This document shows, piece by piece, positions 1 to 64,000 of a stretch of DNA of 64,000 nt. How positions within the stretch are numbered: the first letter of the stretch is position 1; every line of letters begins with the position of its first letter. The notes below the pieces were generated by a model. The model did not search any database. It had not been told where the DNA came from and saw only the letters and a program-made list of their open reading frames with translations. The position numbers were made by a program, and so were the translations under genes. Source of the DNA: an uncultured Actinomycetes bacterium (GTDB lineage Bacteria; Actinomycetota; Thermoleophilia; UBA2241); assembly GCA_963709345.1 (NCBI GenBank), contig CAVPVX010000011.1:1-64000 (forward strand), written 5' to 3'.

Positions 1-1
1 T

Positions 2-570
2 TTCCCCGTTGCCAGCCCATGGGAGTGGAAAGCCGAAGCCTGGGCTTCGTTCATTGGAGTAGGCGAACGTGACCAGCACTTCCCCCGCTATGCGACCAGG
101 ATTGACGAGGTCCGGCCAGAAGAACTGCTCGGGAGTTGGAGTCGAGCCGTCACCGCGCAACACACAACCGCGAGCGCCGAGTCCCCGCAGGTGCACTCGG
201 TCACGCATCTTGACTGGAAAGATCTCTCCGTTTCCGGCGGGCCCATAGAGGCCAGGCATGGCGTAGACCAACCCCTGGATGTCCGTGACGCCAGCATTGA
301 AGGTCGTGACGAGATGGTGCTCGACGGCGTCAATCGCGAATTGGAGCGTCTTGAATGGCGCGGTGCGGTCATCGACCTGCAGGAAGAACAAGGTTGGCGA
401 ACCCGGAATAATCCTTCCCGCATTGTCCACTCCGAACACAGGATCCACCCACGCATGGATGAGATGGCCGCAAGGGTCGGGATCTTGACCCGGGTCACCT
501 TGAATCAGCGAGGGGGGGGGGGGGGGGGCAGTGCGACAGTCAAGGCCACGAACAAGAAATCTGCGAGCAT
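2..570 (-). CDS. Secreted DUF1565-like protein, paralog copy 1. Runs off the window start; frameshifted at a poly-C tract after the signal peptide
   Basis: ATG at 570 with GGAG upstream gives MLADFLFVALTVALPPPPP. After the C17 tract the downstream frame reads LIQGDPGQDPDPCGHLIHAWVDPVFG...APFKTLQFAIDA...PGLYGPAGNGEIFPV...GNGE to the edge. Clear paralog of 2399-4630. Confidence 0.75.
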
Positions 571-890
571 CTGATTCTCCTTCGGGTTTTGGAGGGATGG
601 ACGGGGCGGGAAGTGACGGCCGGGACGTGGGTGATCTCTCCGGGCGTGAGGATGAAGCAATTGTCAAGCCCAAGGTGCATTCCCCAAAAATGCCGCCGGA
701 AAGCGTCAGGAGGCGCTGGCCAATTCGCCCGGACTGCCTGGTCTGTGCGCTTCCGCCCACCGTCCGCTCGAAATTCGCACAGTCCCGGGCAGAGTCGGGC
801 AGATTCACGCAGACCAACGTCCCACATCGCGAGGCCTTCCATCGCGGCAGAGGGGCCGAACAGGATACCGCAGCGGCGTTGCAAGGGGAG
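185..890. repeat. Direct repeat copy 1 (about 700 bp: gene 5' end plus upstream region) matching ~4246-4950
   Basis: 246-510 is identical to 4307-4571 by base-by-base reading; the flanks are similar but diverged. Confidence 0.9.
512..528 (+). repeat. G17 homopolymer (poly-C on the coding strand)
   Basis: Directly visible; lies immediately after the signal-peptide codons. Confidence 0.95.
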
Positions 891-1077
891 ACCGTGCGAG
901 GTCAGATGACTTCGAGACCTGCTCCTGTCCGACCGCAACCCCCTGCCTTGACCGGCCGCGCGCGCGCCCGCAGAGTCCTCGCTTGTTCCCGCAGCCCTCG
1001 CGGCCCGTTCGATTCCCTGGAATTCGGCGCGTGGCGCGCGGTCAAGATCACGCGATTGCCGCAGCAGGCCGGGCCGT

Positions 1078-2412
1078 CTACGGCGAGAGCGTGAACTCGA
1101 GGCCGTCGCTGAGCATCGCGTTGTTGGGAGCCGCAAAGCCGGGATCTCGGCCCCACCACTGGCATTGGACGGTGGTGCCGGGAAGCAGGAACGGGGACGA
1201 GTTCAACAAGTCTGCCGATGCGGTCGTGGCGTGGTACTTGTCCCAGATCATCGCGTTGTAGTCGATCGACCACGTGCCGGAGCAGTCCAGGGCGGGTAGT
1301 GGAGTGCCAGCCGTCGATCCTGGCGGAGAGCGCTGCACTGGCGTCCTCACGCATAGGAGACCGCCTTGGAACGGAAGCGAATAGCGGCCGTTCGTCGTGT
1401 AGAGCAGCAAGCCGGGTCGGTTGTTGTTGAGACTGCTGGCCCGGATGATGAAACCCGATTTCGCCGTTGGGCTGGCAATGCCGTCGGCGCTGAGGGAAGG
1501 AAGGCACGAGAGCGATGTGGTCTTGCTCAAGCAGTAGTTCGAGGCTGCGGTCGACCATCCGAACGCTAGGCCAGAGTACGCCACTGGAGTCACGACAACT
1601 CTGGTCGTAATCCAGGTCGTCGTGTCAATCCGATAGATGCCGCTGTTCAGCCCATTCTGAAAGTCCTCGAAGATGGCCCAGAGTTGATTGTTTGAGTCGT
1701 AGGCCATTTCCATGCAGATCGAATTGGGAACTGCCGTGGCTCCAACGTAGGCCGTCTGGCCCGTGGCAGGGTCCAAGACGAAGTACGTTTGGTATGTCCC
1801 TCTAGCCAACAATACTCCACCAGTACTGTCGATGGCCATTGAAACCCAATTGCCTGGGGGCGTTATCAACGGTCCGACCGTAAACGTCCCCGCGTTGGTG
1901 TCCATCGTCCCTGCGTAGTAGTCCGGTTGGTTCCAGCGATCAAGTACGACCGCTCGAACAATGCCTGCGACTGGATCGACATCCATCGCCTGCATGATCC
2001 AGCTTGCACCTATGGGTGTAAGCTGGATCGTGGAGGCATCCGCAGGATGGCACTTGATGACTCGATCCCAGAATCGATAGTTGCCCAAGCCGAACAACCT
2101 CCAATTGAACCACCCCAGCCTCGTAGGGACGGTTTGAGCTGGCGGAAGTGCCGTTGAGGATAGGACGGCTCCAGTTTGCGGATCCAGCCGGTCGAGTCGT
2201 GCACCGCCGTACGCGCGCAATGCGTACATCGTCTCGTTACTCTGTGAGCGACCTCGCGGGCAAAACACGAAGAGGATCAGCCCGACGCCGGCGCACCCAC
2301 AGAGGACCCGCATCACGGAGGAGATGCACGTGCTGAGCCGACAAGCGCGGATCGCCAGCATCGGAGTTCGCATCCTCGTCGAGAAATCCAATTGTTCGCT
2401 ATCGGTACTCAT
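1078..2412 (-). CDS. Secreted beta-propeller-like protein with a Planctomycetota-type C-terminal domain (probable start ~2313)
   Basis: Hydrophobic N-terminal segment, repeated beta-rich motifs (LDPQTG, LDPATG, IDTTT), and a C-terminal 'NYC..K..S..C.P....PFQGG.LC...Q.W.RDP....LSDGLEF' motif that I recognise from uncultured Planctomycetota proteins. Confidence 0.65.
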   Translation of the reverse strand: MSTDSEQLDFSTRMRTPMLAIRACRLSTCISSVMRVLCGCAGVGLILFVFCPRGRSQSNETMYALRAYGGARLDRLDPQTGAVLSSTALPPAQTVPTRLGWFNWRLFGLGNYRFWDRVIKCHPADASTIQLTPIGASWIMQAMDVDPVAGIVRAVVLDRWNQPDYYAGTMDTNAGTFTVGPLITPPGNWVSMAIDSTGGVLLARGTYQTYFVLDPATGQTAYVGATAVPNSICMEMAYDSNNQLWAIFEDFQNGLNSGIYRIDTTTWITTRVVVTPVAYSGLAFGWSTAASNYCLSKTTSLSCLPSLSADGIASPTAKSGFIIRASSLNNNRPGLLLYTTNGRYSLPFQGGLLCVRTPVQRSPPGSTAGTPLPALDCSGTWSIDYNAMIWDKYHATTASADLLNSSPFLLPGTTVQCQWWGRDPGFAAPNNAMLSDGLEFTLSP

Positions 2413-4630
2413 ACTGGAGATTGCTCCATAGTGCTGGATTGATCATGGCCTGTCCCGCCGCGTGTATAACGGCCTGTGCTCCAAAGTACCCAGTGGACAC
2501 TTCGGCGTCGGAAACAAAGAACTGCGAGAACGACCAGAATTGCGGCAGATTCCATGGAATCGTGCCACTGACGAGCGCGGGGCCAACGGATCCGGTGGCC
2601 CATGGCATAGCAGTTCCCATGGGGGGCACGGTCGAAGTAGACGCGTTGGTGAAACTGATCCACCGCGTCTGGAAACCAACGGGCAACAGCGGATTAACGA
2701 CCGATGTCGTGCGCGGAGGCTGCGTCCAAGCCGGCGGCGGGGCGACTGGCGGCGGCGCCTGCACCGCAAATACTCCATTGATGGTCACCTCCGGCGCACT
2801 GATTTGAAGCACCGGGAACAGCATGAATCGAGTCGGCCGGCCCGGCTCCAGCGTCGGATTCATGAACCCCGAGACATTGTGACTGTTCGAGTCGTTGGCG
2901 TAGTTACCAGCCATGATGAAGAGCTCGAACTCATCGAACCCGATGTCGATCGAACCGCCCGAGACCCTGGGGTTGCCAAATCCCTCGTGATCCCAGTCGA
3001 AAGACCGCAGCTCCTTGCAAGGCGATTCCTGGTAGGTCCAGCCTGGAGGATCGGTCGACAGGCTCGGCAGCGGATCGACGCCGGGCGACGATGTCGGCGG
3101 AATCGGTGTCACGCCGATGTTGATGAATGGAGAATTCGGAAGCAGCCGATGATCCCGGTACCGCGGAGGTCCCTGAGCGAGCTGCGTCTCCAGGTATTCG
3201 CCAACAAACAACGGATCAAGTCCCGTCGTACCACCATCGAATACTTCGAGAACAGGCATCGGGGGCTGCAGGTTTCCGACACAAGACGCGGGTTGAGCGA
3301 GGGCATTACAGCATCCATTCGTGTTTGGCCCTATCGGCCATGCGCAGAACTGTGATGGACTCCGACAATCGAAGAGCGCGGCAGGCGGAGACGTCCCCCA
3401 TCCGACGAACTGGGGAGTAACTTGAGCAGAAACAAACCTGCCATTGCTGAACCCATTGCTTTGTTGTCCGACTCTCGCAGCCGCGAACGCATTCGACTGC
3501 CGAGGTGGCGCACTGCCGGGGCGACATTGGCGTCGAAGAAATCAATCCCCAGCATTGCGAACGGCTTTGGATTCGTCCCGGGATCCAAGGGCACTGTCCG
3601 AAACAGATTATTAGCCAGGATGGGATTGCCGAGTCCGCGAAGAGTCATGTCTCGATCGGTGTTGGTCCAATTCGTTGGGCACCCCGTATCCGTGACATCG
3701 ATGATCGCGACTGCATCCATCTTCGAGTACGTCACAATCCCGAATCCCTCCCCGACCATTCCGAACTCGCCCATCAGGAATGTGTTGTTGGCGATCAATA
3801 CCTCCTGATCTGCATATCCGCCTGGGGCCGAATAGACCTTCGTCATCTCGATGCCGATGTAGGGTCCCTCCACGGTGACAATGCCCGAACTGGTGACAAC
3901 GTCCCAGTTCGTGCGCATGTCGAAAAGACAGTTTGTTATTCTGCCACGCAGGGTCGGTGCCCCGATGTAGGACGTCTGGCTGAGTTCCTTGTCGAACAAC
4001 ACCTGAACGTCCCCGCCCTGGAAAGTGAAGCTGTCGAGCAACTCGCTCGTTTCCCCGTTCCCGACCCACGGGAGTTGGAAGCCAAGGCCTGGGCTCCGGT
4101 CGTTCGAGTAGGCAAACGAGACCAGTACCTCCCCATCTGCGCGGCCGGGAGTGAGAACTGGGGGAGCGCTGATGTTCGGCCAGAAGACCTTTTGAGTTTG
4201 TGCCGATCGGTCTCCGCGCAACACACAGGCGCGGGCACCTTGACCGCGCAAGTGCACGCGGTCGCGCATCTTCACGGGGAAGATCTCTCCGTTTCCGGCA
4301 GGCCCGTAGAGGCCAGGCATGGCGTAGACCAACCCCTGGATGTCCGTGACGCCAGCATTGAAGGTCGTGACGAGATGGTGCTCGACGGCGTCAATCGCGA
4401 ATTGGAGCGTCTTGAATGGCGCGGTGCGGTCATCGACCTGCAGGAAGAACAAGGTTGGCGAACCCGGAATAATCCTTCCCGCATTGTCCACTCCGAACAC
4501 AGGATCCACCCACGCATGGATGAGATGGCCGCAAGGGTCGGGATCTTGACCCGGGTCACCTTGAATCAGCGGGGGGGGGGGGGGGGGGCAGTGCGACAGT
4601 CAGGGCCATGAACAGGAATTCTGCGAGCAT
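2399..4630 (-). CDS. Secreted DUF1565-like protein, paralog copy 2. One gene of roughly 740 aa split by two frameshifts (poly-C at 4571-4588 and a short C run near 3518)
   Basis: ATG at 4630 gives MLAEFLFMALTVALPPP; ORF 3331-4509 carries the DUF1565-like PFKT..AI..PG.Y...GEIFP motif. An alternative frame from ~3515 (GSAPPRQSNAFAAARVG...) runs without a stop into ORF 2399-3259, which has a choice-of-anchor-Q-like D..G..R..G..IDIG.DE motif. Confidence 0.7.
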
Positions 4631-4950
4631 CTGAGTCTACTTCGGGTTTTGACGGCCTGGACGGGGCGGGAAGGGACGGCCGGGAACTGGGTGTCTTCTC
4701 CGGGCGCGGGGAGGATGCAATTGTCAGGCCCGCAGTGGATTCCCCCTCCGGTGTTGCCGGAAAGCGCGGCGAGGGGCTGAGGCCGGGGCTCGAAGAGCGC
4801 TTGGCCTGTGCGCTTCCGCCCACCCTCCGCTCGAAATCCGCACGGGCCTGGGACAAAGTGGGGCAGGTTCACCCAGACCGACGTCCCACATCGCGAGGCC
4901 TTCCATCGCGGCAGAGGGGCCGAACAGGATACCGCGGCGGCGTTGCAAGG
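4246..4950. repeat. Direct repeat copy 2
   Basis: Matches 185-890 at an offset of about 4060 nt. Confidence 0.9.
4571..4588 (+). repeat. G18 homopolymer (poly-C on the coding strand)
   Basis: Directly visible. Confidence 0.95.
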
Positions 4951-5004
4951 GGAAAATCCTCGGACCGCACGCCAGTCGTGCCGGCCTGCCTCAGCGCCCC
5001 GCCG

Positions 5005-6021
5005 CTACGCCGGCAATTCGAAAATCGAGACGCGCGTCTCCTCGGCCACCAGGCATGCGCCCTGGGCCACGGACCAGGCGACGCGCTCGTCGAGTCCGGG
5101 GACGGCCCACTCGTCGAGCCGGCGGCCGCTCAGCGCGTCGCGCGCCTCGAGCAGTGCGCCCTTGATCACGTACAGGCGCCCGGCGTCGGCGTGCACGGCG
5201 ACCTCGGGAAACTCGCCGTCCTCTTCCCCCTCGAGTGCTTCGTACCACAAGGGCGCGTCGCCGGCCTTGGCGTCGGGCTTCAGCGCGAAGAGCGCCAGGC
5301 CGGGACCGAGTTCCTGATCGTCGCTGCGCCGCAGGTACTCGATCAGCGCCTCGCGCGGCAGCGCCGCGGTCAGGTTGTCGAGCAGCACGGTCAGACTGCC
5401 CGAGTCCGCCGCGAGATCGTGGATCACCGACTGCTCGGCGGGGATCAGCGCCGTCACGTAGTGACCGTTCTTCACGTCGAGCGCGATCAGACCCTGCTTC
5501 TTCTTCGCCTCGTGCGAAGCGACGACGAACACGCGCGAACCCTGGCGCGCGATGTTGTGGTAGCGCTCGCCTTCCTTCGAATAGGTCCAGCGCTCCTGCA
5601 AAGTGCGCGGATCGATGGCGACCACCTTGCGCTTGGAAGCGATCACGACCACGTCGTCGAAGACGATCGCCTCGTCAAAGGCTGGAATCGCGCGCGCGTC
5701 GAGCAACTCACCCGTGGCAAGCGTCATGCGCACGATGCGGTGGCCGTTCGACGAGGGGCCCGCCACCAGCACATCTTCCTGCGGGCCGAATCCGGCGCCG
5801 AAGCCGCGGCCGTAGCCGACTTCGCACGGCGAGACCCACAGGATTTCACCGCTGCTGCGATCGAGCGCGCCGAGTTTGCCGGGAATCGCCGCGTCGATCC
5901 AGCGCTCGCCCGCAGGCGGCTCGTAGACGTGAACCAGGACGGGCCCGCTGTCGGCGACAGCGATGCCGTCCACTTCGAATTGGAGTTCGCGGCTCCAGCG
6001 GCGTCGCGCAGTGCGTGTCAT
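5005..6021 (-). CDS. PQQ-like/BamB-type beta-propeller repeat protein
   Basis: Repeated ALD..SGEILW / [11 protein letters not shown] / ALDVKNG / ARDALSGR motifs; GC3-biased codon usage. Confidence 0.6.
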
Positions 6022-6052
6022 CGCGTCGATTCTGGCAGCCGACTTGGGAGGA

Positions 6053-6763
6053 TCAACCCTTTTCCGGCTCGCGCTTGCTGTCGAGGATCTTCTCGGCGAT
6101 GTTGCGCGGGACGTCGCGGTACTCGTGCAACTCCATCGCGTACGAACCGCGGCCCTGCGTCGCTCCGCGCAGTGCGGACGAGTACGCGAACATCTCCGCG
6201 ATCGGCACCAGCGCGCGGATGATGCGCAGGTTGCCCAGTGCGTCCACGTCCGAGACTTCCCCGCGGCGGCTGTTCAGGTCGCCGACGACGCCGCCCATGA
6301 ATTCATCGGGCACGCGCACCTCGATCTTCATGATCGGCTCGAGCAGCGAGACGTTGTTGTCCGCAGCTTGGCGGAACGCGAGCACGCCCGCGGACTGGAA
6401 AGCCATTTCGCTGGAGTCCACGTCGTGGTACTTGCCGTCGAACAGCGTGGCCCTGACGTTGACGAACGGGAACCCGGTGCGGCCACCGGAGTTGAAGCCC
6501 TCGGTCAGGCCCTTTTCCACCGCCGGGATGTACTCGCGCGGGATCGATCCGCCCTTGATGCCATCGACGAATTCGAAACCGCCGCCCTCGGTGGGCACGG
6601 CTTCGAAGCGCACCCAGGCGACGGCGTACTGGCCGCGTCCGCCCGATTGACGGATGAAGCGCGCTTCGGTCTCCATGTTCTTCGCCAGACGCTGCTTGTA
6701 GGCGACCTTCGGCTTGCCGGTGGTCACCTCGCACTTGTGATCGTTCATGATCCGGTGCGTGAT
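6053..6763 (-). CDS. fusA: Elongation factor G, C-terminal part only (domains IV-V), truncated at the junction
   Basis: [65 protein letters not shown]. Homology stops just upstream of ITHRIMND. Confidence 0.9.
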
Positions 6764-6784
6764 CGCTGCCGGGGACTAATCAGC

Positions 6785-7789
6785 ATGACCTACACAGTCA
6801 CCCTCATTCCCGGCGACGGCACCGGCCCGGAGCTCGCCGCCGCCCTCGAGACCGTGATGGCCGCGACCGGCGTCCCCATCGTGTGGGAGGTCCACGACGC
6901 CGGCCTCGACGTCATGGACGAGTACGGCACGCCGCTGCCCGAGCACGTGCTCGAGTCGATCCGCCGCACCAAGGTGGCGATCAAAGGACCGATCACGACG
7001 CCGGTGGGCAAGGGCTTCCGCAGCGTCAACGTGGCGCTGCGCAAGGAGCTCGACCTGTATGCCTGCCTGCGGCCCTCCAAGACTATGACGGGCGTGCGCA
7101 GCCGCTTCGACGACATCGATCTCGTCGTCGTGCGCGAGAACACCGAGGATCTGTACGCCGGCATCGAGCACATGGTCACTCCCGATGCCGCCGAGAGCAT
7201 CAAGATCATCACCCGCAAGGGCAGTGAGCGTATCGCTCGCTTCGCCTTCGAGTACGCGCGCCGGCACAAGCGCCGCAAGGTGACGGCGGTGCACAAGGCC
7301 AACATCATGAAGTGCACCGATGGGCTCTTCCTGCGGGTCGCCGGCGAAGTGGCGGAGGCGTATCCGGACATCGAGTTCGAGGACCGCATCGTCGACAACA
7401 TGTGCATGCAACTGGTCCAGAAGCCCGAGTTGTACGACGTCCTCGTGCTCCCGAACCTGTACGGCGACATCGTGAGCGACCTGTGCGCCGGCCTCATCGG
7501 CGGTCTCGGCGTCGCGCCGGGCGCCAACATCGGCGACGACGCGGCCGTCTTCGAGCCGGTGCACGGCAGCGCCCCCAAGTACGCCGGCCTGGACAAGGTG
7601 AACCCGACCGCGATCCTGCGCTCGGGCGTCCTGCTGCTGGAGCACCTCGGCGAGGACGAGGCCGCGCGCCGGATGGAAGACGCGATCGCCGCCGTGATCG
7701 CCGAGGGCGTCGAGGTCACCTACGACCTCGGTGGGACGGCGGGCACCAGCGGTATGGCCACCGCCATCGCCGAGCGCATACGCGGCTGA
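6785..7789 (+). CDS. NAD-dependent isocitrate/isopropylmalate dehydrogenase family protein
   Basis: [54 protein letters not shown]. Confidence 0.92.
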
Positions 7790-7839
7790 CGGCCGGCGGA
7801 GCGGCTGCGCCGCCGCCGGCCCCGAGAGGAGAGATCTGC

Positions 7840-8139
7840 ATGGACGACGACGAGCGCCACATCAACCTGCACGCCACACCGGAGATGATGGCGGGCGTCT
7901 ACGCCAACTTCGCCAACGTCAGCCACTCGGACTACGAGTTCTCGATCACCTTCGTGCGTCTCGACCACGAGAGCGAGGAGCCGGGCGAGATGAACGGGGT
8001 CGTGGTCAGCCGCGTGAACCTGTCCGCCCGGTTCATGAAGGAACTGATCGACGCCATGGCCGACAACCACAGCAAGTGGCAGGCGGCGGAGAACATCCGC
8101 GACCTGCCGGAGGCGCCCGGCCACAACCAGCAGGCGTAG
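7840..8139 (+). CDS. DUF3467-like small protein
   Basis: GVYANFANVSHSDYEFSITF motif; SD GAGGAG upstream; TAG stop. Confidence 0.75.
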   Translation: MDDDERHINLHATPEMMAGVYANFANVSHSDYEFSITFVRLDHESEEPGEMNGVVVSRVNLSARFMKELIDAMADNHSKWQAAENIRDLPEAPGHNQQA

Positions 8140-8347
8140 CAGCGCTGCCCGCGGGTGCGCCACAATGGCTAAGTGAGCCGGGTATTCGGCTCCGTTTTGT
8201 GCTGCATTCCGAGGATTTCCAGGCGTTGCCCCGCAGACGGGGGTTGGCTACAATGGCGAGGCCTGCAATCCCACCGCCCGCGTTCGAGGCCTCGCGCCAG
8301 GCGCCGCGAGCTGCGGAGACCTTGTCGCACGTCTTCAGGAGGACGCA

Positions 8348-10165
8348 TTGGACTTCTACCAAGGCAAAGTGCTCAGGATCGACTTGAGCGCCATGACCTC
8401 CGCGGTAGAGCCGCTCAACATGGAATGGGCTCGGCTCTACATCGGCGGTAAGGGTCTCCTCTTCCGGTACCTGTGGGAGGAGGTCACGCCGAAGATGGAC
8501 CCGTGGGCCCCTGAGGCGCCCATCATCCTCATGACGGGCCCGTTCGCCGGCACCAACGTCAGCACGGCCTCTCGCTTGGTCGTGGGGTGCAAGAGCCCGG
8601 CTACCGGGATCCTCAACGATAGCTATGTCGGAGGCGCGTTCGCTCCCGAGATGAAGTTCGCCGGGTACGATGCGGTCATCATCAAAGGTGAGGCGGCGGA
8701 GCCGACCGTGATCGTCGTCAAGGATGATGTGGTGGAGTTCCGCCCCGCTGCGCCGACGTACTGGGGCATGAAGACCTCCGAGATCGAAGAGGCCATGCGC
8801 CGGGACGTCGACCCCGACGCCAGGACATTGTCTATCGGGCCCGCCGGCGAACAGCGCATACCGTGGGCCTGCATCAGCACGGATCAGTACCACAAGGCCG
8901 GACGTGGCGGCCACGGCGCCCTCATGGGCAAGAAGAACCTCAAGGCTCTCGTCATGCACGGCACCGGGAGCGTCTCAGTGGGTGACGCCAAAGCGTTTCT
9001 CGCCGACATGTACCGCATCCACGAGGAGTTCGTGCTCACGGAAGACAACCTCTGGGCACACGAGGAGGGCACGCCGATCCTCGTCGACCTCGTCAATGGC
9101 GCGGGCGCCATGCCAACGAAGAACTGGTCGGCCGGTAGCTTCGAGGGCACAAAGAACCTCAACAGCGAGTCCTTCCAGAAGATCCGCGTCAAGAAACGCG
9201 CTTGCTACCAGTGCGCGATCGCCTGCCGCAATTTCCACGGTACGACGTTCGCCGGCGACGAGGTCCGCGGCGAGGGCCCGGAATACGAGACCATCGCCTT
9301 GTGCGGAGCCAACTGCGGCATCGACGACATCGACGCCCTCATGAAGTTCAACGAGCTCTGTGACGAGTGGGGGCTGGACACGATCTCGTCCGGTTCGGTC
9401 GTCGGCCTTGCGATGGATCTCACCGAGAAGGGCATTCACGATTTCGGTGTCCGCTTCGGTGACGTGGCGAGCTACGTCAAGATGCCCGAGCTGATCAGCA
9501 AGCGTGAGGGTGTCGGCGCCGATCTCGCCTTGGGTGCGCGGGCGCTGGCGGCGAAGTACGGTCACCCGGAACTCTCGTACGACGTCAAGGGCCTTGAGCT
9601 CCCCGGGTATGACCCGCGGGGGTCCTTCGGTATGAGCGTCGGCTATGCGACCAGCGACCGTGGCGGCTGCCATATGCGTACCTATCCGGTGGGCGACGAG
9701 ATCTTGGCCGGCACGTCGCCGGCCGACGAGATCGGTGGCGCCAAGGTCGAGCAGATCGTCGTCGGCGATTCGTCCAAGGGCTTCATCGGGCAGAACATGA
9801 GCTCGGTCAAGTTCACCGGTATCTGGTGCGACTTCTGGGCGGTCACTCCTGATCAGATCGCACAGATGTTCAAGCATGTCTTCGGGCGTGAGTTCACCAC
9901 CGAGGATATTCTCACGATCGGTGAGCGCATCTGGAACCTCGGCCGTCTGTTCAATCTGCGCGAGGGCGTTGAGAAGGATGGTCTTCCAAAGGCTCTGTAC
10001 GCCGAGTCCGGAGCCTTCAAGGACGGTCCCTCGGCCGGCAAGGCGATCGGCGAAGACGTGTTCGCCGAGCGCATGGAACACTACTATGAGATACGCGGCT
10101 GGGACGAGAGCGGCGTGCCCACCGAGAGCAAACTCGCCGAGCTCGGCGTCGACGTCCGCCTTTAG
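8348..10165 (+). CDS. aor: Aldehyde:ferredoxin oxidoreductase (AOR family, W/Mo-pterin)
   Basis: KSPATG, SIGPAGE, GRGGHGALMGKKNLKA, CYQCAIAC, EGPEYET, DEWGLDTIS, YDPRG, RGGCH, RGWD..GVP. TTG start after AGGAGG. Confidence 0.92.
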   Translation: MDFYQGKVLRIDLSAMTSAVEPLNMEWARLYIGGKGLLFRYLWEEVTPKMDPWAPEAPIILMTGPFAGTNVSTASRLVVGCKSPATGILNDSYVGGAFAPEMKFAGYDAVIIKGEAAEPTVIVVKDDVVEFRPAAPTYWGMKTSEIEEAMRRDVDPDARTLSIGPAGEQRIPWACISTDQYHKAGRGGHGALMGKKNLKALVMHGTGSVSVGDAKAFLADMYRIHEEFVLTEDNLWAHEEGTPILVDLVNGAGAMPTKNWSAGSFEGTKNLNSESFQKIRVKKRACYQCAIACRNFHGTTFAGDEVRGEGPEYETIALCGANCGIDDIDALMKFNELCDEWGLDTISSGSVVGLAMDLTEKGIHDFGVRFGDVASYVKMPELISKREGVGADLALGARALAAKYGHPELSYDVKGLELPGYDPRGSFGMSVGYATSDRGGCHMRTYPVGDEILAGTSPADEIGGAKVEQIVVGDSSKGFIGQNMSSVKFTGIWCDFWAVTPDQIAQMFKHVFGREFTTEDILTIGERIWNLGRLFNLREGVEKDGLPKALYAESGAFKDGPSAGKAIGEDVFAERMEHYYEIRGWDESGVPTESKLAELGVDVRL

Positions 10166-10177
10166 GAAGGGAATCCG

Positions 10178-10678
10178 ATGCCACACGTGATGATCAGCAG
10201 CAAGAAGTGCACCGGCTGCCATATGTGCGAACTGGCCTGCTCCGCCCACCATGAGGGCAGCTATCGGCCGTCGGTGGCGCGACTCTTCTCGGAGGTCAAT
10301 CCCACGACGGCGGCGATCAAGGGCCACACCTGTCTGCAGACCGCCTGCGCGAAGTGCCAGGACGCCTGCCCCCACGATGCGATCCTGACGAAGCGCATCA
10401 CCGTCAAGCCGAGCGGTGAGTTCGCGAGCAAGGAGAAGGTCGGCGAGTCGGTCGAGGGCTACGTCCTCGTCGTCGACGAGTCCAAGTGCACCAACTGCGG
10501 CGAGTGCTACGACGTCTGCCCGACGGGCGTGATCCACGAGCATCCCGACCGCCACGTCGCCTTCAAATGCGACCTGTGCGACGGCGAGCCGCAGTGCATC
10601 GCCTTCTGCCAGAACCCGTACGTCCTCGCCGTGGACCTGAAGGTGGACAAGATGGACAGGGAGCTGGTGGAGGCCTGA
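10178..10678 (+). CDS. 4Fe-4S dicluster ferredoxin-like protein
   Basis: Four Cys motifs (CTGCHMC..AC, CLQTACAKC..ACP, CTNCGEC..VCP, KCDLC..C..FC). Confidence 0.9.
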   Translation: MPHVMISSKKCTGCHMCELACSAHHEGSYRPSVARLFSEVNPTTAAIKGHTCLQTACAKCQDACPHDAILTKRITVKPSGEFASKEKVGESVEGYVLVVDESKCTNCGECYDVCPTGVIHEHPDRHVAFKCDLCDGEPQCIAFCQNPYVLAVDLKVDKMDRELVEA

Positions 10679-10680
10679 GC

Positions 10681-10950
10681 GTGGCGACCGTCTCGGTGAA
10701 GCTCCCCGTCGGCATGGTGACGGGGGAAGGAGCGCCCGTCGTCGAGTGCGAGGCTGCGACCGTGGCCGAGGCTCTCGAACGCGCGATCGCCATCGACCCG
10801 CGGCTCAAGCCGCGCATCTTCCGCGAAGACGGACGCATGTGGGCCGGCGTCTTCCTCAACGCGCGCAACATCAACGCGCTGCAAGGTCTGGACACGCCGC
10901 TGAACGACGGTGACAGGCTCGCGCTCGTGCCGCCCATCTCCGGCGGCTGA
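10681..10950 (+). CDS. MoaD/ThiS family sulfur carrier
   Basis: C-terminal PPISGG; typical AOR operon partner. Confidence 0.85.
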   Translation: MATVSVKLPVGMVTGEGAPVVECEAATVAEALERAIAIDPRLKPRIFREDGRMWAGVFLNARNINALQGLDTPLNDGDRLALVPPISGG

Positions 10951-10978
10951 GGCGCGCACACGTGGTACCGAACGCCCG

Positions 10979-11013
10979 GCGGGGCCGGCGCTCCCATCGA
11001 GCGCCGGCCCCGC
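10979..11013 (+). terminator. GC-rich hairpin after the AOR operon
   Basis: 15-bp perfect stem GCGGGGCCGGCGCTC / GAGCGCCGGCCCCGC with a 5-nt loop, followed by CTTCGTT. Confidence 0.65.
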
Positions 11014-11034
11014 CTTCGTTGGTACACTGGTCGC

Positions 11035-11697
11035 ATGACCGAACGCGGATCACGATCACGGCTCGAGTTGACGGGCCTCGCCGACGCGGTGCACGGCCGG
11101 TGCAGCGTGCGGCGTTTCGCTCCCGACCCGGTCGCGCGCGAGGACGTGACGGCTATGGTCGAACTGGCCGTGCGCGCGGCGAACGCCGGTAACGCCCAGA
11201 TGTGGCGGTTCGTGGCCGTCGAGGACGAGGCTCTCAGGGCGGGGATGAGGGAGGCCGTCGACGCGGCCCTCGACGAGGTCGGCTCCTGGCCCGAGGTCGC
11301 CGGCATGGAGAAGGAACTCAAGGCCCTGCGCGCGTACTCCACCTTCTTCGCGCAGGCGCCGCTGGTGATGGCGGTTTTCGGTCTGCCCTACGGGTCCAGG
11401 GCCGACGAGATGCTGACCAGGCGCGGCGTGACGGCCGAGGAGCGAGACAGGCTGCGGGCGCGGCCCGACTTGCAGAGCATCGGCGCCGCCGTGCAGTTGC
11501 TCTGCACGGCGGCCCACGCCATGGGGTACGGCACCTGCTGGATGACCGCGCCGGTCATGGCGGCGCCGGCGATCGAGTCGCTGCTCGGCGTCGAGCCTCC
11601 GGCCAGGCTGGCCGCGGTCGTGCCTGTGGGCAGGCCCGCAGGCACGGTGCGGCCTTCGTCCCGTCGGCCCGTTGCGGACGTCCTCGAGTTCCGCTGA
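11035..11697 (+). CDS. Nitroreductase family protein
   Basis: R.SVRRF, A.NAGNAQMWRFV, AHAMGYGTCW; TGgTACACT 6 nt upstream (leaderless geometry). Confidence 0.85.
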   Translation: MTERGSRSRLELTGLADAVHGRCSVRRFAPDPVAREDVTAMVELAVRAANAGNAQMWRFVAVEDEALRAGMREAVDAALDEVGSWPEVAGMEKELKALRAYSTFFAQAPLVMAVFGLPYGSRADEMLTRRGVTAEERDRLRARPDLQSIGAAVQLLCTAAHAMGYGTCWMTAPVMAAPAIESLLGVEPPARLAAVVPVGRPAGTVRPSSRRPVADVLEFR

Positions 11698-11818
11698 TCC
11701 GGCGCCGGCGGCTTGCCAGCCGGTCCGGCGCCTCGGTAGACTCGCCCGGCGCGCCGCCGGAAGGGGGCCGCGCCGCCCGGGACTCCCCAGTGGCCACAGT
11801 GAGCGGGAGAAACGTTCA

Positions 11819-12883
11819 GTGAACGATACCACCGGCGTCATCCGCGACCTCTGTGCCCGGATCCTCGAAGGCAGGGCTCCGGATGCGAGCCAGATCGAGA
11901 CGCTCCTTCGCGCCGGCGACGCGGCGCCCGAGGTCTTCGCCGCCGCGCGCGAGATGCGCGCCCGCGAGACGGGCGATGCAGTGTTTCTGTATGGATTCGT
12001 CTACTTCTCGACGTACTGCCGCAACGAATGCGCCTTCTGCTTCTACCGCGCGGGGAATACCGAGAGCCCGCGCTACCGCAAGTCGCTGGGCGAGGTCGTC
12101 GCCATCTGCCGCGACCTGGCCCGGTCCGGGGTCGTTCTGCTCGATCTGACCATGGGGGAGGACCCGCTCGTCCATGGAGATCCGGGGTACGCCTCACTGC
12201 TTGAGCTGGTCGACGCCGTATCGGGTGGCTCGGGTCTGCCGGTGATGGTGTCGCCGGGCGTTCTCCCGGACGAGACGTTCGCCGGTCTCAAGGATGCGGG
12301 GACTGACTGGTACGCCCTGTATCAGGAGACGCACACACCCGAGCTCTACGAGCGCCTGCGCGTGGGCCAGCCGTTCGCGGTGCGCGTCGCCGCGCGCGCC
12401 GCGGCCCGGCGTGCCGGGCTCCTCGTCGAGGACGGCCTGCTCACGGGTATCGGCGACACGCCGGCCGATCGCGCCCGATCCGTCGTCGCCATGCGCGACG
12501 CCGGCTGGGAGCAGGTGCGCGTCATGACATTCGTGCCGCAGCCGGGTACGCCGCTGGCCGGCGTCGCGCCGGCCGGCGATGCCGACGAACTCCTCACCAT
12601 CGCCGCGATGCGGCTGGCCATGCCCTCGCGCTTCATCCCGGCGTCGCTCGATGTGGACGGGATCCGCGGTCTCGAGCGCCGGCTGGACGCCGGTGCGAAT
12701 GTCGTGACGTCCATCGTTCCGCCTACCGTCGGGCTGGCCGGTGTGTCCCAGTCGGAGCTCGACATCGACGAGGGGTATCGGACGGTCGCCGGGGTCCTGC
12801 CGCATCTCGAGAAGCTCGGCCTGCGCGCGGCCACCGTCGACGAGTACCGCACCCGCATGTACGTCGTGCGCGGCGACGTCTGA
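11819..12883 (+). CDS. pylB: Methylornithine synthase PylB (radical SAM)
   Basis: LYGFVYFSTYCRNECAFCFYR, DLTMGEDP, MVSPG, WYALYQETH, QVRVMTFVPQPGTP, PASLDVDG, RLDAGANVVTSI.PP..GLAGV. Confidence 0.93.
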   Translation: MNDTTGVIRDLCARILEGRAPDASQIETLLRAGDAAPEVFAAAREMRARETGDAVFLYGFVYFSTYCRNECAFCFYRAGNTESPRYRKSLGEVVAICRDLARSGVVLLDLTMGEDPLVHGDPGYASLLELVDAVSGGSGLPVMVSPGVLPDETFAGLKDAGTDWYALYQETHTPELYERLRVGQPFAVRVAARAAARRAGLLVEDGLLTGIGDTPADRARSVVAMRDAGWEQVRVMTFVPQPGTPLAGVAPAGDADELLTIAAMRLAMPSRFIPASLDVDGIRGLERRLDAGANVVTSIVPPTVGLAGVSQSELDIDEGYRTVAGVLPHLEKLGLRAATVDEYRTRMYVVRGDV

Positions 12884-12893
12884 GGCCGCCGGC

Positions 12894-14136
12894 GTGCGCC
12901 TCCTGATCGTCGGCGGCAGACTGCAGGGCACCGAGGCCGCGTACCTAGCGGGCAAGGCGGGCATGGAGACCGTGCTCGTCGACCGGCGAGAGGAGCCTCC
13001 CGCGGCGGGCCTCGTGGACGTGCACATCGTCACCGACATCACCGCCGACGAGGATCGCGCACGGGCGCTCGTCACGTCGTGTGACGCCGTCCTGCCGGCG
13101 TGCGAGGACGAGCCGACGCTGGCATGGCTGGCCCGCCGCGTGCCGGCGTGGGGCGTGCCGCTGCTGTTCGACCTCGACGCCTATCACGTGACGGAGTCCA
13201 AGCTCGCCTCCCGGCGCCTCTTCGCCGAGCTCGGCGTGCCGCGGCCCGGCGACTGGCCCGAGTGCGGCTTCCCCGTCGCGGTCAAGCCGAGCACAGCCAG
13301 CGGCAGTGAAGGGGTCACGATCGCGCACGATGGTGGCGAGCTCGAGGCGGCGCGTTCGGCGCTGCTCGCCGCCGGGCACGAGGTCGTTGTCGAGGAGTTC
13401 GTCGACGGTCCCTCGCTCTCGCTCGAGGTGCTCGCGTGGGGCGGGCGCGCCGTGCCTCTCCAGGCGACGGGCCTCGAGTTCGACAGCGGCTACGACTGCC
13501 GGCGCGTGGTCGCGCCGGTCGGGGCGGCCGGAGCCGGAGGGTCTGCGGCCGCCGCTCCAGGCGGCGCCTGCGACTGGCAGCGCGCCGCTCCGGCGGGCGC
13601 GCTCGCCGCGCTCGACGCCGCCGGCGTGCGTCTGGCAGAAGGCCTCGGCCTGCGCGGACTCATGGATGTGGAGGTCATGGTCCGTGGCGACGAGGCGAAG
13701 GTCCTGGAGATCGATGCGCGGCTCCCGAGCCAGACCCCGACCGCCGTGTTCTGGTCGAGCGGGCTGAACCTCGTCGAGCTGCTGGCCGAGACGGTCATCC
13801 ACGAGGGAGTGCCGGCTCTCGATCGCCGTCCGCGTCGCGCCTGCGTGTATCAGCACGTGAGCGCGTCGGGTGGTTTGCATGGAGGTCGTCGGCGAGCATG
13901 CCATGGGAAGCGCCGGGATTCTGAGCCTGCTGCCCGGCTTCTTCGGCGTGGACGAGGCGCTGACGGACTATCGTCCGGGGGCGGCGACATGGGCGGTCAC
14001 GCTGATCGCGGTGGCGCCGACGGTCTCCGAAGCGCTGGAGAGGGTGCGACGCGCCACCCAGGAGGTGGCGCGGGTGGAAGGCCTTGACCTTCTACCTGAG
14101 GTTGATGGTCATGCAGAGGGGAGTCGGGCCCGGTGA
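12894..14136 (+). CDS. pylC: 3-methylornithine--L-lysine ligase PylC (one frameshift near 13874, probably a sequencing error)
   Basis: IVGGRLQGTEAAYLAGKAG, KPSTASGS.GV, GPSLSLEV, YDCRRV, GLMDVEV, LEIDARLPSQTP; continues in another frame as EVVGEH..GFFG.DEALTDY. Confidence 0.9.
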
Positions 14137-14939
14137 CGCGATTGACCGAGAACGACGTGGGAGATCTCAGGCGGGGCCTCGACGCGTTCGAGGAGCGGCT
14201 GCGTGAAGTGGCCGGCCTCGGTCTCAGCGAGGTCGCCCTCCGCAGCGCCGGCGAGGAGGAGTACGGCGTGCGGCTCTACGGAGCGCGTGCGGCCTCCGTA
14301 CCCGTTTCCACCGGCGAGGGTTTCATTCCCGGGTTCGGTGAGTGCGTCGTCGCCGTTCTCGAGCATCTGGGGTGCGAGGCGTGGGTGACGGCGCAGTCCG
14401 ACGTCCGGGGGATCCAGGAGGCGGTGCAGGCTGGCGCCGAGGTCGTCTTTCTCGCCGACGACCACCGCTTCATCGCGCTGAACGTCACCAAGGCGCGCTG
14501 CGTCGACGACGACCCGGCCACGGCCGACGGGTACGTCACTGCGCTCGAGGCTGCCTCGGGAGGGTTGTGCGACCGTGACGTGCTGTTGCTGGGTCTTGGC
14601 CCGGTCGGCCGCGCCGCCGCGCACGGGCTGCTGGGTCACGGCGCCGTCGTCCACGTGGTCGAGCCCGACTCCGAGCGTCTCGAGGCGGTCCTGGAGGCGG
14701 GCGTCAAGTTGCATCCGACCGGCCTGGCCGATGGCCTGGCCAAGTGCCAGCTCATCTTCGACGCGACGCCCGCCGCGGGCATCATCGCTGCCGGCGACAT
14801 CGGCCCTGAGACCATCGCCGCCGTCCCGGGACTGCCGTCGGCGTTCACGGCGGCGGCCCGCGGGGCTCTCGGCGTACGGCATATCCACGAGCCGCTGGCG
14901 ATCGGTGTAGCCGTGATGATCGCGCGGGCGATCAAGTAG
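14133..14939 (+). CDS. pylD: Pyrrolysine synthase / 3-methylornithyl-N6-L-lysine dehydrogenase PylD
   Basis: MTRLT, VPVSTGEG.I.GF, DVRGI, ADDHRFIALN, GLGPVG, DATPA, H.PL.IGV; overlaps the pylC stop; TAG stop. Confidence 0.92.
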   Translation: MTRLTENDVGDLRRGLDAFEERLREVAGLGLSEVALRSAGEEEYGVRLYGARAASVPVSTGEGFIPGFGECVVAVLEHLGCEAWVTAQSDVRGIQEAVQAGAEVVFLADDHRFIALNVTKARCVDDDPATADGYVTALEAASGGLCDRDVLLLGLGPVGRAAAHGLLGHGAVVHVVEPDSERLEAVLEAGVKLHPTGLADGLAKCQLIFDATPAAGIIAAGDIGPETIAAVPGLPSAFTAAARGALGVRHIHEPLAIGVAVMIARAIK

Positions 14940-14974
14940 CCGGGCGACGGTCCTCCGTCGCGCGGCTCGGGGTG

Positions 14975-14980
14975 TACAAT
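14975..14980 (+). promoter_or_regulatory. Putative -10 element (TACAAT) for tRNA-Pyl
   Basis: AT-rich hexamer 10 nt upstream of the tRNA in very GC-rich DNA. Confidence 0.5.
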
Positions 14981-14990
14981 CGAAGCGCGC

Positions 14991-15063
14991 GGGGGGTCGA
15001 TCGGAAGGATCAGCGTGGGCTCTAAACCCACGCAGGCGGGTGTGACTCCCGCACTCCCCGCCA
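14991..15063 (+). tRNA. pylT: tRNA-Pyl (anticodon CUA)
   Basis: GGGGGGU/ACUCCCC acceptor, G discriminator, encoded CCA; GAUC/GAUC D-stem with a 5-nt loop; CGUGGG-CUCUAAA-CCCACG anticodon arm; CAG variable loop; GCGGG/CCCGC T-stem without TpsiC. Closely resembles Desulfitobacterium tRNA-Pyl and sits directly after pylD. Confidence 0.95.
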
Positions 15064-15129
15064 CTGCGCTTCTTGGCCCCCCTCCGCCCCGCCGCCCGCG
15101 TGGGCGCGACCGTTCGGCGGGCGGGCTCT

Positions 15130-16044
15130 CTAGTTCCCTGCGAACGTGATGGGGATGCGGATGGTGTTCTGCCGCGACCCGTCTTCCATCGACTGCGTGA
15201 ACACGACGAGCGTGCCCGCGGCGGCCGACGTCGAGAAGGCGATCTCCTTGCGAAAGCCGCCGCGATCCGGTGCTCCTCGCGTGGCCTGCACGGTCGTGCT
15301 CACGACGCGGCGGCCGCCGGCGTCGACGAGACGCGCGGTGAAGCTCCCCTCGTAGACACTCGCGGTACCGTGGATCGTGAACGGGCTGGAGACCACAGCG
15401 CCGAGACCCGGGCGCTCGACGAAGATTGCCGGCTCGAGTGATCTGAAGTCGGCGCGTCGCCACACGGCGGGCTGCGAGCCGGTCTGCTCGCCCGCCGGGA
15501 ACGGCTGCCCCTCGACGCGGATGGCGACCTTGCGCACCGTCGGGTACTGCGTCAGGGCGTAGACGATCTGAGCCGTAGGGCTCGGCTCAGGGTCGGCGGC
15601 GGGGTCCGCGAAGCGCGAAGAGAGGTCGACGGACGCCGTTGCGCCCGCGATCGTGATCCCCCTGAGCTTGACGCCGTTCGGCAGGGCGGAGGAGACGCCC
15701 GCGCTCCTCTCAGACGATGTGGGCCCCTTGAACAGAGCGTTGAGCGTTGCCCGCGCCGGCGCGGGCGTGTACGGCACCCAGCGCTCCACTGCGCACAGCT
15801 CGCCGCCGCGGATGAAGTAGAGCGTGACGGGCGTCTGCTCCGGACGGGGAGTGGCTGACGGCGAGGGTGAGGCGCTTGGAGACGACGACGGGCTCGCGGT
15901 CACGCTGACCGTCGCTGCGGGCTGCGGCGTGTCACCGCCACCGCAGGCGGCGGCCAGGGCGGCGATCAGGACAACGGCGAGCGCGCCGGCGATGAGCAGC
16001 AGCGGGAACAGGCGGGTGAGGCCGGCCGCGGCGCGGCGAGTCAT
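15130..16044 (-). CDS. GerMN + Gmad2 (Ig-like) domain lipoprotein
   Basis: Lipobox-like LAAAC, Ser/Pro linker, LF.GPT..E...G..SALP..ASVDLS..QIVYALTQYPTV..V, then I.VE.P..G..V.SP..I.GTA.VYEG. Confidence 0.8.
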   Translation of the reverse strand: MTRRAAAGLTRLFPLLLIAGALAVVLIAALAAACGGGDTPQPAATVSVTASPSSSPSASPSPSATPRPEQTPVTLYFIRGGELCAVERWVPYTPAPARATLNALFKGPTSSERSAGVSSALPNGVKLRGITIAGATASVDLSSRFADPAADPEPSPTAQIVYALTQYPTVRKVAIRVEGQPFPAGEQTGSQPAVWRRADFRSLEPAIFVERPGLGAVVSSPFTIHGTASVYEGSFTARLVDAGGRRVVSTTVQATRGAPDRGGFRKEIAFSTSAAAGTLVVFTQSMEDGSRQNTIRIPITFAGN

Positions 16045-16155
16045 GAGGCACCTCGAGTCGTGTGGGGTCGAGAGAAGGGCATTCGACGCGGCGCGCTCTC
16101 ATCCTGCCTGGCGGGCGGCGAGGGAGCTCGGGCGGCGTGGTAGACTCGGCGCCCG

Positions 16156-16485
16156 ATGCCCACCGATCCGAACAAGGCGCGCTACTACCGCAAGCAGGTG
16201 CCGCTCTTTCGCCTCGTCGAGAAGCTGAAGCTGTGGCCGTCGCGACGCGGCATCCTGCACGGCGTCAAGCAGTTCGAGGAGCACGGCTCGTACGCGGTCA
16301 TCGTGACGCACTGCAGCAAGCACATGGTCGTCCACGACTCGAAGTCGAGCCGCGCCGGCCGGTGGCTTCGCAACAAGTGGTATGCCGAGGCGTGCCCGCA
16401 GTGCCGCATCCCGGAGTGGAAGCTGCAGAAGTACGCGGCGACGCACTTCAAGCGGGGGTTCGGCTCGCATCTTCGCGACACCTGA
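16156..16485 (+). CDS. pylSn: Pyrrolysyl-tRNA synthetase N-terminal subunit PylSn
   Basis: KLKLWPSRRGILHGVK...THC...DSKSSRAGRWLRNKW....CPQCRIPEWKL matches the PylSn Zn-binding domain (H, C..C..C). Confidence 0.92.
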   Translation: MPTDPNKARYYRKQVPLFRLVEKLKLWPSRRGILHGVKQFEEHGSYAVIVTHCSKHMVVHDSKSSRAGRWLRNKWYAEACPQCRIPEWKLQKYAATHFKRGFGSHLRDT

Positions 16486-16518
16486 GGCGGGCCGTGCCGT
16501 CGCGGCGCCGGCGCGGCC

Positions 16519-17397
16519 TCAGAGGAGACGCCAGCTCTCGGGTCGCAGTTGCACCGACTCCGGCGCTTCCAGCACCTTGTCCAGGGACTTCAGGATGCTC
16601 TCCTTGTCGGCGGGCAGGTGACCGCCGACGGGCAGGTAGTTGGACGCGTGGTTGCAGCGGAACACGCAGTCGGTGACCTCGAGGTGCGCGACGATCTCGC
16701 GGAGCTCGCGCAGCATACCGATGGAGTCGGGCAGGACGAGGTGGCCGGAGGCGACCTTGCGCTCCATCGCCGTGCCCGGGGGGAGCATCAGCGTGAGGAT
16801 GCCGATGTACTCGGGGTCGATCGCCGAAAGGGCCTTGCCGGTGGCCGCGGCGTGGACCAGAGACCTCTCCCGGCCGGCAAGGCCGAGGATCGCGGTCACC
16901 GAGAGCCGCATGCCGGCGTCCGAGGCGCGGCGGCACCCCTCGATCTGCTCGGCGACGGTCATGCTCTTGTGGATGTCGGCGAGCGTCGCGTCGTCGCCGG
17001 ACTCGAGGCCGAGATAGAGAAGGTCGAGACCGCGCGCGCGCAGCGCGGCGAGTTCGCCGACCTGCTTCGCGAGGAGGTTCCTCGCATTGGCGTAGCTGCT
17101 CACGCGCTCGAGGTTCGGCAGCGCGCGATGCAGAAGGTCGAGGACGGCGTCCAGCTTGCGCGGGCTGAGCGCCATGGCGTCGCCGTCGGCGAGGAAGACC
17201 CGGGTCACCCGCTGCCGCACGCTCGCGGGGAGACCGGTCACATCTTCGACGACCTCGTCGAAGGGACGCGCCGCGAACGGCTTGTCCAGGTAGGTGCCGC
17301 AGAAGTCGCAGGTGTTGTTGGAGCAGCCGTAGGTCACCTGCACGATCAGGCTGTCGGCCTCGCTGGGTGGACGGATGACGGCGCCGTGATACCTCAC
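16519..17397 (-). CDS. Radical SAM protein (RPPSEA.S family, function unknown)
   Basis: IRPPSEADSLIVQVTYGCSNNTCDFCGTY, FLADGDA, YLGLESGDD, F.CNHASNY. Confidence 0.85.
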   Translation of the reverse strand: MRYHGAVIRPPSEADSLIVQVTYGCSNNTCDFCGTYLDKPFAARPFDEVVEDVTGLPASVRQRVTRVFLADGDAMALSPRKLDAVLDLLHRALPNLERVSSYANARNLLAKQVGELAALRARGLDLLYLGLESGDDATLADIHKSMTVAEQIEGCRRASDAGMRLSVTAILGLAGRERSLVHAAATGKALSAIDPEYIGILTLMLPPGTAMERKVASGHLVLPDSIGMLRELREIVAHLEVTDCVFRCNHASNYLPVGGHLPADKESILKSLDKVLEAPESVQLRPESWRLL

Positions 17398-17510
17398 GCA
17401 GCGATGCTAGCACGGGCGGAGAGCCCGTGCGCCCCGGCTCCGCGGGCCCATCGACGGACTTCTCTTCGCACCTCGTCATGTGCGCTTGTGTGGCCGCATG
17501 TTCGACCTGC

Positions 17511-17519
17511 TGATATACT
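17511..17519 (+). promoter_or_regulatory. Extended -10 (TGaTATACT) upstream of the corrinoid protein gene
   Basis: Near-consensus extended -10, about 160 nt upstream of ATG 17681. Confidence 0.5.
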
Positions 17520-17680
17520 CCCGTCGCGCGCTGTAGGAGGGCGTCTGGGGAGGAACGGCCGACGAGCTGTCCGGCTGCTGCTCCCCTCGGCTTGCGGAGT
17601 CGGATCTCCCTCCCCGGCGCACCCGCCATACCTAGCTGCGCGGAAACAGTTGTGAGCGATGTTGGGAGGAGTCCAGGGTC

Positions 17681-18316
17681 ATGGCAGAAGGCATCTACCA
17701 AGAAGCAGCCGAGAGCATCATCAACGCAGACCGGGCGGCGTCCGAAGCGGTGGCGACGCGTGCCCTGGCCGAGGGCATCGCCCCGGCCGACATCATGCAG
17801 AACGGCTTCGTCAAGGGCATCCAGGAGGTCGGTGAGCTGTTCGAGAGCGGCGAGGTCTTCCTCCCCGAGCTCATGATGAGCGCCGACGCCATGGCCGGCG
17901 CCACCGAGGTCACCAACGCCGCCCTAGAGGGCGAGGCCGCCGAGGCCAAGGGCGTGGTCGTGCTCGGCACCGTCCAAGGCGACGTGCACGACATCGGCAA
18001 GGCGATCGTGATCGCCTACCTCAAGGCCAACGGCTTCGAGGTCACCGACCTCGGCCGCGACGTGGCCGCCGACACCTTCATCGCCAAGGCCAAGGAGCTG
18101 AACGCCGACATCATCGGCATGAGCGCCCTGCTGACGACGACGATGGAAGAGCAGAAGAAGGTCATCAAGCAGATCAAGGACGGCGCCCTGCCCTATAAGA
18201 CCGTGGTCGGCGGCGCCCCCTGCACGCAGCGCTGGGCCGACCAGATCGGCGCCGACGCCTACGCCGAGGACGCCAACGACGGCGTCAAGAAGATGGACGC
18301 ACTACTGGGCGTGTAA
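17681..18316 (+). CDS. Corrinoid (B12-binding) methyltransferase cognate protein, MttC/MtbC-like
   Basis: FLPELMMSA.AM, GTVQGDVHDIGK, DLGRDV, SALLTTTM, VGGAP.TQ.WA..IGAD.Y. Confidence 0.92.
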   Translation: MAEGIYQEAAESIINADRAASEAVATRALAEGIAPADIMQNGFVKGIQEVGELFESGEVFLPELMMSADAMAGATEVTNAALEGEAAEAKGVVVLGTVQGDVHDIGKAIVIAYLKANGFEVTDLGRDVAADTFIAKAKELNADIIGMSALLTTTMEEQKKVIKQIKDGALPYKTVVGGAPCTQRWADQIGADAYAEDANDGVKKMDALLGV

Positions 18317-18341
18317 GCTCGCCCGCGGCATCCGAGCGCTC

Positions 18342-18379
18342 CGAGGGGCGGGCCCATGGGCCCGCCCCTCGCGCGTACG
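18342..18379. terminator. Hairpin between the convergent corrinoid gene and pylSc
   Basis: CGAGGGGCGGGCCC-AT-GGGCCCGCCCCTCG perfect inverted repeat. Confidence 0.65.
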
Positions 18380-18401
18380 CTCGGCAGTCGCGCCGTGGGC
18401 G

Positions 18402-19259
18402 CTAGATGTTGAGGCGCACGCCGTCGACGTAGCTCAGGCTGCGGCCCGCGCGTTCGATGTTGGGGTAGCCCTCGCGCGTCGCGAGCAGTCGCTCGAGGCC
18501 GAATCCCAGACCGACCCACGGGTCCACGATGCCCCAGTTGCCGTCCAGGGGGTGCGGACCCATCCCGGCCGAGCAGACCTCGACGCCGTCGACCTCGACG
18601 TCGACCATGGCGCCGTAGACCTCGGAATCGGTGACGACCAGCTCGTAGGGGGCGATGCCGGCGGCGGCCATGACGGCGCCGGCCAGCTCCTCGAGGCGCG
18701 AGCGGCACTCGGCGGCGGGCCGGCCGAGCTCGACGAGGTTGAGCATCGTGAACTCGTTGAGGTGATTGGCGCCCTGCGAGTCGCGCCGGAAGCACGCGCC
18801 GAGCTCGAAGATGCCGAACGGCTTGCTCCAGAGGCGCCCGAGCCGGCGAAGAAGCGTATACAGGTTGGGCGCCAGCATCGGACGCAGGCAGCGCCCGTCG
18901 TCAAGCCAGAAGACCTGGTCGCGCAGCGGATGCCCGTGGTCGACACCCATCTTGACGAGCGAGTCCGACGTGATGATGAGGGGGGTGGCGACTCTCACGA
19001 ACCCGGCGCCGGTGAGAGCGTCCGAGAGACGGGTCTCGAGCGCGACGAGTCCGGGGACCCGGGTTCCGTCACGCAGCTGCTTCAGCCGCCGCCGCCCGGC
19101 CTGAGTGAGCTCGTCCTCGAGGCGCTTGAAGGCGGCGTTGCGAGCGCCGGCGTCCGGGTAGACGCCGGCGAGCGCAACGCCGCCGGCGCCGAGCTCGCGC
19201 AGACGCTGGGCTTGCGTCGCCGTCAACCCGACGAGCGGGTGCTGGTCGCCCGTCGTCAT
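18402..19259 (-). CDS. pylSc: Pyrrolysyl-tRNA synthetase catalytic subunit PylSc
   Basis: Q.QRL.ELG, GF..V.TP, LRPMLAPNLY, FELG.CFR.DSQG..HLNEFTMLNLVE, GPHPLD..W....PW.G.GFGLERL, RSL.Y.DGVRLNI; TAG stop. Confidence 0.94.
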   Translation of the reverse strand: MTTGDQHPLVGLTATQAQRLRELGAGGVALAGVYPDAGARNAAFKRLEDELTQAGRRRLKQLRDGTRVPGLVALETRLSDALTGAGFVRVATPLIITSDSLVKMGVDHGHPLRDQVFWLDDGRCLRPMLAPNLYTLLRRLGRLWSKPFGIFELGACFRRDSQGANHLNEFTMLNLVELGRPAAECRSRLEELAGAVMAAAGIAPYELVVTDSEVYGAMVDVEVDGVEVCSAGMGPHPLDGNWGIVDPWVGLGFGLERLLATREGYPNIERAGRSLSYVDGVRLNI

Positions 19260-20341
19260 CGCTCCGACTCCTCTCCGGGGGAGCGCGCGAGGTAGTCGGC
19301 CAGACCGCCCACCAGCGCGCGCGCCAGCGTCTCGATGTGCTCGGGGCTGCGCGCGAGGGTCTCGTCGGCCGGGCAGGAGAGGAACAGAGGCTCGATCATG
19401 AGCGCGATGCCGCGCGTCTCGCGCAGCAGGCCGTAGTTGCGGCCGAAGCGCCCGATCCAGGGGACGCCGGCCGCCGTCATGCGGCCGGCGATGTAGCCGG
19501 CGAGGCGCCGTCCGTGCTCCGAGTAGTAGTGGCTGCGCTGGAAGAAATACGCGGCGCCGCCACGGGCTTCCGGGGCCTCGTTCGCATTGCAGTGCAGCGA
19601 GATGAAGTACGCGGACCCCGCGGCGTTGGCCGCCTCGGCGCGTGCGTAGAGAGGCAGGCGCTCGTCGGTCTCGCGCGTGAGATGCACGCGGCAGCCCTCG
19701 GCGCGCAGCAGCTCCGCGAGACGCCGCCCGAGAGCCAGTGCAACATCCTTCTCGGCGAGCCCGCCGGGAGAGACCTGCCCGGTGTCGGCGCCGCCGTGTC
19801 CGGGGTCGATGGTGACGGACTGGCCGGTGAGGCTGCGCGCCGACACGTACCCGCCGTCGCGCTCGGGGATCTTCTTGCCCTCGCGGCCCGACTCCGCCTT
19901 GCGCAGCGCCGCGAGCTTGCGGATGGTGCTCTCGCCGACGATGCCGTCGAGCGGCAGGCCGGCGTTGCGCTGGAAGTCGAGGACGGCGCGCTCCACATCG
20001 TCGTCGAGCACCCCGCGCTCGGCGCCCGCGTTGAAGCCGAGCAGGTTGAGCTTGACCTGGAGTTCGAGCACGTCGTCGCCGCGGAACGGCGGTTCGCGAA
20101 GGTACAGAAGGCGGTCGCCCAGGGTGTAGCCCGCCTCGACGAGCTCGCGCCACGTGTTGGCTCCGACGCGGCCGTCCACGAGCAGACCGCGCCGCTGCTG
20201 GAACGCGCGCAGCGCCAGCTCCGTGCCGGGGCCGAAGTAGCCGTCGACGCCCTCTCGGCCCAGCTCGAAGCCCTGCCCGCGGAGACGGGTCTGGACGTCG
20301 AGGACTTCTTTGCCGCGGTCGCCGAGAGAGAGGTCGCGCAC
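19256..20341 (-). CDS. N-acetylmuramoyl-L-alanine amidase with two peptidoglycan-binding domains (CwlM-like)
   Basis: Two PG_binding_1 repeats (DG.FGP.T..A.R.FQ...GL.VDG.VG..T), GY.LGDRLLY, IDPGHGG, EK, FISLH; ATGA overlap with pylSc. Confidence 0.85.
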   Translation of the reverse strand: MRDLSLGDRGKEVLDVQTRLRGQGFELGREGVDGYFGPGTELALRAFQQRRGLLVDGRVGANTWRELVEAGYTLGDRLLYLREPPFRGDDVLELQVKLNLLGFNAGAERGVLDDDVERAVLDFQRNAGLPLDGIVGESTIRKLAALRKAESGREGKKIPERDGGYVSARSLTGQSVTIDPGHGGADTGQVSPGGLAEKDVALALGRRLAELLRAEGCRVHLTRETDERLPLYARAEAANAAGSAYFISLHCNANEAPEARGGAAYFFQRSHYYSEHGRRLAGYIAGRMTAAGVPWIGRFGRNYGLLRETRGIALMIEPLFLSCPADETLARSPEHIETLARALVGGLADYLARSPGEESER

Positions 20342-20537
20342 CGGTGACTCCTGGTCGCCAGGCCCTGCTTCGCAAGGCCCGTGTCGCTGGGCCCTGGATT
20401 CTATACGACTCGCCTCGCCCTGGCGGCCTGCGCGCGGGTGAGCCACTGCCGGAGCCGAGGTTAGCGCATCGGCGTCTGGTGGTAGCACCGCATGCGAGGG
20501 CCATCAATCGGGCACGGACATAAGGGAGACGAGGCCG

Positions 20538-20954
20538 ATGGCGATCACGGACCCGGTGACGATCAGCTGGAAGAATGAAGGCCTCCTCTTCGAAGGGCGG
20601 TCGGCGAACGGGCGTGTGGACCTCGTGTCGTCGCTCGACGAGGGCGCCGACGGTGTGAGGCCGATGGAGATGCTCGCGCTTGCCCTCGGTAGCTGCACTG
20701 CCATGGACGTGCTCTCGATTCTGCGCAAGATGCGGCAGCCGATCGAGGCCTTCCGTGTCGAGGTGAGCGGGGAGAAGGCTGAGGACCACCCCAAGCGGTA
20801 TACCTCACTCGAGGTCGTGTACTACTTCAAAGGCGAGCTCGACGCGGCCAAGGTCCGTCGCGCGATCGACCTCTCGGAGACGCGGTACTGCTCGGTGGAG
20901 GCGACCCTACGTCCGGCGGTGCCGATCACGTCGCGATACGTGATCGAGTCCTGA
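20538..20954 (+). CDS. OsmC family protein
   Basis: G.RPME.L..ALGSCTAMDV..ILRKMR, LSE..YCSV. Confidence 0.88.
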   Translation: MAITDPVTISWKNEGLLFEGRSANGRVDLVSSLDEGADGVRPMEMLALALGSCTAMDVLSILRKMRQPIEAFRVEVSGEKAEDHPKRYTSLEVVYYFKGELDAAKVRRAIDLSETRYCSVEATLRPAVPITSRYVIES

Positions 20955-21074
20955 CGACGCTCGGGACGCCCGGGACTTCGCATCCGGAACGAGTTCGCAC
21001 TACGCGCACCGTGTTTACAGGAGTAGTGCCTGACGATACTATCTGGCCAACGACTCCGGCACAGAGGAAGGTGC

Positions 21075-21782
21075 GTGGACCGCGATCACGATTTGTCGGC
21101 CGTCCTGGCGGACGACACGCGCTATCACATTTACAGATCGATCGCGGAGCGACCCGGCGAGGACGTCACCGTGGCCGACGTGGCCGGAGGATTCGGCCTG
21201 CACCCGAACGTCGCCCGGATGCACTTGGCGAAGCTCGAGCAGGCGGGCTTTCTCGTCACCGGCTTCCGTCGCGCCGCCGGTGGCGGGCGCCCCGCCAAGC
21301 TCTATCGCCTGAGCGAGATGGTCGTCACCTTCGGGTTCCCGCCGCGCCGCTACGACCTGCTCTCGCGACTCGCCATCGACGCCCTGGCTTCGGGCGGTAC
21401 GCGAGAGGACGCGCTGCGGGTCTGTCGAGAAGCGGGCGCCGCGGAGGGGAGGCGCGCACTCGCCGGGGAGGCGGGACCGCCTCGCGACGGACCCGCGGCG
21501 GCGACCACGATCTCCGCCATCGCCGAGGAGCAGGGCCTGCTGCCCGATGTCTCGTGGCGTGACGATTCCCTGAGCGTGGTGGTGCACAACTGCGCGTTCA
21601 AGGAGTTGTCGGCCGCCGATCCGGATCTCGTCTGCGCCATGCACCGGGCGTACCTCGAGGGGATCCTCGACGTCGTGACCTCGAGGCTCGGCACGCTGGT
21701 CATCGCCTCGGACGGCCGTCGCATCAGTTGTGGAGACGACTGCTGCGAGCTGGTGTGCTCCTTCCGGCCCCGGCGCGCGTGA
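21075..21782 (+). CDS. Helix-turn-helix transcriptional regulator (ArsR-like HTH plus Cys-containing C-terminal domain)
   Basis: LHPNVARMHL.KLE.AG, GGRPAKLY, NCAF.E...VC.MH.A. Confidence 0.8.
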   Translation: MDRDHDLSAVLADDTRYHIYRSIAERPGEDVTVADVAGGFGLHPNVARMHLAKLEQAGFLVTGFRRAAGGGRPAKLYRLSEMVVTFGFPPRRYDLLSRLAIDALASGGTREDALRVCREAGAAEGRRALAGEAGPPRDGPAAATTISAIAEEQGLLPDVSWRDDSLSVVVHNCAFKELSAADPDLVCAMHRAYLEGILDVVTSRLGTLVIASDGRRISCGDDCCELVCSFRPRRA

Positions 21783-21840
21783 GAGAACGGCTCCGCGCGG
21801 TGATACTCTACCGGCAGCACGCGACCAGAGGGAGACTGAT

Positions 21841-22194
21841 CTGAGCATCGACGAGGCCATCCGAGATCTGCTCGACGTGTCCACCGACATCCGGTCGGTC
21901 GCCGTCCTCGACGGCGACGGGTCGTTCGTCGCCGGTGGCCCTGGGACGTACGAGTCCGCCGCAGCGCCGGTCGGTCGTCTGTGGGACGCGGCCGTTCTCC
22001 GTGCCCGGGCGTTCGGGGATACGCTGCTCGACCACGTCTTCGTCCCCGGCCGCAACGGGTGCGTCGCCGTCGTGTCCGCGCGTGGACGTCGCATCGTCGC
22101 GCTCACGGGTCCACAGCCGGCCGTCGGCCTGCTCCTCTTCGACCTGCGCACGTGCCTGGGCGATGCCTATGCCGGCGAGGAGGGCTCGCCGTGA
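21841..22194 (+). CDS. Roadblock/LC7-like protein (CTG start)
   Basis: LLDVSTDIRSVAVLDGDG..., VGLLLFDLR; SD GAGGGAG upstream. Confidence 0.6.
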   Translation: MSIDEAIRDLLDVSTDIRSVAVLDGDGSFVAGGPGTYESAAAPVGRLWDAAVLRARAFGDTLLDHVFVPGRNGCVAVVSARGRRIVALTGPQPAVGLLLFDLRTCLGDAYAGEEGSP

Positions 22195-22409
22195 AGGCGC
22201 GTCGCATCACCCTGATCGCGCTGGCCGCCGGCAGTATCGCCGGGCTTCTATGGTGGCGTCGCCGCGGCGGCACGTCGGTGTCGCAGACGTCGGCCCAGCT
22301 CGGCCTGGCCGACGGGAGCGTGCACGTGCTCGACTCCGCCGGCCCTGCGGTGGCCGAATTGGAGAGTCTTTCGGCGGCCGTGCGCGCGGTCATGACGGAG
22401 CAGCCCTGA
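22191..22409 (+). CDS. Small membrane-anchored hypothetical protein
   Basis: GTGA overlap with the previous gene and TGATG overlap with tldD; N-terminal TM segment followed by WWRRR. Confidence 0.55.
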   Translation: MKARRITLIALAAGSIAGLLWWRRRGGTSVSQTSAQLGLADGSVHVLDSAGPAVAELESLSAAVRAVMTEQP

Positions 22410-23809
22410 TGGACGTCAGGTCGTTCGACACCGGTCTTCTCGAGGCGACGATCGCGAAGGCCCTGCATCGAGGCGGCGACTTCGCCGAGGTGTACGTGGA
22501 AGACCGCGAGAGCCTCGGTCTGCGCCTGGAGGACGGGCGCATCGAGCAGACGAGCGGCGGCCGCGAGCTCGGCGCCGCCGTGCGGCTGCTCTCCGGGGAG
22601 CACACCTACTACGCCTACAGCGACGCCGTCGACGAGGCCGGTCTCCTGGCCGCCGCCGACGCGGTCGCCGCGGCGGTCAGTTCGGGGAAGCCGGGCAGCT
22701 CGGTGGTCCGGCTCGTCGCGGTGCGCGCCGACACCAACCGGCACCCGGTCCTCACGCCTCCGTCCACCGTCGCGATCGCCCGCAAGGCCGAGCTGGTCCG
22801 GGCCGGTGACGAAGCGGCGCGCAGCGCCGGCGCGGAGATAGCCCAGGCCATCGTCGGCTACGGCGACACCCGCCAGCGGGTCCTCATCGCCAACTCGCTG
22901 GGCGACCTCGTCTTCGACGACCGCACGCGCACGCGCTTCTCCGCCCAGGTCGTGGCTCGCCGTGGCGAAGTGATCCAGACCGGTCACGAGACGGTCGGCG
23001 GCAGTGCCGGATTCGAGCTTCTCGACGAGGCTACGGCGCGCGACGTGGCGGCGACAGCGGCAGAGAAGGCGCGCGCCATGCTGGACTCCAGGCCCGCACC
23101 TGTCGGCGCGATGCCGGTAGTCCTGGCCAACGGCTTCGGAGGCACGCTCTTCCACGAGGCCTGCGGCCACGGGCTCGAGGCCGACGCCATCGCCAAGGGC
23201 GCGAGCATCTACGAGGGAAAGCTGGGCGAAGTCGTGGCCGCTCCCATCGTCAGTGCGTTCGACGAAGGCTCTCTGCCCAACGGCTGGGGCTCGCAGGCGT
23301 TTGACGACGAGGGCACGCCGACCCAGAAGACGCTGGTCATCGAGGAGGGCCGCCTCACCGGCTATCTGTATGACCGGCTGCGGGCCCGCGAGGTGGGCGC
23401 CGAGCCTACGGGCAACGGCCGCCGGCAGTCCTTCCGCCACGTCCCGATCCCGAGGATGACGACCACCTACATCGCGCCGGGAGACGCGTCGCCGGACGAG
23501 ATCATCGCAGCGACGCCTCGAGGCTTCTATGCCAAGAGCCTGGCCGGCGGGCAGGTCGAGCCGGCCAGCGGCAGTTTCGTGTTCGGCGTCGCCGAGGGCT
23601 ACCTCATCGAGAACGGCAAGGTGACGACCCCTTTGCGCGGGGCCACGCTCGTCGGCAACGGGATCGACATCCTCATGAAGATCGACATGATCGCGAACGA
23701 CTTCGACGTCAAGACCGGCATCTGCGGCAAGGACGGCCAGGGTGTGCCGGTCGGAACCGGCCAGGCGACCCTGCGCATCGCCGAGATGACGGTGGGGGGG
23801 ACGGGCTGA
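22409..23809 (+). CDS. tldD: TldD family metalloprotease
   Basis: DFAEVYVE, LFHEACGHGLEAD, FDDEGTP, TGNGRRQS....PIPRMT.T, CGKDGQGVPV..GQ.TL. Confidence 0.93.
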   Translation: MDVRSFDTGLLEATIAKALHRGGDFAEVYVEDRESLGLRLEDGRIEQTSGGRELGAAVRLLSGEHTYYAYSDAVDEAGLLAAADAVAAAVSSGKPGSSVVRLVAVRADTNRHPVLTPPSTVAIARKAELVRAGDEAARSAGAEIAQAIVGYGDTRQRVLIANSLGDLVFDDRTRTRFSAQVVARRGEVIQTGHETVGGSAGFELLDEATARDVAATAAEKARAMLDSRPAPVGAMPVVLANGFGGTLFHEACGHGLEADAIAKGASIYEGKLGEVVAAPIVSAFDEGSLPNGWGSQAFDDEGTPTQKTLVIEEGRLTGYLYDRLRAREVGAEPTGNGRRQSFRHVPIPRMTTTYIAPGDASPDEIIAATPRGFYAKSLAGGQVEPASGSFVFGVAEGYLIENGKVTTPLRGATLVGNGIDILMKIDMIANDFDVKTGICGKDGQGVPVGTGQATLRIAEMTVGGTG

Positions 23810-25149
23810 TGTTCGACGTTCTCGACGCGATCCTCGAGCGTGCGGCCGCCGCGGGCGCCTGTGATGTCGAGGCCTATGCGGAGAGCTCGACGTCGCATCG
23901 CATCAAGGTGTACCGGCAGGAGGTCGAACAGCTGACCGCTGCGCGGCATCGCGGCGTCGGCGTCCGGGTCTTCCGCGACGGCGCCGTGGGGCACGCGTAC
24001 ACGTCGGACCTGAGCGACGAAGCGCTCAATGCGGTCGTGCGGCGCGCCGTCGAGCATGCGGCCGTGAGCGATCCGGACGAGTTCGCCGCGTTGCCGGCGC
24101 CCGCAGGCGAGCCGGCCGACGTGCACCCGTTCGACCCACGGCTGACGGCGACGACCGACGAGGAGCGCATCGCCGTCGCGCTCGAGGTCGAGGCGACGGC
24201 GCTGGCCGCCGACCCGCGCGTCAAGACCGTCGAGGACACGATGTACGTCGACGGCGACGGCGAGGTCTTCATCGCCAGCACCGCCGGCGTGCGCGGCAGC
24301 TACCGCGCCGGGCAGTGTTACGCGTTCGCCTACGTGCTCGCCGAGCAGGAGGACCAGGTCGAGACCGGCTACTCCTACAGCGTCGGCCGGGCGCTCCAGG
24401 ATCTGGAGCCGGCAGCCGTCGGGCGCGAAGCCACCGAGAGAGCCGTCCGGCTGCTCGGCGCCCGCAAGTGCCCGTCCATGAAGGCGCCGGTGATCCTGGA
24501 TCCGTTCGTGTCCGCGGCGTTCTTCGGCGTGCTGAGCTCGGCCCTCACGGCCGACGCCGTGCAGAAAGGACGCTCGCTCTTCGCCGGGCGCGAGGGCGAG
24601 CGGGTCGCCGGGGAGCTCCTCCAGCTGGTCGACGACGGCACGCTCGAGGACGGCATCGAGAGCGCCCCGTTCGACGGCGAGGGCACGCCCTGCGGCCGCA
24701 CGCCGCTCATCACCGGCGGTGTGCTCCAGGGCTTCCTCTACGACACGTATACGGCGCGGAAGGCCGGCCGCGAAAGCACCGGCAACGGCCTCCGTGGCGG
24801 CTACTCGGGGCTGCCCGGCGTGCGGCCGACGAACCTTGTGGTCGCCGGGCCGGCGACCCCGCTGGCCGAGATCGTCGCCGGCATGGACCGCGGCGTACTC
24901 GTGACTGACGCGGTGGGCATCCACTCCGGCGCCAATCCCATCTCGGGCGAGTTCTCCGTCGGCATCAGCGGCGTACTCATCGAGGCCGGTCAGTTCACGA
25001 CGCCGGTGCGAGAGGTCACTCTTGCCGGTGACATCGTCGGTATGCTCACCGGTATCCGGGCGCTCGGTGACGACGCCCGCTGGGTCCCCGCCGGCGCCGT
25101 CCGTACGCCGTCCGTGGTCATCGACGGCATGGCCGTCGGCGGTACCTGA
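23809..25149 (+). CDS. pmbA: PmbA/TldE family protein
   Basis: PFDGEG.P, G.LYDTY.A.K.G..STGN, N.ISGEFS, TPS..I..M.VGG; lacks HExxxH. Confidence 0.9.
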   Translation: MFDVLDAILERAAAAGACDVEAYAESSTSHRIKVYRQEVEQLTAARHRGVGVRVFRDGAVGHAYTSDLSDEALNAVVRRAVEHAAVSDPDEFAALPAPAGEPADVHPFDPRLTATTDEERIAVALEVEATALAADPRVKTVEDTMYVDGDGEVFIASTAGVRGSYRAGQCYAFAYVLAEQEDQVETGYSYSVGRALQDLEPAAVGREATERAVRLLGARKCPSMKAPVILDPFVSAAFFGVLSSALTADAVQKGRSLFAGREGERVAGELLQLVDDGTLEDGIESAPFDGEGTPCGRTPLITGGVLQGFLYDTYTARKAGRESTGNGLRGGYSGLPGVRPTNLVVAGPATPLAEIVAGMDRGVLVTDAVGIHSGANPISGEFSVGISGVLIEAGQFTTPVREVTLAGDIVGMLTGIRALGDDARWVPAGAVRTPSVVIDGMAVGGT

Positions 25150-25212
25150 TACGGTCTGCCGGGGCTCGTCCGCGGGTCCCGAGTTCGACCTCAGACGACT
25201 GAAGGGAGCCCC

Positions 25213-25746
25213 GTGAGCGATGATCTCGGCAAGCGCCTGCTTGAGGCCAGCTACCTCGAGGGCGACTTCGTCCTCCGGTCGGGCCGCCGCAGCAGGTTCT
25301 ACCTCGACAAGTACCTGTTCTCGACGCGACCGGATCTGCTGCGCGACATCGCCGCCGGCCTGGCGGCGAAGCTGCCGGCGTACGAGCCCTTCGACTTGCT
25401 GGCCGGCCCGGAGCTCGGCGCCGTGGCCATCGTCGCCGCCGTGTCGCTCGCCTGCGGCAAACCGTTCGTGATCGTGCGCAAGGGCGCCAAGGGCTACGGC
25501 ACCGACAAGGCGATGGAAGGCAAAGCCGAGGTCGGGCAGCGGGTCGTCATGATCGAGGACATCGTCACGTCGGGCGGCGCCGCGCTCATGGCCGTGGACA
25601 GGTTGCGCGAGGTGGGGCTCGATGTGGGGACGCTGCTCTGCGTGGTCGACCGCGAAGAGGGCGGCCGGGCGCAGATCGAGGCCAAGGGCCTCACGCTGGA
25701 TCCACTGTTCACGGCCACGTCTCTCGGGATCAAGAAGGCGGAGTAG
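25213..25746 (+). CDS. pyrE: Orotate phosphoribosyltransferase
   Basis: GDFVLRSGRRS.FY.DK, VRK..KGYG, IEDIVTSGG, VVDREEG. Confidence 0.92.
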   Translation: MSDDLGKRLLEASYLEGDFVLRSGRRSRFYLDKYLFSTRPDLLRDIAAGLAAKLPAYEPFDLLAGPELGAVAIVAAVSLACGKPFVIVRKGAKGYGTDKAMEGKAEVGQRVVMIEDIVTSGGAALMAVDRLREVGLDVGTLLCVVDREEGGRAQIEAKGLTLDPLFTATSLGIKKAE

Positions 25747-25801
25747 CGACCGGGGCGTCCACACCCGAGGCCGCCGGCAGCCGCTCCGCCGCGCCCCGTC
25801 G

Positions 25802-26431
25802 TCACTGCACCGTGAACGTCCCCACGGCGGCGTCCAGCGTACCGCTGATGGATTCCCACTCCGCCGACGTCGCCTGCGCGGTGATCTGGAACTCGTACTG
25901 CCCATTGATCAGGAAGTAGGTGACGGCGGTGTTCTCCGTGCCCTCCTCCGTGTAGACATACTTGAAGCCGTAGCCGGGGGTGCCGTTGATCTCGGCCTCC
26001 TGGAGAGGCTCGACGACCTCGGCCGCCGGCGCGGAACCCATGAGCTGGTCGACGATACCCTGGACCTCCTGTTCCAGCTGCGGGACCTCCTCGGGCTCGA
26101 CGGCGCGGGTGAGTTCGTAGACGGAGATCTGGATCACGTTCACGTACCGGTCCGAGATCGTCGGGCCGTCCTTGTCGGCGAAGACGATGCTGAAGACCGC
26201 CTCGCCTCCGGTGCTGGCCGAGGAGACGGGCTCGCCTTCGGTGAACCGGGCATCGTACGTGATGCTGAAGCCGTACTCGGCGTCGGTGTAGGTCGTCATC
26301 TCGTCGCCCGATGAGCCTCCACCCGGCTGGTCGCCGGAGTCACTGCCGCCACCGCCGCTGCAGGCGCCGACGGTGAGCAGCAGGCCCGCCAGCAGCAGGA
26401 GTAGAGCCATGGACCTGCGGATCTCGTGCAC
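25802..26431 (-). CDS. Lipoprotein with a PsbP-like fold
   Basis: LLTVGAC lipobox, Gly/Ser linker, YTDAEYGFSITY; SD GGAGG. Confidence 0.65.
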   Translation of the reverse strand: MHEIRRSMALLLLLAGLLLTVGACSGGGGSDSGDQPGGGSSGDEMTTYTDAEYGFSITYDARFTEGEPVSSASTGGEAVFSIVFADKDGPTISDRYVNVIQISVYELTRAVEPEEVPQLEQEVQGIVDQLMGSAPAAEVVEPLQEAEINGTPGYGFKYVYTEEGTENTAVTYFLINGQYEFQITAQATSAEWESISGTLDAAVGTFTVQ

Positions 26432-26532
26432 TGGTCCTCCTCGGAGAGAGATGTCGGGGCGCGGTTCAACCGCCGGGTGATGGGTCCTTCGCACGCTGTC
26501 GGCCGCGGGGCGTGCCTTCTCGTGGCCCGGGG

Positions 26533-28008
26533 TCAGACGACCACCCGAAGGGTGCGAAGCGCGCGGTCTTCGGGGCCGTGCACCTTGAGCCCGGTGGCCG
26601 CCGCCTCCAGCAGATAGGCGACGATCTCGGCCGAGATCTCTTCGCCTGGCCCCAGCACCGGGATGCCGGGCGGGTACGGCGTGACCATCTCGGCGCTCGC
26701 GTGACCGGCACACTCCGCCAGCAGCAGGGCGTGTGACGGCGCGAAGAAGGCGTCGCGCGGCGAGAGGATCTGGCGGGTGAAAGCGGGCGTGTGGGAGAGC
26801 AGGCCGGAGCAGGCGGCGGAGCCGCCACCGCCGGCCACCCCTCGAAACCTCGCCGCCAGGTCGCGGAGCGCCGCGACGAGCAGTTCGAGGTCGGAGCGTG
26901 AGTCGCCGTAGGTGACGTTGAGCACGACGTTGAGGGCGTCGGCCGCCTCGACGGCGATGTGGTAGTCGTCGCGCAGGACGGTCTCGAGCTGATGACCGCT
27001 CAGGCAGAGGTCGCAGGCGGAGACCGTGAGCCGTGTGGGGTCGAGCTCGGCGACTCCCTCGCGCTCGAGGATCTCGGCCCCGAGGCAGCGCAGGCCGGCG
27101 ATGTTCCCGATCTCGGCGCGCGCCCAGTTCGCCAGCTCGATCGCTCCACGCCACAGCTCGGCGCCTCGCGTCGCCATCTGCTGGCGCGCCGCGTCGATGC
27201 TCGCGTAGATCAGGATCTGCGGACTGGTGCTCTGAGTGAGGTTCACCGTGGTGTCCAGCCGGTCGAGGTTGAGACGCTCGCCGCGAGCCATGAGGACAGA
27301 CGATTGCGTGATGCCGCTGATCAGCTTGTGCGTGCTCACGACCGCGGCGTCGGCGCCGGCCGACATGGCGTCCACAGGCAGTTCCGGGGAGAACCGCAGG
27401 TGCGGGCCCCACGCCTGGTCGGTGACGAAGGGCATCGCGGCGGCCTGGGCGAGGCCGGCGACGGCGGCGAGGTCGGCGCCCAGGCCGTTGTACGTGGGCG
27501 ACGTGACGAAGATCGCCTTCGCCTGCGGCGTCGCCTGCAGGGCGCGCAGCGCGTCGCCGGGTCGGATGTTGAGCGGGATGCCCCAGAGCGGGTCGATCAC
27601 CGGCTCCATGTACACGGGCACGGCTCCGGAGAAGATCAGGCCGGCGAGCATCGACTTGTGGGCGTTGCGCGGGATGATCACCGTGTCGCCCGGACCGCAC
27701 AAGGAGAGGACGAGAGCGTGGATCCCGCTGGTCGAGCCGTTCACGAGGAACCAGCAGCGGTCTCCGCCCCACGCCTCGGCGGCGTAGTCCTCGGCCAGGC
27801 GGATGAGATGCGTGGACTCACGTGTGTCCTCGACACCGCCGGCCATCGCGATGTCGACCGAGAGACACGTGTCGCCGACGAGCTCACGAAGGCCCGATGG
27901 GGCGCCCCTGCCCAGCTTGTGACCGGGTGTGTGGAACGGGGTGTGCCCGGTCGCGCGGTAGCGCAGCGCGGCGTCAAGGTACGGCGTGTCTTCCTGGTCG
28001 TACGGCAC
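26533..28008 (-). CDS. Arginine/lysine/ornithine decarboxylase (PLP, fold I)
   Basis: FHTPGHK, FLVNGSTSG, PRNAHKS, TSPTYNG, STHK, TQSTSP, PYPPGIPVL.PGE. Confidence 0.9.
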   Translation of the reverse strand: MPYDQEDTPYLDAALRYRATGHTPFHTPGHKLGRGAPSGLRELVGDTCLSVDIAMAGGVEDTRESTHLIRLAEDYAAEAWGGDRCWFLVNGSTSGIHALVLSLCGPGDTVIIPRNAHKSMLAGLIFSGAVPVYMEPVIDPLWGIPLNIRPGDALRALQATPQAKAIFVTSPTYNGLGADLAAVAGLAQAAAMPFVTDQAWGPHLRFSPELPVDAMSAGADAAVVSTHKLISGITQSSVLMARGERLNLDRLDTTVNLTQSTSPQILIYASIDAARQQMATRGAELWRGAIELANWARAEIGNIAGLRCLGAEILEREGVAELDPTRLTVSACDLCLSGHQLETVLRDDYHIAVEAADALNVVLNVTYGDSRSDLELLVAALRDLAARFRGVAGGGGSAACSGLLSHTPAFTRQILSPRDAFFAPSHALLLAECAGHASAEMVTPYPPGIPVLGPGEEISAEIVAYLLEAAATGLKVHGPEDRALRTLRVVV

Positions 28009-28199
28009 GTGGTCCTCCCGGTGTTCCGCGGGCTCGTCGGGTCGTCCCGGCGAGAGCCCTCCGCGGCAAGCATAGCAAGCCGCGTCACCCACCGCCCGCC
28101 GCGTCAGCGGCGTGCGCTTGCGAGAGGGATGGGGGTCGTGGACGAAGTGATACACTCAAGCTGTTTTGCAGGGGAAACCACTGCTCCGGAGGAGTAACG

Positions 28200-29665
28200 A
28201 TCAACCTGAAGTCGACGGTGAGGGTACGGTTCGCGCCGAGCCCGACGGGCATGCTGCACATCGGTTCGGCGCGCACGGCGCTGTACAACTACCTCTTCGC
28301 TCGCCATACGGGCGGCGCTCTCGTGCTCCGCGTCGACGACACCGACGCCGCTCGCTCTGAGGCCGCCCTCGAGGCTGCGATCATGGCCGATCTGCGCTGG
28401 CTGGGGATCGAGTGGGACGAGGGGCCAGACGTGGGAGGTCCCGCCGGTCCGTACCGCCAGCAAGAGCGTCTGGAGCGGTATCGCGTGGCGGCCGGCGCCC
28501 TGCTCGAGAGCGGTCGGGCGTACAGGTGCTTCTGCCCCGAGGAGCGCCTCGAAGAGCTGCGCCGCGAGGCCCTGGCCGCCGGGCGCACGCCGCGCTACGA
28601 CCGCCGGTGTCTCGGTCTGCCGCCCGATGAGGCACAGCGCAGGGTGGCCGCCGGGGAGCCGGCGGCGGTCCGCTTCCGGGTGCCCGCGGGGGAGGTCGTC
28701 ATCGACGACCTGATCCGCGGGCACGTCACGATAGAGCATGCAGCGCTCAGCGATCCCATCATCGTGCGCTCGGACGGCGTGGCGGGCTACAACTTCGCGA
28801 GCGTCGTCGACGATCTCGCGATGGGCATCACGCACGTCATCCGCGGCGACGACCATCTCACCAACACGGCGCGCCAGCAGTTGCTGTACGAGGCGCTCGG
28901 CGGGCCGGTGCCGCGCTTCGCGCACCACTCCATGGTCCTCGGGCCGGACGGCGGCAAGCTCAGCAAGCGCCACGGCGCCGCGGCCGTCGGGGACTACCGC
29001 GATCTCGGCTACCTGCCCTCGGCCATCGTGAACTACCTTGCGCTTCTCGGCTGGTCGCACGGCGAGGACGAGGTGCTCGGCATGGAGCGCCTCGTCGCCG
29101 AGTTCGTGCCGGAGAAGCTGTCGGCGAGCCCGGCCATCTTCGATCTTCCCAAGCTCGACTGGCTCGACCACGAGCACATCATGGCGCTCGCGCCGGAGGA
29201 GCACGAGCGCCTCTTCGCCGAGCGGCTGCCGGCGGCGACGCCGCCCAGGCGGCCGCGGCGCTGGCGGCGGCCTTCCAGCCGTCGCTGGTGCGGTACGGCG
29301 AGGCGCCGGCGCTGGCCGCGGCGGTGCTCGAGCCGCCCGCCACGCAGCCCGATCGGGCCGTCGCGTTCGCCGCCGCCGCCGCGCCCCTGGCGCGGGTGCG
29401 CGCGCTTCGCTTGGACGCGCCGGAGTGGCTCACGCCCGCGACCGCCCGCGACCTGCTCGCCGCCTACCGCGCCTGGGGCAAGGATCAAGGCATCGGCGCG
29501 CGCGACCTGCTCATGCCGCTGCGCATCGCCCTGACGGCGACCGAGCACGGTCCCGAACTGCCTTTCGTGCTGGCCGCACTCGCTCGCGACGCCACGCTGG
29601 CGCGCCTCGACCTCGCCATCGCCGGGAACGCTGCCGATGGGCCCACGACGACTCCGGGAGAATGA
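28200..29665 (+). CDS. gltX: Glutamate--tRNA ligase (frameshift near 29246, probably a sequencing error; start ATC 28200 or GTG 28218)
   Basis: RFAPSPTG.LHIG, THVIRGDDH, KLSKRHG; the C-terminal P.R.ALT...HGPEL lies in a second frame. Confidence 0.9.
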
Positions 29666-31221
29666 TCGTGATCCGCCTTTTCAACTCGCTGACACAGCAG
29701 AAAGAGCCGTTCGAGCCTCGTGACGCCGGCAAGGCGGGCATCTACTGCTGCGGTCCGACCGTGTACAACCTCGTCCACGTCGGCAATGCCCGGCCGTACG
29801 TCACCTTCGCCGTCCTGCGCTCGTGGCTCGCCCGGCGAGGTCTGGAGGCGACGCTGGTGACCAACATCACCGACGTGGACGACAAGATCATCGCCAAGGC
29901 CAAGGTCGAGGGGCGGGACGCCGCCGCCGTAGCGGAGGAGTTCACGGCCGCCTACGTCGAGGACACGGACCGCCTCGGCATCCCGCGGCCCGACGTCGAA
30001 CCGCGCGCCACCGGGACCGTTCCCGAGATCATCGACCTGGTGTGCACCCTTATCAAGGGCGGACACGCGTACGAGGCCGAGGGCAGCGTCTACTTCCGCG
30101 TGCGCAGCTTCGACGGGTACGGCAAGCTCAGCAAGCAGCGCATCGACGACCTCGAGGAGGGCGTCCGTGTGGACAACGAGCCGGGCAAGGCCGACCCCCT
30201 GGATTTCGCCGTCTGGAAGGCCGCGAAGCCGGGCGAGCCGGCCTGGGACAGCCCGTGGGGCATGGGCCGGCCCGGCTGGCACATCGAGTGCTCGGCCATG
30301 GGGTTGCGCTACCTCGGCGTCGGATTCGACGTGCACGGGGGAGGCCGCGATCTCATCTTCCCCCACCACGAGAACGAGATCGCCCAGAGCGAGGCCGCCG
30401 GCCTCCCGTTCGCCAAGGTGTGGATGCACAACGGCATGATCCGCAGTGACGGCGAGAAGATGGCCAAGAGCGTCGGCAACATCTTCCTCCTGCGTGAGGT
30501 CCTCGACCGCTACGAGCCCGCCGTCTTGCTCACCTACTTCCTCACGACGCACTACCGGAGCCCGCTCGAGTTTGGGGCCGAGAAGCTCGACGAGGCCAAG
30601 GCGGCGCACGCGCGGCTCAGCGACGCGCTCGCGGACATCGACTTCCGTATCGCCAACGCGGCGCGCGCCGTCGCGCGAGGCGAGTGCCCCGACCTGACCC
30701 TCCGCGCCGAGGCGGCGAGGATGGCTTTCGGCGAGCGCATGGACGACGACCTCAACACGGCCGGCGCGCTCGGTGAGTTGTTCGCGCTGATCGGCGACAT
30801 GCACCGCTATCTAACGGCGGTCGACCACGGTGACTCGCCTCTCGACACCGAGGCGCTGGCGACCGTTCGCGACGTGCTGCGCGAGTCGCTCGGCGCTCTC
30901 CTGATCGACGCTCCCGGCCCGGGGGCGGACCTGACCGCCGTCGGCAGCGTCGCCGGCGAGGCCGCCGCCGCGTGTGTCACCGGAGAGGTCGCGCTGCTCC
31001 CGGCCGCGCGGCTCGCCGGGGAAGGCCGTTGGGATGACGTCGCGCTGGTCTACGCCGACCGTCTCGGCTGCGCCGACGCGTCGTACGCCTGCGTGCTGCG
31101 CGACCACTATCGCGCGCAGAAGCAGTGGGGCGAGGCCGACAGGCTGCGCGACGAGATCCAGGGCGCCGGGTTCGAGGTGCGCGACACGCCCCAAGGCACG
31201 CAGGTGGTCAGGAAGCCTTGA
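29662..31221 (+). CDS. cysS: Cysteine--tRNA ligase
   Basis: CGPTVY..HVGNAR, NITDVDDKII, GRPGWHIECSAM, HGGG.DL.FPHHENE, KMAKS.GN, AD.LRD. Confidence 0.95.
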   Translation: MIVIRLFNSLTQQKEPFEPRDAGKAGIYCCGPTVYNLVHVGNARPYVTFAVLRSWLARRGLEATLVTNITDVDDKIIAKAKVEGRDAAAVAEEFTAAYVEDTDRLGIPRPDVEPRATGTVPEIIDLVCTLIKGGHAYEAEGSVYFRVRSFDGYGKLSKQRIDDLEEGVRVDNEPGKADPLDFAVWKAAKPGEPAWDSPWGMGRPGWHIECSAMGLRYLGVGFDVHGGGRDLIFPHHENEIAQSEAAGLPFAKVWMHNGMIRSDGEKMAKSVGNIFLLREVLDRYEPAVLLTYFLTTHYRSPLEFGAEKLDEAKAAHARLSDALADIDFRIANAARAVARGECPDLTLRAEAARMAFGERMDDDLNTAGALGELFALIGDMHRYLTAVDHGDSPLDTEALATVRDVLRESLGALLIDAPGPGADLTAVGSVAGEAAAACVTGEVALLPAARLAGEGRWDDVALVYADRLGCADASYACVLRDHYRAQKQWGEADRLRDEIQGAGFEVRDTPQGTQVVRKP

Positions 31222-31322
31222 GTCGACGGTACAGAACACGATGAGCGCCGCCACGACTGTGGCCGAGCCGGCGATGTCGCCGTCGATGCCGAGCAGCAGC
31301 GCCGCGCGGGTCGCGTAGCGGT

Positions 31323-32033
31323 ATGGACTGGATCTACGGCCGAAACGTGGTGAGGCTGGCGCTGGCCGCCGGCGCGCGGCGGCGAGCCATGAGGCTCGCC
31401 GCGACCGCGCCGGCGCTCAAGGCGCTCGGTGCGGCGCTCCCGCCGGCGCTTCCCGTCGAGAAGGTGACCGGCGACGCGCTCCACGAGCTGCTCGGCACCC
31501 ATGAGCACCAAGGGGTCGCGCTGCAGGTCGAGGCGTTCTCCTACGCCGACCCCGGCGAGTTGCTGGCCGGCGACGTGATCGTCGTGCTGGACGAGGTCAC
31601 CGACCCGCACAACCTCGGCGCCGTCGCGCGCACCGCGTTGGCCGCCGGGGCCGCGGGCCTCGTGCTGCCGAAGCATCGCTCCGCCCACGTGACGCCGGCG
31701 GCCGTGAAGGCGTCCGCCGGCACGCTGGAGCACCTTCCCGTTACCCAGGTGACGAACGTCGTGAGCTTCCTCGGCGACGCCAAGAAGGCGGGCTTCTGGA
31801 CGTACGGGGCGGCCGGTGAGGCTTCGATCCCGTATCTCGAGCTCGACCTCACGGGCCGCGTCGTGCTCGTGCTCGGGGCCGAGGGACGCGGACTGCGGCC
31901 GCTCGTCGCCCGCACCTGCGACGCGCTCGTCGCCATCCCGATGGCGCCGCCGGTAGAGAGCCTCAACGTCAGCGTGGCGGCGGCGCTGCTCCTGTACGAG
32001 GTCCGCCGCCGGCGACAGGCGGAGGGGGGGTGA
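31323..32033 (+). CDS. rlmB: 23S rRNA Gm2251 methyltransferase (SpoU family)
   Basis: HQGV, LD.VTDPHNLGA, KASAG, GAEG.G, IPM...ESLNVSVA. Confidence 0.9.
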   Translation: MDWIYGRNVVRLALAAGARRRAMRLAATAPALKALGAALPPALPVEKVTGDALHELLGTHEHQGVALQVEAFSYADPGELLAGDVIVVLDEVTDPHNLGAVARTALAAGAAGLVLPKHRSAHVTPAAVKASAGTLEHLPVTQVTNVVSFLGDAKKAGFWTYGAAGEASIPYLELDLTGRVVLVLGAEGRGLRPLVARTCDALVAIPMAPPVESLNVSVAAALLLYEVRRRRQAEGG

Positions 32034-32079
32034 CGGTGCCGTCGCTCCCAGATGAGAGCGCTTCGGCGATTGCAGGCGT

Positions 32080-32595
32080 ATGACTGACGCGCTCTACATC
32101 GTCGACGGCTACAACGTCCTGCACGCCATGTTCCGCGGCGCCGGCAAAGAGGAGATCTTCGCGCGCCGCGACTGGCTCGCCGGCCAGCTGGCGAGCTTCG
32201 TCGCCCTTCGCGGCGCGCGGGCCGTCCTGGTCTTCGATGGGCGCGGCCCAGTCAGCACCACCAGCGTCCCGATGAAGGGGGCGCCGGTCGAGGTGGTGTT
32301 CGCCGGCGGCCGCTACACCGCCGACACGCTGATCGCCCGCCGCATCGCCGAACAGCCCGCCGACGTGCAGGTCGTCGTGGTCTCCGCCGATCAGGAGGTC
32401 CAGCGCGCCGCCTCGCGTGCCGGCGTCAGCCGGATGACGCCGCCCGAGCTGGCCGGCCACCTGTCCGGCGGCACGCAGCGCGGGCAGGCTCTTGACTCTG
32501 CCTCACACTCGACTAGAATGCCCTCACGGCTTGAGGATGAAGTTGACCCTGAGACTTTGCGCAAGCTGGAGGAACTGCGGAACAAGCCGCAGTAG
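32080..32595 (+). CDS. NYN domain protein (YacP/Rae1-like ribonuclease)
   Basis: IVDGYNV, VFDG, TAD..I, VVSAD; position between rlmB and sigH. Confidence 0.85.
   Translation: MTDALYIVDGYNVLHAMFRGAGKEEIFARRDWLAGQLASFVALRGARAVLVFDGRGPVSTTSVPMKGAPVEVVFAGGRYTADTLIARRIAEQPADVQVVVVSADQEVQRAASRAGVSRMTPPELAGHLSGGTQRGQALDSASHSTRMPSRLEDEVDPETLRKLEELRNKPQ
32492..32519 (+). promoter_or_regulatory. Putative sigma-A-type promoter for sigH inside the NYN gene
   Basis: TTGACT-16 nt-TAGAAT in an AT-richer patch about 140 nt upstream of the sigH ATG. Confidence 0.55.
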
Positions 32596-32656
32596 GCGTT
32601 CCGGAGGCTCGATTCACGGAACGTGCAGGGGCAAACGAGCGGAGGTGGGGACAAGA

Positions 32657-33334
32657 ATGGCTCGCCAGGCCGACCACAGCCGCGGCTCGAGGTCATCTCA
32701 CAGCCCTCAACCCTACAGTGAGAGTAACGACTTCGCCCTGGTTCAGGCATACCGCCGGGGGAACCAGGCGGCGCTCGACGCGCTGATGCTGCGCTACCAC
32801 CAGTTCGTCCGTCTCAAGGCCAGCTCCTACTTCCTTGCCGGCGGCGACGCCGAGGATCTCATACAGGAGGGCATGCTGGGCCTCTACAAGGCCGTCCGGG
32901 ATTACCGCGACGACCGTCTGGCGAGCTTCCGCAGTTTCGCCGAGCTCTGCATCACCCGGCAGATCATCACCGCCATCAAGACGGCGACGCGTCAGAAGCA
33001 CGTGCCGCTGAACGGCTATCTCTCGTTCAGCCAGTCGCCGAGCGACTCGTCGGATGACGGAGACTGCTCGCTCGCCGACGTGCTGCCGGGGCCCACGACA
33101 CACGACCCGGTCAACCAGGTCATCAGCTCGGAGGAGGTCGACAGCCTCACGAGTTGCCTGACGCGCATGCTGTCCGAGCTCGAGGGGAAGGTCCTGCGGT
33201 TCTACCTGCAGGGGCTGAGCTACGAGCGCATCGGCGGCGAACTCGGGTGCGACTGCAAGACGGTCGACAACGCGTTGCAGCGGATCAAGCGCAAGGTCGA
33301 CCTGCATCTCGAGGGGCGGCGCGTTCCCAGCTGA
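32657..33334 (+). CDS. sigH: RNA polymerase sigma factor, Spo0H/SigH type
   Basis: YFLAGGD.EDLIQEGM.GLYKA.RD, SFRSFAELCITRQIITAIKTATRQKH.PLN.Y.S, K.VDNALQRIKRK. Confidence 0.92.
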   Translation: MARQADHSRGSRSSHSPQPYSESNDFALVQAYRRGNQAALDALMLRYHQFVRLKASSYFLAGGDAEDLIQEGMLGLYKAVRDYRDDRLASFRSFAELCITRQIITAIKTATRQKHVPLNGYLSFSQSPSDSSDDGDCSLADVLPGPTTHDPVNQVISSEEVDSLTSCLTRMLSELEGKVLRFYLQGLSYERIGGELGCDCKTVDNALQRIKRKVDLHLEGRRVPS

Positions 33335-33347
33335 CCGCGCACGCGTA

Positions 33348-33377
33348 CCGCGGCGCTCCCGTTCCCGAGCGCCGCGG
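33348..33377. terminator. Hairpin between convergent sigH and pilT
   Basis: 11-bp stem CCGCGGCGCTC / GAGCGCCGCGG. Confidence 0.6.
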
Positions 33378-33386
33378 CTTCTCCCG

Positions 33387-34478
33387 CTAGAACGTCATGA
33401 GGCTGACGTCGTGTCCCTGCTGCTGGACGAGCAGCTTGAAGTCGTGCGGGTTGCTCGCCACCTGGGCTGCGTCGCTGAGGATGATGAGGCCTTCCTCGTA
33501 CAACGTGAGCAGGGCTTGGTCGAAGGTCTGCATCCCGTAGAAGTCACCCTCTTTGATCGCATCACCCACCAGGCCGGCCTGGTCGGGGTCGAGAATGAAG
33601 TCGCGGATCCGGTTCGTGCACACCATGATCTCGATGGCCGGCACGCGGCCCTTGCCGTCCGCGCGCACGAGCAGGCGCTGGCTGATGATGCCCTTGAGAG
33701 TCCCGGCGAGCATGATCCGGATCTGCTTCTGCTGGTGGAGGGGGAAGAAGTCGATGATCCGGTTGATCGTCTCGGTCGCGTCGATGGTATGCAGGGTGCT
33801 CATCACGAAGTGACCGGTCTGGGCGGCTGTGAGCGCCGCCGCCACCGTCTCCGGGTCGCGCATCTCGCCGATGAGGATGTCGTCGGGGTCTTGCCGAAGG
33901 ACGTACTTGAGCGCCGAGGCGTAGGTGTCGGTGTCGAGACCGATCTCTCGCTGGTTGATGATGGACTTCTTGTCTTTGTGGAGGACTTCGATCGGATCCT
34001 CCACGGTGACGATGTGGCGGCGCATGGTGTTGTTGATGTGGTCGATCATCGCCGCCAGCGTGGTGGTCTTGCCGGAGCCGGTCGTGCCCGTCACGAGGAC
34101 GAGCCCGCGCGGTTCCAGCGCGAGCCGCTTGATGATCTCGGGGAGATGCAGCTCCTCGAAGCTGGGGATCCTCGTCGTGACCTGGCGCATGGCCACGCTG
34201 ATGCTGCCGCGCTGCCGGAAGACGTTGACGCGGAACCGGCCGAGGTCCGGGGCGGAGTAGGCGAAGTCGATCTCGTTGTGCTCGCTGAACCGGCGGATCT
34301 GCTTGTCGGTCATGATCGAGGCGGCCACGTCCTTGGTGTCTTCGGGAGTGAGCGGCGGCTCGTCCATCAATACCAGCTCGCCGTCGACGCGGATCACCGG
34401 AGGGCTCCCTGCCTTGATGTGCAGGTCCGACGCGGCGCGTGCCATCATCTCGCTGAGCAGCTGATCGATCGGTTTCAC
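33387..34478 (-). CDS. pilT: Type IV pilus retraction ATPase PilT/PilU
   Basis: ASDLH, RFRVNVF, GTTGSGKTTT, EDPIE, LRQDPD.I.IGEMRD, TGH.V.STLHT, GMQTFDQ. Confidence 0.9.
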   Translation of the reverse strand: MKPIDQLLSEMMARAASDLHIKAGSPPVIRVDGELVLMDEPPLTPEDTKDVAASIMTDKQIRRFSEHNEIDFAYSAPDLGRFRVNVFRQRGSISVAMRQVTTRIPSFEELHLPEIIKRLALEPRGLVLVTGTTGSGKTTTLAAMIDHINNTMRRHIVTVEDPIEVLHKDKKSIINQREIGLDTDTYASALKYVLRQDPDDILIGEMRDPETVAAALTAAQTGHFVMSTLHTIDATETINRIIDFFPLHQQKQIRIMLAGTLKGIISQRLLVRADGKGRVPAIEIMVCTNRIRDFILDPDQAGLVGDAIKEGDFYGMQTFDQALLTLYEEGLIILSDAAQVASNPHDFKLLVQQQGHDVSLMTF

Positions 34479-34605
34479 GTGGCGGCCCCGTAGGTAGCGG
34501 TCTCTCTCTCACACTCACTAGTCGGCAGAAGGCGCGAAAAGCTTACTCTTCGCCGCAGCGGCGTGCCTGCCGTCGGAACGCTGCTCCGACCGCCGCGACG
34601 CAGGG

Positions 34606-35646
34606 CTAGAAACGGCCGCCGATCCAGGCGCCTCGACCGTTGAGCGCGCCGTACCGCACGACATCGCCCGTGTGCGGCGCCTCGATGACGGCGCCGCCGC
34701 CGGCATAGATGGCGACGTGGTGACTGAAGCTCGCGTTGCCGAAGAAGACCAGGTCACCGGGGCGCATGTCGCTGAGCGCGACCGGCGTGCTCTGCTGCTG
34801 CTGCACGGTGGCGCCGTGGTACATGTGGATGCCGATCTGGGCATAGCAGTACATGGTGAGACCGGAGCAGTCGAAGCCGCTCGGGCCGGCGCCGCCCCAG
34901 ACGTAGGGGACCCCGAAGTACCGCTGGGCGATTGTGATGATCTCGGGGTGACCCGGGCTGTCCGGGTCGACCGGGGGCGGCGTGATGCCGTTCCAGCTGC
35001 TCTGCGCGGCGAGCCGCGCCGCCCGCTCCGCCGCTTCTCTCAGCCGCTTGATCTCCGACTTGATGCCGCGCGTGAGCCGCCGGAGCTTGGCTTCGAGCGC
35101 GAGCAGCTCGTTCTTGTGTTCCTGGCGCTCCGCGACGAGCCTGGCCGCGGCGCGCTTGTCCGCCTCAAGCTTGACGCGCCGGTCCTTGATGTCACGCTTG
35201 TAGGCGGCGATGCTCTTGACCGTGTCGACATCGCTGTTGCCGAGGCGCTCCATGAGGTCGAGCTGGGTGATGAGGTCGTCGAACGAATCCGCCTCGAAGA
35301 GCACGTCGACGATGCCGACGTCGCGGGTCTTGTAGATGCTCTCGGCGCGCGTCTTGAGCTGGTCGTTCGCCGTCTGCAGATTGCGCTCGGCGAGCTCCAG
35401 TTGCCGCTGGTTCTCGTCGATCTGCTGATTCACGGTGTCGAGCTGGCTGGTGGCCTGGGCGTACTTCTCGACCGCGATCTCGGATTTCAGGTAGACCTGG
35501 TCGAGGTGGGCCTGCACGGCACGCAGACGGGCCTTCTTCTCGGAGATCGGCGACGCCGGCGCTGCCGCGGCTGCGATCAGCAGCACAACGAGCACGCCGA
35601 AGATGGCAGGAAGCGCCGTGCGCAGGGTGCGGGAGCGGTGGTTCAC
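34606..35646 (-). CDS. NlpC/P60 peptidoglycan endopeptidase with coiled coil (CwlO-like), paralog A
   Basis: Signal peptide, coiled coil, PYVWGG..P.GFDCSGL, PGDLVFF, HV.IY.G, I.AP.TG. Confidence 0.9.
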   Translation of the reverse strand: MNHRSRTLRTALPAIFGVLVVLLIAAAAAPASPISEKKARLRAVQAHLDQVYLKSEIAVEKYAQATSQLDTVNQQIDENQRQLELAERNLQTANDQLKTRAESIYKTRDVGIVDVLFEADSFDDLITQLDLMERLGNSDVDTVKSIAAYKRDIKDRRVKLEADKRAAARLVAERQEHKNELLALEAKLRRLTRGIKSEIKRLREAAERAARLAAQSSWNGITPPPVDPDSPGHPEIITIAQRYFGVPYVWGGAGPSGFDCSGLTMYCYAQIGIHMYHGATVQQQQSTPVALSDMRPGDLVFFGNASFSHHVAIYAGGGAVIEAPHTGDVVRYGALNGRGAWIGGRF

Positions 35647-35789
35647 TCGATGCTGTCCTTTCGCGCCACCAGAGCAGTGACGCGCTGTGAGTACGTCCGG
35701 TTCACGAGGTGAGAACCTATTCGTGCCTGAGGGCGCGTTCCCTACCTGCGGCAGGGGACGCGCCCTTCAGACACTCGCGAGCGTCGGCG

Positions 35790-36842
35790 TCAGGGCCGTC
35801 CGCCTATCCAGGCGTGACCCATGGGGCCGTATCGGACGACGTCGCCGGTGTGCGGCGCGTGGATCATCTGCCCGCCGCCCACGTAGATGCCGACGTGGGA
35901 GCTGAAGCTTGCGTTGCCGAAGAAGACGAGGTCACCGGGCTGCAACGCGCTCAGCGGCACCGGGGTGGTGGCGCGCTGCTGCAGCGTGGCGCCGTGCGCG
36001 AGGCCGACTCCGACCTGCGCGTAGCAGTACATGGTGAGGCCGGAGCAGTCGAAGCCGCTCGGGCTGGCGCCGCCGTACACGTACGGAACGCCGAGGTATC
36101 GCTGAGCGATGGCGACGACCGAGGAGTTGCCGGAACCGCCCGGATCGACGACCGTGCCACCACTGGTGGACCCGCCCGCGCTCTGTTGCGCCGCCTGGGC
36201 GGCCTGGGCCGCGGCGCGCGCCGCGGCCGCCTGCTGGTCCTGGAGGCGCTTGATGTCGGACTTGATGCCGGCCGTCATCTGCTCGAGGCGGTTCTGCAGG
36301 CCGACGATCTCGGCCTTCTGCGTCGCCGCCTCGTCGACCAGCTTGGCGGCGGCCTTCTTGTCGGCGTCGAGGCGGACCCGACGATCCTTGATGTCCTGCC
36401 GGTAGGCGTCGATGCTCTTGACGGTGTCGACGTCGCTGTTGCCGAGGCGCTCCATGAGGTTGAGCTGCGTCACCAGGTCGTCGAAGCTGTCGGCGGCGAA
36501 GAGGACGTCGACCACGCCGACGTCGCGCGTCTTGTAGATGCTCTCGGCTCGTGACGAGAGTTGCGTGTTGGCGACTTCCAGGTTGTACTCGGCGACCTTG
36601 AGCAGACGCTGGTTCTCGCTGATCTGGTGCTGGACGGTGGTGAGCCGGCTCCTGGCCTGGTTGAACTTCTCGAGTGCGACGTCGACTTCATGGTAGACCT
36701 TCTGGAGCTTGGCCTGCACCTGGCGCAGCTGTGCTTTCTTGCTGCTGACGGGAGTGGAGAGGGCGGAAGGAACGAGGGTGAGAGAGAAAAGGATGGCGCC
36801 GAGAAAGACGGAGAGGGTGGTGATTCGTCGTGTGTGCTTCAC
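35790..36842 (-). CDS. NlpC/P60 peptidoglycan endopeptidase with coiled coil, paralog B
   Basis: Same architecture; Cys-His-His triad (FDCSG, HVGIY, MIHAP); SD GAGGAGG. Confidence 0.9.
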   Translation of the reverse strand: MKHTRRITTLSVFLGAILFSLTLVPSALSTPVSSKKAQLRQVQAKLQKVYHEVDVALEKFNQARSRLTTVQHQISENQRLLKVAEYNLEVANTQLSSRAESIYKTRDVGVVDVLFAADSFDDLVTQLNLMERLGNSDVDTVKSIDAYRQDIKDRRVRLDADKKAAAKLVDEAATQKAEIVGLQNRLEQMTAGIKSDIKRLQDQQAAAARAAAQAAQAAQQSAGGSTSGGTVVDPGGSGNSSVVAIAQRYLGVPYVYGGASPSGFDCSGLTMYCYAQVGVGLAHGATLQQRATTPVPLSALQPGDLVFFGNASFSSHVGIYVGGGQMIHAPHTGDVVRYGPMGHAWIGGRP

Positions 36843-36969
36843 TGCATCGCCTCCTCTTTGGGAGTGCCGCCTGGGCGTCACTCCCTCGCTGAGGTGAGCC
36901 CCTTGTGTCTTGCTCTGGTCCTGCCGCACCGCACGTTCGGGCGTCAGACTCACCGACCTCAAGTACGAG

Positions 36970-36998
36970 ACCTTAGCATCCGACCCGGCTCCTGACAA
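36970..36998 (-). promoter_or_regulatory. Sigma-A-type promoter for the NlpC/P60 genes
   Basis: On the minus strand TTGTCA-17 nt-TAAGGT with an extended TGn. Confidence 0.6.
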
Positions 36999-37021
36999 CC
37001 GTCGACGCCCGGTCGCCGGCA

Positions 37022-38434
37022 TCACTCCGAGCCGGCGCTCGGGGTCGTGCCGCGAGGGCCTGGGTTCGGCCACATGCGCTTCAGGGCCTGGATGAAAGCC
37101 TTGTTGCGCTCGTCCTTGCGCCAGTTGTGGATGATCACCATGCCCCACCAGTGGAACATGAGCTGCTTGGTGAACTTGAGCGCGAAGATGTAGCGCAGCC
37201 AAGTGCGGATCGAGTAGAAGCGCATGTACCCGCGCAGATCCTCCATCTGCAGCTCGTAGGGGGTCATGAGCTTCGGTTCGAACACGACGTGGTGCGCGTC
37301 GTAGAGGTGCCAGCGCTTGTCGAAGATGCGCCCCGCGGCGTCGAGGTTGTCGTATTGCGGTGTGCCCGGCAGCGGCGTGAGGATGTTCAGCATCACCGTG
37401 TCGATGTGGTTCTTGATCGCGAAGGTCACCGTGTCGCGGACCGTCTGCACGTCGTCGGTGTCGGCGCCGAGCACGAACATGCCGTGACTGCGGATGTCGT
37501 AGTCGTGAAGCTTGCGGATGCCCTCGACGATGTCTTCGACGGTCTGCGCCTTCTCGAAGCTGTCGAGCGTCGCCTGGCTGACCGACTCGAGGCCGAGGTA
37601 GACGAGCTCGCAGCCCGAGTCCCTCATGAGCTCGAGCAGTTCCTCGTCGCGCGTCACGTCGGTGCGCACCTGGGCGGACCAGGGGATGACGAGGTCTTCG
37701 TCGATCATCATGCGCAGGAGCTTCTTGAGGCGCTTCTTGTCGGCGGCCATGTTGTCGTCGTAGAAGAAGATGCGTCCGGGCCGCTTGTCCTTGATCTCGG
37801 CGATCACGCTCTCGGCGCTGCGAAAGCGGTACTTGCGGCCGAACATCGCCGTCACCGAGCAGAAGTTGCAGGCGAACGGGCAGCCCCAGCTTGTCATGAT
37901 CGGGATGGTGGTCAGCCTTTCGCCGCCGACCAGCAGCTTGAGGTCGGGGAAGGGGAGCTCGTCGAGGTCGTCGAGCCGCTCACGGAGTTGGTTGTGAACG
38001 GCTTTGCCGTCACGGCGGAACGAGAGGCCGGCGATGGTGTCCAACTCGCGGTCGCCGGCGAGCGCCTCGATGAGCTCCAGCATGAGCTGCTCGCCGCCCT
38101 CGCCGCGGGCCACGTAGTCGACGTGCTCGAGGGCCTCGTCGGCCATGAACGTGACGTGGGAGCCTCCGATGACGACGGGGATGCCGCGTGCGCGCAGGTT
38201 GTCGGCGTCCTCGTAGGCGGTGGTCGTCGTCGACGTCGTGCTCGAGAGGCCGACCAGATCCGAGGTGTTCACGTCGTCCCAATCGATCGGCGCCATCTGG
38301 GGGTTGTAGACGAGCACATCGTGCCCGTGCGCCTTGAGAGTGGCGGCGATGATCGGCAGGCCGAGGCGCGGCAGAAGGACCTTGGCGTAGACGTGCATCC
38401 CTGGAGGTTCGGGCTCGATGAGGCGGATCTTCAT
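37022..38434 (-). CDS. B12-binding domain radical SAM protein
   Basis: LGL..IAA, GG.H.T, RGEG, TSWGCPFACNFC, FYDDN, GLES, F.LG.D.D, TPLPGT. Confidence 0.88.
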   Translation of the reverse strand: MKIRLIEPEPPGMHVYAKVLLPRLGLPIIAATLKAHGHDVLVYNPQMAPIDWDDVNTSDLVGLSSTTSTTTTAYEDADNLRARGIPVVIGGSHVTFMADEALEHVDYVARGEGGEQLMLELIEALAGDRELDTIAGLSFRRDGKAVHNQLRERLDDLDELPFPDLKLLVGGERLTTIPIMTSWGCPFACNFCSVTAMFGRKYRFRSAESVIAEIKDKRPGRIFFYDDNMAADKKRLKKLLRMMIDEDLVIPWSAQVRTDVTRDEELLELMRDSGCELVYLGLESVSQATLDSFEKAQTVEDIVEGIRKLHDYDIRSHGMFVLGADTDDVQTVRDTVTFAIKNHIDTVMLNILTPLPGTPQYDNLDAAGRIFDKRWHLYDAHHVVFEPKLMTPYELQMEDLRGYMRFYSIRTWLRYIFALKFTKQLMFHWWGMVIIHNWRKDERNKAFIQALKRMWPNPGPRGTTPSAGSE

Positions 38435-38587
38435 GGCGCTCCTTGAAACGAGGTCTCGGTCGTCGGCCTCTGCGGCGCGGCATGTCGCCACGGCACGAAG
38501 GACACGGACGCTCAAGTCGAGATGATAGTCGCTGGTCGCGACCCTGAAAAGACTGGGGCCTGGGCGGCGATGGCGGCGCCCATCGGC

Positions 38588-38617
38588 AGTCTAACGTAAT
38601 ACTTACGTTACGAGCAA
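38588..38617 (-). promoter_or_regulatory. Promoter TTGCTC-18-TAGACT with the palindrome AACGTAA-N3-TTACGTT in its spacer
   Basis: Perfect inverted repeat TAACGTAA-TAC-TTACGTTA at 38592-38610. Confidence 0.7.
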
Positions 38618-38907
38618 CCGTCGCGGCGCGCGCGCTCCTCACGCTTGCGCTCCTTCTGCTCGCGTTGCAGCAGGATGTCTTCGGGACTCCGGAGCAGGAA
38701 GGCGAAGGCGGCATGCGCGGCGACGACGATGCCCCAGGCTCCCGTGGGGATGACGAACCAGGGGAAGCCGCCGCCGGCGAGCACCCAGATCGCGAAGAGG
38801 AAGACACTGATCGCGGCCCACACGATGAGATCTAGCCAGAACCACTGGTGGCGGGCTATGCGCACCGCTTCGCGCTCGCGCAAGGCGGCCTTTCCGAATT
38901 CATCCAT
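38608..38907 (-). CDS. 2TM domain protein
   Basis: Two hydrophobic helices with PWF..P...WG....AH motif; coupled to padR. Confidence 0.75.
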   Translation of the reverse strand: MDEFGKAALREREAVRIARHQWFWLDLIVWAAISVFLFAIWVLAGGGFPWFVIPTGAWGIVVAAHAAFAFLLRSPEDILLQREQKERKREERARRDGCS

Positions 38908-39367
38908 GCTCGGCTCCTTGCTGCTCGATGATCGTGGTGATTTCGGCGCGCGTGCGCGTGAGGACGGTGTCGATGCACTCGGCCTGCCGGGAGGAGAGCC
39001 CGGCGCGCCGGGGGAGGCCCAGCTCGAAGCGGTCGAGCAGAGTGCCGAGGGTGAGCCGCTGCCGCTGCGCGTCGGCACGCCGGGAGATGTCGGGCCAACT
39101 CGGCTCCGCCTCGCGCGCCTCCACGGCCCGGACGCCCTGGTCTGTCAGGCGGTACACGCGCAGGCCGTCGTGTTCGTCGGAGGTCACCAGGCCCGATTCC
39201 TCGAGCGCGACGAGCGCCGGGTAGATCGCGCCGGGGCTTGGCCGCCACTGCGTACCGACCTGCCGCTGCAGCTCCTGCATGATGGCGTAGCCGTGGCCTT
39301 CGCCGAGCAAGGCGATGACGGAGAGAAGGGCGGACTTGAGCTCGCCGCGGTTGAACACGCGCGTCAT
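38900..39367 (-). CDS. PadR family transcriptional regulator
   Basis: RGEL..ALL, HGY.IM, WRPSPGAIYP.L..LE..GLV, Y.LT..G. Confidence 0.9.
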   Translation of the reverse strand: MTRVFNRGELKSALLSVIALLGEGHGYAIMQELQRQVGTQWRPSPGAIYPALVALEESGLVTSDEHDGLRVYRLTDQGVRAVEAREAEPSWPDISRRADAQRQRLTLGTLLDRFELGLPRRAGLSSRQAECIDTVLTRTRAEITTIIEQQGAEHG

Positions 39368-39427
39368 GGGCGGTCCGGGTCGGGGGTGAGTGCGGGCGCC
39401 GGTCAAGCGCCGGGCGCGAACGGCACG

Positions 39428-39457
39428 ACCATAACGTAAGTCTTACGTTGACGTCAA
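39428..39457 (-). promoter_or_regulatory. padR promoter TTGACG-18-TATGGT with the same palindrome in its spacer
   Basis: AACGTAAG-T-CTTACGTT at 39433-39449. Confidence 0.7.
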
Positions 39458-39551
39458 AGCGTCGGGACTTCCAGGGTGGGGCGGAGGTCGGCGCCGGTGG
39501 CGACTCGGATACCGGCGCCGGCCGCGACGCGGACCACGGCGGGCCGCCAGG

Positions 39552-40535
39552 TCAGAAGATGAGCGTGCCGAGAAGGTAGACCGCCGCGGCGACGAGGCCT
39601 GCCGCGGGCAGCGTGAGCACCCAGGCCACCATGATGTTGCCGGCGACGCCCCAGCGCACGGCCGAGAGTCTCTGCGTCGAGCCGACGCCCATGATCGCCG
39701 CCGTGATCGTGTGCGTGGTGCTGACCGGGAAGCCGAAGTGCGTCGCGAGTTGGATCACGCTGGCCGCGGCGGTCTCTGCGGCGAACCCGTGGATGGGGTC
39801 GAGCTTGATCACCTTGGAGCCCAGGGTGTGGATGATGCGCCAGCCGCCCGAGTACGTGCCGACGGCCATGGCGAGAGCGCAGGCGAGCTTGACCCACATC
39901 GGGATCTCGAAGGTCTCGACCACGCCGCTCGCGAACAGGGCGAGCGTGATGATGCCCATGGTCTTCTGGGCGTCGTTGGCTCCGTGCGAGAAGGCCATGA
40001 AGCCGGCGGAGATCGGCTGCAGGCCGCGAAACCACTTGTTCACCGGCGCCTGCGACCGCTTGCGCACCAGCCAGATGAGCCCGGTCATCAGCACCCACGC
40101 ACCCACGAAACCGAGCAGCGGGGAGCCGATCATCGGCAGGACGACCTTCTCGATGACGCCGCCCCAGAGCACGCCGTCCACCCCGGCGCTCGCGATCATC
40201 GCACCGATGAGGCCGCCGAAGAGCGCCTGGGAGGAGCTGGAGGGGATGCCGAAGTACCAGGTGACGAAGTTCCAGACCACCGCGCCGACCAGGGCGGAGA
40301 AGATCAGGGGGAGGGTGACGAGCTCGGTATTGACGAGTCCTTCGCCGACGGTCTTGGCGACGCCGGTGTAGAGGAGGGCGCCGAGGAGGTTGAGGCCGGC
40401 GGCCATCATCACGGCGATGCGCGGTGACAACGCGCGCGTCGAGACCGAGGTGGCGATCGCGTTGGCGGTGTCGTGGAAGCCGTTGGTGTAGTCGAAGACG
40501 AGCGCCAGGATGACGATCGCGATGAGAAGGGCCAC
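39552..40535 (-). CDS. Inorganic phosphate transporter, PiT family
   Basis: NGFHDTANAIAT, GIPSSSS, HGANDAQKTMG, PVSTTH. Confidence 0.93.
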   Translation of the reverse strand: MALLIAIVILALVFDYTNGFHDTANAIATSVSTRALSPRIAVMMAAGLNLLGALLYTGVAKTVGEGLVNTELVTLPLIFSALVGAVVWNFVTWYFGIPSSSSQALFGGLIGAMIASAGVDGVLWGGVIEKVVLPMIGSPLLGFVGAWVLMTGLIWLVRKRSQAPVNKWFRGLQPISAGFMAFSHGANDAQKTMGIITLALFASGVVETFEIPMWVKLACALAMAVGTYSGGWRIIHTLGSKVIKLDPIHGFAAETAAASVIQLATHFGFPVSTTHTITAAIMGVGSTQRLSAVRWGVAGNIMVAWVLTLPAAGLVAAAVYLLGTLIF

Positions 40536-40549
40536 GGCCTGCGCTCAGG

Positions 40550-41164
40550 TCAGTTGTGCTTGAGAACGATGCTCTCGATGACGTTGGCGACGTGTTCGCA
40601 CTCATCGATCGCCGCTTCGAGGCTCTCGTAGATATCTTTCCACTTGATGATGTCGGTGCAGGACATGTCGCCGTCGAAGAGGCTGGCGATGGCGTCGCGG
40701 AGGATGCGGTCGCCGTCGTTCTCGAGGCTGTTGATGGCGATGATGCGCTCGTCGAGCCCCTTCGGCTTCTCGAGGTTGTCCATGCACTCCTTGAGCAGCG
40801 GCGTCGCCTTGGCGATGACCCGGGCCTGGCAGTGCGCCTGCTCGGTGATCTCGCCGACCCGGTACAGCACGATCATGTCGGCCGCCGCTTCGATGTTGTC
40901 GAGGATCTCGTCGGTGGTCGCCACGAGGTCGTAGATGTCCTCGCGGTCGATCGGCGTGATGAATGACTTGTTGAGCCGGCGCACGATGTCGTGGACGATC
41001 TTGTCGCCGACGTGCTCGTGTTCGAGGATGGCCGCGGCGATGTTCTTGCGGTCGCTGTCCTCCATGAAACGGACGAGCAGTTGCGCAGCCGCGTCGAGAT
41101 TGGCGGCCAACTCAGAAAACAGCCGGAAGTAGTCGTGCTCTTTGGGGACGAGGCTGAGCTTCAC
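40550..41164 (-). CDS. DUF47 phosphate transport regulator
   Basis: EH.GD, FITPIDREDI, LENDGD, IKWKDIYE.LE.A.D.CE.VA; upstream of PiT. Confidence 0.9.
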   Translation of the reverse strand: MKLSLVPKEHDYFRLFSELAANLDAAAQLLVRFMEDSDRKNIAAAILEHEHVGDKIVHDIVRRLNKSFITPIDREDIYDLVATTDEILDNIEAAADMIVLYRVGEITEQAHCQARVIAKATPLLKECMDNLEKPKGLDERIIAINSLENDGDRILRDAIASLFDGDMSCTDIIKWKDIYESLEAAIDECEHVANVIESIVLKHN

Positions 41165-41447
41165 GAGGGCTCCTTTCCCTACCATGCCCTGTGCCGCGCG
41201 TAATGCTATACGGATTGCCCGGGTGCGCAACCCGTCGGGGCGGCGCCCGACGACCGCTCCGCTCCGTATCGCGTCTCGCCGACGGCGGCGCGACCCCGGT
41301 ACCGTCGGGCTCGCCGAAGGCGCCGCGGTCGCGTTTCCGGACTTGGCAACGGGCCGGGCTAAAGGTCGCGGCCGCAGCAGCCGTTGACGAGGTGGAAGGT
41401 CAACGTTCCGGAGGCGGGCGACCGACGGCGACAAGGAGGTCGTTCAA

Positions 41448-41885
41448 GTGAAGAGACTCATCCCCATCCTGCTGCTGGTCGCGCTGGCGCTGGCCGTGGT
41501 CCCGGTGGCTGCGTCCGCGGGCAACGGCAAGGCGAAGGCGCACGGCAAGGCCAAGTTCAACCTGGTCGGCACGCTGACGGCGGTCGACGAAGCTGCCGGC
41601 GCCGTGACCATCAAGATCAAGGCGGGGACCAGGACCGTCAAGAAGTACCGCGGCGACGAGCTGCCAATGACGGTCGCTTCTCATGCACGCATCCGGCTGG
41701 TGACCGTCGACGGGTGCGTGACGGCTACGCTGGCGGATCTCGCGGCTCTGCCGTCGGGAGCCAGGCTCAAGGCGCGCGGGCGCATCGACCGCAGCGATCC
41801 TTCGGCGCCCTCATTCGTGATCACGTTTCTTCAGGCGAAGGCCCCGTCTCCCGCGTCGGAGCCCGACCCGGCCCCTGTCAAGTAG
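41448..41885 (+). CDS. Secreted hypothetical protein (OB-fold-like)
   Basis: SD AAGGAGG, clear signal peptide, beta-rich body. Confidence 0.65.
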   Translation: MKRLIPILLLVALALAVVPVAASAGNGKAKAHGKAKFNLVGTLTAVDEAAGAVTIKIKAGTRTVKKYRGDELPMTVASHARIRLVTVDGCVTATLADLAALPSGARLKARGRIDRSDPSAPSFVITFLQAKAPSPASEPDPAPVK

Positions 41886-42162
41886 GAGCGAAGTCGGACG
41901 GCGGGCGCGCGACGCCCGCCCTGGAGCCGGGCCTGGAGGCCTTCGACGGGTTCCTGCGGGAGCGGCACCGGCCCCCGCCCCTCCTCCCGACCCCCGTACT
42001 TGCCGCCGCTCCCACCGCCTCGATACTTGGTGCAAGTAACGCGCCGATCTACTTGCTGGACGGCTCCGAGCGGCGGCGCGTATCGTTGCTCAGCATGAGC
42101 CATGCGCCCCGGGCGCTCTTGCGGACGCCCGCGGCGACCAAGCGTCGTAAGGAGGATCCCCA

Positions 42163-42810
42163 GTGTCCGACGAGCTCTACGCACAGATGAAGCAGACCGT
42201 GATCGACGGCGAGGCCGAGGACGCCGCGCGCCTCGCCCAGGAGGGCCTCGACGCCGGCCTGCCCGCCGCCGACATCCTCGACCAGGGCTTCGTCAAGGGC
42301 ATCGAGGAGGTCGGCGACCTCTTCGGCCAAGGGCGAGTTCTTCCTCCCCGAGCTCGTCCAGGGCGCCGAGGCGATGAAGGCCGCCGTGGCCGTCCTGCAG
42401 CCGGCCCTCGACGCCTCCGGCGGCGGCCGCAAGGCGCTCGGCATCGCCGTCGCCGGCACCGTCGCCGGCGACATCCACGAGATCGGCAAGACGATCGTCT
42501 GTTCCATGCTCAGCGCCGCCGGCTTCACGGTCACCGACGTCGGCTGCGACGTACCGGTCGAGACTTCGTTGCCGCGGTCAAGGACTCAGGCGCCGACCTG
42601 CTCCTGCTCTCCGCCCTGCTGACCACGACGATGCCCAACCAGCAGAAGACGATCGAGGCGCTCAAGGAGGCCGGCCTGCGCGACGGCGTCAAGGTGATGA
42701 TCGGCGGCGCCCCGACGACCCGCGCCTGGGCCGACGAGATCGGCGCCGACGGCTACGCCGAGGACGCGATCGAGGCCGTGGCCACCGCCAAGACGATCCT
42801 CGGGGTCTGA
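42163..42810 (+). CDS. Second corrinoid methyltransferase protein (two compensating frameshifts near 42330 and 42565)
   Basis: GF.KGI.EVG.LF, then FFLPEL..GAEAMK..GTVAGDIHEIGK in the shifted frame, then LSALLTTTM, IGGAP.T..WA.EIGADGY. Confidence 0.85.
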   Translation: MSDELYAQMKQTVIDGEAEDAARLAQEGLDAGLPAADILDQGFVKGIEEVGDLFGQGRVLPPRARPGRRGDEGRRGRPAAGPRRLRRRPQGARHRRRRHRRRRHPRDRQDDRLFHAQRRRLHGHRRRLRRTGRDFVAAVKDSGADLLLLSALLTTTMPNQQKTIEALKEAGLRDGVKVMIGGAPTTRAWADEIGADGYAEDAIEAVATAKTILGV

Positions 42811-42843
42811 GGCAGCGCCAGCAGGCCACACGAAGCACGACCG

Positions 42844-42887
42844 CGAGGGGCGGCGGCGCCAAGGCGCCGCCGCCCCTCGCGCGTACG
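42844..42887 (+). terminator. Hairpin downstream of corrinoid gene 2
   Basis: GCGAGGGGCGGCGGCGCC-AA-GGCGCCGCCGCCCCTCGC. Confidence 0.6.
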
Positions 42888-42930
42888 AGGCGCGTGTGAA
42901 CCGGGCTCGCATTCGGTAGAGTGCACCTCG

Positions 42931-44129
42931 ATGGCCGCCGATCACAGCGCATACTTCGAAGAGGTCGAGGCGCGTTTCGCCGCGCGCCCACGACCTCGAC
43001 CTCGGGCTCGAGGAGGAGTTCCAGGTCCTCGACCCCGAGACTCCTGGAGCTCACATTCGGGTTTCGAGGCCCTTCACGACGCCGCGCCTCCGCGACTGCG
43101 CGAGCGCGTCGCCGGTGAACTCCTGCGCTCCGAGATCGAGGTGTCGACGCCGCGCACGCTCCACTTCGGGCAGGCGGCGAAGCAGACTCCTGCTCAATCG
43201 CGCCGAGCTGTTTCCGCTGGCGGACCGGGTGGGCTTCGCTCTGGGCGCCGGCGGCACGCATCCCTTCTCGGCCTGGAAGGACCAGGAGATCATCGACACG
43301 CCGCACTACCGTCTTGTCGAGGAGCGGCTCAAGTACGTCGCCTGGCGCAACAACACGTGGGCGGCGCATGTGCACGTGGGGGTGCGCGGCTGCGACCGCG
43401 CCGTCGCCGTGTGCGACGCCCTGCGGACGTATCTGCCGCACCTGCTGGCGCTCTCGGCCAACTCCCCCTTCATCGAGGACGTGTGGACCGAGCTGCACTC
43501 GGTCGCGCACCCAGACCTTCCTGCGCATGTTCCCGCGCTGCGGCATCCCGGACGTCTTCGGCTCGTGGGCCGAGCACCGGCGCTTCTACGAGGAACTCGT
43601 CGACACCGACTGCATCCAGGAGTTCACGCAGATCTGGTGGGCTGTGCGACCGCACCATCGCTTCGGCACCGTCGAGGTGCGCATCTGCGACGCCCAGAAC
43701 GAGGCCTGGCAGAGTCTCGCGATCTCGTCGCTGACGGTCGGGCTCGTCGCGCACCTCGCGCGCGTCTACGATGAGGGTCATGCCGCTGCCCTACCTCGAG
43801 ACGCGCTACATCGAAGAGAACCTCTGGCGCGCGATCCGCTACGGTCTCGACGGCAAGCTCGTCGATTGGGAGGCGAAAGCGGAGGCTTCCGGCGGCCGAC
43901 GCCGTCCGGCGCCTCGTGGAGCTCGCGGCTCCCTTTGCCGACGCGCATCGGGCTGACGCCGCATCTCGGCCAGGTGGAGCGCATGCTCCGGGAGGGCAAC
44001 GGGGCGCAACAGCAGAGTAGGGCTTACATTGAGGGTGAGAGTCTGCGCGAGGTCTTCGCGGGGACGTCGGGGCGGAGGCTCGCTCCGAGCTCACTCGAGC
44101 CGGCGACCGAGACGCAGGGAGGATCGTGA
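42931..44129 (+). CDS. Glutamate--cysteine ligase family 2 (YbdK-like carboxylate-amine ligase), multiple frameshifts
   Basis: Fragments across frames: LGLEEEFQV.DP, GTHPFS, HVHVG, LLALSANSPF, WW.VRPH.RFGT.EVRICD, ENLWRAIRYGLDG, GNGA..Q. Confidence 0.8.
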
Positions 44130-44154
44130 TGATGACACGACCCGACCCGAGGGC

Positions 44155-44751
44155 ATGACCGACGACGGAGCGCGCCAAGGCCGCCCTCGAACAGCTCAAG
44201 AGCATCCGCGCCTTCGATCTCGCCTACGAGATGATGATCGGTCTCGTCAGCTTCGGCTATCAGAAGATGGGACTGACCGACGAGACCGCGCCCGTGCGCG
44301 ACCTGGACGACGCACGGCTCTCCATCGAGCTGTTGCGCGCGACTCTGGACGTGTCGAGGCGTGAGCACGGCGCCGAGTCGCACGCGGCGACCTGCGCGCG
44401 ACGCTCGCGCAGATGCAGCTGAGCTACGCCCGCGCGGTACAGCTCGCGGGCGCTCCGAGCCGGCCGGCGTCGCACGCGCCGCCGGCGGAGGATGTGTCGC
44501 GGGCAGAGGCCTCGGCGGAGGACGGGCCGTCCCAGGTCGCCGATCCGGATGTGGCGCCGGAGGCGGGGCCCGCGGGCGGCGAGCCGGCGGCGAAGAAGTC
44601 CGCGGTCAGGAAGCCCACCGCGAAGAGGCCCGCCGCCGACAAGGCCGCCTCCGATGGGACGGCCGCGAAGCAGCGCGCGTCCAAGACCGCTCCGAAGGGT
44701 GCGGCGCCGAAGAAGAAGAAGAGGACGGACGCGGCGCCGGACGAGGGCTGA
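44155..44751 (+). CDS. DUF1844-like protein with Ala/Lys-rich tail (frameshifted; start uncertain)
   Basis: KMGL......RDL..AR.SI.LL...; L..L.QMQL.Y in the next frame. Confidence 0.5.
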
Positions 44752-44760
44752 GGCCGCGGG

Positions 44761-45441
44761 TCAGGCGCCGGCGAGCGCCCAGAAACGCGCCTCTTCGAGC
44801 GTCTCGCCGGGCTCGACGACGAGGAACTCCTCGTCGTGGGGCCCGGCGACGAGCTTCTCGAGGAAGCGCAGCGACCCGGACAGGTACTCAAGCGGCAGAT
44901 CGTAGAAGGCGCTCACGGTCTCCAGGTACTCGCGTTTGTCGTCGAGGCCGGGAACGCCGGGCGTCTCGATGACGGCCACGCGCGTGTAATTCTCCATGAT
45001 GAGACGCGCGACGTAGGCGGCCTTCTCCTCGCCGTACTTGGGCACGATCTTCAGGTACTCCTTGTACGGGTCGTCGATGAAGTCGACCCAGCCGCGGGTG
45101 TAGTAGTAGGTGCCCGGCTGGCCGCCGTGCTCCTCGAGGTAGCGGGCGCGAGAGCCGAGCAGCAGCGAGATGCAGTCGTCCACGGCGGGCAGGACGAGCC
45201 GGTGCGATCGCGCCTCGAGGCCCACGGTGCCGTTGCTGCAGCGGCCGCAACAGAGCATGATGTCGCGCTCGCCCGGCGTGCCGTCGATGCGCTCCTGGAG
45301 TGCGCTACGCAGCTTGTCCGGGTAGTCGTGCAGGGCGCCGTCGACGAACTCCACCTCGAGCCCGCGCCCGTCGCGTGCGAGCACGCTCTCGATCTCGTTG
45401 CGGAGGACCTCGCAGCTGACGATCTTCGGTGGCGCATCCAT
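44761..45441 (-). CDS. DUF1638 domain protein
   Basis: I.C.VL..E, LH..P.KL...LQ..I, G.C.NG..GL, DCISLLLGS, GTYY.T.GW, Y.R...I.T. Confidence 0.82.
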   Translation of the reverse strand: MDAPPKIVSCEVLRNEIESVLARDGRGLEVEFVDGALHDYPDKLRSALQERIDGTPGERDIMLCCGRCSNGTVGLEARSHRLVLPAVDDCISLLLGSRARYLEEHGGQPGTYYYTRGWVDFIDDPYKEYLKIVPKYGEEKAAYVARLIMENYTRVAVIETPGVPGLDDKREYLETVSAFYDLPLEYLSGSLRFLEKLVAGPHDEEFLVVEPGETLEEARFWALAGA

Positions 45442-45631
45442 CGGGCCATGGTAACAGGACCATCCGGGTCCTGTCGCCTCGCACGCGCCGGGCGCTCGGG
45501 AGCGCTGCCCGGACGGCGCGCAGGCGTGTGCCTCGTCTTGGCCTGCGGTAGCATGGAGGGCGCGTCTTGCGAAGCACTGCCGGCGCGGGCAGCGGGAACG
45601 GCCCGCCCGCGCCTGACCCGAGGAGGACTCC

Positions 45632-46486
45632 TTGAGCGTGAACAAGCTGCTTGTCGCCGGCGCCGGCCAGATGGGCGCCGGCATCGTCCAGGTTTCGGCT
45701 GTGGCCGGGCTCGACGTGGTGATGATCGACGTCGCCGAGGAGTTCATCGCCCGGGGCATGGCCGGCATCGAGAAGGGCCTCGGCCGGATGGTCGACAAGG
45801 GACGCATGGAGGCCGCCGCCCGCGACGCCGCACTGGCGCGGATCACCACGAGCACCGACATGGCGGCCGGCGCCGACGCCGATCTCTTCGTCGAAGCGGC
45901 GCCGGAGGCCATGGAGATCAAGCAAGGCCTCTTCGAGGCGGCTTCTCGGATCCTGCGCCCGGACGCCGTCATTGCCACCAACACCTCGAGCCTCTCGGTC
46001 AGCGCCCTCGCCGCCTTCGTCTCCGCTCCGGAGCGCTTCGTCGGCATCCACTTCTTCAACCCGGTGCCGGTCATGGCGCTGGTCGAGGTGATCCGCGGCG
46101 AGAAGACGAGCGACGCCACGCTCGCCGTGGCCCGTGCCTACGCGGAGGCGGTCGGCAAGACCGCGATCGCGGTCAGCGACTCACCCGGCTTCGTGGTCAA
46201 CCGCATCCTCTTCCCGATGATCAACGAGGCCGCGAGCGCCTACGCCGAAGGAGTCGCGAGCGCCGAGGACATCGATACCGGCATGAAGCTCGGCACCAAC
46301 TGGCCGATGGGCCCGCTGGCGCTCGCCGACCTCGTCGGTCTCGACACGACCAAGGCGGTGCTGGAGACCTTCGAGCGCGAGCTCGACGACGCCAAGTACC
46401 ATCCGGCCGCGATCCTCGGTGAGCTGGTCGCCGCCGGCAAGCTCGGGCGCAAGAGCGGCGCCGGCTTCTTCGACTACGGGAAGTGA
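45632..46486 (+). CDS. hbd: 3-hydroxybutyryl-CoA (3-hydroxyacyl-CoA) dehydrogenase
   Basis: GAGQMGAGI, TNTSSLS, GIHFFNP.PVM.LVE, PGFVVNR, PMGPL.LAD.VGLD, GRKSG.GF. Confidence 0.9.
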   Translation: MSVNKLLVAGAGQMGAGIVQVSAVAGLDVVMIDVAEEFIARGMAGIEKGLGRMVDKGRMEAAARDAALARITTSTDMAAGADADLFVEAAPEAMEIKQGLFEAASRILRPDAVIATNTSSLSVSALAAFVSAPERFVGIHFFNPVPVMALVEVIRGEKTSDATLAVARAYAEAVGKTAIAVSDSPGFVVNRILFPMINEAASAYAEGVASAEDIDTGMKLGTNWPMGPLALADLVGLDTTKAVLETFERELDDAKYHPAAILGELVAAGKLGRKSGAGFFDYGK

Positions 46487-46493
46487 CGGCGCC

Positions 46494-47021
46494 GTGACTC
46501 CGCCGCGCCAAGGCTACGTCCAGCTCTACACCGGAGACGGCAAGGGAAAGACGACGGCCGCCCTCGGCCTCGTCGTGCGGGCGCTCGGCCAGGGTCTGCG
46601 GCCGGCCGTGCTGCAGTTCATGAAGTCCGATCCCACCTGGGGCGAGATCGTCACGCTCAAACGGCTGGAGGTGCCGGTTCGCCAGTGCGGGCTCGACCAC
46701 TGGGTCTTCAAGGGCGAGGCCTCGGAAGAGGACCTCGCCGCCGCCGCCGCCGGCTTCGACCAGGCGCTCGCTCTCGTCGACAGTGGCGAGTACGACGTCG
46801 TCATCCTCGACGAGCTCGTGACGGCCGTCTTCTTCGAGCTCGTTCCCGTCGAGCGTGTGCTCGCCATGATCGCCGCGAAGCCGCCGGCCGTCGAGCTCGT
46901 GATCACCGGCCGCCGTGCCCCGGAGGAACTGCTCGCGGCGGCCGATCTGGTCACCGAGATGCGCCCCGTCAAGCACTACTTCGATGCTGGGGTCAAGGCT
47001 CGCCCGGGCATCGAGTACTAG
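46494..47021 (+). CDS. Cob(I)alamin adenosyltransferase (CobA/BtuR/CobO type)
   Basis: YTGDGKGKTTAALG, QFMK, ILDE, E.VITGR, ADLVTEM..VKH.F..G..A..GIEY. Confidence 0.92.
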   Translation: MTPPRQGYVQLYTGDGKGKTTAALGLVVRALGQGLRPAVLQFMKSDPTWGEIVTLKRLEVPVRQCGLDHWVFKGEASEEDLAAAAAGFDQALALVDSGEYDVVILDELVTAVFFELVPVERVLAMIAAKPPAVELVITGRRAPEELLAAADLVTEMRPVKHYFDAGVKARPGIEY

Positions 47022-47030
47022 GATGCGCCC

Positions 47031-48350
47031 GTGACGCACACGCTGATCTACCCGCACAGCGCCGCCCACAACGCCGCCGGCCACCTCGAGATCGGCGGCT
47101 GCGACGTCGTCGAGCTCGCCGGCGAGTTCGGTACGCCGCTCTTCATCTACGACGAGCAGACGCTGCGCGACCAGTGCCGCGCCTACCACGCCGCCTTCAG
47201 CGCGCGTACCGACCTCTACGAGATCGTCTACGCGAGTAAGGCGTTCAGCTGTCGCGCGATGGTGGAGCTGGTGGCCGAGGAGGACCTCTCCATCGACGTG
47301 GCGACCGGCGGTGAGCTGGCCGCCGCACGGGCCGCCTCGTTCCCGCCCGGGCGCATCTACTTCCACGGCAACAACAAGTCCGTTGCCGAGATCGAGTTCG
47401 GGCTCGACGCCGGAATCGGTCACTTCGTCGTCGACTCGTTCGAGGAGATCGACCGGATCGAGGCCGCCGCGGCCGCGCGCGAGGCGCGCCAGCAGGTGCT
47501 GGTGCGCGTCACGCCCGGCGTGCGGCCAAGCACGCACGACTTCGTCCAGACCGGCCAGCAGGACAGCAAGTTCGGCTTCGGTCTGGCCGACGGCCGCGCC
47601 GCGGAGGCGGTGCGCCGTCTGCGCGACGCACCTCACCTCGAGCTGGTCGGCGTGCACGCGCACATCGGCTCCCAGATCTTCGAGCTCGACTCGTACCGGC
47701 GTGAGGTCGAAGTGCTGTTCGTCGCCCTCGACGACTGGCGCCGGGAGTTCGGCTTCGAGTGCTGCGTCTTCAACATCGGGGGCGGCCTCGGCATCAGGTA
47801 CACGGAGGCCGACCGGCCCAGCTCTATCGCCGAGTTCGCCGAAGTCGGCGTGAGCGCCGTGCGCGAGGGCGCCGAGCGGCACGGGATGACCATGCCCAAG
47901 CTGTTTGTGGAGCCCGGGCGCAGCATCGCCGGCAAGGCCGCCGTGACCGCCTACACGGTGGGCACGGTCAAGGTCATCCCAGGGGTGCGCACGTACGTCG
48001 CCGTCGACGGCGGCATGAGCGACAACCTGCGCCCGATGCTGTACGACTCCCGTTACGAGGCGATGCTGGCCTCCAAGGCCGAGATCCCGGCGACGGACGT
48101 CGTCACTGTCGCCGGCAAGCACTGCGAGTCGGGCGACGTCCTGGTGCGTGACGTCCACATCGCACCGCCGGAGCCGGGCGACATCCTCGTGACGCCGGGC
48201 ACCGGAGCTTACGGCTACGCCATGGCGAACAACTACAACGCGCAGCCGCGCCCGGCCGTCGTCATGGCCGGTGGCGGCCGCGCCCGCCTGATCATCGAGC
48301 GTGAGACCTGGGACGACGTGCTGCGCCTGCAGCGCCCCCTGGCCCCCTGA
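47031..48350 (+). CDS. lysA: Diaminopimelate decarboxylase
   Basis: GTPL.IYDE, YASKA, FHGNNKS, SKFG, HIGSQI, GGG.G, EPGRSI, DGGMSDN.RP.LY, KHCESGD, GAY..M..NYN. Confidence 0.95.
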   Translation: MTHTLIYPHSAAHNAAGHLEIGGCDVVELAGEFGTPLFIYDEQTLRDQCRAYHAAFSARTDLYEIVYASKAFSCRAMVELVAEEDLSIDVATGGELAAARAASFPPGRIYFHGNNKSVAEIEFGLDAGIGHFVVDSFEEIDRIEAAAAAREARQQVLVRVTPGVRPSTHDFVQTGQQDSKFGFGLADGRAAEAVRRLRDAPHLELVGVHAHIGSQIFELDSYRREVEVLFVALDDWRREFGFECCVFNIGGGLGIRYTEADRPSSIAEFAEVGVSAVREGAERHGMTMPKLFVEPGRSIAGKAAVTAYTVGTVKVIPGVRTYVAVDGGMSDNLRPMLYDSRYEAMLASKAEIPATDVVTVAGKHCESGDVLVRDVHIAPPEPGDILVTPGTGAYGYAMANNYNAQPRPAVVMAGGGRARLIIERETWDDVLRLQRPLAP

Positions 48351-48377
48351 CGACTCACGAGCGTGGAGGACACCACA

Positions 48378-49655
48378 GTGGACAAGGTAGGCATCGGGCT
48401 TCTCGGGTACGGCACCGTCGGGTCCGGCGTCGGCAAGCTCCTCAAGAAGAACGCCGCCGACATCACTCTCGCGACCGGCAAGACGGTAGAGCTGCGCCGG
48501 GTGCTCGAAAAGGACCCGGGCTTCAGCCACCCGGACCTCGACCCGGCACTGCTCACCACGCGCTTCGAGGACGTCATCGACGACCCCGGCATCGACATCG
48601 TCGTCGAGCTCATCGGCGGGGTAGGCGTGGCGCTCGACTTCCAGCTCCGCGCCCTCAAGGCCGGCAAGCATGTGGTGACCGCCAACAAGCAGCTGCTCGC
48701 CCAGCACGGCGCGGAGCTCTTCGCGGCGGCCGAGGAGAGCGGCGTGCACCTGCGCTTCGAGGCCAGCGCCGTCGGCGCCGTCCCCGTCGTCAAGGTGTTG
48801 CGCGAATCGCTCGTGGCCGCCGAGGTCGACACCATCTTCGGCATCGTCAACGGCACCACCAACTACATGCTGAGCGAGATGGCCGCGACCGGCGCCGACT
48901 ACGACGACGCGCTCGCGGAGGCCCAGCGACTGGGCTACGCCGAAGCCGACCCGACCGAGGACGTCGGCGGCAAGGATGCCGCCGCCAAGATGGCGATCCT
49001 CAGTTCCATCGGCTTCCACAGCCGCGCGAAGCTCGACGACGTGGCCTACGAGGGCATCACCGGTGTCACCTCCGTCGACATCGCGCACGGCACGCGCCTC
49101 GGGCTCGTGGCCAAGCTGCTGGGCGTCGCCAAGCTCATCGACGGGCGGATGAACGTACGTGTGTATCCCGCCTTCCTGCCGAAGACTCACCCGCTGGCCG
49201 GGGTGACGGGCGCCTACAACGCCGTCTTCCTCACCAGCGAGGCCTTCGACGAGATCATGCTGTTCGGCCCCGGCGCCGGCAGCGTGCCGACCGCGTCGGC
49301 GGTGATCGGCGACGTCGTCTCGGTGGTCAACACCGTCAAGGGCAGCTTCGTCCAGAACTGCCTGTGCTACAAAGCCGTGCCGTTCTTCCCCGACGAAGAC
49401 ATGGTGTCGAGGTTCTACCTCAGGTTGAGGGTGAATGATCGGCCGGGCGTGCTCGCCAAGGTCAGTGCGCTGTTCGGCGAGCACGGCGTCAGCATCCACT
49501 CCATGGTCCAGGAGGGCGGCGGTGACGAGGCCGAACTCGTCCTGCTGCTCCATCCCGTGCGAGAGGCGCAGTTCTTCACCGCCCTGGAGCAGATCGGGGC
49601 GCTGCCGGACGTGCACGGGGACACGACGGTGATCCGCGTCGAGGGCGACGCCTGA
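48378..49655 (+). CDS. hom: Homoserine dehydrogenase with ACT domain
   Basis: GLLGYGTVGSG, HVVTANK, GIVNGTTNY, AQ.LGYAEADPT.DV.G.DAA.K, GPGAG..PTASAV, DRPGVLA. Confidence 0.95.
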   Translation: MDKVGIGLLGYGTVGSGVGKLLKKNAADITLATGKTVELRRVLEKDPGFSHPDLDPALLTTRFEDVIDDPGIDIVVELIGGVGVALDFQLRALKAGKHVVTANKQLLAQHGAELFAAAEESGVHLRFEASAVGAVPVVKVLRESLVAAEVDTIFGIVNGTTNYMLSEMAATGADYDDALAEAQRLGYAEADPTEDVGGKDAAAKMAILSSIGFHSRAKLDDVAYEGITGVTSVDIAHGTRLGLVAKLLGVAKLIDGRMNVRVYPAFLPKTHPLAGVTGAYNAVFLTSEAFDEIMLFGPGAGSVPTASAVIGDVVSVVNTVKGSFVQNCLCYKAVPFFPDEDMVSRFYLRLRVNDRPGVLAKVSALFGEHGVSIHSMVQEGGGDEAELVLLLHPVREAQFFTALEQIGALPDVHGDTTVIRVEGDA

Positions 49656-49678
49656 GCGGCGTCGGGAGAGGAGTCAGC

Positions 49679-50878
49679 ATGAGCAAAGGAAAGAGCGGCC
49701 GCATCGCGATCCTGACCGGCGGCGGCGACATCCCGGGCCTCAACCCGGCGATCCGCGCCGTCACCCTGAGGGCGCTGAGCGAGGGCTTCGATGTGATCGG
49801 CATCCGTCGCGGGTGGGCCGGGCTCGTCGAGCTGCGTCGCGACGAGGCCGCGGACAACAGCGCCTGCGTCATGCAGTTGACCGCGGAGCTCGTGAACCGG
49901 CACGCGTACACCGGCGGGACCTTCCTGCACTCCTCGCGCACGCGGCCGAGCGCCGTGCCGGCGAAGGACGTGCCGGCTCACCTCCAGGAGACGTACACGG
50001 CCGAGAAGAACGACCTGACCGACGAGGTCATCGCCAATCTCGAGTTCCTCGGCGTCGACTTCCTGGTGCCCGCCGGAGGCGACGACACGCTGAGCTACGG
50101 CGTCGAGCTCGGCCGCCGCGGCTTTCCCGTCGTGGCCATCCCCAAGACCATGGACAACGACGTGCCCGGCACCGACTACTGCATGGGCTTCGGCACCTGC
50201 GTGAACCGCACCATTCAGCTCGCACACCAGGTGACCAGTTCGGCGGCTTCACACGAGCGCATCGTCGTGCTCGAGGTCTTCGGCCGTTACGCGGGGTTCA
50301 CCGCGCTTCTGCCGACGTTCGCCGGCGCTGCCCAGCGCTGCCTCATCCCCGAGCACGAGTTCGAGATCGAGAAGCTCACCGAGCTGATCGTCGCCGATCG
50401 CAACGCACACCCGGACAAGCTCGCGGTGTGCATCGTCAGCGAGGGCGCGATGCCCGCCGGCGGCGAGATGGTGTTCGAGGGCGGCGAGAAGGATCAGTAC
50501 GGTCACGCCAAGCTCGGCGGCATCGGGCAGCGCGTGAGCGCCCGTATCAAGGAGCTCTCGCCGCGGTTCAACGACGGCCGCAAGATCGACATGATCAGCA
50601 TGAACCTCGGCTATCTCGTGCGCAGCGGGGCGCCGGATGCCGTGGACTGTATCGTGCCGACGGCGTACGGCAATCTCGCTCTCGACCTGATCCTGCGCGG
50701 CGAGACGGGACGCATGGTCGCGCTGGCCGGCGGCCGCTACGGCTCCGTCCCGATCGAGGAGGTCGTGGCCACCAAGAAGGTCGTCGACGTCGACCGCTAC
50801 TACGACGTCGAGTCGTACCGCCCGAAGTACACTGCTCTCGAGCTGTCGCCGATGATGGTGCTGGGCGGCGCCGGGTGA
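49679..50878 (+). CDS. pfkA: 6-phosphofructokinase family protein (GGDD motif; possibly PPi-dependent)
   Basis: LTGGGD.PGLN, GGT.L.SSR, GGDDT, IPKTMDND, EVFGR.AG, LGY.VRSG. Confidence 0.9.
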   Translation: MSKGKSGRIAILTGGGDIPGLNPAIRAVTLRALSEGFDVIGIRRGWAGLVELRRDEAADNSACVMQLTAELVNRHAYTGGTFLHSSRTRPSAVPAKDVPAHLQETYTAEKNDLTDEVIANLEFLGVDFLVPAGGDDTLSYGVELGRRGFPVVAIPKTMDNDVPGTDYCMGFGTCVNRTIQLAHQVTSSAASHERIVVLEVFGRYAGFTALLPTFAGAAQRCLIPEHEFEIEKLTELIVADRNAHPDKLAVCIVSEGAMPAGGEMVFEGGEKDQYGHAKLGGIGQRVSARIKELSPRFNDGRKIDMISMNLGYLVRSGAPDAVDCIVPTAYGNLALDLILRGETGRMVALAGGRYGSVPIEEVVATKKVVDVDRYYDVESYRPKYTALELSPMMVLGGAG

Positions 50879-50918
50879 TCATGCCGCTTCCGCCGGATCG
50901 CTCGCGAAGGAGGAACTG

Positions 50919-52097
50919 ATGCGCAAACGAGTCCTGCTCGTTCCCGACGGCATGGCCGACGAGCCGCAGGCCGCGCTCGGCGGGCGCACGCCGCTCGAGG
51001 CGGCGGACACACCCGCCATGGACGGCCTGGCCCGCGGTGGCATCGTCGGTCTCGTGCACACGGTGCCGGACGGCATGGCGCCGGCCAGCGACGTCGCCAA
51101 CCTCGCGCTGCTCGGGTACGACCCGGCCGCCGTGTACAGCGGGCGCAGCCCGCTCGAGGCGGCCAGTATCGGGGTCGACCTCGGCCCCGATGATGTCGCG
51201 TACCGCCTGAACTTCGTCACCATCGCCGGCGGCGTGATGAAGGACAACACCGCCGGTCACATCGACACCGCGGAGGCGCGCCTCTGCGTGGAGGCGCTCG
51301 AGGCCGAGCTCGGCGGCGGACCCTTCGAGTTCCACACCGGGGTCAGCTACCGCCACCTGCTCGTCTGGCGCGGCGGCGCCGTCGTGCCGTGCACGCCGCC
51401 GCACGACATCCTCGAGCAGCCGGTGGCCGGCCAGCTGCCCGGCGTCGCCGCGGGCGTCGCCGCCGACGGCTCCCCCGCAGCGCGCCTGGGCGAGCTTCAG
51501 CGGCGGGCGGACGACGTCCTCGAGCGCGTCCGACCCGGAACGAGCGCCTGGCTCTGGGGCGAGGGCACGGCGCCGCGCATGCCCCGCTTCTCCGACCTGT
51601 ACAGCTTGAGCGGCGCCGTCGTCGGAGCGGTCGACCTCGTGCGTGGGCTGGGCCGTGTGGTCGGGCTCGACGTGGTCGACGTGCCCGGCGCCACCGGCGA
51701 TCTGCGGACCGACTACGGCGCCAAGGCGCGGGCCGTCGTCGCCGCGCTCGAGGACCACGACTTCGTGTGGGTGCACGTGGAGGCGCCGGACGAGGCCGCC
51801 CACATGGGCGATCTGGCCGAGAAGGTCCGCGCCATCACCCGCGTCGACTCCGAGGTGCTGGCGCCGATCCTTCTGGCGCCGACGCGCCCGGCCGTCATGG
51901 TGCTGCCCGATCATCTGACCCCGGTGCGCACGCAGACGCACGCCGTCGGCCCCGTGCCCTTCGTCATCAGCGAGCCGCTACCGGGCAGGGGCGGCGGTGG
52001 CGCCATGGCCTTCGGCGAGTCGCAGGCGTCGCACACCGGCCTCGTGGTGGACGACGGTCCCTCGCTCATGCGGTTGTTTCTCGAGGCGACAGGGTGA
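50919..52097 (+). CDS. apgM: Cofactor-independent phosphoglycerate mutase (ApgM type)
   Basis: DGMAD.P...LG.RTPLE.A.TP.MD, SDVANL, GRSPLEA, HVEAPDEA.H.G, PDH.TP....TH. Confidence 0.9.
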   Translation: MRKRVLLVPDGMADEPQAALGGRTPLEAADTPAMDGLARGGIVGLVHTVPDGMAPASDVANLALLGYDPAAVYSGRSPLEAASIGVDLGPDDVAYRLNFVTIAGGVMKDNTAGHIDTAEARLCVEALEAELGGGPFEFHTGVSYRHLLVWRGGAVVPCTPPHDILEQPVAGQLPGVAAGVAADGSPAARLGELQRRADDVLERVRPGTSAWLWGEGTAPRMPRFSDLYSLSGAVVGAVDLVRGLGRVVGLDVVDVPGATGDLRTDYGAKARAVVAALEDHDFVWVHVEAPDEAAHMGDLAEKVRAITRVDSEVLAPILLAPTRPAVMVLPDHLTPVRTQTHAVGPVPFVISEPLPGRGGGGAMAFGESQASHTGLVVDDGPSLMRLFLEATG

Positions 52098-52176
52098 GAT
52101 CTGGGCCGGCGGACGAAATGCCACGGCTCGCCCGCCGCTTCCCGGGCTCTCCCGATCGGAGGAGGTGAGCCGAGTC

Positions 52177-54390
52177 ATGAGCGCGTCCCGAGAGCAGCCC
52201 GAGGGACCGTCGCCGCAGCGTGACCGGCCGGCCGCGGTCGACCCCGTGGCGACGACCAGCGCCGAGCGCTACGTGATGAGCGGCGGCCGCACGTCTCGTC
52301 TCTCCATCAAGGAGGGCGACCTCTTCCTCTACTCCAACGAGCTCGGTCAGATCCCGGGCGCGGAGAATTCTGCTCTCGGGCTCTACTACCGCGACACCCG
52401 GCACCTCAGCCGGCACGAGCTGACGATCGCGGGACGCCAGCCGGTGCTGCTGAGCGCGAGCGCCGAGCGCGGGTACTCGGCCACGATCGAGCTGACCAAC
52501 CTCGAGGCGCGAACCGCGGATGGGCGCACTCTGCCGCAGGCCAGCGTGCACGTCCGGCGCACGCGCTTCGTCTCCGGCCGCGTGTACGAGCGCGTGCGCG
52601 TGCGCAACTACGACCGGCGCGAGGTCGATCTCGTGCTCGACCTGCACTTCGCCGCGGACTTCGCCGATCTCTTCGAGATCCGGGGCACACGCCGGCGCAG
52701 GAGGGGCACGCGGCTGGAGCCCAAGGTAGAAGGCGACTGTCTGTCACTCGCGTACCTGGGCCTGGACGAGGTCGTCCGCAGGACGATCATCCACTTCGAG
52801 GACCCGCCGGACTCGATCAGGCAGGGCAGGGCGCGCTATCGGCTGCGGCTGGCGCCCGGAGCGCGTGTGGTGCTCAGCTACGACATGCGGGTGGTGGGGC
52901 CGGAGGCGCCCGGGGAAGACGTCGTCCCGTTCAACCAGGCTCTCGGCGCCCTGCGGCGCGACCACGAACGCTGGGAGTCCGGGGCCAGCGGCGTCTTCAC
53001 CGACAACGACACGGTCAACCTGGTCCTGAGACGCGGGCAGCAGGACCTGCGCATGCTCTCGACGACCATCGGCGGAGAGCGGATCGCGCTGGCCGGGCTG
53101 CCCTGGTTCATGGCCCCGTTCGGTCGCGAGTTGGCGCTGCTCGGCCTGCAGACCCTGCTGCTCGACGTGCGCTGGGCTCAGGCCGCGGCGGACTTCCTGG
53201 CGCGTCGCCAGGGCACGCACGACAGCGCCTTTCGCGAGGAGCAACCCGGCAAGATCATGCACGAACTGCGGCGCGGCGAGCTCGCCGAGCTCCGCGCCGT
53301 GCCGCACACCCCCTACTACGGCTCCGTCGACGCCACCCCGCTCTGGCTGCTGCTCGTCGCCGAGCTCGCGATGTGGACCGGTGACCTCGACGGGTTCGAG
53401 ATGCGCTCGGCCGCCATCGATGCCGCTCTGGGCTGGATCGACGGCGCCGGCGATCCGGACGGCGACGGCTTCGTCGAGTACGAGCGGCGCTCCCGGCAGG
53501 GGCTGCGCAATCAGGGGTGGCGTGACTCTGCCGACGCCGTGATGCACGCCGACGGGTCGCAGGCGGAGGGGCCGATCGCCCTGGCCGAGACGCAGGGCTA
53601 CGTCTACTACGCCAAGCGCCGCCTCGCCGCCGTCTTCAGCCAGCTCGGCGACGTCGAGCGGGCCGAGCGTCTGTCTCAGGATGCGGCCAGGCTGAAGCGA
53701 TCGTTCAACGAGCAGTTCTGGATGGAGGACGAGGGCTACTTCGCCATGGCTCTCGACGGCCGGAAGCGGCAAGTGCGCACGGTGTGCTCGACGATCGGTC
53801 ACGCCCTCTGGTCGCGGATCGTGGCCGAAGAGCACGTCCCGGCGGTCGTCAAGCGTCTCACCTCGCCGGACATGTTCACCGGGTGGGGTGTCCGCACCGT
53901 GAGCAAGGAGGCGCGCGCCTACAACCCGGTGAGCTTCTACAACGGGAGCGTCTGGCCGGCCGACACGGCGTTGATCGCCAACGGCATGAAGAAGCACGGG
54001 TACGTCCAGGAGTCGAACCGCCTCGCCTGGGGACTGGTCGAGGCGGCGGCTGCGCACGAGTACTCGCGGCTACCGGAGATGTTCTGCGGCTTCACCCGGC
54101 AGGCGATCGACCGGCCGGTCTCGTTCCCCATGGCGTGTTCGCCCGCCGCCAATTCCTCGGCTGCGCTCTTCGTCGTCCTCCAGGCGATGCTCGGCATCTA
54201 CGCGCAGGCCGAGGAGAACATCGTCTACGTGCACAACCCGGTGCTGCCCAAGTGGCTCGGCGAGGTCACGCTCAGCAGCCTGCGCGTCGGACGTACCACC
54301 ATGCGCCTGCGCTTTCGTCGCGAGGGCGGCCAGACGAGCTTCGCGGTGCTCGACAAGCAGGGCCCGGGCCGTATCGTGGTGGTAGAGTGA
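52177..54390 (+). CDS. Glycogen debranching enzyme-like amylo-alpha-1,6-glucosidase
   Basis: GLY..DTR.LS, ADF.D.FE.RG, AG.PWF...FGR, EQPGKI.HE.R, YYGSVDATPL, NQGW.DS, YNP.S..NGSVWP, RLPE.FCG. Confidence 0.88.
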   Translation: MSASREQPEGPSPQRDRPAAVDPVATTSAERYVMSGGRTSRLSIKEGDLFLYSNELGQIPGAENSALGLYYRDTRHLSRHELTIAGRQPVLLSASAERGYSATIELTNLEARTADGRTLPQASVHVRRTRFVSGRVYERVRVRNYDRREVDLVLDLHFAADFADLFEIRGTRRRRRGTRLEPKVEGDCLSLAYLGLDEVVRRTIIHFEDPPDSIRQGRARYRLRLAPGARVVLSYDMRVVGPEAPGEDVVPFNQALGALRRDHERWESGASGVFTDNDTVNLVLRRGQQDLRMLSTTIGGERIALAGLPWFMAPFGRELALLGLQTLLLDVRWAQAAADFLARRQGTHDSAFREEQPGKIMHELRRGELAELRAVPHTPYYGSVDATPLWLLLVAELAMWTGDLDGFEMRSAAIDAALGWIDGAGDPDGDGFVEYERRSRQGLRNQGWRDSADAVMHADGSQAEGPIALAETQGYVYYAKRRLAAVFSQLGDVERAERLSQDAARLKRSFNEQFWMEDEGYFAMALDGRKRQVRTVCSTIGHALWSRIVAEEHVPAVVKRLTSPDMFTGWGVRTVSKEARAYNPVSFYNGSVWPADTALIANGMKKHGYVQESNRLAWGLVEAAAAHEYSRLPEMFCGFTRQAIDRPVSFPMACSPAANSSAALFVVLQAMLGIYAQAEENIVYVHNPVLPKWLGEVTLSSLRVGRTTMRLRFRREGGQTSFAVLDKQGPGRIVVVE

Positions 54391-54425
54391 CCCGGGACTG
54401 AGGCGGTCCGCGGGGGACGCACAGG

Positions 54426-55208
54426 ATGACGCAGCTCACCATCGCCCACATCAGCGATCTGCACGCCGGCTCTCCGTACTTCGTGCCCAGCCTCATGGAC
54501 CGCGTCGTCATCGAGCTCAACGAGCTGGCTCCGGAGATCGTCCTCTGCACTGGCGACCTCACCGAGATGGGCTTCCGCCAGGACTACGTGACCGCCTGCG
54601 AGTATCTGCGGCGGATCGAGGCGCCGCAGGTCGTGATCCCCGGCAACCACGACGCCCGCAACGTCGGGTACGTGCACTTCGAGGAGATGGTCGGGCCGCG
54701 CTGGCAGAACATCCATCTTGACGACCTGACGATCGTCGCCGTCGACTCGACGGAGCCGGATCTCGACCACGGCCAGATCGGCCGGGCGCTCTATGACCGG
54801 CTCAGGGAGGAGTACGCCCGCCCGGCCGCGTTCCGCATCTTCATGCTGCACCACCACCTGCTTCCCGTCCCGGGCACGGGTCGTGAGCGCAACATCGTCT
54901 ACGACGCCGGGGACCTGCTCGAAGTGCTCCAGGAGTGTGGCGTGAACCTGGTGCTCTCGGGGCACAAGCACGTGCCGTACGCGTGGCGTCTCGAGCGCCT
55001 CTTCGTGGTGAACGCCGGGACCTGCAGTTCGCTTCGCCTGCGCGGCAACACGAAGGCCTGCTACAACGTGATCCGCGTGGACGACGACCGCGTGCGGGTG
55101 GTGCGCAAGTACCCGTTCCACGGGGAGGAGACGCTGATCGACTTCGTGCCATCTACGGCCTCCTTCGAGAAGTACATCTGCTCCGTGCCCGAGGAGGAAG
55201 TGCGATAG
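54426..55208 (+). CDS. Metallophosphoesterase (calcineurin-like)
   Basis: SDLH, TGDLT, PGNHD, HHH, SGHKH. Confidence 0.9.
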   Translation: MTQLTIAHISDLHAGSPYFVPSLMDRVVIELNELAPEIVLCTGDLTEMGFRQDYVTACEYLRRIEAPQVVIPGNHDARNVGYVHFEEMVGPRWQNIHLDDLTIVAVDSTEPDLDHGQIGRALYDRLREEYARPAAFRIFMLHHHLLPVPGTGRERNIVYDAGDLLEVLQECGVNLVLSGHKHVPYAWRLERLFVVNAGTCSSLRLRGNTKACYNVIRVDDDRVRVVRKYPFHGEETLIDFVPSTASFEKYICSVPEEEVR

Positions 55209-56653
55209 GCAAGAGCCTGCCGCGCGCCGTCGCTCTCATCGACGGCGAACACTACCCACCGGTCGTGGCCGCCGCGCTGGCAGGCCTGGGCGACAGCTAC
55301 GATGTCGTCGCCGGTCTCTTCGCCGGGGGGCGCGAGAAGCTGCGCGGCGGCGCGACCGCGGGCCCCGGGCTGCCCGCGCTCGCGGCGGAGGTCGGCCTGC
55401 CGAGACTCGACGTCGTCGAACTGCGGTCGGGTGCGGTGCACGAGGCGCTCGACGCGGTGCGCGCGGCCCTGCGCTCGGCGCGCGCCGCCGCGCTCGTGGA
55501 TCTCAGCGACGAGCCGGTCGTCGGGTACCGCGAGCGCTTTCTCCTCATGAGCGCCGCGCTCGCCGAGGGCGCCCGGTACGTGGCCGCAGACACCGAGGTG
55601 CGGCCGCAGGCCTTCGCGCGGCTGGAGGCTATGCCGTCCCTCGCCGTGATCGGCACGGGCAAGCGGGTCGGCAAGACCGCCGTGAGCGGCTGGCTGGCGC
55701 GGCGGCTCGACGCCGCTCGGCGGGCGGACGGCGGCCTCATCGTCGTTGCCATGGGCCGCGGCGGACCGCCGGAGCCGGAGGTGATCGCCGGCGGCGAGGG
55801 GCTTGGCTCCGCCGACCTGCTCGCCGCCTCACGCGCCGGCAGGCACGCGGCGAGCGACTGCTACGAGGACGCCGCGCTCGCCGGTGTCATGGCGATCGGG
55901 TGCCGGCGGTGCGGCGGCGGGCTCGCCGGCGCGCCGTTCGACGACAACGTCCGCGTCGCGCTGCCGCTCGTGGAGTCGAGCGGCGCGGCGCTCGCCGTCA
56001 TCGAGGGCAGCGGCGCGGTCGTGCCGCCGGTGGCCGCCGACGCGACACTCTGCGTGGCCGGCGCCGGCCAGCCGCCGGACTACGTGAGCGGCTATCTTGG
56101 GACGTACCGGCTGCTGCTCAGCGACGTCCTCGTCATCACCCAGTGCGAGCTGCCGTTCGCCGAGCCCGGCGACGTCGAGGCGCTGACCGCCGCGGCCCGA
56201 GCTGTGAACCCCCGGCTCGAGACGATCGCGACGGTGTTCCGGCCGCGGCCGGCGCAGTCCGTCCGCGGGCGCCGGGTGGCCTTCTTCACGACGGCTCCCA
56301 GGGGCGCCGCGCCGACGCTCGAGCGGGCGCTCGCCGAAGAGCACGGAGCGGACGTCGTGCTGGTGTCATGCGACCTCGCCGACCGCGCGCGCCTCACGCT
56401 CGCCGTCGAGCGCGCCGCCGCGGAGGCGGAGGTGTTCCTCACCGAGATCAAGGCGGCGGCCGTCGACGTGGTCGCCGAGGCCGCTGCGACGTTCGGGCGC
56501 GAACTCGTGTTCTGCGACAACGAGCCGGTCGCTCTCGCCGGAGAGCTGGGGCCGGCGGTCGACCGTCTCGCCGCGCTCGCCGCCGAGCGCTTCGCGGCGC
56601 GCCGCGCCGGGCAACCCGTGACCGGCGCGGCCCGGGACGCGCCGGGGCGCTGA
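55205..56653 (+). CDS. cpgS: Cyclic 2,3-diphosphoglycerate synthetase (probable ATA start)
   Basis: ALIDGEHYPPV, DLSDEPV....RF, IGTGKRVGKTA, VAMGRGGP.EP, HAASD.YEDA, GCRRCGGGLAG, EGSGA..PP, TEIKAAAVDVV. Confidence 0.88.
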   Translation: MGKSLPRAVALIDGEHYPPVVAAALAGLGDSYDVVAGLFAGGREKLRGGATAGPGLPALAAEVGLPRLDVVELRSGAVHEALDAVRAALRSARAAALVDLSDEPVVGYRERFLLMSAALAEGARYVAADTEVRPQAFARLEAMPSLAVIGTGKRVGKTAVSGWLARRLDAARRADGGLIVVAMGRGGPPEPEVIAGGEGLGSADLLAASRAGRHAASDCYEDAALAGVMAIGCRRCGGGLAGAPFDDNVRVALPLVESSGAALAVIEGSGAVVPPVAADATLCVAGAGQPPDYVSGYLGTYRLLLSDVLVITQCELPFAEPGDVEALTAAARAVNPRLETIATVFRPRPAQSVRGRRVAFFTTAPRGAAPTLERALAEEHGADVVLVSCDLADRARLTLAVERAAAEAEVFLTEIKAAAVDVVAEAAATFGRELVFCDNEPVALAGELGPAVDRLAALAAERFAARRAGQPVTGAARDAPGR

Positions 56654-57603
56654 TGGCGACCGACGACCGCGACACCCCGCTCGTCGACGAGGGGGCGTCC
56701 GCGCCGTTCAGCAAGGGTCTCATGGCGCAGACCCTGATGGCCACGGGCCTCGCCCCGGAGCGGGCCTACAACGTGGCCGCCGCCGTGGAGCGGCGTCTGC
56801 AGCGCTGCGGCCCGGCGGCGCTCACCCTCGGCGACCTGCGCGAGATCGCGCTCGAGCAGCTCGGGCCGGCCGAGGGCGACGTCCTCATCGAGCGCTTTCG
56901 CCAGTGGCAGAAGCTCCGCCGTCTGGAGACTCCCCTGATCGTGCTCATCGGCGGCGCAACCGGCGTCGGCAAGAGCACGCTGGCGACCCAGCTGGCTCAC
57001 CGGCTCGGCATCACCCGCGTGATCAGCACGGACATGGTCCGCCAGACGATGCGCGCCTTCTTCGCCCCGGAGCTGATGCCGGCCATCCACACGTCGTCGT
57101 TCGACGCCGCGTCGGCCGTGCGCGTGCCCGTGCCGCGTGAGACCGACCTCAGCAAGATGGGGTTCATCGAGCAGACGAAGGCAGTGTCCGTCGGCATCGA
57201 AGCGCTCATCGCTCGCGGAATCGACGAGGCGCAGCGCCTCGTGGTGGAGGGCGTGCACGTTGTCCCCGGGTACCTTGACCGCTCGCGCTGGGGCGAGGCC
57301 ATCGTCCTCGAGTTGGTGCTCGCCGTCGGCGACAAGGACCGCCACCGCGGCAACTTCACCGTGCGCGAGTGGGAGACGGGGGGCATCCGCCCGTTGCGGC
57401 GTTACATCGAGCACTTCGCCGACATCCGCCGGATCCAGAAGTACATCGTCGGCCGGGCCCGGGCGCTCGGCGTCCCGGTCGTCGACGGGCCGAGTCTCGA
57501 CGCCAACCTCAACGAAGTGCTGGGGACGATCCTGCGGCGCGTGGAGGAAGAGGGGGCCGACTCCGACGCCGGGCCGCCGCCCCTGTGGGATCCTCGGGCT
57601 TGA
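56653..57603 (+). CDS. pgk2: 2-phosphoglycerate kinase (ATP-cone plus kinase)
   Basis: PFSKGL, LIGGATGVGKST.A..LA.RLGI..V.STD..R, IH.SSF, VEGVH.VP, RY...F..IR.IQ; coupled to cpgS. Confidence 0.85.
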   Translation: MATDDRDTPLVDEGASAPFSKGLMAQTLMATGLAPERAYNVAAAVERRLQRCGPAALTLGDLREIALEQLGPAEGDVLIERFRQWQKLRRLETPLIVLIGGATGVGKSTLATQLAHRLGITRVISTDMVRQTMRAFFAPELMPAIHTSSFDAASAVRVPVPRETDLSKMGFIEQTKAVSVGIEALIARGIDEAQRLVVEGVHVVPGYLDRSRWGEAIVLELVLAVGDKDRHRGNFTVREWETGGIRPLRRYIEHFADIRRIQKYIVGRARALGVPVVDGPSLDANLNEVLGTILRRVEEEGADSDAGPPPLWDPRA

Positions 57604-57958
57604 GCCGCGGTGCGACCGCCGCGCCCGGCGGCTTCAGTTCCTGAGCGCCCGTCCGATACACTGAGTGCCCCCTTCCGGTCGCGTCGTCGCACGAGTGCTC
57701 TCGCGTCGTGCGTGGCGCAGGGGGTTCCGATCGAGACCCGTGACCCCGCGGGGCGCCTCCGACGCCGGGCCGGGTCCACGCCGTCGGTGGCGACGGCCCA
57801 CGAGAGTACTGGGAATCTCTTGCGCGGTATGACATACTCTGGGACGGAGCCCGCACGGACTCCGCCTTCCATCGCACCATCCACCTCTACTCGTATGGCA
57901 TCTCTCCAGCGCCGTGGCGCACAGCCATGCTGGGCGACGCCGGGAGTCACGGGAGCCC

Positions 57959-59551
<1,593 letters not shown>

Positions 59552-59788
59552 TCACCGTCGGCGGGGCGCTGCGCGACGACCACCGTCGCGGCGTTCGTCG
59601 GGTCCGCGCCGCGCCGGTCATGCCGGGACGGCGCCCGCCCACGTGAGGTCCCGGTCCGGCGCGAGCGCCACGCGCGGCCGCGGGGGGCGATTCGAAGGCG
59701 TGGGGCGGTTCGTGCTATCATGCCGCTTCGGCCCCCGTGCGGGCCACGCCTGCCACCACCGGGTTTTCTCACGAAGGGATCCGTGAAG

Positions 59789-60118
59789 ATGAAGAACGAT
59801 ATCCATCCGCAGTACGAAGAGGCGACCGTGCGCTGCAGCTGCGGCAACACGTTCACGACGCGCAGCACCAAGAAGGAGTTGCACGTAGAGCTCTGCTCGC
59901 AGTGTCACCCGTTCTACACCGGGAAGCAGAAGCTGGTCGACTCCGGCGGTCGCGTCGACCGTTTCAAGCGCCGTCTCGAGAAGAGAGCCGAGCCCGTCGA
60001 GCCGAAGGCCGCCAAGAAGGCGCCCAAGGCCGCCAAGGTCGAGGCGGTCAAGGCCGAGCCCGTCGAGGCTGCGGCCTCCGAAGCCGCGCCCGTCGAGGCT
60101 GACGCCGCCAAGGCCTGA
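59789..60118 (+). CDS. rpmE: 50S ribosomal protein L31 (Zn-binding type) with Ala/Lys/Glu-rich C-terminal extension
   Basis: [34 protein letters not shown]. Confidence 0.95.
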
Positions 60119-60130
60119 CGAGGGCGTGCG

Positions 60131-60865
60131 ATGAGCGCCACGCTCCGCGTCACTCTCCTGCAGCACACGCCCGACCCGGATCGCGCCGTCGCGATCGCGG
60201 GTCGGTTGTGCTATGCACCCGTGTCCGCCGCCGATCTCAAGCAGGAGATGAGCGGCGACGACGTGGCCAAGCTGGTCCGCATACTCGTGCGCAGCGGCCA
60301 CCACTCGGCGCTTGAGCACGCCGGCTTCAGCTTTGCCGTGGACGGCGTCAGTCGAGCCTGCACGCACCAACTCGTCCGGCACCGCGTCGCCAGCTACAAC
60401 CAGCAGTCGCAGCGGTACGTCAGCTTCGGGTCGGCCGACAGCTTCGTCGTGCCGCCCAGCGTCGCCGCGGTCCCCGAGGCGGCGGCCGTGTTCGCCAAGG
60501 CCATGGACGACGCGCGCGTCGCCTACGACAAGCTCGTCGAGCTGGGGCTCGCTGAGGGCCGTACCCGTGAGAGCGTCCAGGAGGACGCCCGCTTCGTGCT
60601 CCCGAACGCCGCCGAGACGAAGATCGTCGTCACCATGAACGCGCGCGAGTTGCGCCACTTCTTCCAGGTGCGCTGCTGCAATCGCGCCCAGTGGGAGATC
60701 CGCGACCTCGCCTGGCAGATGCGGGACATGGTCAAGGAGTTGGCCCCGAAGCTGTTCGAGGGCAGCGGCCCCGGGTGTCTGTACGGGGACTGCCCCGAGG
60801 GCAAGATGACCTGCGGCAGGCCGTACCGGCCGGAGGACGTCGACGGACCGGCCGCGTCGCGGTGA
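60131..60865 (+). CDS. thyX: FAD-dependent thymidylate synthase
   Basis: GH.S.LEH, GVSR..THQLVRHR.ASY.QQSQRY, EDARFVLPNA, MNAREL.HF...R....AQWEIR. Confidence 0.95.
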   Translation: MSATLRVTLLQHTPDPDRAVAIAGRLCYAPVSAADLKQEMSGDDVAKLVRILVRSGHHSALEHAGFSFAVDGVSRACTHQLVRHRVASYNQQSQRYVSFGSADSFVVPPSVAAVPEAAAVFAKAMDDARVAYDKLVELGLAEGRTRESVQEDARFVLPNAAETKIVVTMNARELRHFFQVRCCNRAQWEIRDLAWQMRDMVKELAPKLFEGSGPGCLYGDCPEGKMTCGRPYRPEDVDGPAASR

Positions 60866-60899
60866 GCGCGAGCTTCCCGGTCCCGCTGAGGACGCCGCG

Positions 60900-61853
60900 A
60901 TGATCGCGCGCCTCCTTCTCGTAGCCCTGGCGTTTCCCGCGCTGGCCGCGAAGCGCGCTCAGATCGGCGGCCAGGCCGTCATCGAGGGCGTGATGATGCG
61001 CGGCGTCGACAACTGGTCGCTCGCCGTGCGCCGCCCCGACGACAGCATCGGCCTGCATCACTGGCCGCTCGAGAGCTGGATGAAGCGGTACCCTGCGCTC
61101 AAACTCCCCGTTCTGCGCGGGGTCGTCGCCCTGGTGGAGTCGCTGGCGATCGGCGTGCGCGCCCTCACGATCTCGGCCAACGAGTCGCTCGGCGAGGAGG
61201 AGAAGGAGCTCAGCAAGAGGGAGATCGGCGTCACGCTGATCATCGCCTTCGGTTTCGCCATCGGCCTCTTCTTCATCGCGCCGCTCTTCCTCACGGGGCT
61301 GCTGCGCGCGCAGCTCGGCGACGGCTTCACCTTCTGGCTCGTCGAGGGCTTCGTACGCGTCGGCATCTTCATCGTCTACCTCGCCATCGTCACGCAGATC
61401 AAGGATCTGCGCCGCGTCTTCGAGTACCACGGCGCGGAGCACATGAGCATCCATGCGCTGGAGCACGGCGAGGAGCTCTCCGTCGCCAACGTCGAGAAGT
61501 ACAAGACCCTGCACCTCCGCTGCGGCACGTCGTTCCTGCTCATCGTCCTCGTCGTCTCGATCTTCGTCTTCGCGATCGTCGGCCGTCCGGACTGGTACCT
61601 GCTGGTCCTCAGCCGGGTCGTGCTCATCCCGCTGATCGCCGGGATCAGCTACGAGATCATCCGCTTCGCCGGCCGCCGCGAGGACAACCGCGTGGTCCGC
61701 GTGATCATGGCCCCGGGCCTGGCGCTGCAATGGATGACCACCAAGCAGCCGGACAGTGCCCAGGTCGAAGTCGCGATAGCCGCGCTCGAGAAGATCATCG
61801 AGCTCGAGCCCCAGGACCGCCCGCCGGTCAAGGGCGTGGAGGTCATGGCGTAA
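60900..61853 (+). CDS. DUF1385 membrane protein (YqhQ-like)
   Basis: GGQAVIEGVMMR, RVF.YHGAEH..I, H.RCGTSF, PGL.LQ..TT..P. Confidence 0.9.
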   Translation: MIARLLLVALAFPALAAKRAQIGGQAVIEGVMMRGVDNWSLAVRRPDDSIGLHHWPLESWMKRYPALKLPVLRGVVALVESLAIGVRALTISANESLGEEEKELSKREIGVTLIIAFGFAIGLFFIAPLFLTGLLRAQLGDGFTFWLVEGFVRVGIFIVYLAIVTQIKDLRRVFEYHGAEHMSIHALEHGEELSVANVEKYKTLHLRCGTSFLLIVLVVSIFVFAIVGRPDWYLLVLSRVVLIPLIAGISYEIIRFAGRREDNRVVRVIMAPGLALQWMTTKQPDSAQVEVAIAALEKIIELEPQDRPPVKGVEVMA

Positions 61854-61862
61854 GCTGGGTCC

Positions 61863-62948
61863 ATGGCCGCCATCGACGACCTCATCACCGAGATCGAACG
61901 CTCCTACGAGGAGCTCAACACCCATCTCGCCGACCCTGCGGTGATCGGCGACCGCGGGCGCTACGCCGACGTCGCCCGCGCACATGCCGAGCTGCAACCG
62001 GTCCACGAGCTCACCGTGACGTATCGGGATGTCGAGCGCACGGTCGCCGACGCCGAGGTCCTGCTCGGCGACGACTCGTCCGACGCCGAGATGCGCGAAT
62101 TCGCTCAGGAGGAGCTTCTCGAGGGGCGCCGCCGGATCGACGAGCTCAGCGAGGAGATCCGCGTGCGCATGCTCACGCGCGACCCCAACGACGCCAAGGA
62201 CGTGATCATCGAGATCCGCGCCGGCACCGGTGGTATCGAGGCGTGCATCTTCGCCGGCGAGCTGGCGCGCATGTACACGCGGTACGCCCAGGCCAAGAGC
62301 TTCGAGGTCGAGATCATGTCGGCCGACGAGAACGACGACGGCGGCTTCAAAGACGTGACGCTCGAGGTCAAGGGCCAGGGCGCCTACTCCGCGCTCAAGT
62401 ACGAGGGCGGCGTCCACCGCGTGCAGCGCGTGCCGGTGACCGAGGCCGCCGGGCGCATCCACACCTCGACCGCGACCGTGGCTGTGCTGCCCGAGGCCAA
62501 GGACATCGAGGTCGACATCCAGCCGAACGACCTGCGCATCGAGATCTTTCGCGCCCGCGGGCCCGGCGGTCAGAGCGTCAACACGACCGACTCGGCGGTG
62601 CGCATCACGCACGTGCCCAGCGGCGTGTCGGTGAGCTGCCAGGACGAGAAGAGCCAGCTGCAGAACAAGGACAAGGCGATGCGGATCCTGCGCGCCCGGC
62701 TCTTCGATCTGGAGCAGGCCCGGCAGGACGAGGAGCGCGGTGCGGCGCGGCGCAGCATGGTCGGCAGCGGCGACCGCTCGCAGAAGATCCGCACCTACAA
62801 CTTCCAGCAGAACCGGGTCAGCGACCACCGCATCGGGCTCACCAGCCACCGCATCGCCGAGGTGATGGAGGGCGACCTCGACGAGTTCACCGAGGCGCTC
62901 GCCGCCGAGGACCGGCGCAAGCAGCTGGCGGCGGCCGGCGGCGGCTGA
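61863..62948 (+). CDS. prfA: Peptide chain release factor 1
   Basis: [27 protein letters not shown] (PxT motif), [27 protein letters not shown]. Confidence 0.96.
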
Positions 62949-62950
62949 AC

Positions 62951-63860
62951 GTGAGCGAGCCGCGGAGCGTGGGTGACGCTCTCCGCGCGGCCGCGCGGCG
63001 GCTGCGCGCGAGCGGTTCGCGTTCGCCGCGCCTCGACGCCGAGCTCCTGCTTGCCGCGGCGATCGGCGTGTCCCGCTCGGAGCTGTTCCGCAGGCCGGAG
63101 CGTCTGCTGACCACGGCCGAAGCGGAGCGCTTCGAGGTGTGCCTGCGACGCCGCGAGGCGTTCGAACCGGTCGCGTACATCCGCGGCGTGCGCGCTTTTC
63201 GCGCCGTCGAGCTCGAGGTCACGCCCGACGTGCTGATCCCGCGCCCCGAGACAGAGACGCTCGTGGAGGTAGCGCTCGAGGTGCTCGCGGAGGAGCCGGC
63301 GGCACGTGACGACCTCGTCGTCCTGCCCGAGCCTCGCGTCCTGGACGTCGGCACGGGCTCCGGCTGTGTCGCTCTGGCGCTGGCCGCCGAGAACCCCTTC
63401 GTCCACGTCGACGCCGGCGACGTCAGCGAGGCGGCTCTCGCGGTGGCGCGGCGCAATGCCGAGCGCCTCGGCCTCGAGCGCCGCGTCGACTTCCTGCCGT
63501 CTGACCTGTTCGCCGGCCTGCCGGAGGGACGGCGCTACGACCTCATCGTCAGCAACCCGCCGTACATCGCCGAGGCCGAGTACGCGGAGCTCGAGCCGAA
63601 CGTCCGTGACTACGAGCCGCGGCTCGCGCTCGTCGCCGGCGCAGACGGGCTTGACGTCTACCGGCGACTGGTCGCGCAGGCCGCCGGGTGGCTGCGCCGC
63701 GGCGGCACGCTCGCCGTCGAGGTCGGGATCGGCCAGGCTGCCGCCGTGCGGGAGTTCCTGACGGCGGCCGGCTCGGTACGGACCCGCCCGCGAACGGACC
63801 GACCTGAGCGGCGTGCCCCGGGTCGTCTGGGCGCGCCGGCGCGACGGCGGCGGATTCTGA
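62951..63860 (+). CDS. prmC: Release factor glutamine methyltransferase (frameshift near 63790)
   Basis: EPVAYI.G...F, VLIPRPETE, LDVGTGSG, VSNPPYI, EP..AL..G.DGL; the terminal DLSG.PRVV..TGA is in a shifted frame. Confidence 0.9.
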
Positions 63861-64000
63861 TGGCGCGGGTCGAGAAGGCCCGGGCCGTCGTGTTGAGCTC
63901 GCGTCCGCTGGGAGAGGCCGACCGCATCGTACGCCTCTTCACGCGCGAGCTCGGGCGGGTCGACGCCGTCGTCAAGGGCGTGCGCAAGACGACGTCGCGC
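63860..64000 (+). CDS. recO: DNA repair protein RecO, N-terminal part (runs off the window)
   Basis: MARVEKARAVVLSSRPLGEADRIVRLFTRELGRVDAVVKGVRKTTSR matches the RecO N-terminal OB fold. Confidence 0.85.
   Translation, partial: MARVEKARAVVLSSRPLGEADRIVRLFTRELGRVDAVVKGVRKTTSR

What the first reader, a model, noticed from the sequence alone, without database searches (positions are those of the whole stretch)
11819..19259. Complete pyrrolysine genetic-code expansion system in an apparent deep-branching actinomycete
Seen: pylB, pylC, pylD, a CUA-anticodon tRNA, pylSn and pylSc are all present within 7.5 kb, with codon style matching the flanking housekeeping genes. Known: the split PylSn/PylSc form is the bacterial type, and the best-characterised bacterial Pyl users are Firmicutes (Desulfitobacterium, Acetohalobium) and Deltaproteobacteria (Bilophila). 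Inference: the host looks like Thermoleophilia/Rubrobacteria (CwlM-like amidase, GerMN-Gmad2, cpgS-pgk2, leaderless genes, very high GC). That would be an unusual carrier, and the PylRS/tRNA pair is a candidate new orthogonal pair. I cannot tell whether such MAGs have already been reported.
Basis: partly seen in the sequence, partly recalled or inferred. Interest (0 to 1): 0.88.

Follow-up and report, generated by a model that had tools for sequence, protein, structure and literature searches.

The report
Pyrrolysine system in a Thermoleophilia genome
This stretch holds every gene a bacterium needs to read the stop codon TAG as the rare amino acid pyrrolysine, in an actinobacterial lineage where the trait is family-wide, already visible in public genomes, and still hardly studied.

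Summary
pylB, pylC, pylD, a CUA-anticodon tRNA-Pyl, pylSn and pylSc all lie in window 11819-19259, and each protein passes its curated family cut-off. The genome also holds 9 mttB-family and 11 mtbB matches with one in-frame TAG, always at the pyrrolysine site. The system therefore has clients.

The carrier is not new, though. PylSc was found in 72 of 79 sampled genomes of the same family. NCBI already names such proteins in Thermoleophilia MAGs. Two papers mention Pyl in Actinobacteria.

The pylC frameshift is one extra base that 7 of 7 relatives lack. All three near-identical public contigs that cover the site also lack it. It is probably an assembly error or a private variant.

Three things I did not find in print:
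- The locus is conserved and interleaved with housekeeping genes.
- The pylSc start overlaps the stop of a cell-wall amidase gene.
- A second, different Pyl operon occurs in a sister family.

Verdict: a real, probably working system. It is a new member of a known kind and of moderate interest.

The parts
11819..12883 (+). pylB, methylornithine synthase (radical SAM)
   Evidence: TIGR03910 426.7 bits against a cut-off of 348.2, profile positions 6-345 of 347. GTG start at 11819 and TGA stop.
12894..14136 (+). pylC, 3-methylornithine--L-lysine ligase. In this assembly one extra base near 13877-13879 breaks the frame.
   Evidence: TIGR03909 281.4 bits for 12894-13877. Positions 13879-14001 in the other frame match profile positions 308-348. 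The extra base is absent from 7 of 7 relatives and from 3 of 3 covering public contigs. The native frame ends in a GTGA overlap with pylD.
14133..14939 (+). pylD, 3-methylornithyl-N6-L-lysine dehydrogenase
   Evidence: TIGR03911 213.2 bits against a cut-off of 150.05, profile positions 1-262 of 266. GTG start and TAG stop.
14991..15063 (+). pylT, tRNA-Pyl with anticodon CUA; 73 nt with an encoded CCA
   Evidence: ARAGORN. [quoted passage not shown] The sequence is identical in L052, L058, L061, L073 and L074.
15130..16044 (-). GerM/Gmad2 lipoprotein-like gene. It intervenes in the cluster and is not a pyl gene.
   Evidence: Pfam Germane 75.1 bits and Gmad2 70.1 bits. It is kept at the same site in the Pyl-less congener G049.
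16156..16485 (+). pylSn, the tRNA-binding small subunit of PylRS
   Evidence: TIGR03912 122.7 bits against a cut-off of 51.15. PDB 5ud5, the N-terminal domain of a pyrrolysine--tRNA ligase, E 3.5e-13.
16519..17397 (-). Uncharacterised radical SAM protein. It intervenes in the cluster and is not tied to Pyl.
   Evidence: Pfam PF04055 54 bits. No NCBIfam family reaches its cut-off. Found in family f1 67 of 79 and family f4 41 of 61 genomes, including Pyl-less ones.
17681..18316 (+). MtbC/MttC-like corrinoid protein, the methyl acceptor of the methylamine methyltransferases
   Evidence: TIGR02370 213.6 bits, just under its cut-off of 215.3; NF041607 MtbC 208.6 bits. A corrinoid gene also lies beside pylSc in loci of other phyla.
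18402..19259 (-). pylSc, the catalytic large subunit of PylRS
   Evidence: TIGR02367 317.9 bits against a cut-off of 178.15. PDB 3dsq and 2zni (pyrrolysyl-tRNA synthetase) 316 bits. ATG start and TAG stop.
19256..20488 (-). N-acetylmuramoyl-L-alanine amidase with two PG_binding_1 domains. It lies upstream of pylSc and its stop overlaps the pylSc start.
   Evidence: Pfam Amidase_3 132.3 bits and PG_binding_1 114.4 bits in 2 stretches. ATGA overlap at 19256-19259. The same 4-nt overlap occurs in 25 of 38 clade loci.

Best explanation
This is a vertically inherited pyrrolysine (Pyl) decoding system of the bacterial split-synthetase type, in a Thermoleophilia (Actinomycetota) genome. At the species level it is most likely working.

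Proposed mechanism:
1. PylB, PylC and PylD make pyrrolysine from two lysines.
2. PylSc, helped by the tRNA-binding PylSn, charges tRNA-Pyl (anticodon CUA).
3. The charged tRNA reads the single in-frame UAG at the active-site position of trimethylamine (MttB) and dimethylamine (MtbB) methyltransferases.
4. These enzymes pass methyl groups to MtbC/MttC-like corrinoid proteins, which a RamA-like activase keeps reduced.
5. The organism thereby lives partly on methylated amines, without methanogenesis or acetogenesis.

Shown here: the genes, their family membership, the TAG positions, the synteny and the distribution among relatives.

Inferred: the enzyme activities, actual UAG read-through, the fate of the methyl group, and that the pylC frame break is not real in the living population.
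For: - All six pyl components pass their curated cut-offs or tRNA detection.
- Clients exist. Of 64 MttB-family matches in the 3.11-Mb genome, 9 hold one TAG. All 9 TAGs sit in the motif VAG[A/L]-TAG-[G/A/T]DSK.
- By my count from the printed alignment, that site aligns with residue 334 of the solved trimethylamine methyltransferase 7xcm_A.
- Of 15 MtbB matches, 11 hold one TAG. All sit in DG[L/Y]-TAG-[V/I]G.GD. The frames stay open beyond the TAG.
- Support genes are present: one RamA-like activase, three URO-D family matches besides the strongest one and about ten full-length corrinoid proteins.
- PylSc is found in 72 of 79 sampled genomes of the family (10 genera), in 9 of 61 of one sister family and in 0 of 260 of ten other families of the class.
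- PylSc of Actinomycetota-labelled records forms one clade (SH-aLRT 96 to 99), with the window's protein nested inside.
- Gene order is conserved in 16 clade loci: amidase>pylSc, then on the other strand pylB-pylC-pylD-pylT, with GerM and pylSn in between. All 13 printed loci of other phyla have co-directional operons.
- Pyl-less congeners G048 and G049 keep the amidase and flanking genes but lack every pyl gene there; G049 also keeps GerM.
- Composition matches the flanks.
- The pylC extra base is missing in 7 of 7 relatives. It is also missing in 3 of 3 covering contigs, 1 to 2 mismatches each, from three runs of three studies.
Against: - In this assembly pylC is frameshifted about 70 residues before its end, and there is no second pylC copy. 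If the break is real, this strain cannot make Pyl.
- The three public contigs that lack the extra base have a depth of only about 2. They may be other strains.
- Many methyltransferase genes are split over frames. 33 of the 64 MttB matches are partial pieces, one mtbB lies in four pieces, and one corrinoid gene in the window lies in three pieces. This could mean gene decay rather than assembly error.
- TAG is not avoided. It ends 383 of 1601 long ORFs, or 24%, and it ends pylD and pylSc themselves. Read-through would have a cost, and no regulator is identified.
- There is no RNA, protein or activity evidence for this genome.
Confidence: 0.85

Rival explanations
1. The Pyl system of this particular strain is decaying. 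The pylC frameshift is real, Pyl is no longer made, and the TAG-bearing methyltransferase genes are becoming pseudogenes.
For: - The frameshift is in the assembly, and there is only one pylC locus.
- Many MttB-family genes, one mtbB gene and one corrinoid gene are split across frames.
- Congeners G048, G049 and G003 lack PylSc. Loss therefore happens in this genus.
Against: - Seven full-length mttB and ten near-full-length mtbB keep open frames on both sides of the TAG.
- The other five pyl components are intact.
- All 3 covering public contigs lack the extra base.
- Split hits of the same kind appear in several relatives' assemblies. That points to assembly indels.
Confidence: 0.1
2. The cluster is foreign to the host. 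Either the contig is mis-binned from a Bacillota or Desulfobacterota organism, or the cassette was recently transferred from one.
For: Pyl cassettes are patchy across phyla. One record in the clade is titled Zixibacteria. A sister family holds a quite different Pyl operon, so transfer has occurred somewhere in the class.
Against: - The contig is 486 kb long and even in G+C.
- pylSc overlaps the stop of a lineage-typical amidase in 25 of 38 clade loci.
- The same backbone (amidase plus flanking genes; GerM too in G049) is found without pyl genes in the congeners G048 and G049.
- The clade's PylSc is separate from those of Bacillota, Chloroflexota and Thermodesulfobacteriota.
- The trait is found in 72 of 79 sampled family genomes.
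Confidence: 0.03

Closest known systems
Desulfitobacterium hafniense PylSc / PylSn / tRNA-Pyl (solved structures 3dsq, 2zni)
   Same: Both have the split PylSn + PylSc architecture. PylSc matches 3dsq at 316.6 bits over residues 12-285. The tRNA has the same general shape: a short D loop, one base after the acceptor stem, and an encoded CCA.
   Different: - The window's tRNA is 73 nt, one base more than the 72-nt Bacillota type, between the D stem and the anticodon stem.
- The genes are not one co-directional operon. pylSc lies on the opposite strand behind an amidase gene, and non-pyl genes are interleaved.
- PylSc falls in a separate Actinomycetota clade.
Actinobacteriota MAGs reported to express Pyl-encoding mttB and mtbB (Ellenbogen et al. 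2023, PMC10805028; passages read), and the 'two Actinobacteria' of Guo et al. 2022 (PMC9630628; passages read)
   Same: Same phylum, same clients (Pyl-type MttB and MtbB) and the same class of synthetase.
   Different: The passages I read give no locus anatomy, no family-wide distribution and no count of Pyl genes per genome. I therefore cannot say whether they belong to this genus.
Methanosarcina PylRS (fused PylSn-PylSc) with the pylTSBCD cluster
   Same: Same chemistry, and the same clients with Pyl at the same MttB site (7xcm_A). PylSn matches the N-terminal domain 5ud5.
   Different: The archaeal enzyme is one fused polypeptide and serves methanogenesis. Here the subunits are separate genes about 2 kb apart on opposite strands. 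The genome shows no acetyl-CoA synthase (CdhC) match. Methanogenesis marker genes were not searched.
Deltaproteobacterial symbiont of Olavius algarvensis with a large pyrroproteome (Zhang and Gladyshev 2007, PMC1976440; abstract seen in a search listing only)
   Same: A bacterium with many Pyl-containing methyltransferase genes.
   Different: Different phylum, a different PylSc clade and a different locus layout. I did not read that paper's text.

Membership tests
Bacterial split-PylRS pyrrolysine system (PylSn + PylSc, tRNA-Pyl, PylBCD) | A class II catalytic subunit PylSc that passes the equivalog model | tested here: met
   TIGR02367 317.9 bits against a cut-off of 178.15. Best solved relatives are all pyrrolysyl-tRNA synthetases.
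Bacterial split-PylRS pyrrolysine system (PylSn + PylSc, tRNA-Pyl, PylBCD) | A separate PylSn gene that encodes the tRNA-binding domain | tested here: met
   TIGR03912 122.7 bits against a cut-off of 51.15. 5ud5 E 3.5e-13, with the aligned Cys/His positions kept. It is a separate gene, on the other strand from pylSc.
Bacterial split-PylRS pyrrolysine system (PylSn + PylSc, tRNA-Pyl, PylBCD) | An amber-suppressor tRNA (anticodon CUA) with the atypical tRNA-Pyl shape. [quoted passage not shown] | tested here: met
   ARAGORN calls it tRNA-Pyl (cta). The fold shows these features. It aligns with 49 tRNA-Pyl genes from other pyl loci. The general Rfam tRNA model does not reach its gathering score.
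Bacterial split-PylRS pyrrolysine system (PylSn + PylSc, tRNA-Pyl, PylBCD) | Intact biosynthesis genes pylB, pylC and pylD | tested here: inconclusive
   pylB and pylD are intact and over their cut-offs. pylC is over its cut-off but is frameshifted by one extra base in this assembly. Near-identical public contigs lack that base.
Bacterial split-PylRS pyrrolysine system (PylSn + PylSc, tRNA-Pyl, PylBCD) | Client genes with an in-frame TAG at the catalytic Pyl position | tested here: met
   9 MttB-family and 11 MtbB matches have one TAG each, all within one conserved motif per family. The MttB site aligns with residue 334 of 7xcm_A.
Bacterial split-PylRS pyrrolysine system (PylSn + PylSc, tRNA-Pyl, PylBCD) | Aminoacylation of tRNA-Pyl and UAG suppression | not testable with these tools
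   This needs an in vivo amber-reporter assay or an in vitro charging assay.
Pyl-dependent trimethylamine methyltransferase MttB (as opposed to non-Pyl MttB superfamily members) | TAG at the position of the Pyl residue, with the frame open beyond it | tested here: met
   7 of the 31 matches that span at least 450 of 500 profile positions carry the TAG. The other 24 have none at that site and count as non-Pyl members.

The most novel reading that the evidence does not exclude
In this Thermoleophilia family, pyrrolysine decoding may be a permanent core trait rather than an inducible accessory cassette.

Observations that lead to this reading:
- The pyl genes have been broken up and woven into housekeeping operons.
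- pylSc is translationally coupled to a cell-wall amidase gene.
- About twenty Pyl-dependent methyltransferase genes sit in a 3-Mb genome.
- TAG still ends about a quarter of all genes.

If this reading holds, UAG would be constitutively ambiguous in a bacterium, as recently argued for Methanosarcina. These uncultured actinobacteria would then be a major non-methanogenic sink for tri- and dimethylamine in anoxic soils and sediments. The class would also have gained Pyl at least twice, because a sister family carries a different operon of the form pylT-pylSn-pylSc-pylBCD.
Probability: 0.3. Interest if true: 0.7.

Novelty: new member of a known kind. Interest (0 to 1): 0.45.

Why it matters
Ecology. 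Known pyrrolysine users are mostly methanogens, Bacillota and Deltaproteobacteria. This is a whole family of Actinomycetota with a large set of Pyl-dependent methylamine methyltransferases. That points to a bacterial competitor of methylotrophic methanogens for tri- and dimethylamine in wetlands, soils and sediments, which bears on methane budgets.

Genetic-code biology. The lineage offers a natural case of Pyl genes embedded in housekeeping operons in a genome that does not avoid TAG stops. It would be useful for asking how bacteria live with an ambiguous stop codon.

Synthetic biology. The pair is one more PylSn + PylSc pair, from a high-G+C host and a distinct PylSc clade. It is not a new class.

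Tried and rejected
1. The radical SAM gene inside the cluster (16519-17397) as a Pyl accessory: rejected.
   - It is absent from the Pyl-less congeners G048 and G049 at this locus.
   - Class-wide, however, it occurs in 41 of 61 genomes of family f4, where only 9 of 61 have PylSc. It is present in Pyl-less G027 and G037. It was not found in Pyl-bearing G006, G060, G057 and G009.
   - Sources name it only 'radical SAM protein' or 'YgiQ family'.

2. The gap in the middle of the PylC match as a second frameshift: rejected. It is an in-frame insert seen in most congeners.

3. Rfam at gathering scores: no match anywhere in the window.

4. A second ARAGORN call at 29254-29345, with a four-base anticodon: it lies inside a long ORF that has a 70%-identical homologue in G048. 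I treat it as a false positive.

5. TAG stop codons of the pyl genes as a feedback device: in the clade, pylSc ends in TAG in 21 of 38 loci and pylD in 4 of 20. The sequences are related and there is no control, so I did not pursue this.

6. Four MttB matches with an in-frame TGA: the TGAs lie near the N-terminal edge at four different alignment columns. I did not follow them further.

7. Expression: no RNA holder was listed for the stretch. Parts of 13400-14400 have no contig cover in the runs I laid.

8. Literature searches:
   - I found no paper that describes a Thermoleophilia Pyl locus. The one paper holding both 'pyrrolysine' and 'Thermoleophilia' is an unrelated soil survey, seen in the listing only.
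   - Passages from PMC10902248, PMC11264602 and PMC12203004 held nothing on the point.
   - PMC11764691 repeats the figures of Guo et al..
   - Supplements were closed, so genome lists of the cited papers could not be checked.

Full report
WHAT IS THERE

ARAGORN finds a tRNA-Pyl with anticodon CUA at 14991-15063 on the + strand. Curated NCBIfam models identify the surrounding genes:

| Gene | Coordinates | Model | Bits | Cut-off |
|---|---|---|---|---|
| pylB | 11819-12883 (+) | TIGR03910 | 426.7 | 348.2 |
| pylC | 12894-14136 (+) | TIGR03909 | 279.7 | 248.3 |
| pylD | 14133-14939 (+) | TIGR03911 | 213.2 | 150.05 |
| pylSn | 16156-16485 (+) | TIGR03912 | 122.7 | 51.15 |
| pylSc | 18402-19259 (-) | TIGR02367 | 317.9 | 178.15 |

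PylSn also matches the solved N-terminal domain of a pyrrolysine--tRNA ligase (5ud5, E 3.5e-13). PylSc matches solved pyrrolysyl-tRNA synthetases (3dsq and 2zni, 316 bits).

Between the pyl genes lie three others. They are a GerM/Gmad2 gene (15130-16044, -), a radical SAM gene (16519-17397, -) and an MtbC/MttC-like corrinoid protein gene (17681-18316, +; TIGR02370 213.6 bits, just under its cut-off of 215.3).

Upstream of pylSc on the minus strand is an amidase gene with two peptidoglycan-binding domains (19256-20488). Its TGA stop overlaps the ATG of pylSc in the four letters ATGA.

G+C is 0.68-0.72 in each 2-kb bin from 10 to 32 kb.

THE tRNA

The 73-nt gene folds as a cloverleaf (-38.6 kcal/mol; 1 of 200 shuffles folds as well). 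[quoted passage not shown] I recall these as hallmarks of tRNA-Pyl.

I collected 50 tRNA-Pyl genes from the window and from related loci. The Actinomycetota type is 73 nt. It is one base longer than the 72-nt Bacillota type, between the D stem and the anticodon stem. That length is shared with two loci of Deltaproteobacteria-like records. The window's sequence is identical to those of L052, L058, L061, L073 and L074. The general Rfam library gives no match over gathering score anywhere in the window.

pylC

The PylC model matches in two stretches, for two different reasons.

First, there is an in-frame insert between profile positions about 207 and 215. Most congeners show the same insert in one open frame.

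Second, there is a true frame break. The last part of the protein continues in another frame, where 13879-14001 matches profile positions 308-348. That frame ends with a GTGA overlap onto the pylD start, which marks it as the native frame.

A DNA alignment with seven relatives shows one extra base in the window near 13877-13879, absent from 7 of 7. I then laid Logan contigs of four public runs on 13400-14400. Three contigs cover the place: one each from X1, X2 and X4, from three studies, with 1 to 2 mismatches each and a depth of about 2. All three leave out one letter at 13877. X3 does not cover the place.

There is no second pylC locus in the genome. The extra base is therefore private to this assembly. 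It could be an assembly error or a strain variant.

The same assembly shows many other genes split across frames. 33 of the 64 MttB-family matches are partial pieces, often adjacent to each other. One mtbB lies in four pieces. One corrinoid gene inside the window (42187-42777) lies in three pieces. Similar splits appear in several relatives' assemblies. I rate an assembly error at about two in three, but only the source reads can settle it.

DOES THE SYSTEM HAVE CLIENTS?

Yes. The window lies on a 486-kb contig of a 3.11-Mb genome in 11 contigs, rated 98% complete.

- MttB. The family model gives 64 matches. 31 of them span at least 450 of 500 profile positions in one frame. Nine matches hold exactly one TAG: seven full-length ones and two pieces. 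In an alignment of the 34 best matches, the eight TAG-bearing ones have it in the same column. All nine show the motif VAG[A/L]-TAG-[G/A/T]DSK.
- One of them, read with TAG=K, aligns over 468 residues with the solved trimethylamine methyltransferase 7xcm_A (384 bits). By my count from the printed alignment, the TAG falls on residue 334 of that chain. I recall position 334 as the pyrrolysine of Methanosarcina barkeri MttB.
- MtbB. The dimethylamine methyltransferase model gives 15 matches. 11 hold one TAG, and ten of those are near full length. All sit in DG[L/Y]-TAG-[V/I]G.GD.
- MtmB. Two MtmB-family matches have no stop inside.

Other genome-wide searches gave:
- one RamA-like activase match;
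- four URO-D family matches;
- 24 corrinoid-protein matches, about ten of them full length;
- no acetyl-CoA synthase (CdhC) match;
- no heme-copper oxidase match;
- one cytochrome bd oxidase match.

This fits an anaerobe or microaerobe that demethylates amines but is not an acetogen. That last sentence is inference.

TAG is not avoided. Among 1601 long, non-overlapping ORFs, 1161 end in TGA, 383 in TAG and 57 in TAA. This is a crude stop-to-stop count without gene calling.

WHO IS THE HOST, AND HOW COMMON IS THE TRAIT?

- A search of 5.8 billion proteins returned more than 2000 PylSc relatives. The best 120 are 73-100% identical. Two clusters carry the NCBI name 'pyrrolysine--tRNA(Pyl) ligase large subunit [Thermoleophilia bacterium]' and one carries '[Actinobacteria bacterium]'.
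- A scan of one genome per species found at least 517 stretches that encode a PylSc relative. The nearest are all in records titled Thermoleophilia, Actinomycetota or Actinomycetes.
- A locus of a genome that the tool rates as the same genus is contained letter for letter in one such record.
- In the genus, 23 of 24 sampled other species have PylSc over its cut-off. 48 of 54 genomes, the window's included, have a PylC match.
- In an even sample of 401 genomes of the class, PylSc is found in 72 of 79 genomes of the window's family (10 genera), in 9 of 61 of one other family (f4) and in 0 of 260 of ten further families.

TREE AND SYNTENY

A quick maximum-likelihood tree used 78 PylSc rows: 77 of the 80 loci plus the window, with three left out for short or interrupted matches. 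It puts the window inside a clade of 38 rows. Of these, 36 are labelled Actinomycetota, one is labelled Zixibacteria and one is the window (SH-aLRT 96). The clade stands apart from Bacillota, Dehalococcoidales, Thermodesulfobacteriota and Aminicenantes rows.

A second tree had 87 rows. I dropped 12 near-duplicates and added 20 unnamed cluster representatives and the f4 genome G032. It gives the same clade (99). It places the G032 protein outside the 74-row group (95) that holds all the named bacterial rows. Both are quick searches without bootstraps and with several long branches, so the deep order is unsure.

Gene order tells the same story.
- In 16 clade loci that reach far enough, the order is amidase>pylSc, then pylSn, GerM, pylT and pylD/pylC on alternating strands as in the window. 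13 of these also have the corrinoid and radical SAM genes between pylSc and pylSn, and 3 lack both.
- All 13 printed loci of other phyla have the pyl genes on one strand.
- The four-letter overlap of the amidase stop with a pylSc start is found in 25 of 38 clade loci. My method was crude, and some of the other 13 are interrupted assemblies.
- Two congeners without PylSc (G048 and G049; 1.7-1.8 Mb, 98% complete) keep the amidase and the flanking genes in order, and G049 also keeps GerM. They have no pyl gene, no tRNA-Pyl and no radical SAM gene there. With the trait nearly universal in the family, loss in these small genomes is the simpler reading.
- G032 of family f4 has a different layout, pylT-pylSn-pylSc-pylB-pylC-pylD on one strand. 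Its pylSn and pylSc frames overlap, and its PylSc is only 51% identical to the window's. The class thus holds two distinct Pyl systems.

HOW IT MOST LIKELY WORKS

The mechanism follows the established chemistry of the families, which was not tested here.
1. PylB, PylC and PylD turn two lysines into pyrrolysine.
2. PylSc with PylSn charges tRNA-Pyl.
3. The tRNA reads the one UAG in each MttB and MtbB message.
4. Pyl activates the methylamine for methyl transfer to the corrinoid proteins, which the RamA-like protein reactivates.

The overlap of pylSc with a housekeeping-type amidase gene suggests, but does not show, that the synthetase is made constitutively. How the cell deals with the quarter of its genes that end in TAG is open.

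WHAT IS KNOWN

- Guo et al. 2022 (PMC9630628, passages read) found PylRS genes in 81 bacterial genomes, 'two Actinobacteria' among them. A 2025 review repeats this (PMC11764691, one passage).
- Ellenbogen et al. 2023 (PMC10805028, passages read) report that some Actinobacteriota MAGs express Pyl-encoding mttB and mtbB.
- Seven literature searches found no description of a Thermoleophilia Pyl locus, of its family-wide distribution or of its layout.

VERDICT

The finding is real and the system is probably functional. It is a new member of a known kind, the bacterial PylSn + PylSc system. Its presence in this lineage is already visible in public annotation and is mentioned in two papers.

- the many Pyl clients in the genome;
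- the conserved, housekeeping-embedded locus;
- the amidase-pylSc overlap;
- clean absence of the pyl genes in small-genome congeners;
- a second Pyl lineage in a sister family.

These make it a reasonable subject for a comparative study, hence a moderate score.

Noticed in passing
window 16519-17397 (-): An uncharacterised 292-aa radical SAM protein lies between pylSn and the corrinoid gene. By eye, its cysteine motif in the translation reads CxxxxCxxC. The best 120 public relatives are 80-92% identical. It occurs in families f1 (67 of 79) and f4 (41 of 61) only, and it is not tied to Pyl. Its function is unknown.
   Followed up: partly
window 42187-42777 (+): A second MttC/MtbC-like corrinoid protein gene is split over three reading frames, meaning two frame changes in about 600 bases. 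This is either an assembly error or a pseudogene, and it bears on how far to trust the pylC frameshift.
   Followed up: partly
window 29254-29345 (+): ARAGORN reports a 92-nt 'tRNA-???' with a four-base anticodon. It lies inside a long ORF (27807-29534) that has a 70%-identical homologue in a congener. It is probably a false positive.
   Followed up: partly
L137 (G032:C12) about 6570-11021: A genome of sister family f4 carries a different Pyl operon, pylT-pylSn-pylSc-pylB-pylC-pylD on one strand. Its pylSn and pylSc frames overlap, so the two are nearly fused. Its PylSc is 51% identical to the window's and falls outside the main bacterial group in a quick tree.
   Followed up: partly
L135 (G048:C1) and L136 (G049:C1): Two congeners with small genomes (1.7-1.8 Mb, 98% complete) keep the amidase and flanking genes (G049 also GerM) but lack all pyl genes at this site. 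PylSc and PylC were not found anywhere in them. This looks like loss of Pyl with genome reduction.
   Followed up: partly
own genome C7:776285-777439 and C2:391900-393261: Two MtmB-family genes have no in-frame stop, so they are non-Pyl homologues. Each lies next to a corrinoid protein gene. A 2026 paper, seen only in a search listing (PMC13044021), links a non-Pyl MtmB homologue to tetramethylammonium and choline use.
   Followed up: no
window 14937-14939 and 18402-18404; clade loci L051-L127: pylD and pylSc themselves end in TAG. In the clade, pylSc ends in TAG in 21 of 38 loci and the radical SAM gene in 21 of 25. The genome-wide figure is about 24%. The sequences are related, so no conclusion is drawn.
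   Followed up: partly
L077: A record titled as a Zixibacteria MAG carries the Thermoleophilia-type locus, with the amidase-pylSc synteny. Its PylSc sits inside the Actinomycetota clade. The contig is probably mis-binned or mislabelled.
   Followed up: no
own genome, all contigs: The MttB superfamily is very large for a 3.1-Mb genome. There are 64 matches, 31 of them full length, and 24 of those 31 have no TAG at the Pyl site. This suggests use of many quaternary or other methylated amines.
   Followed up: partly
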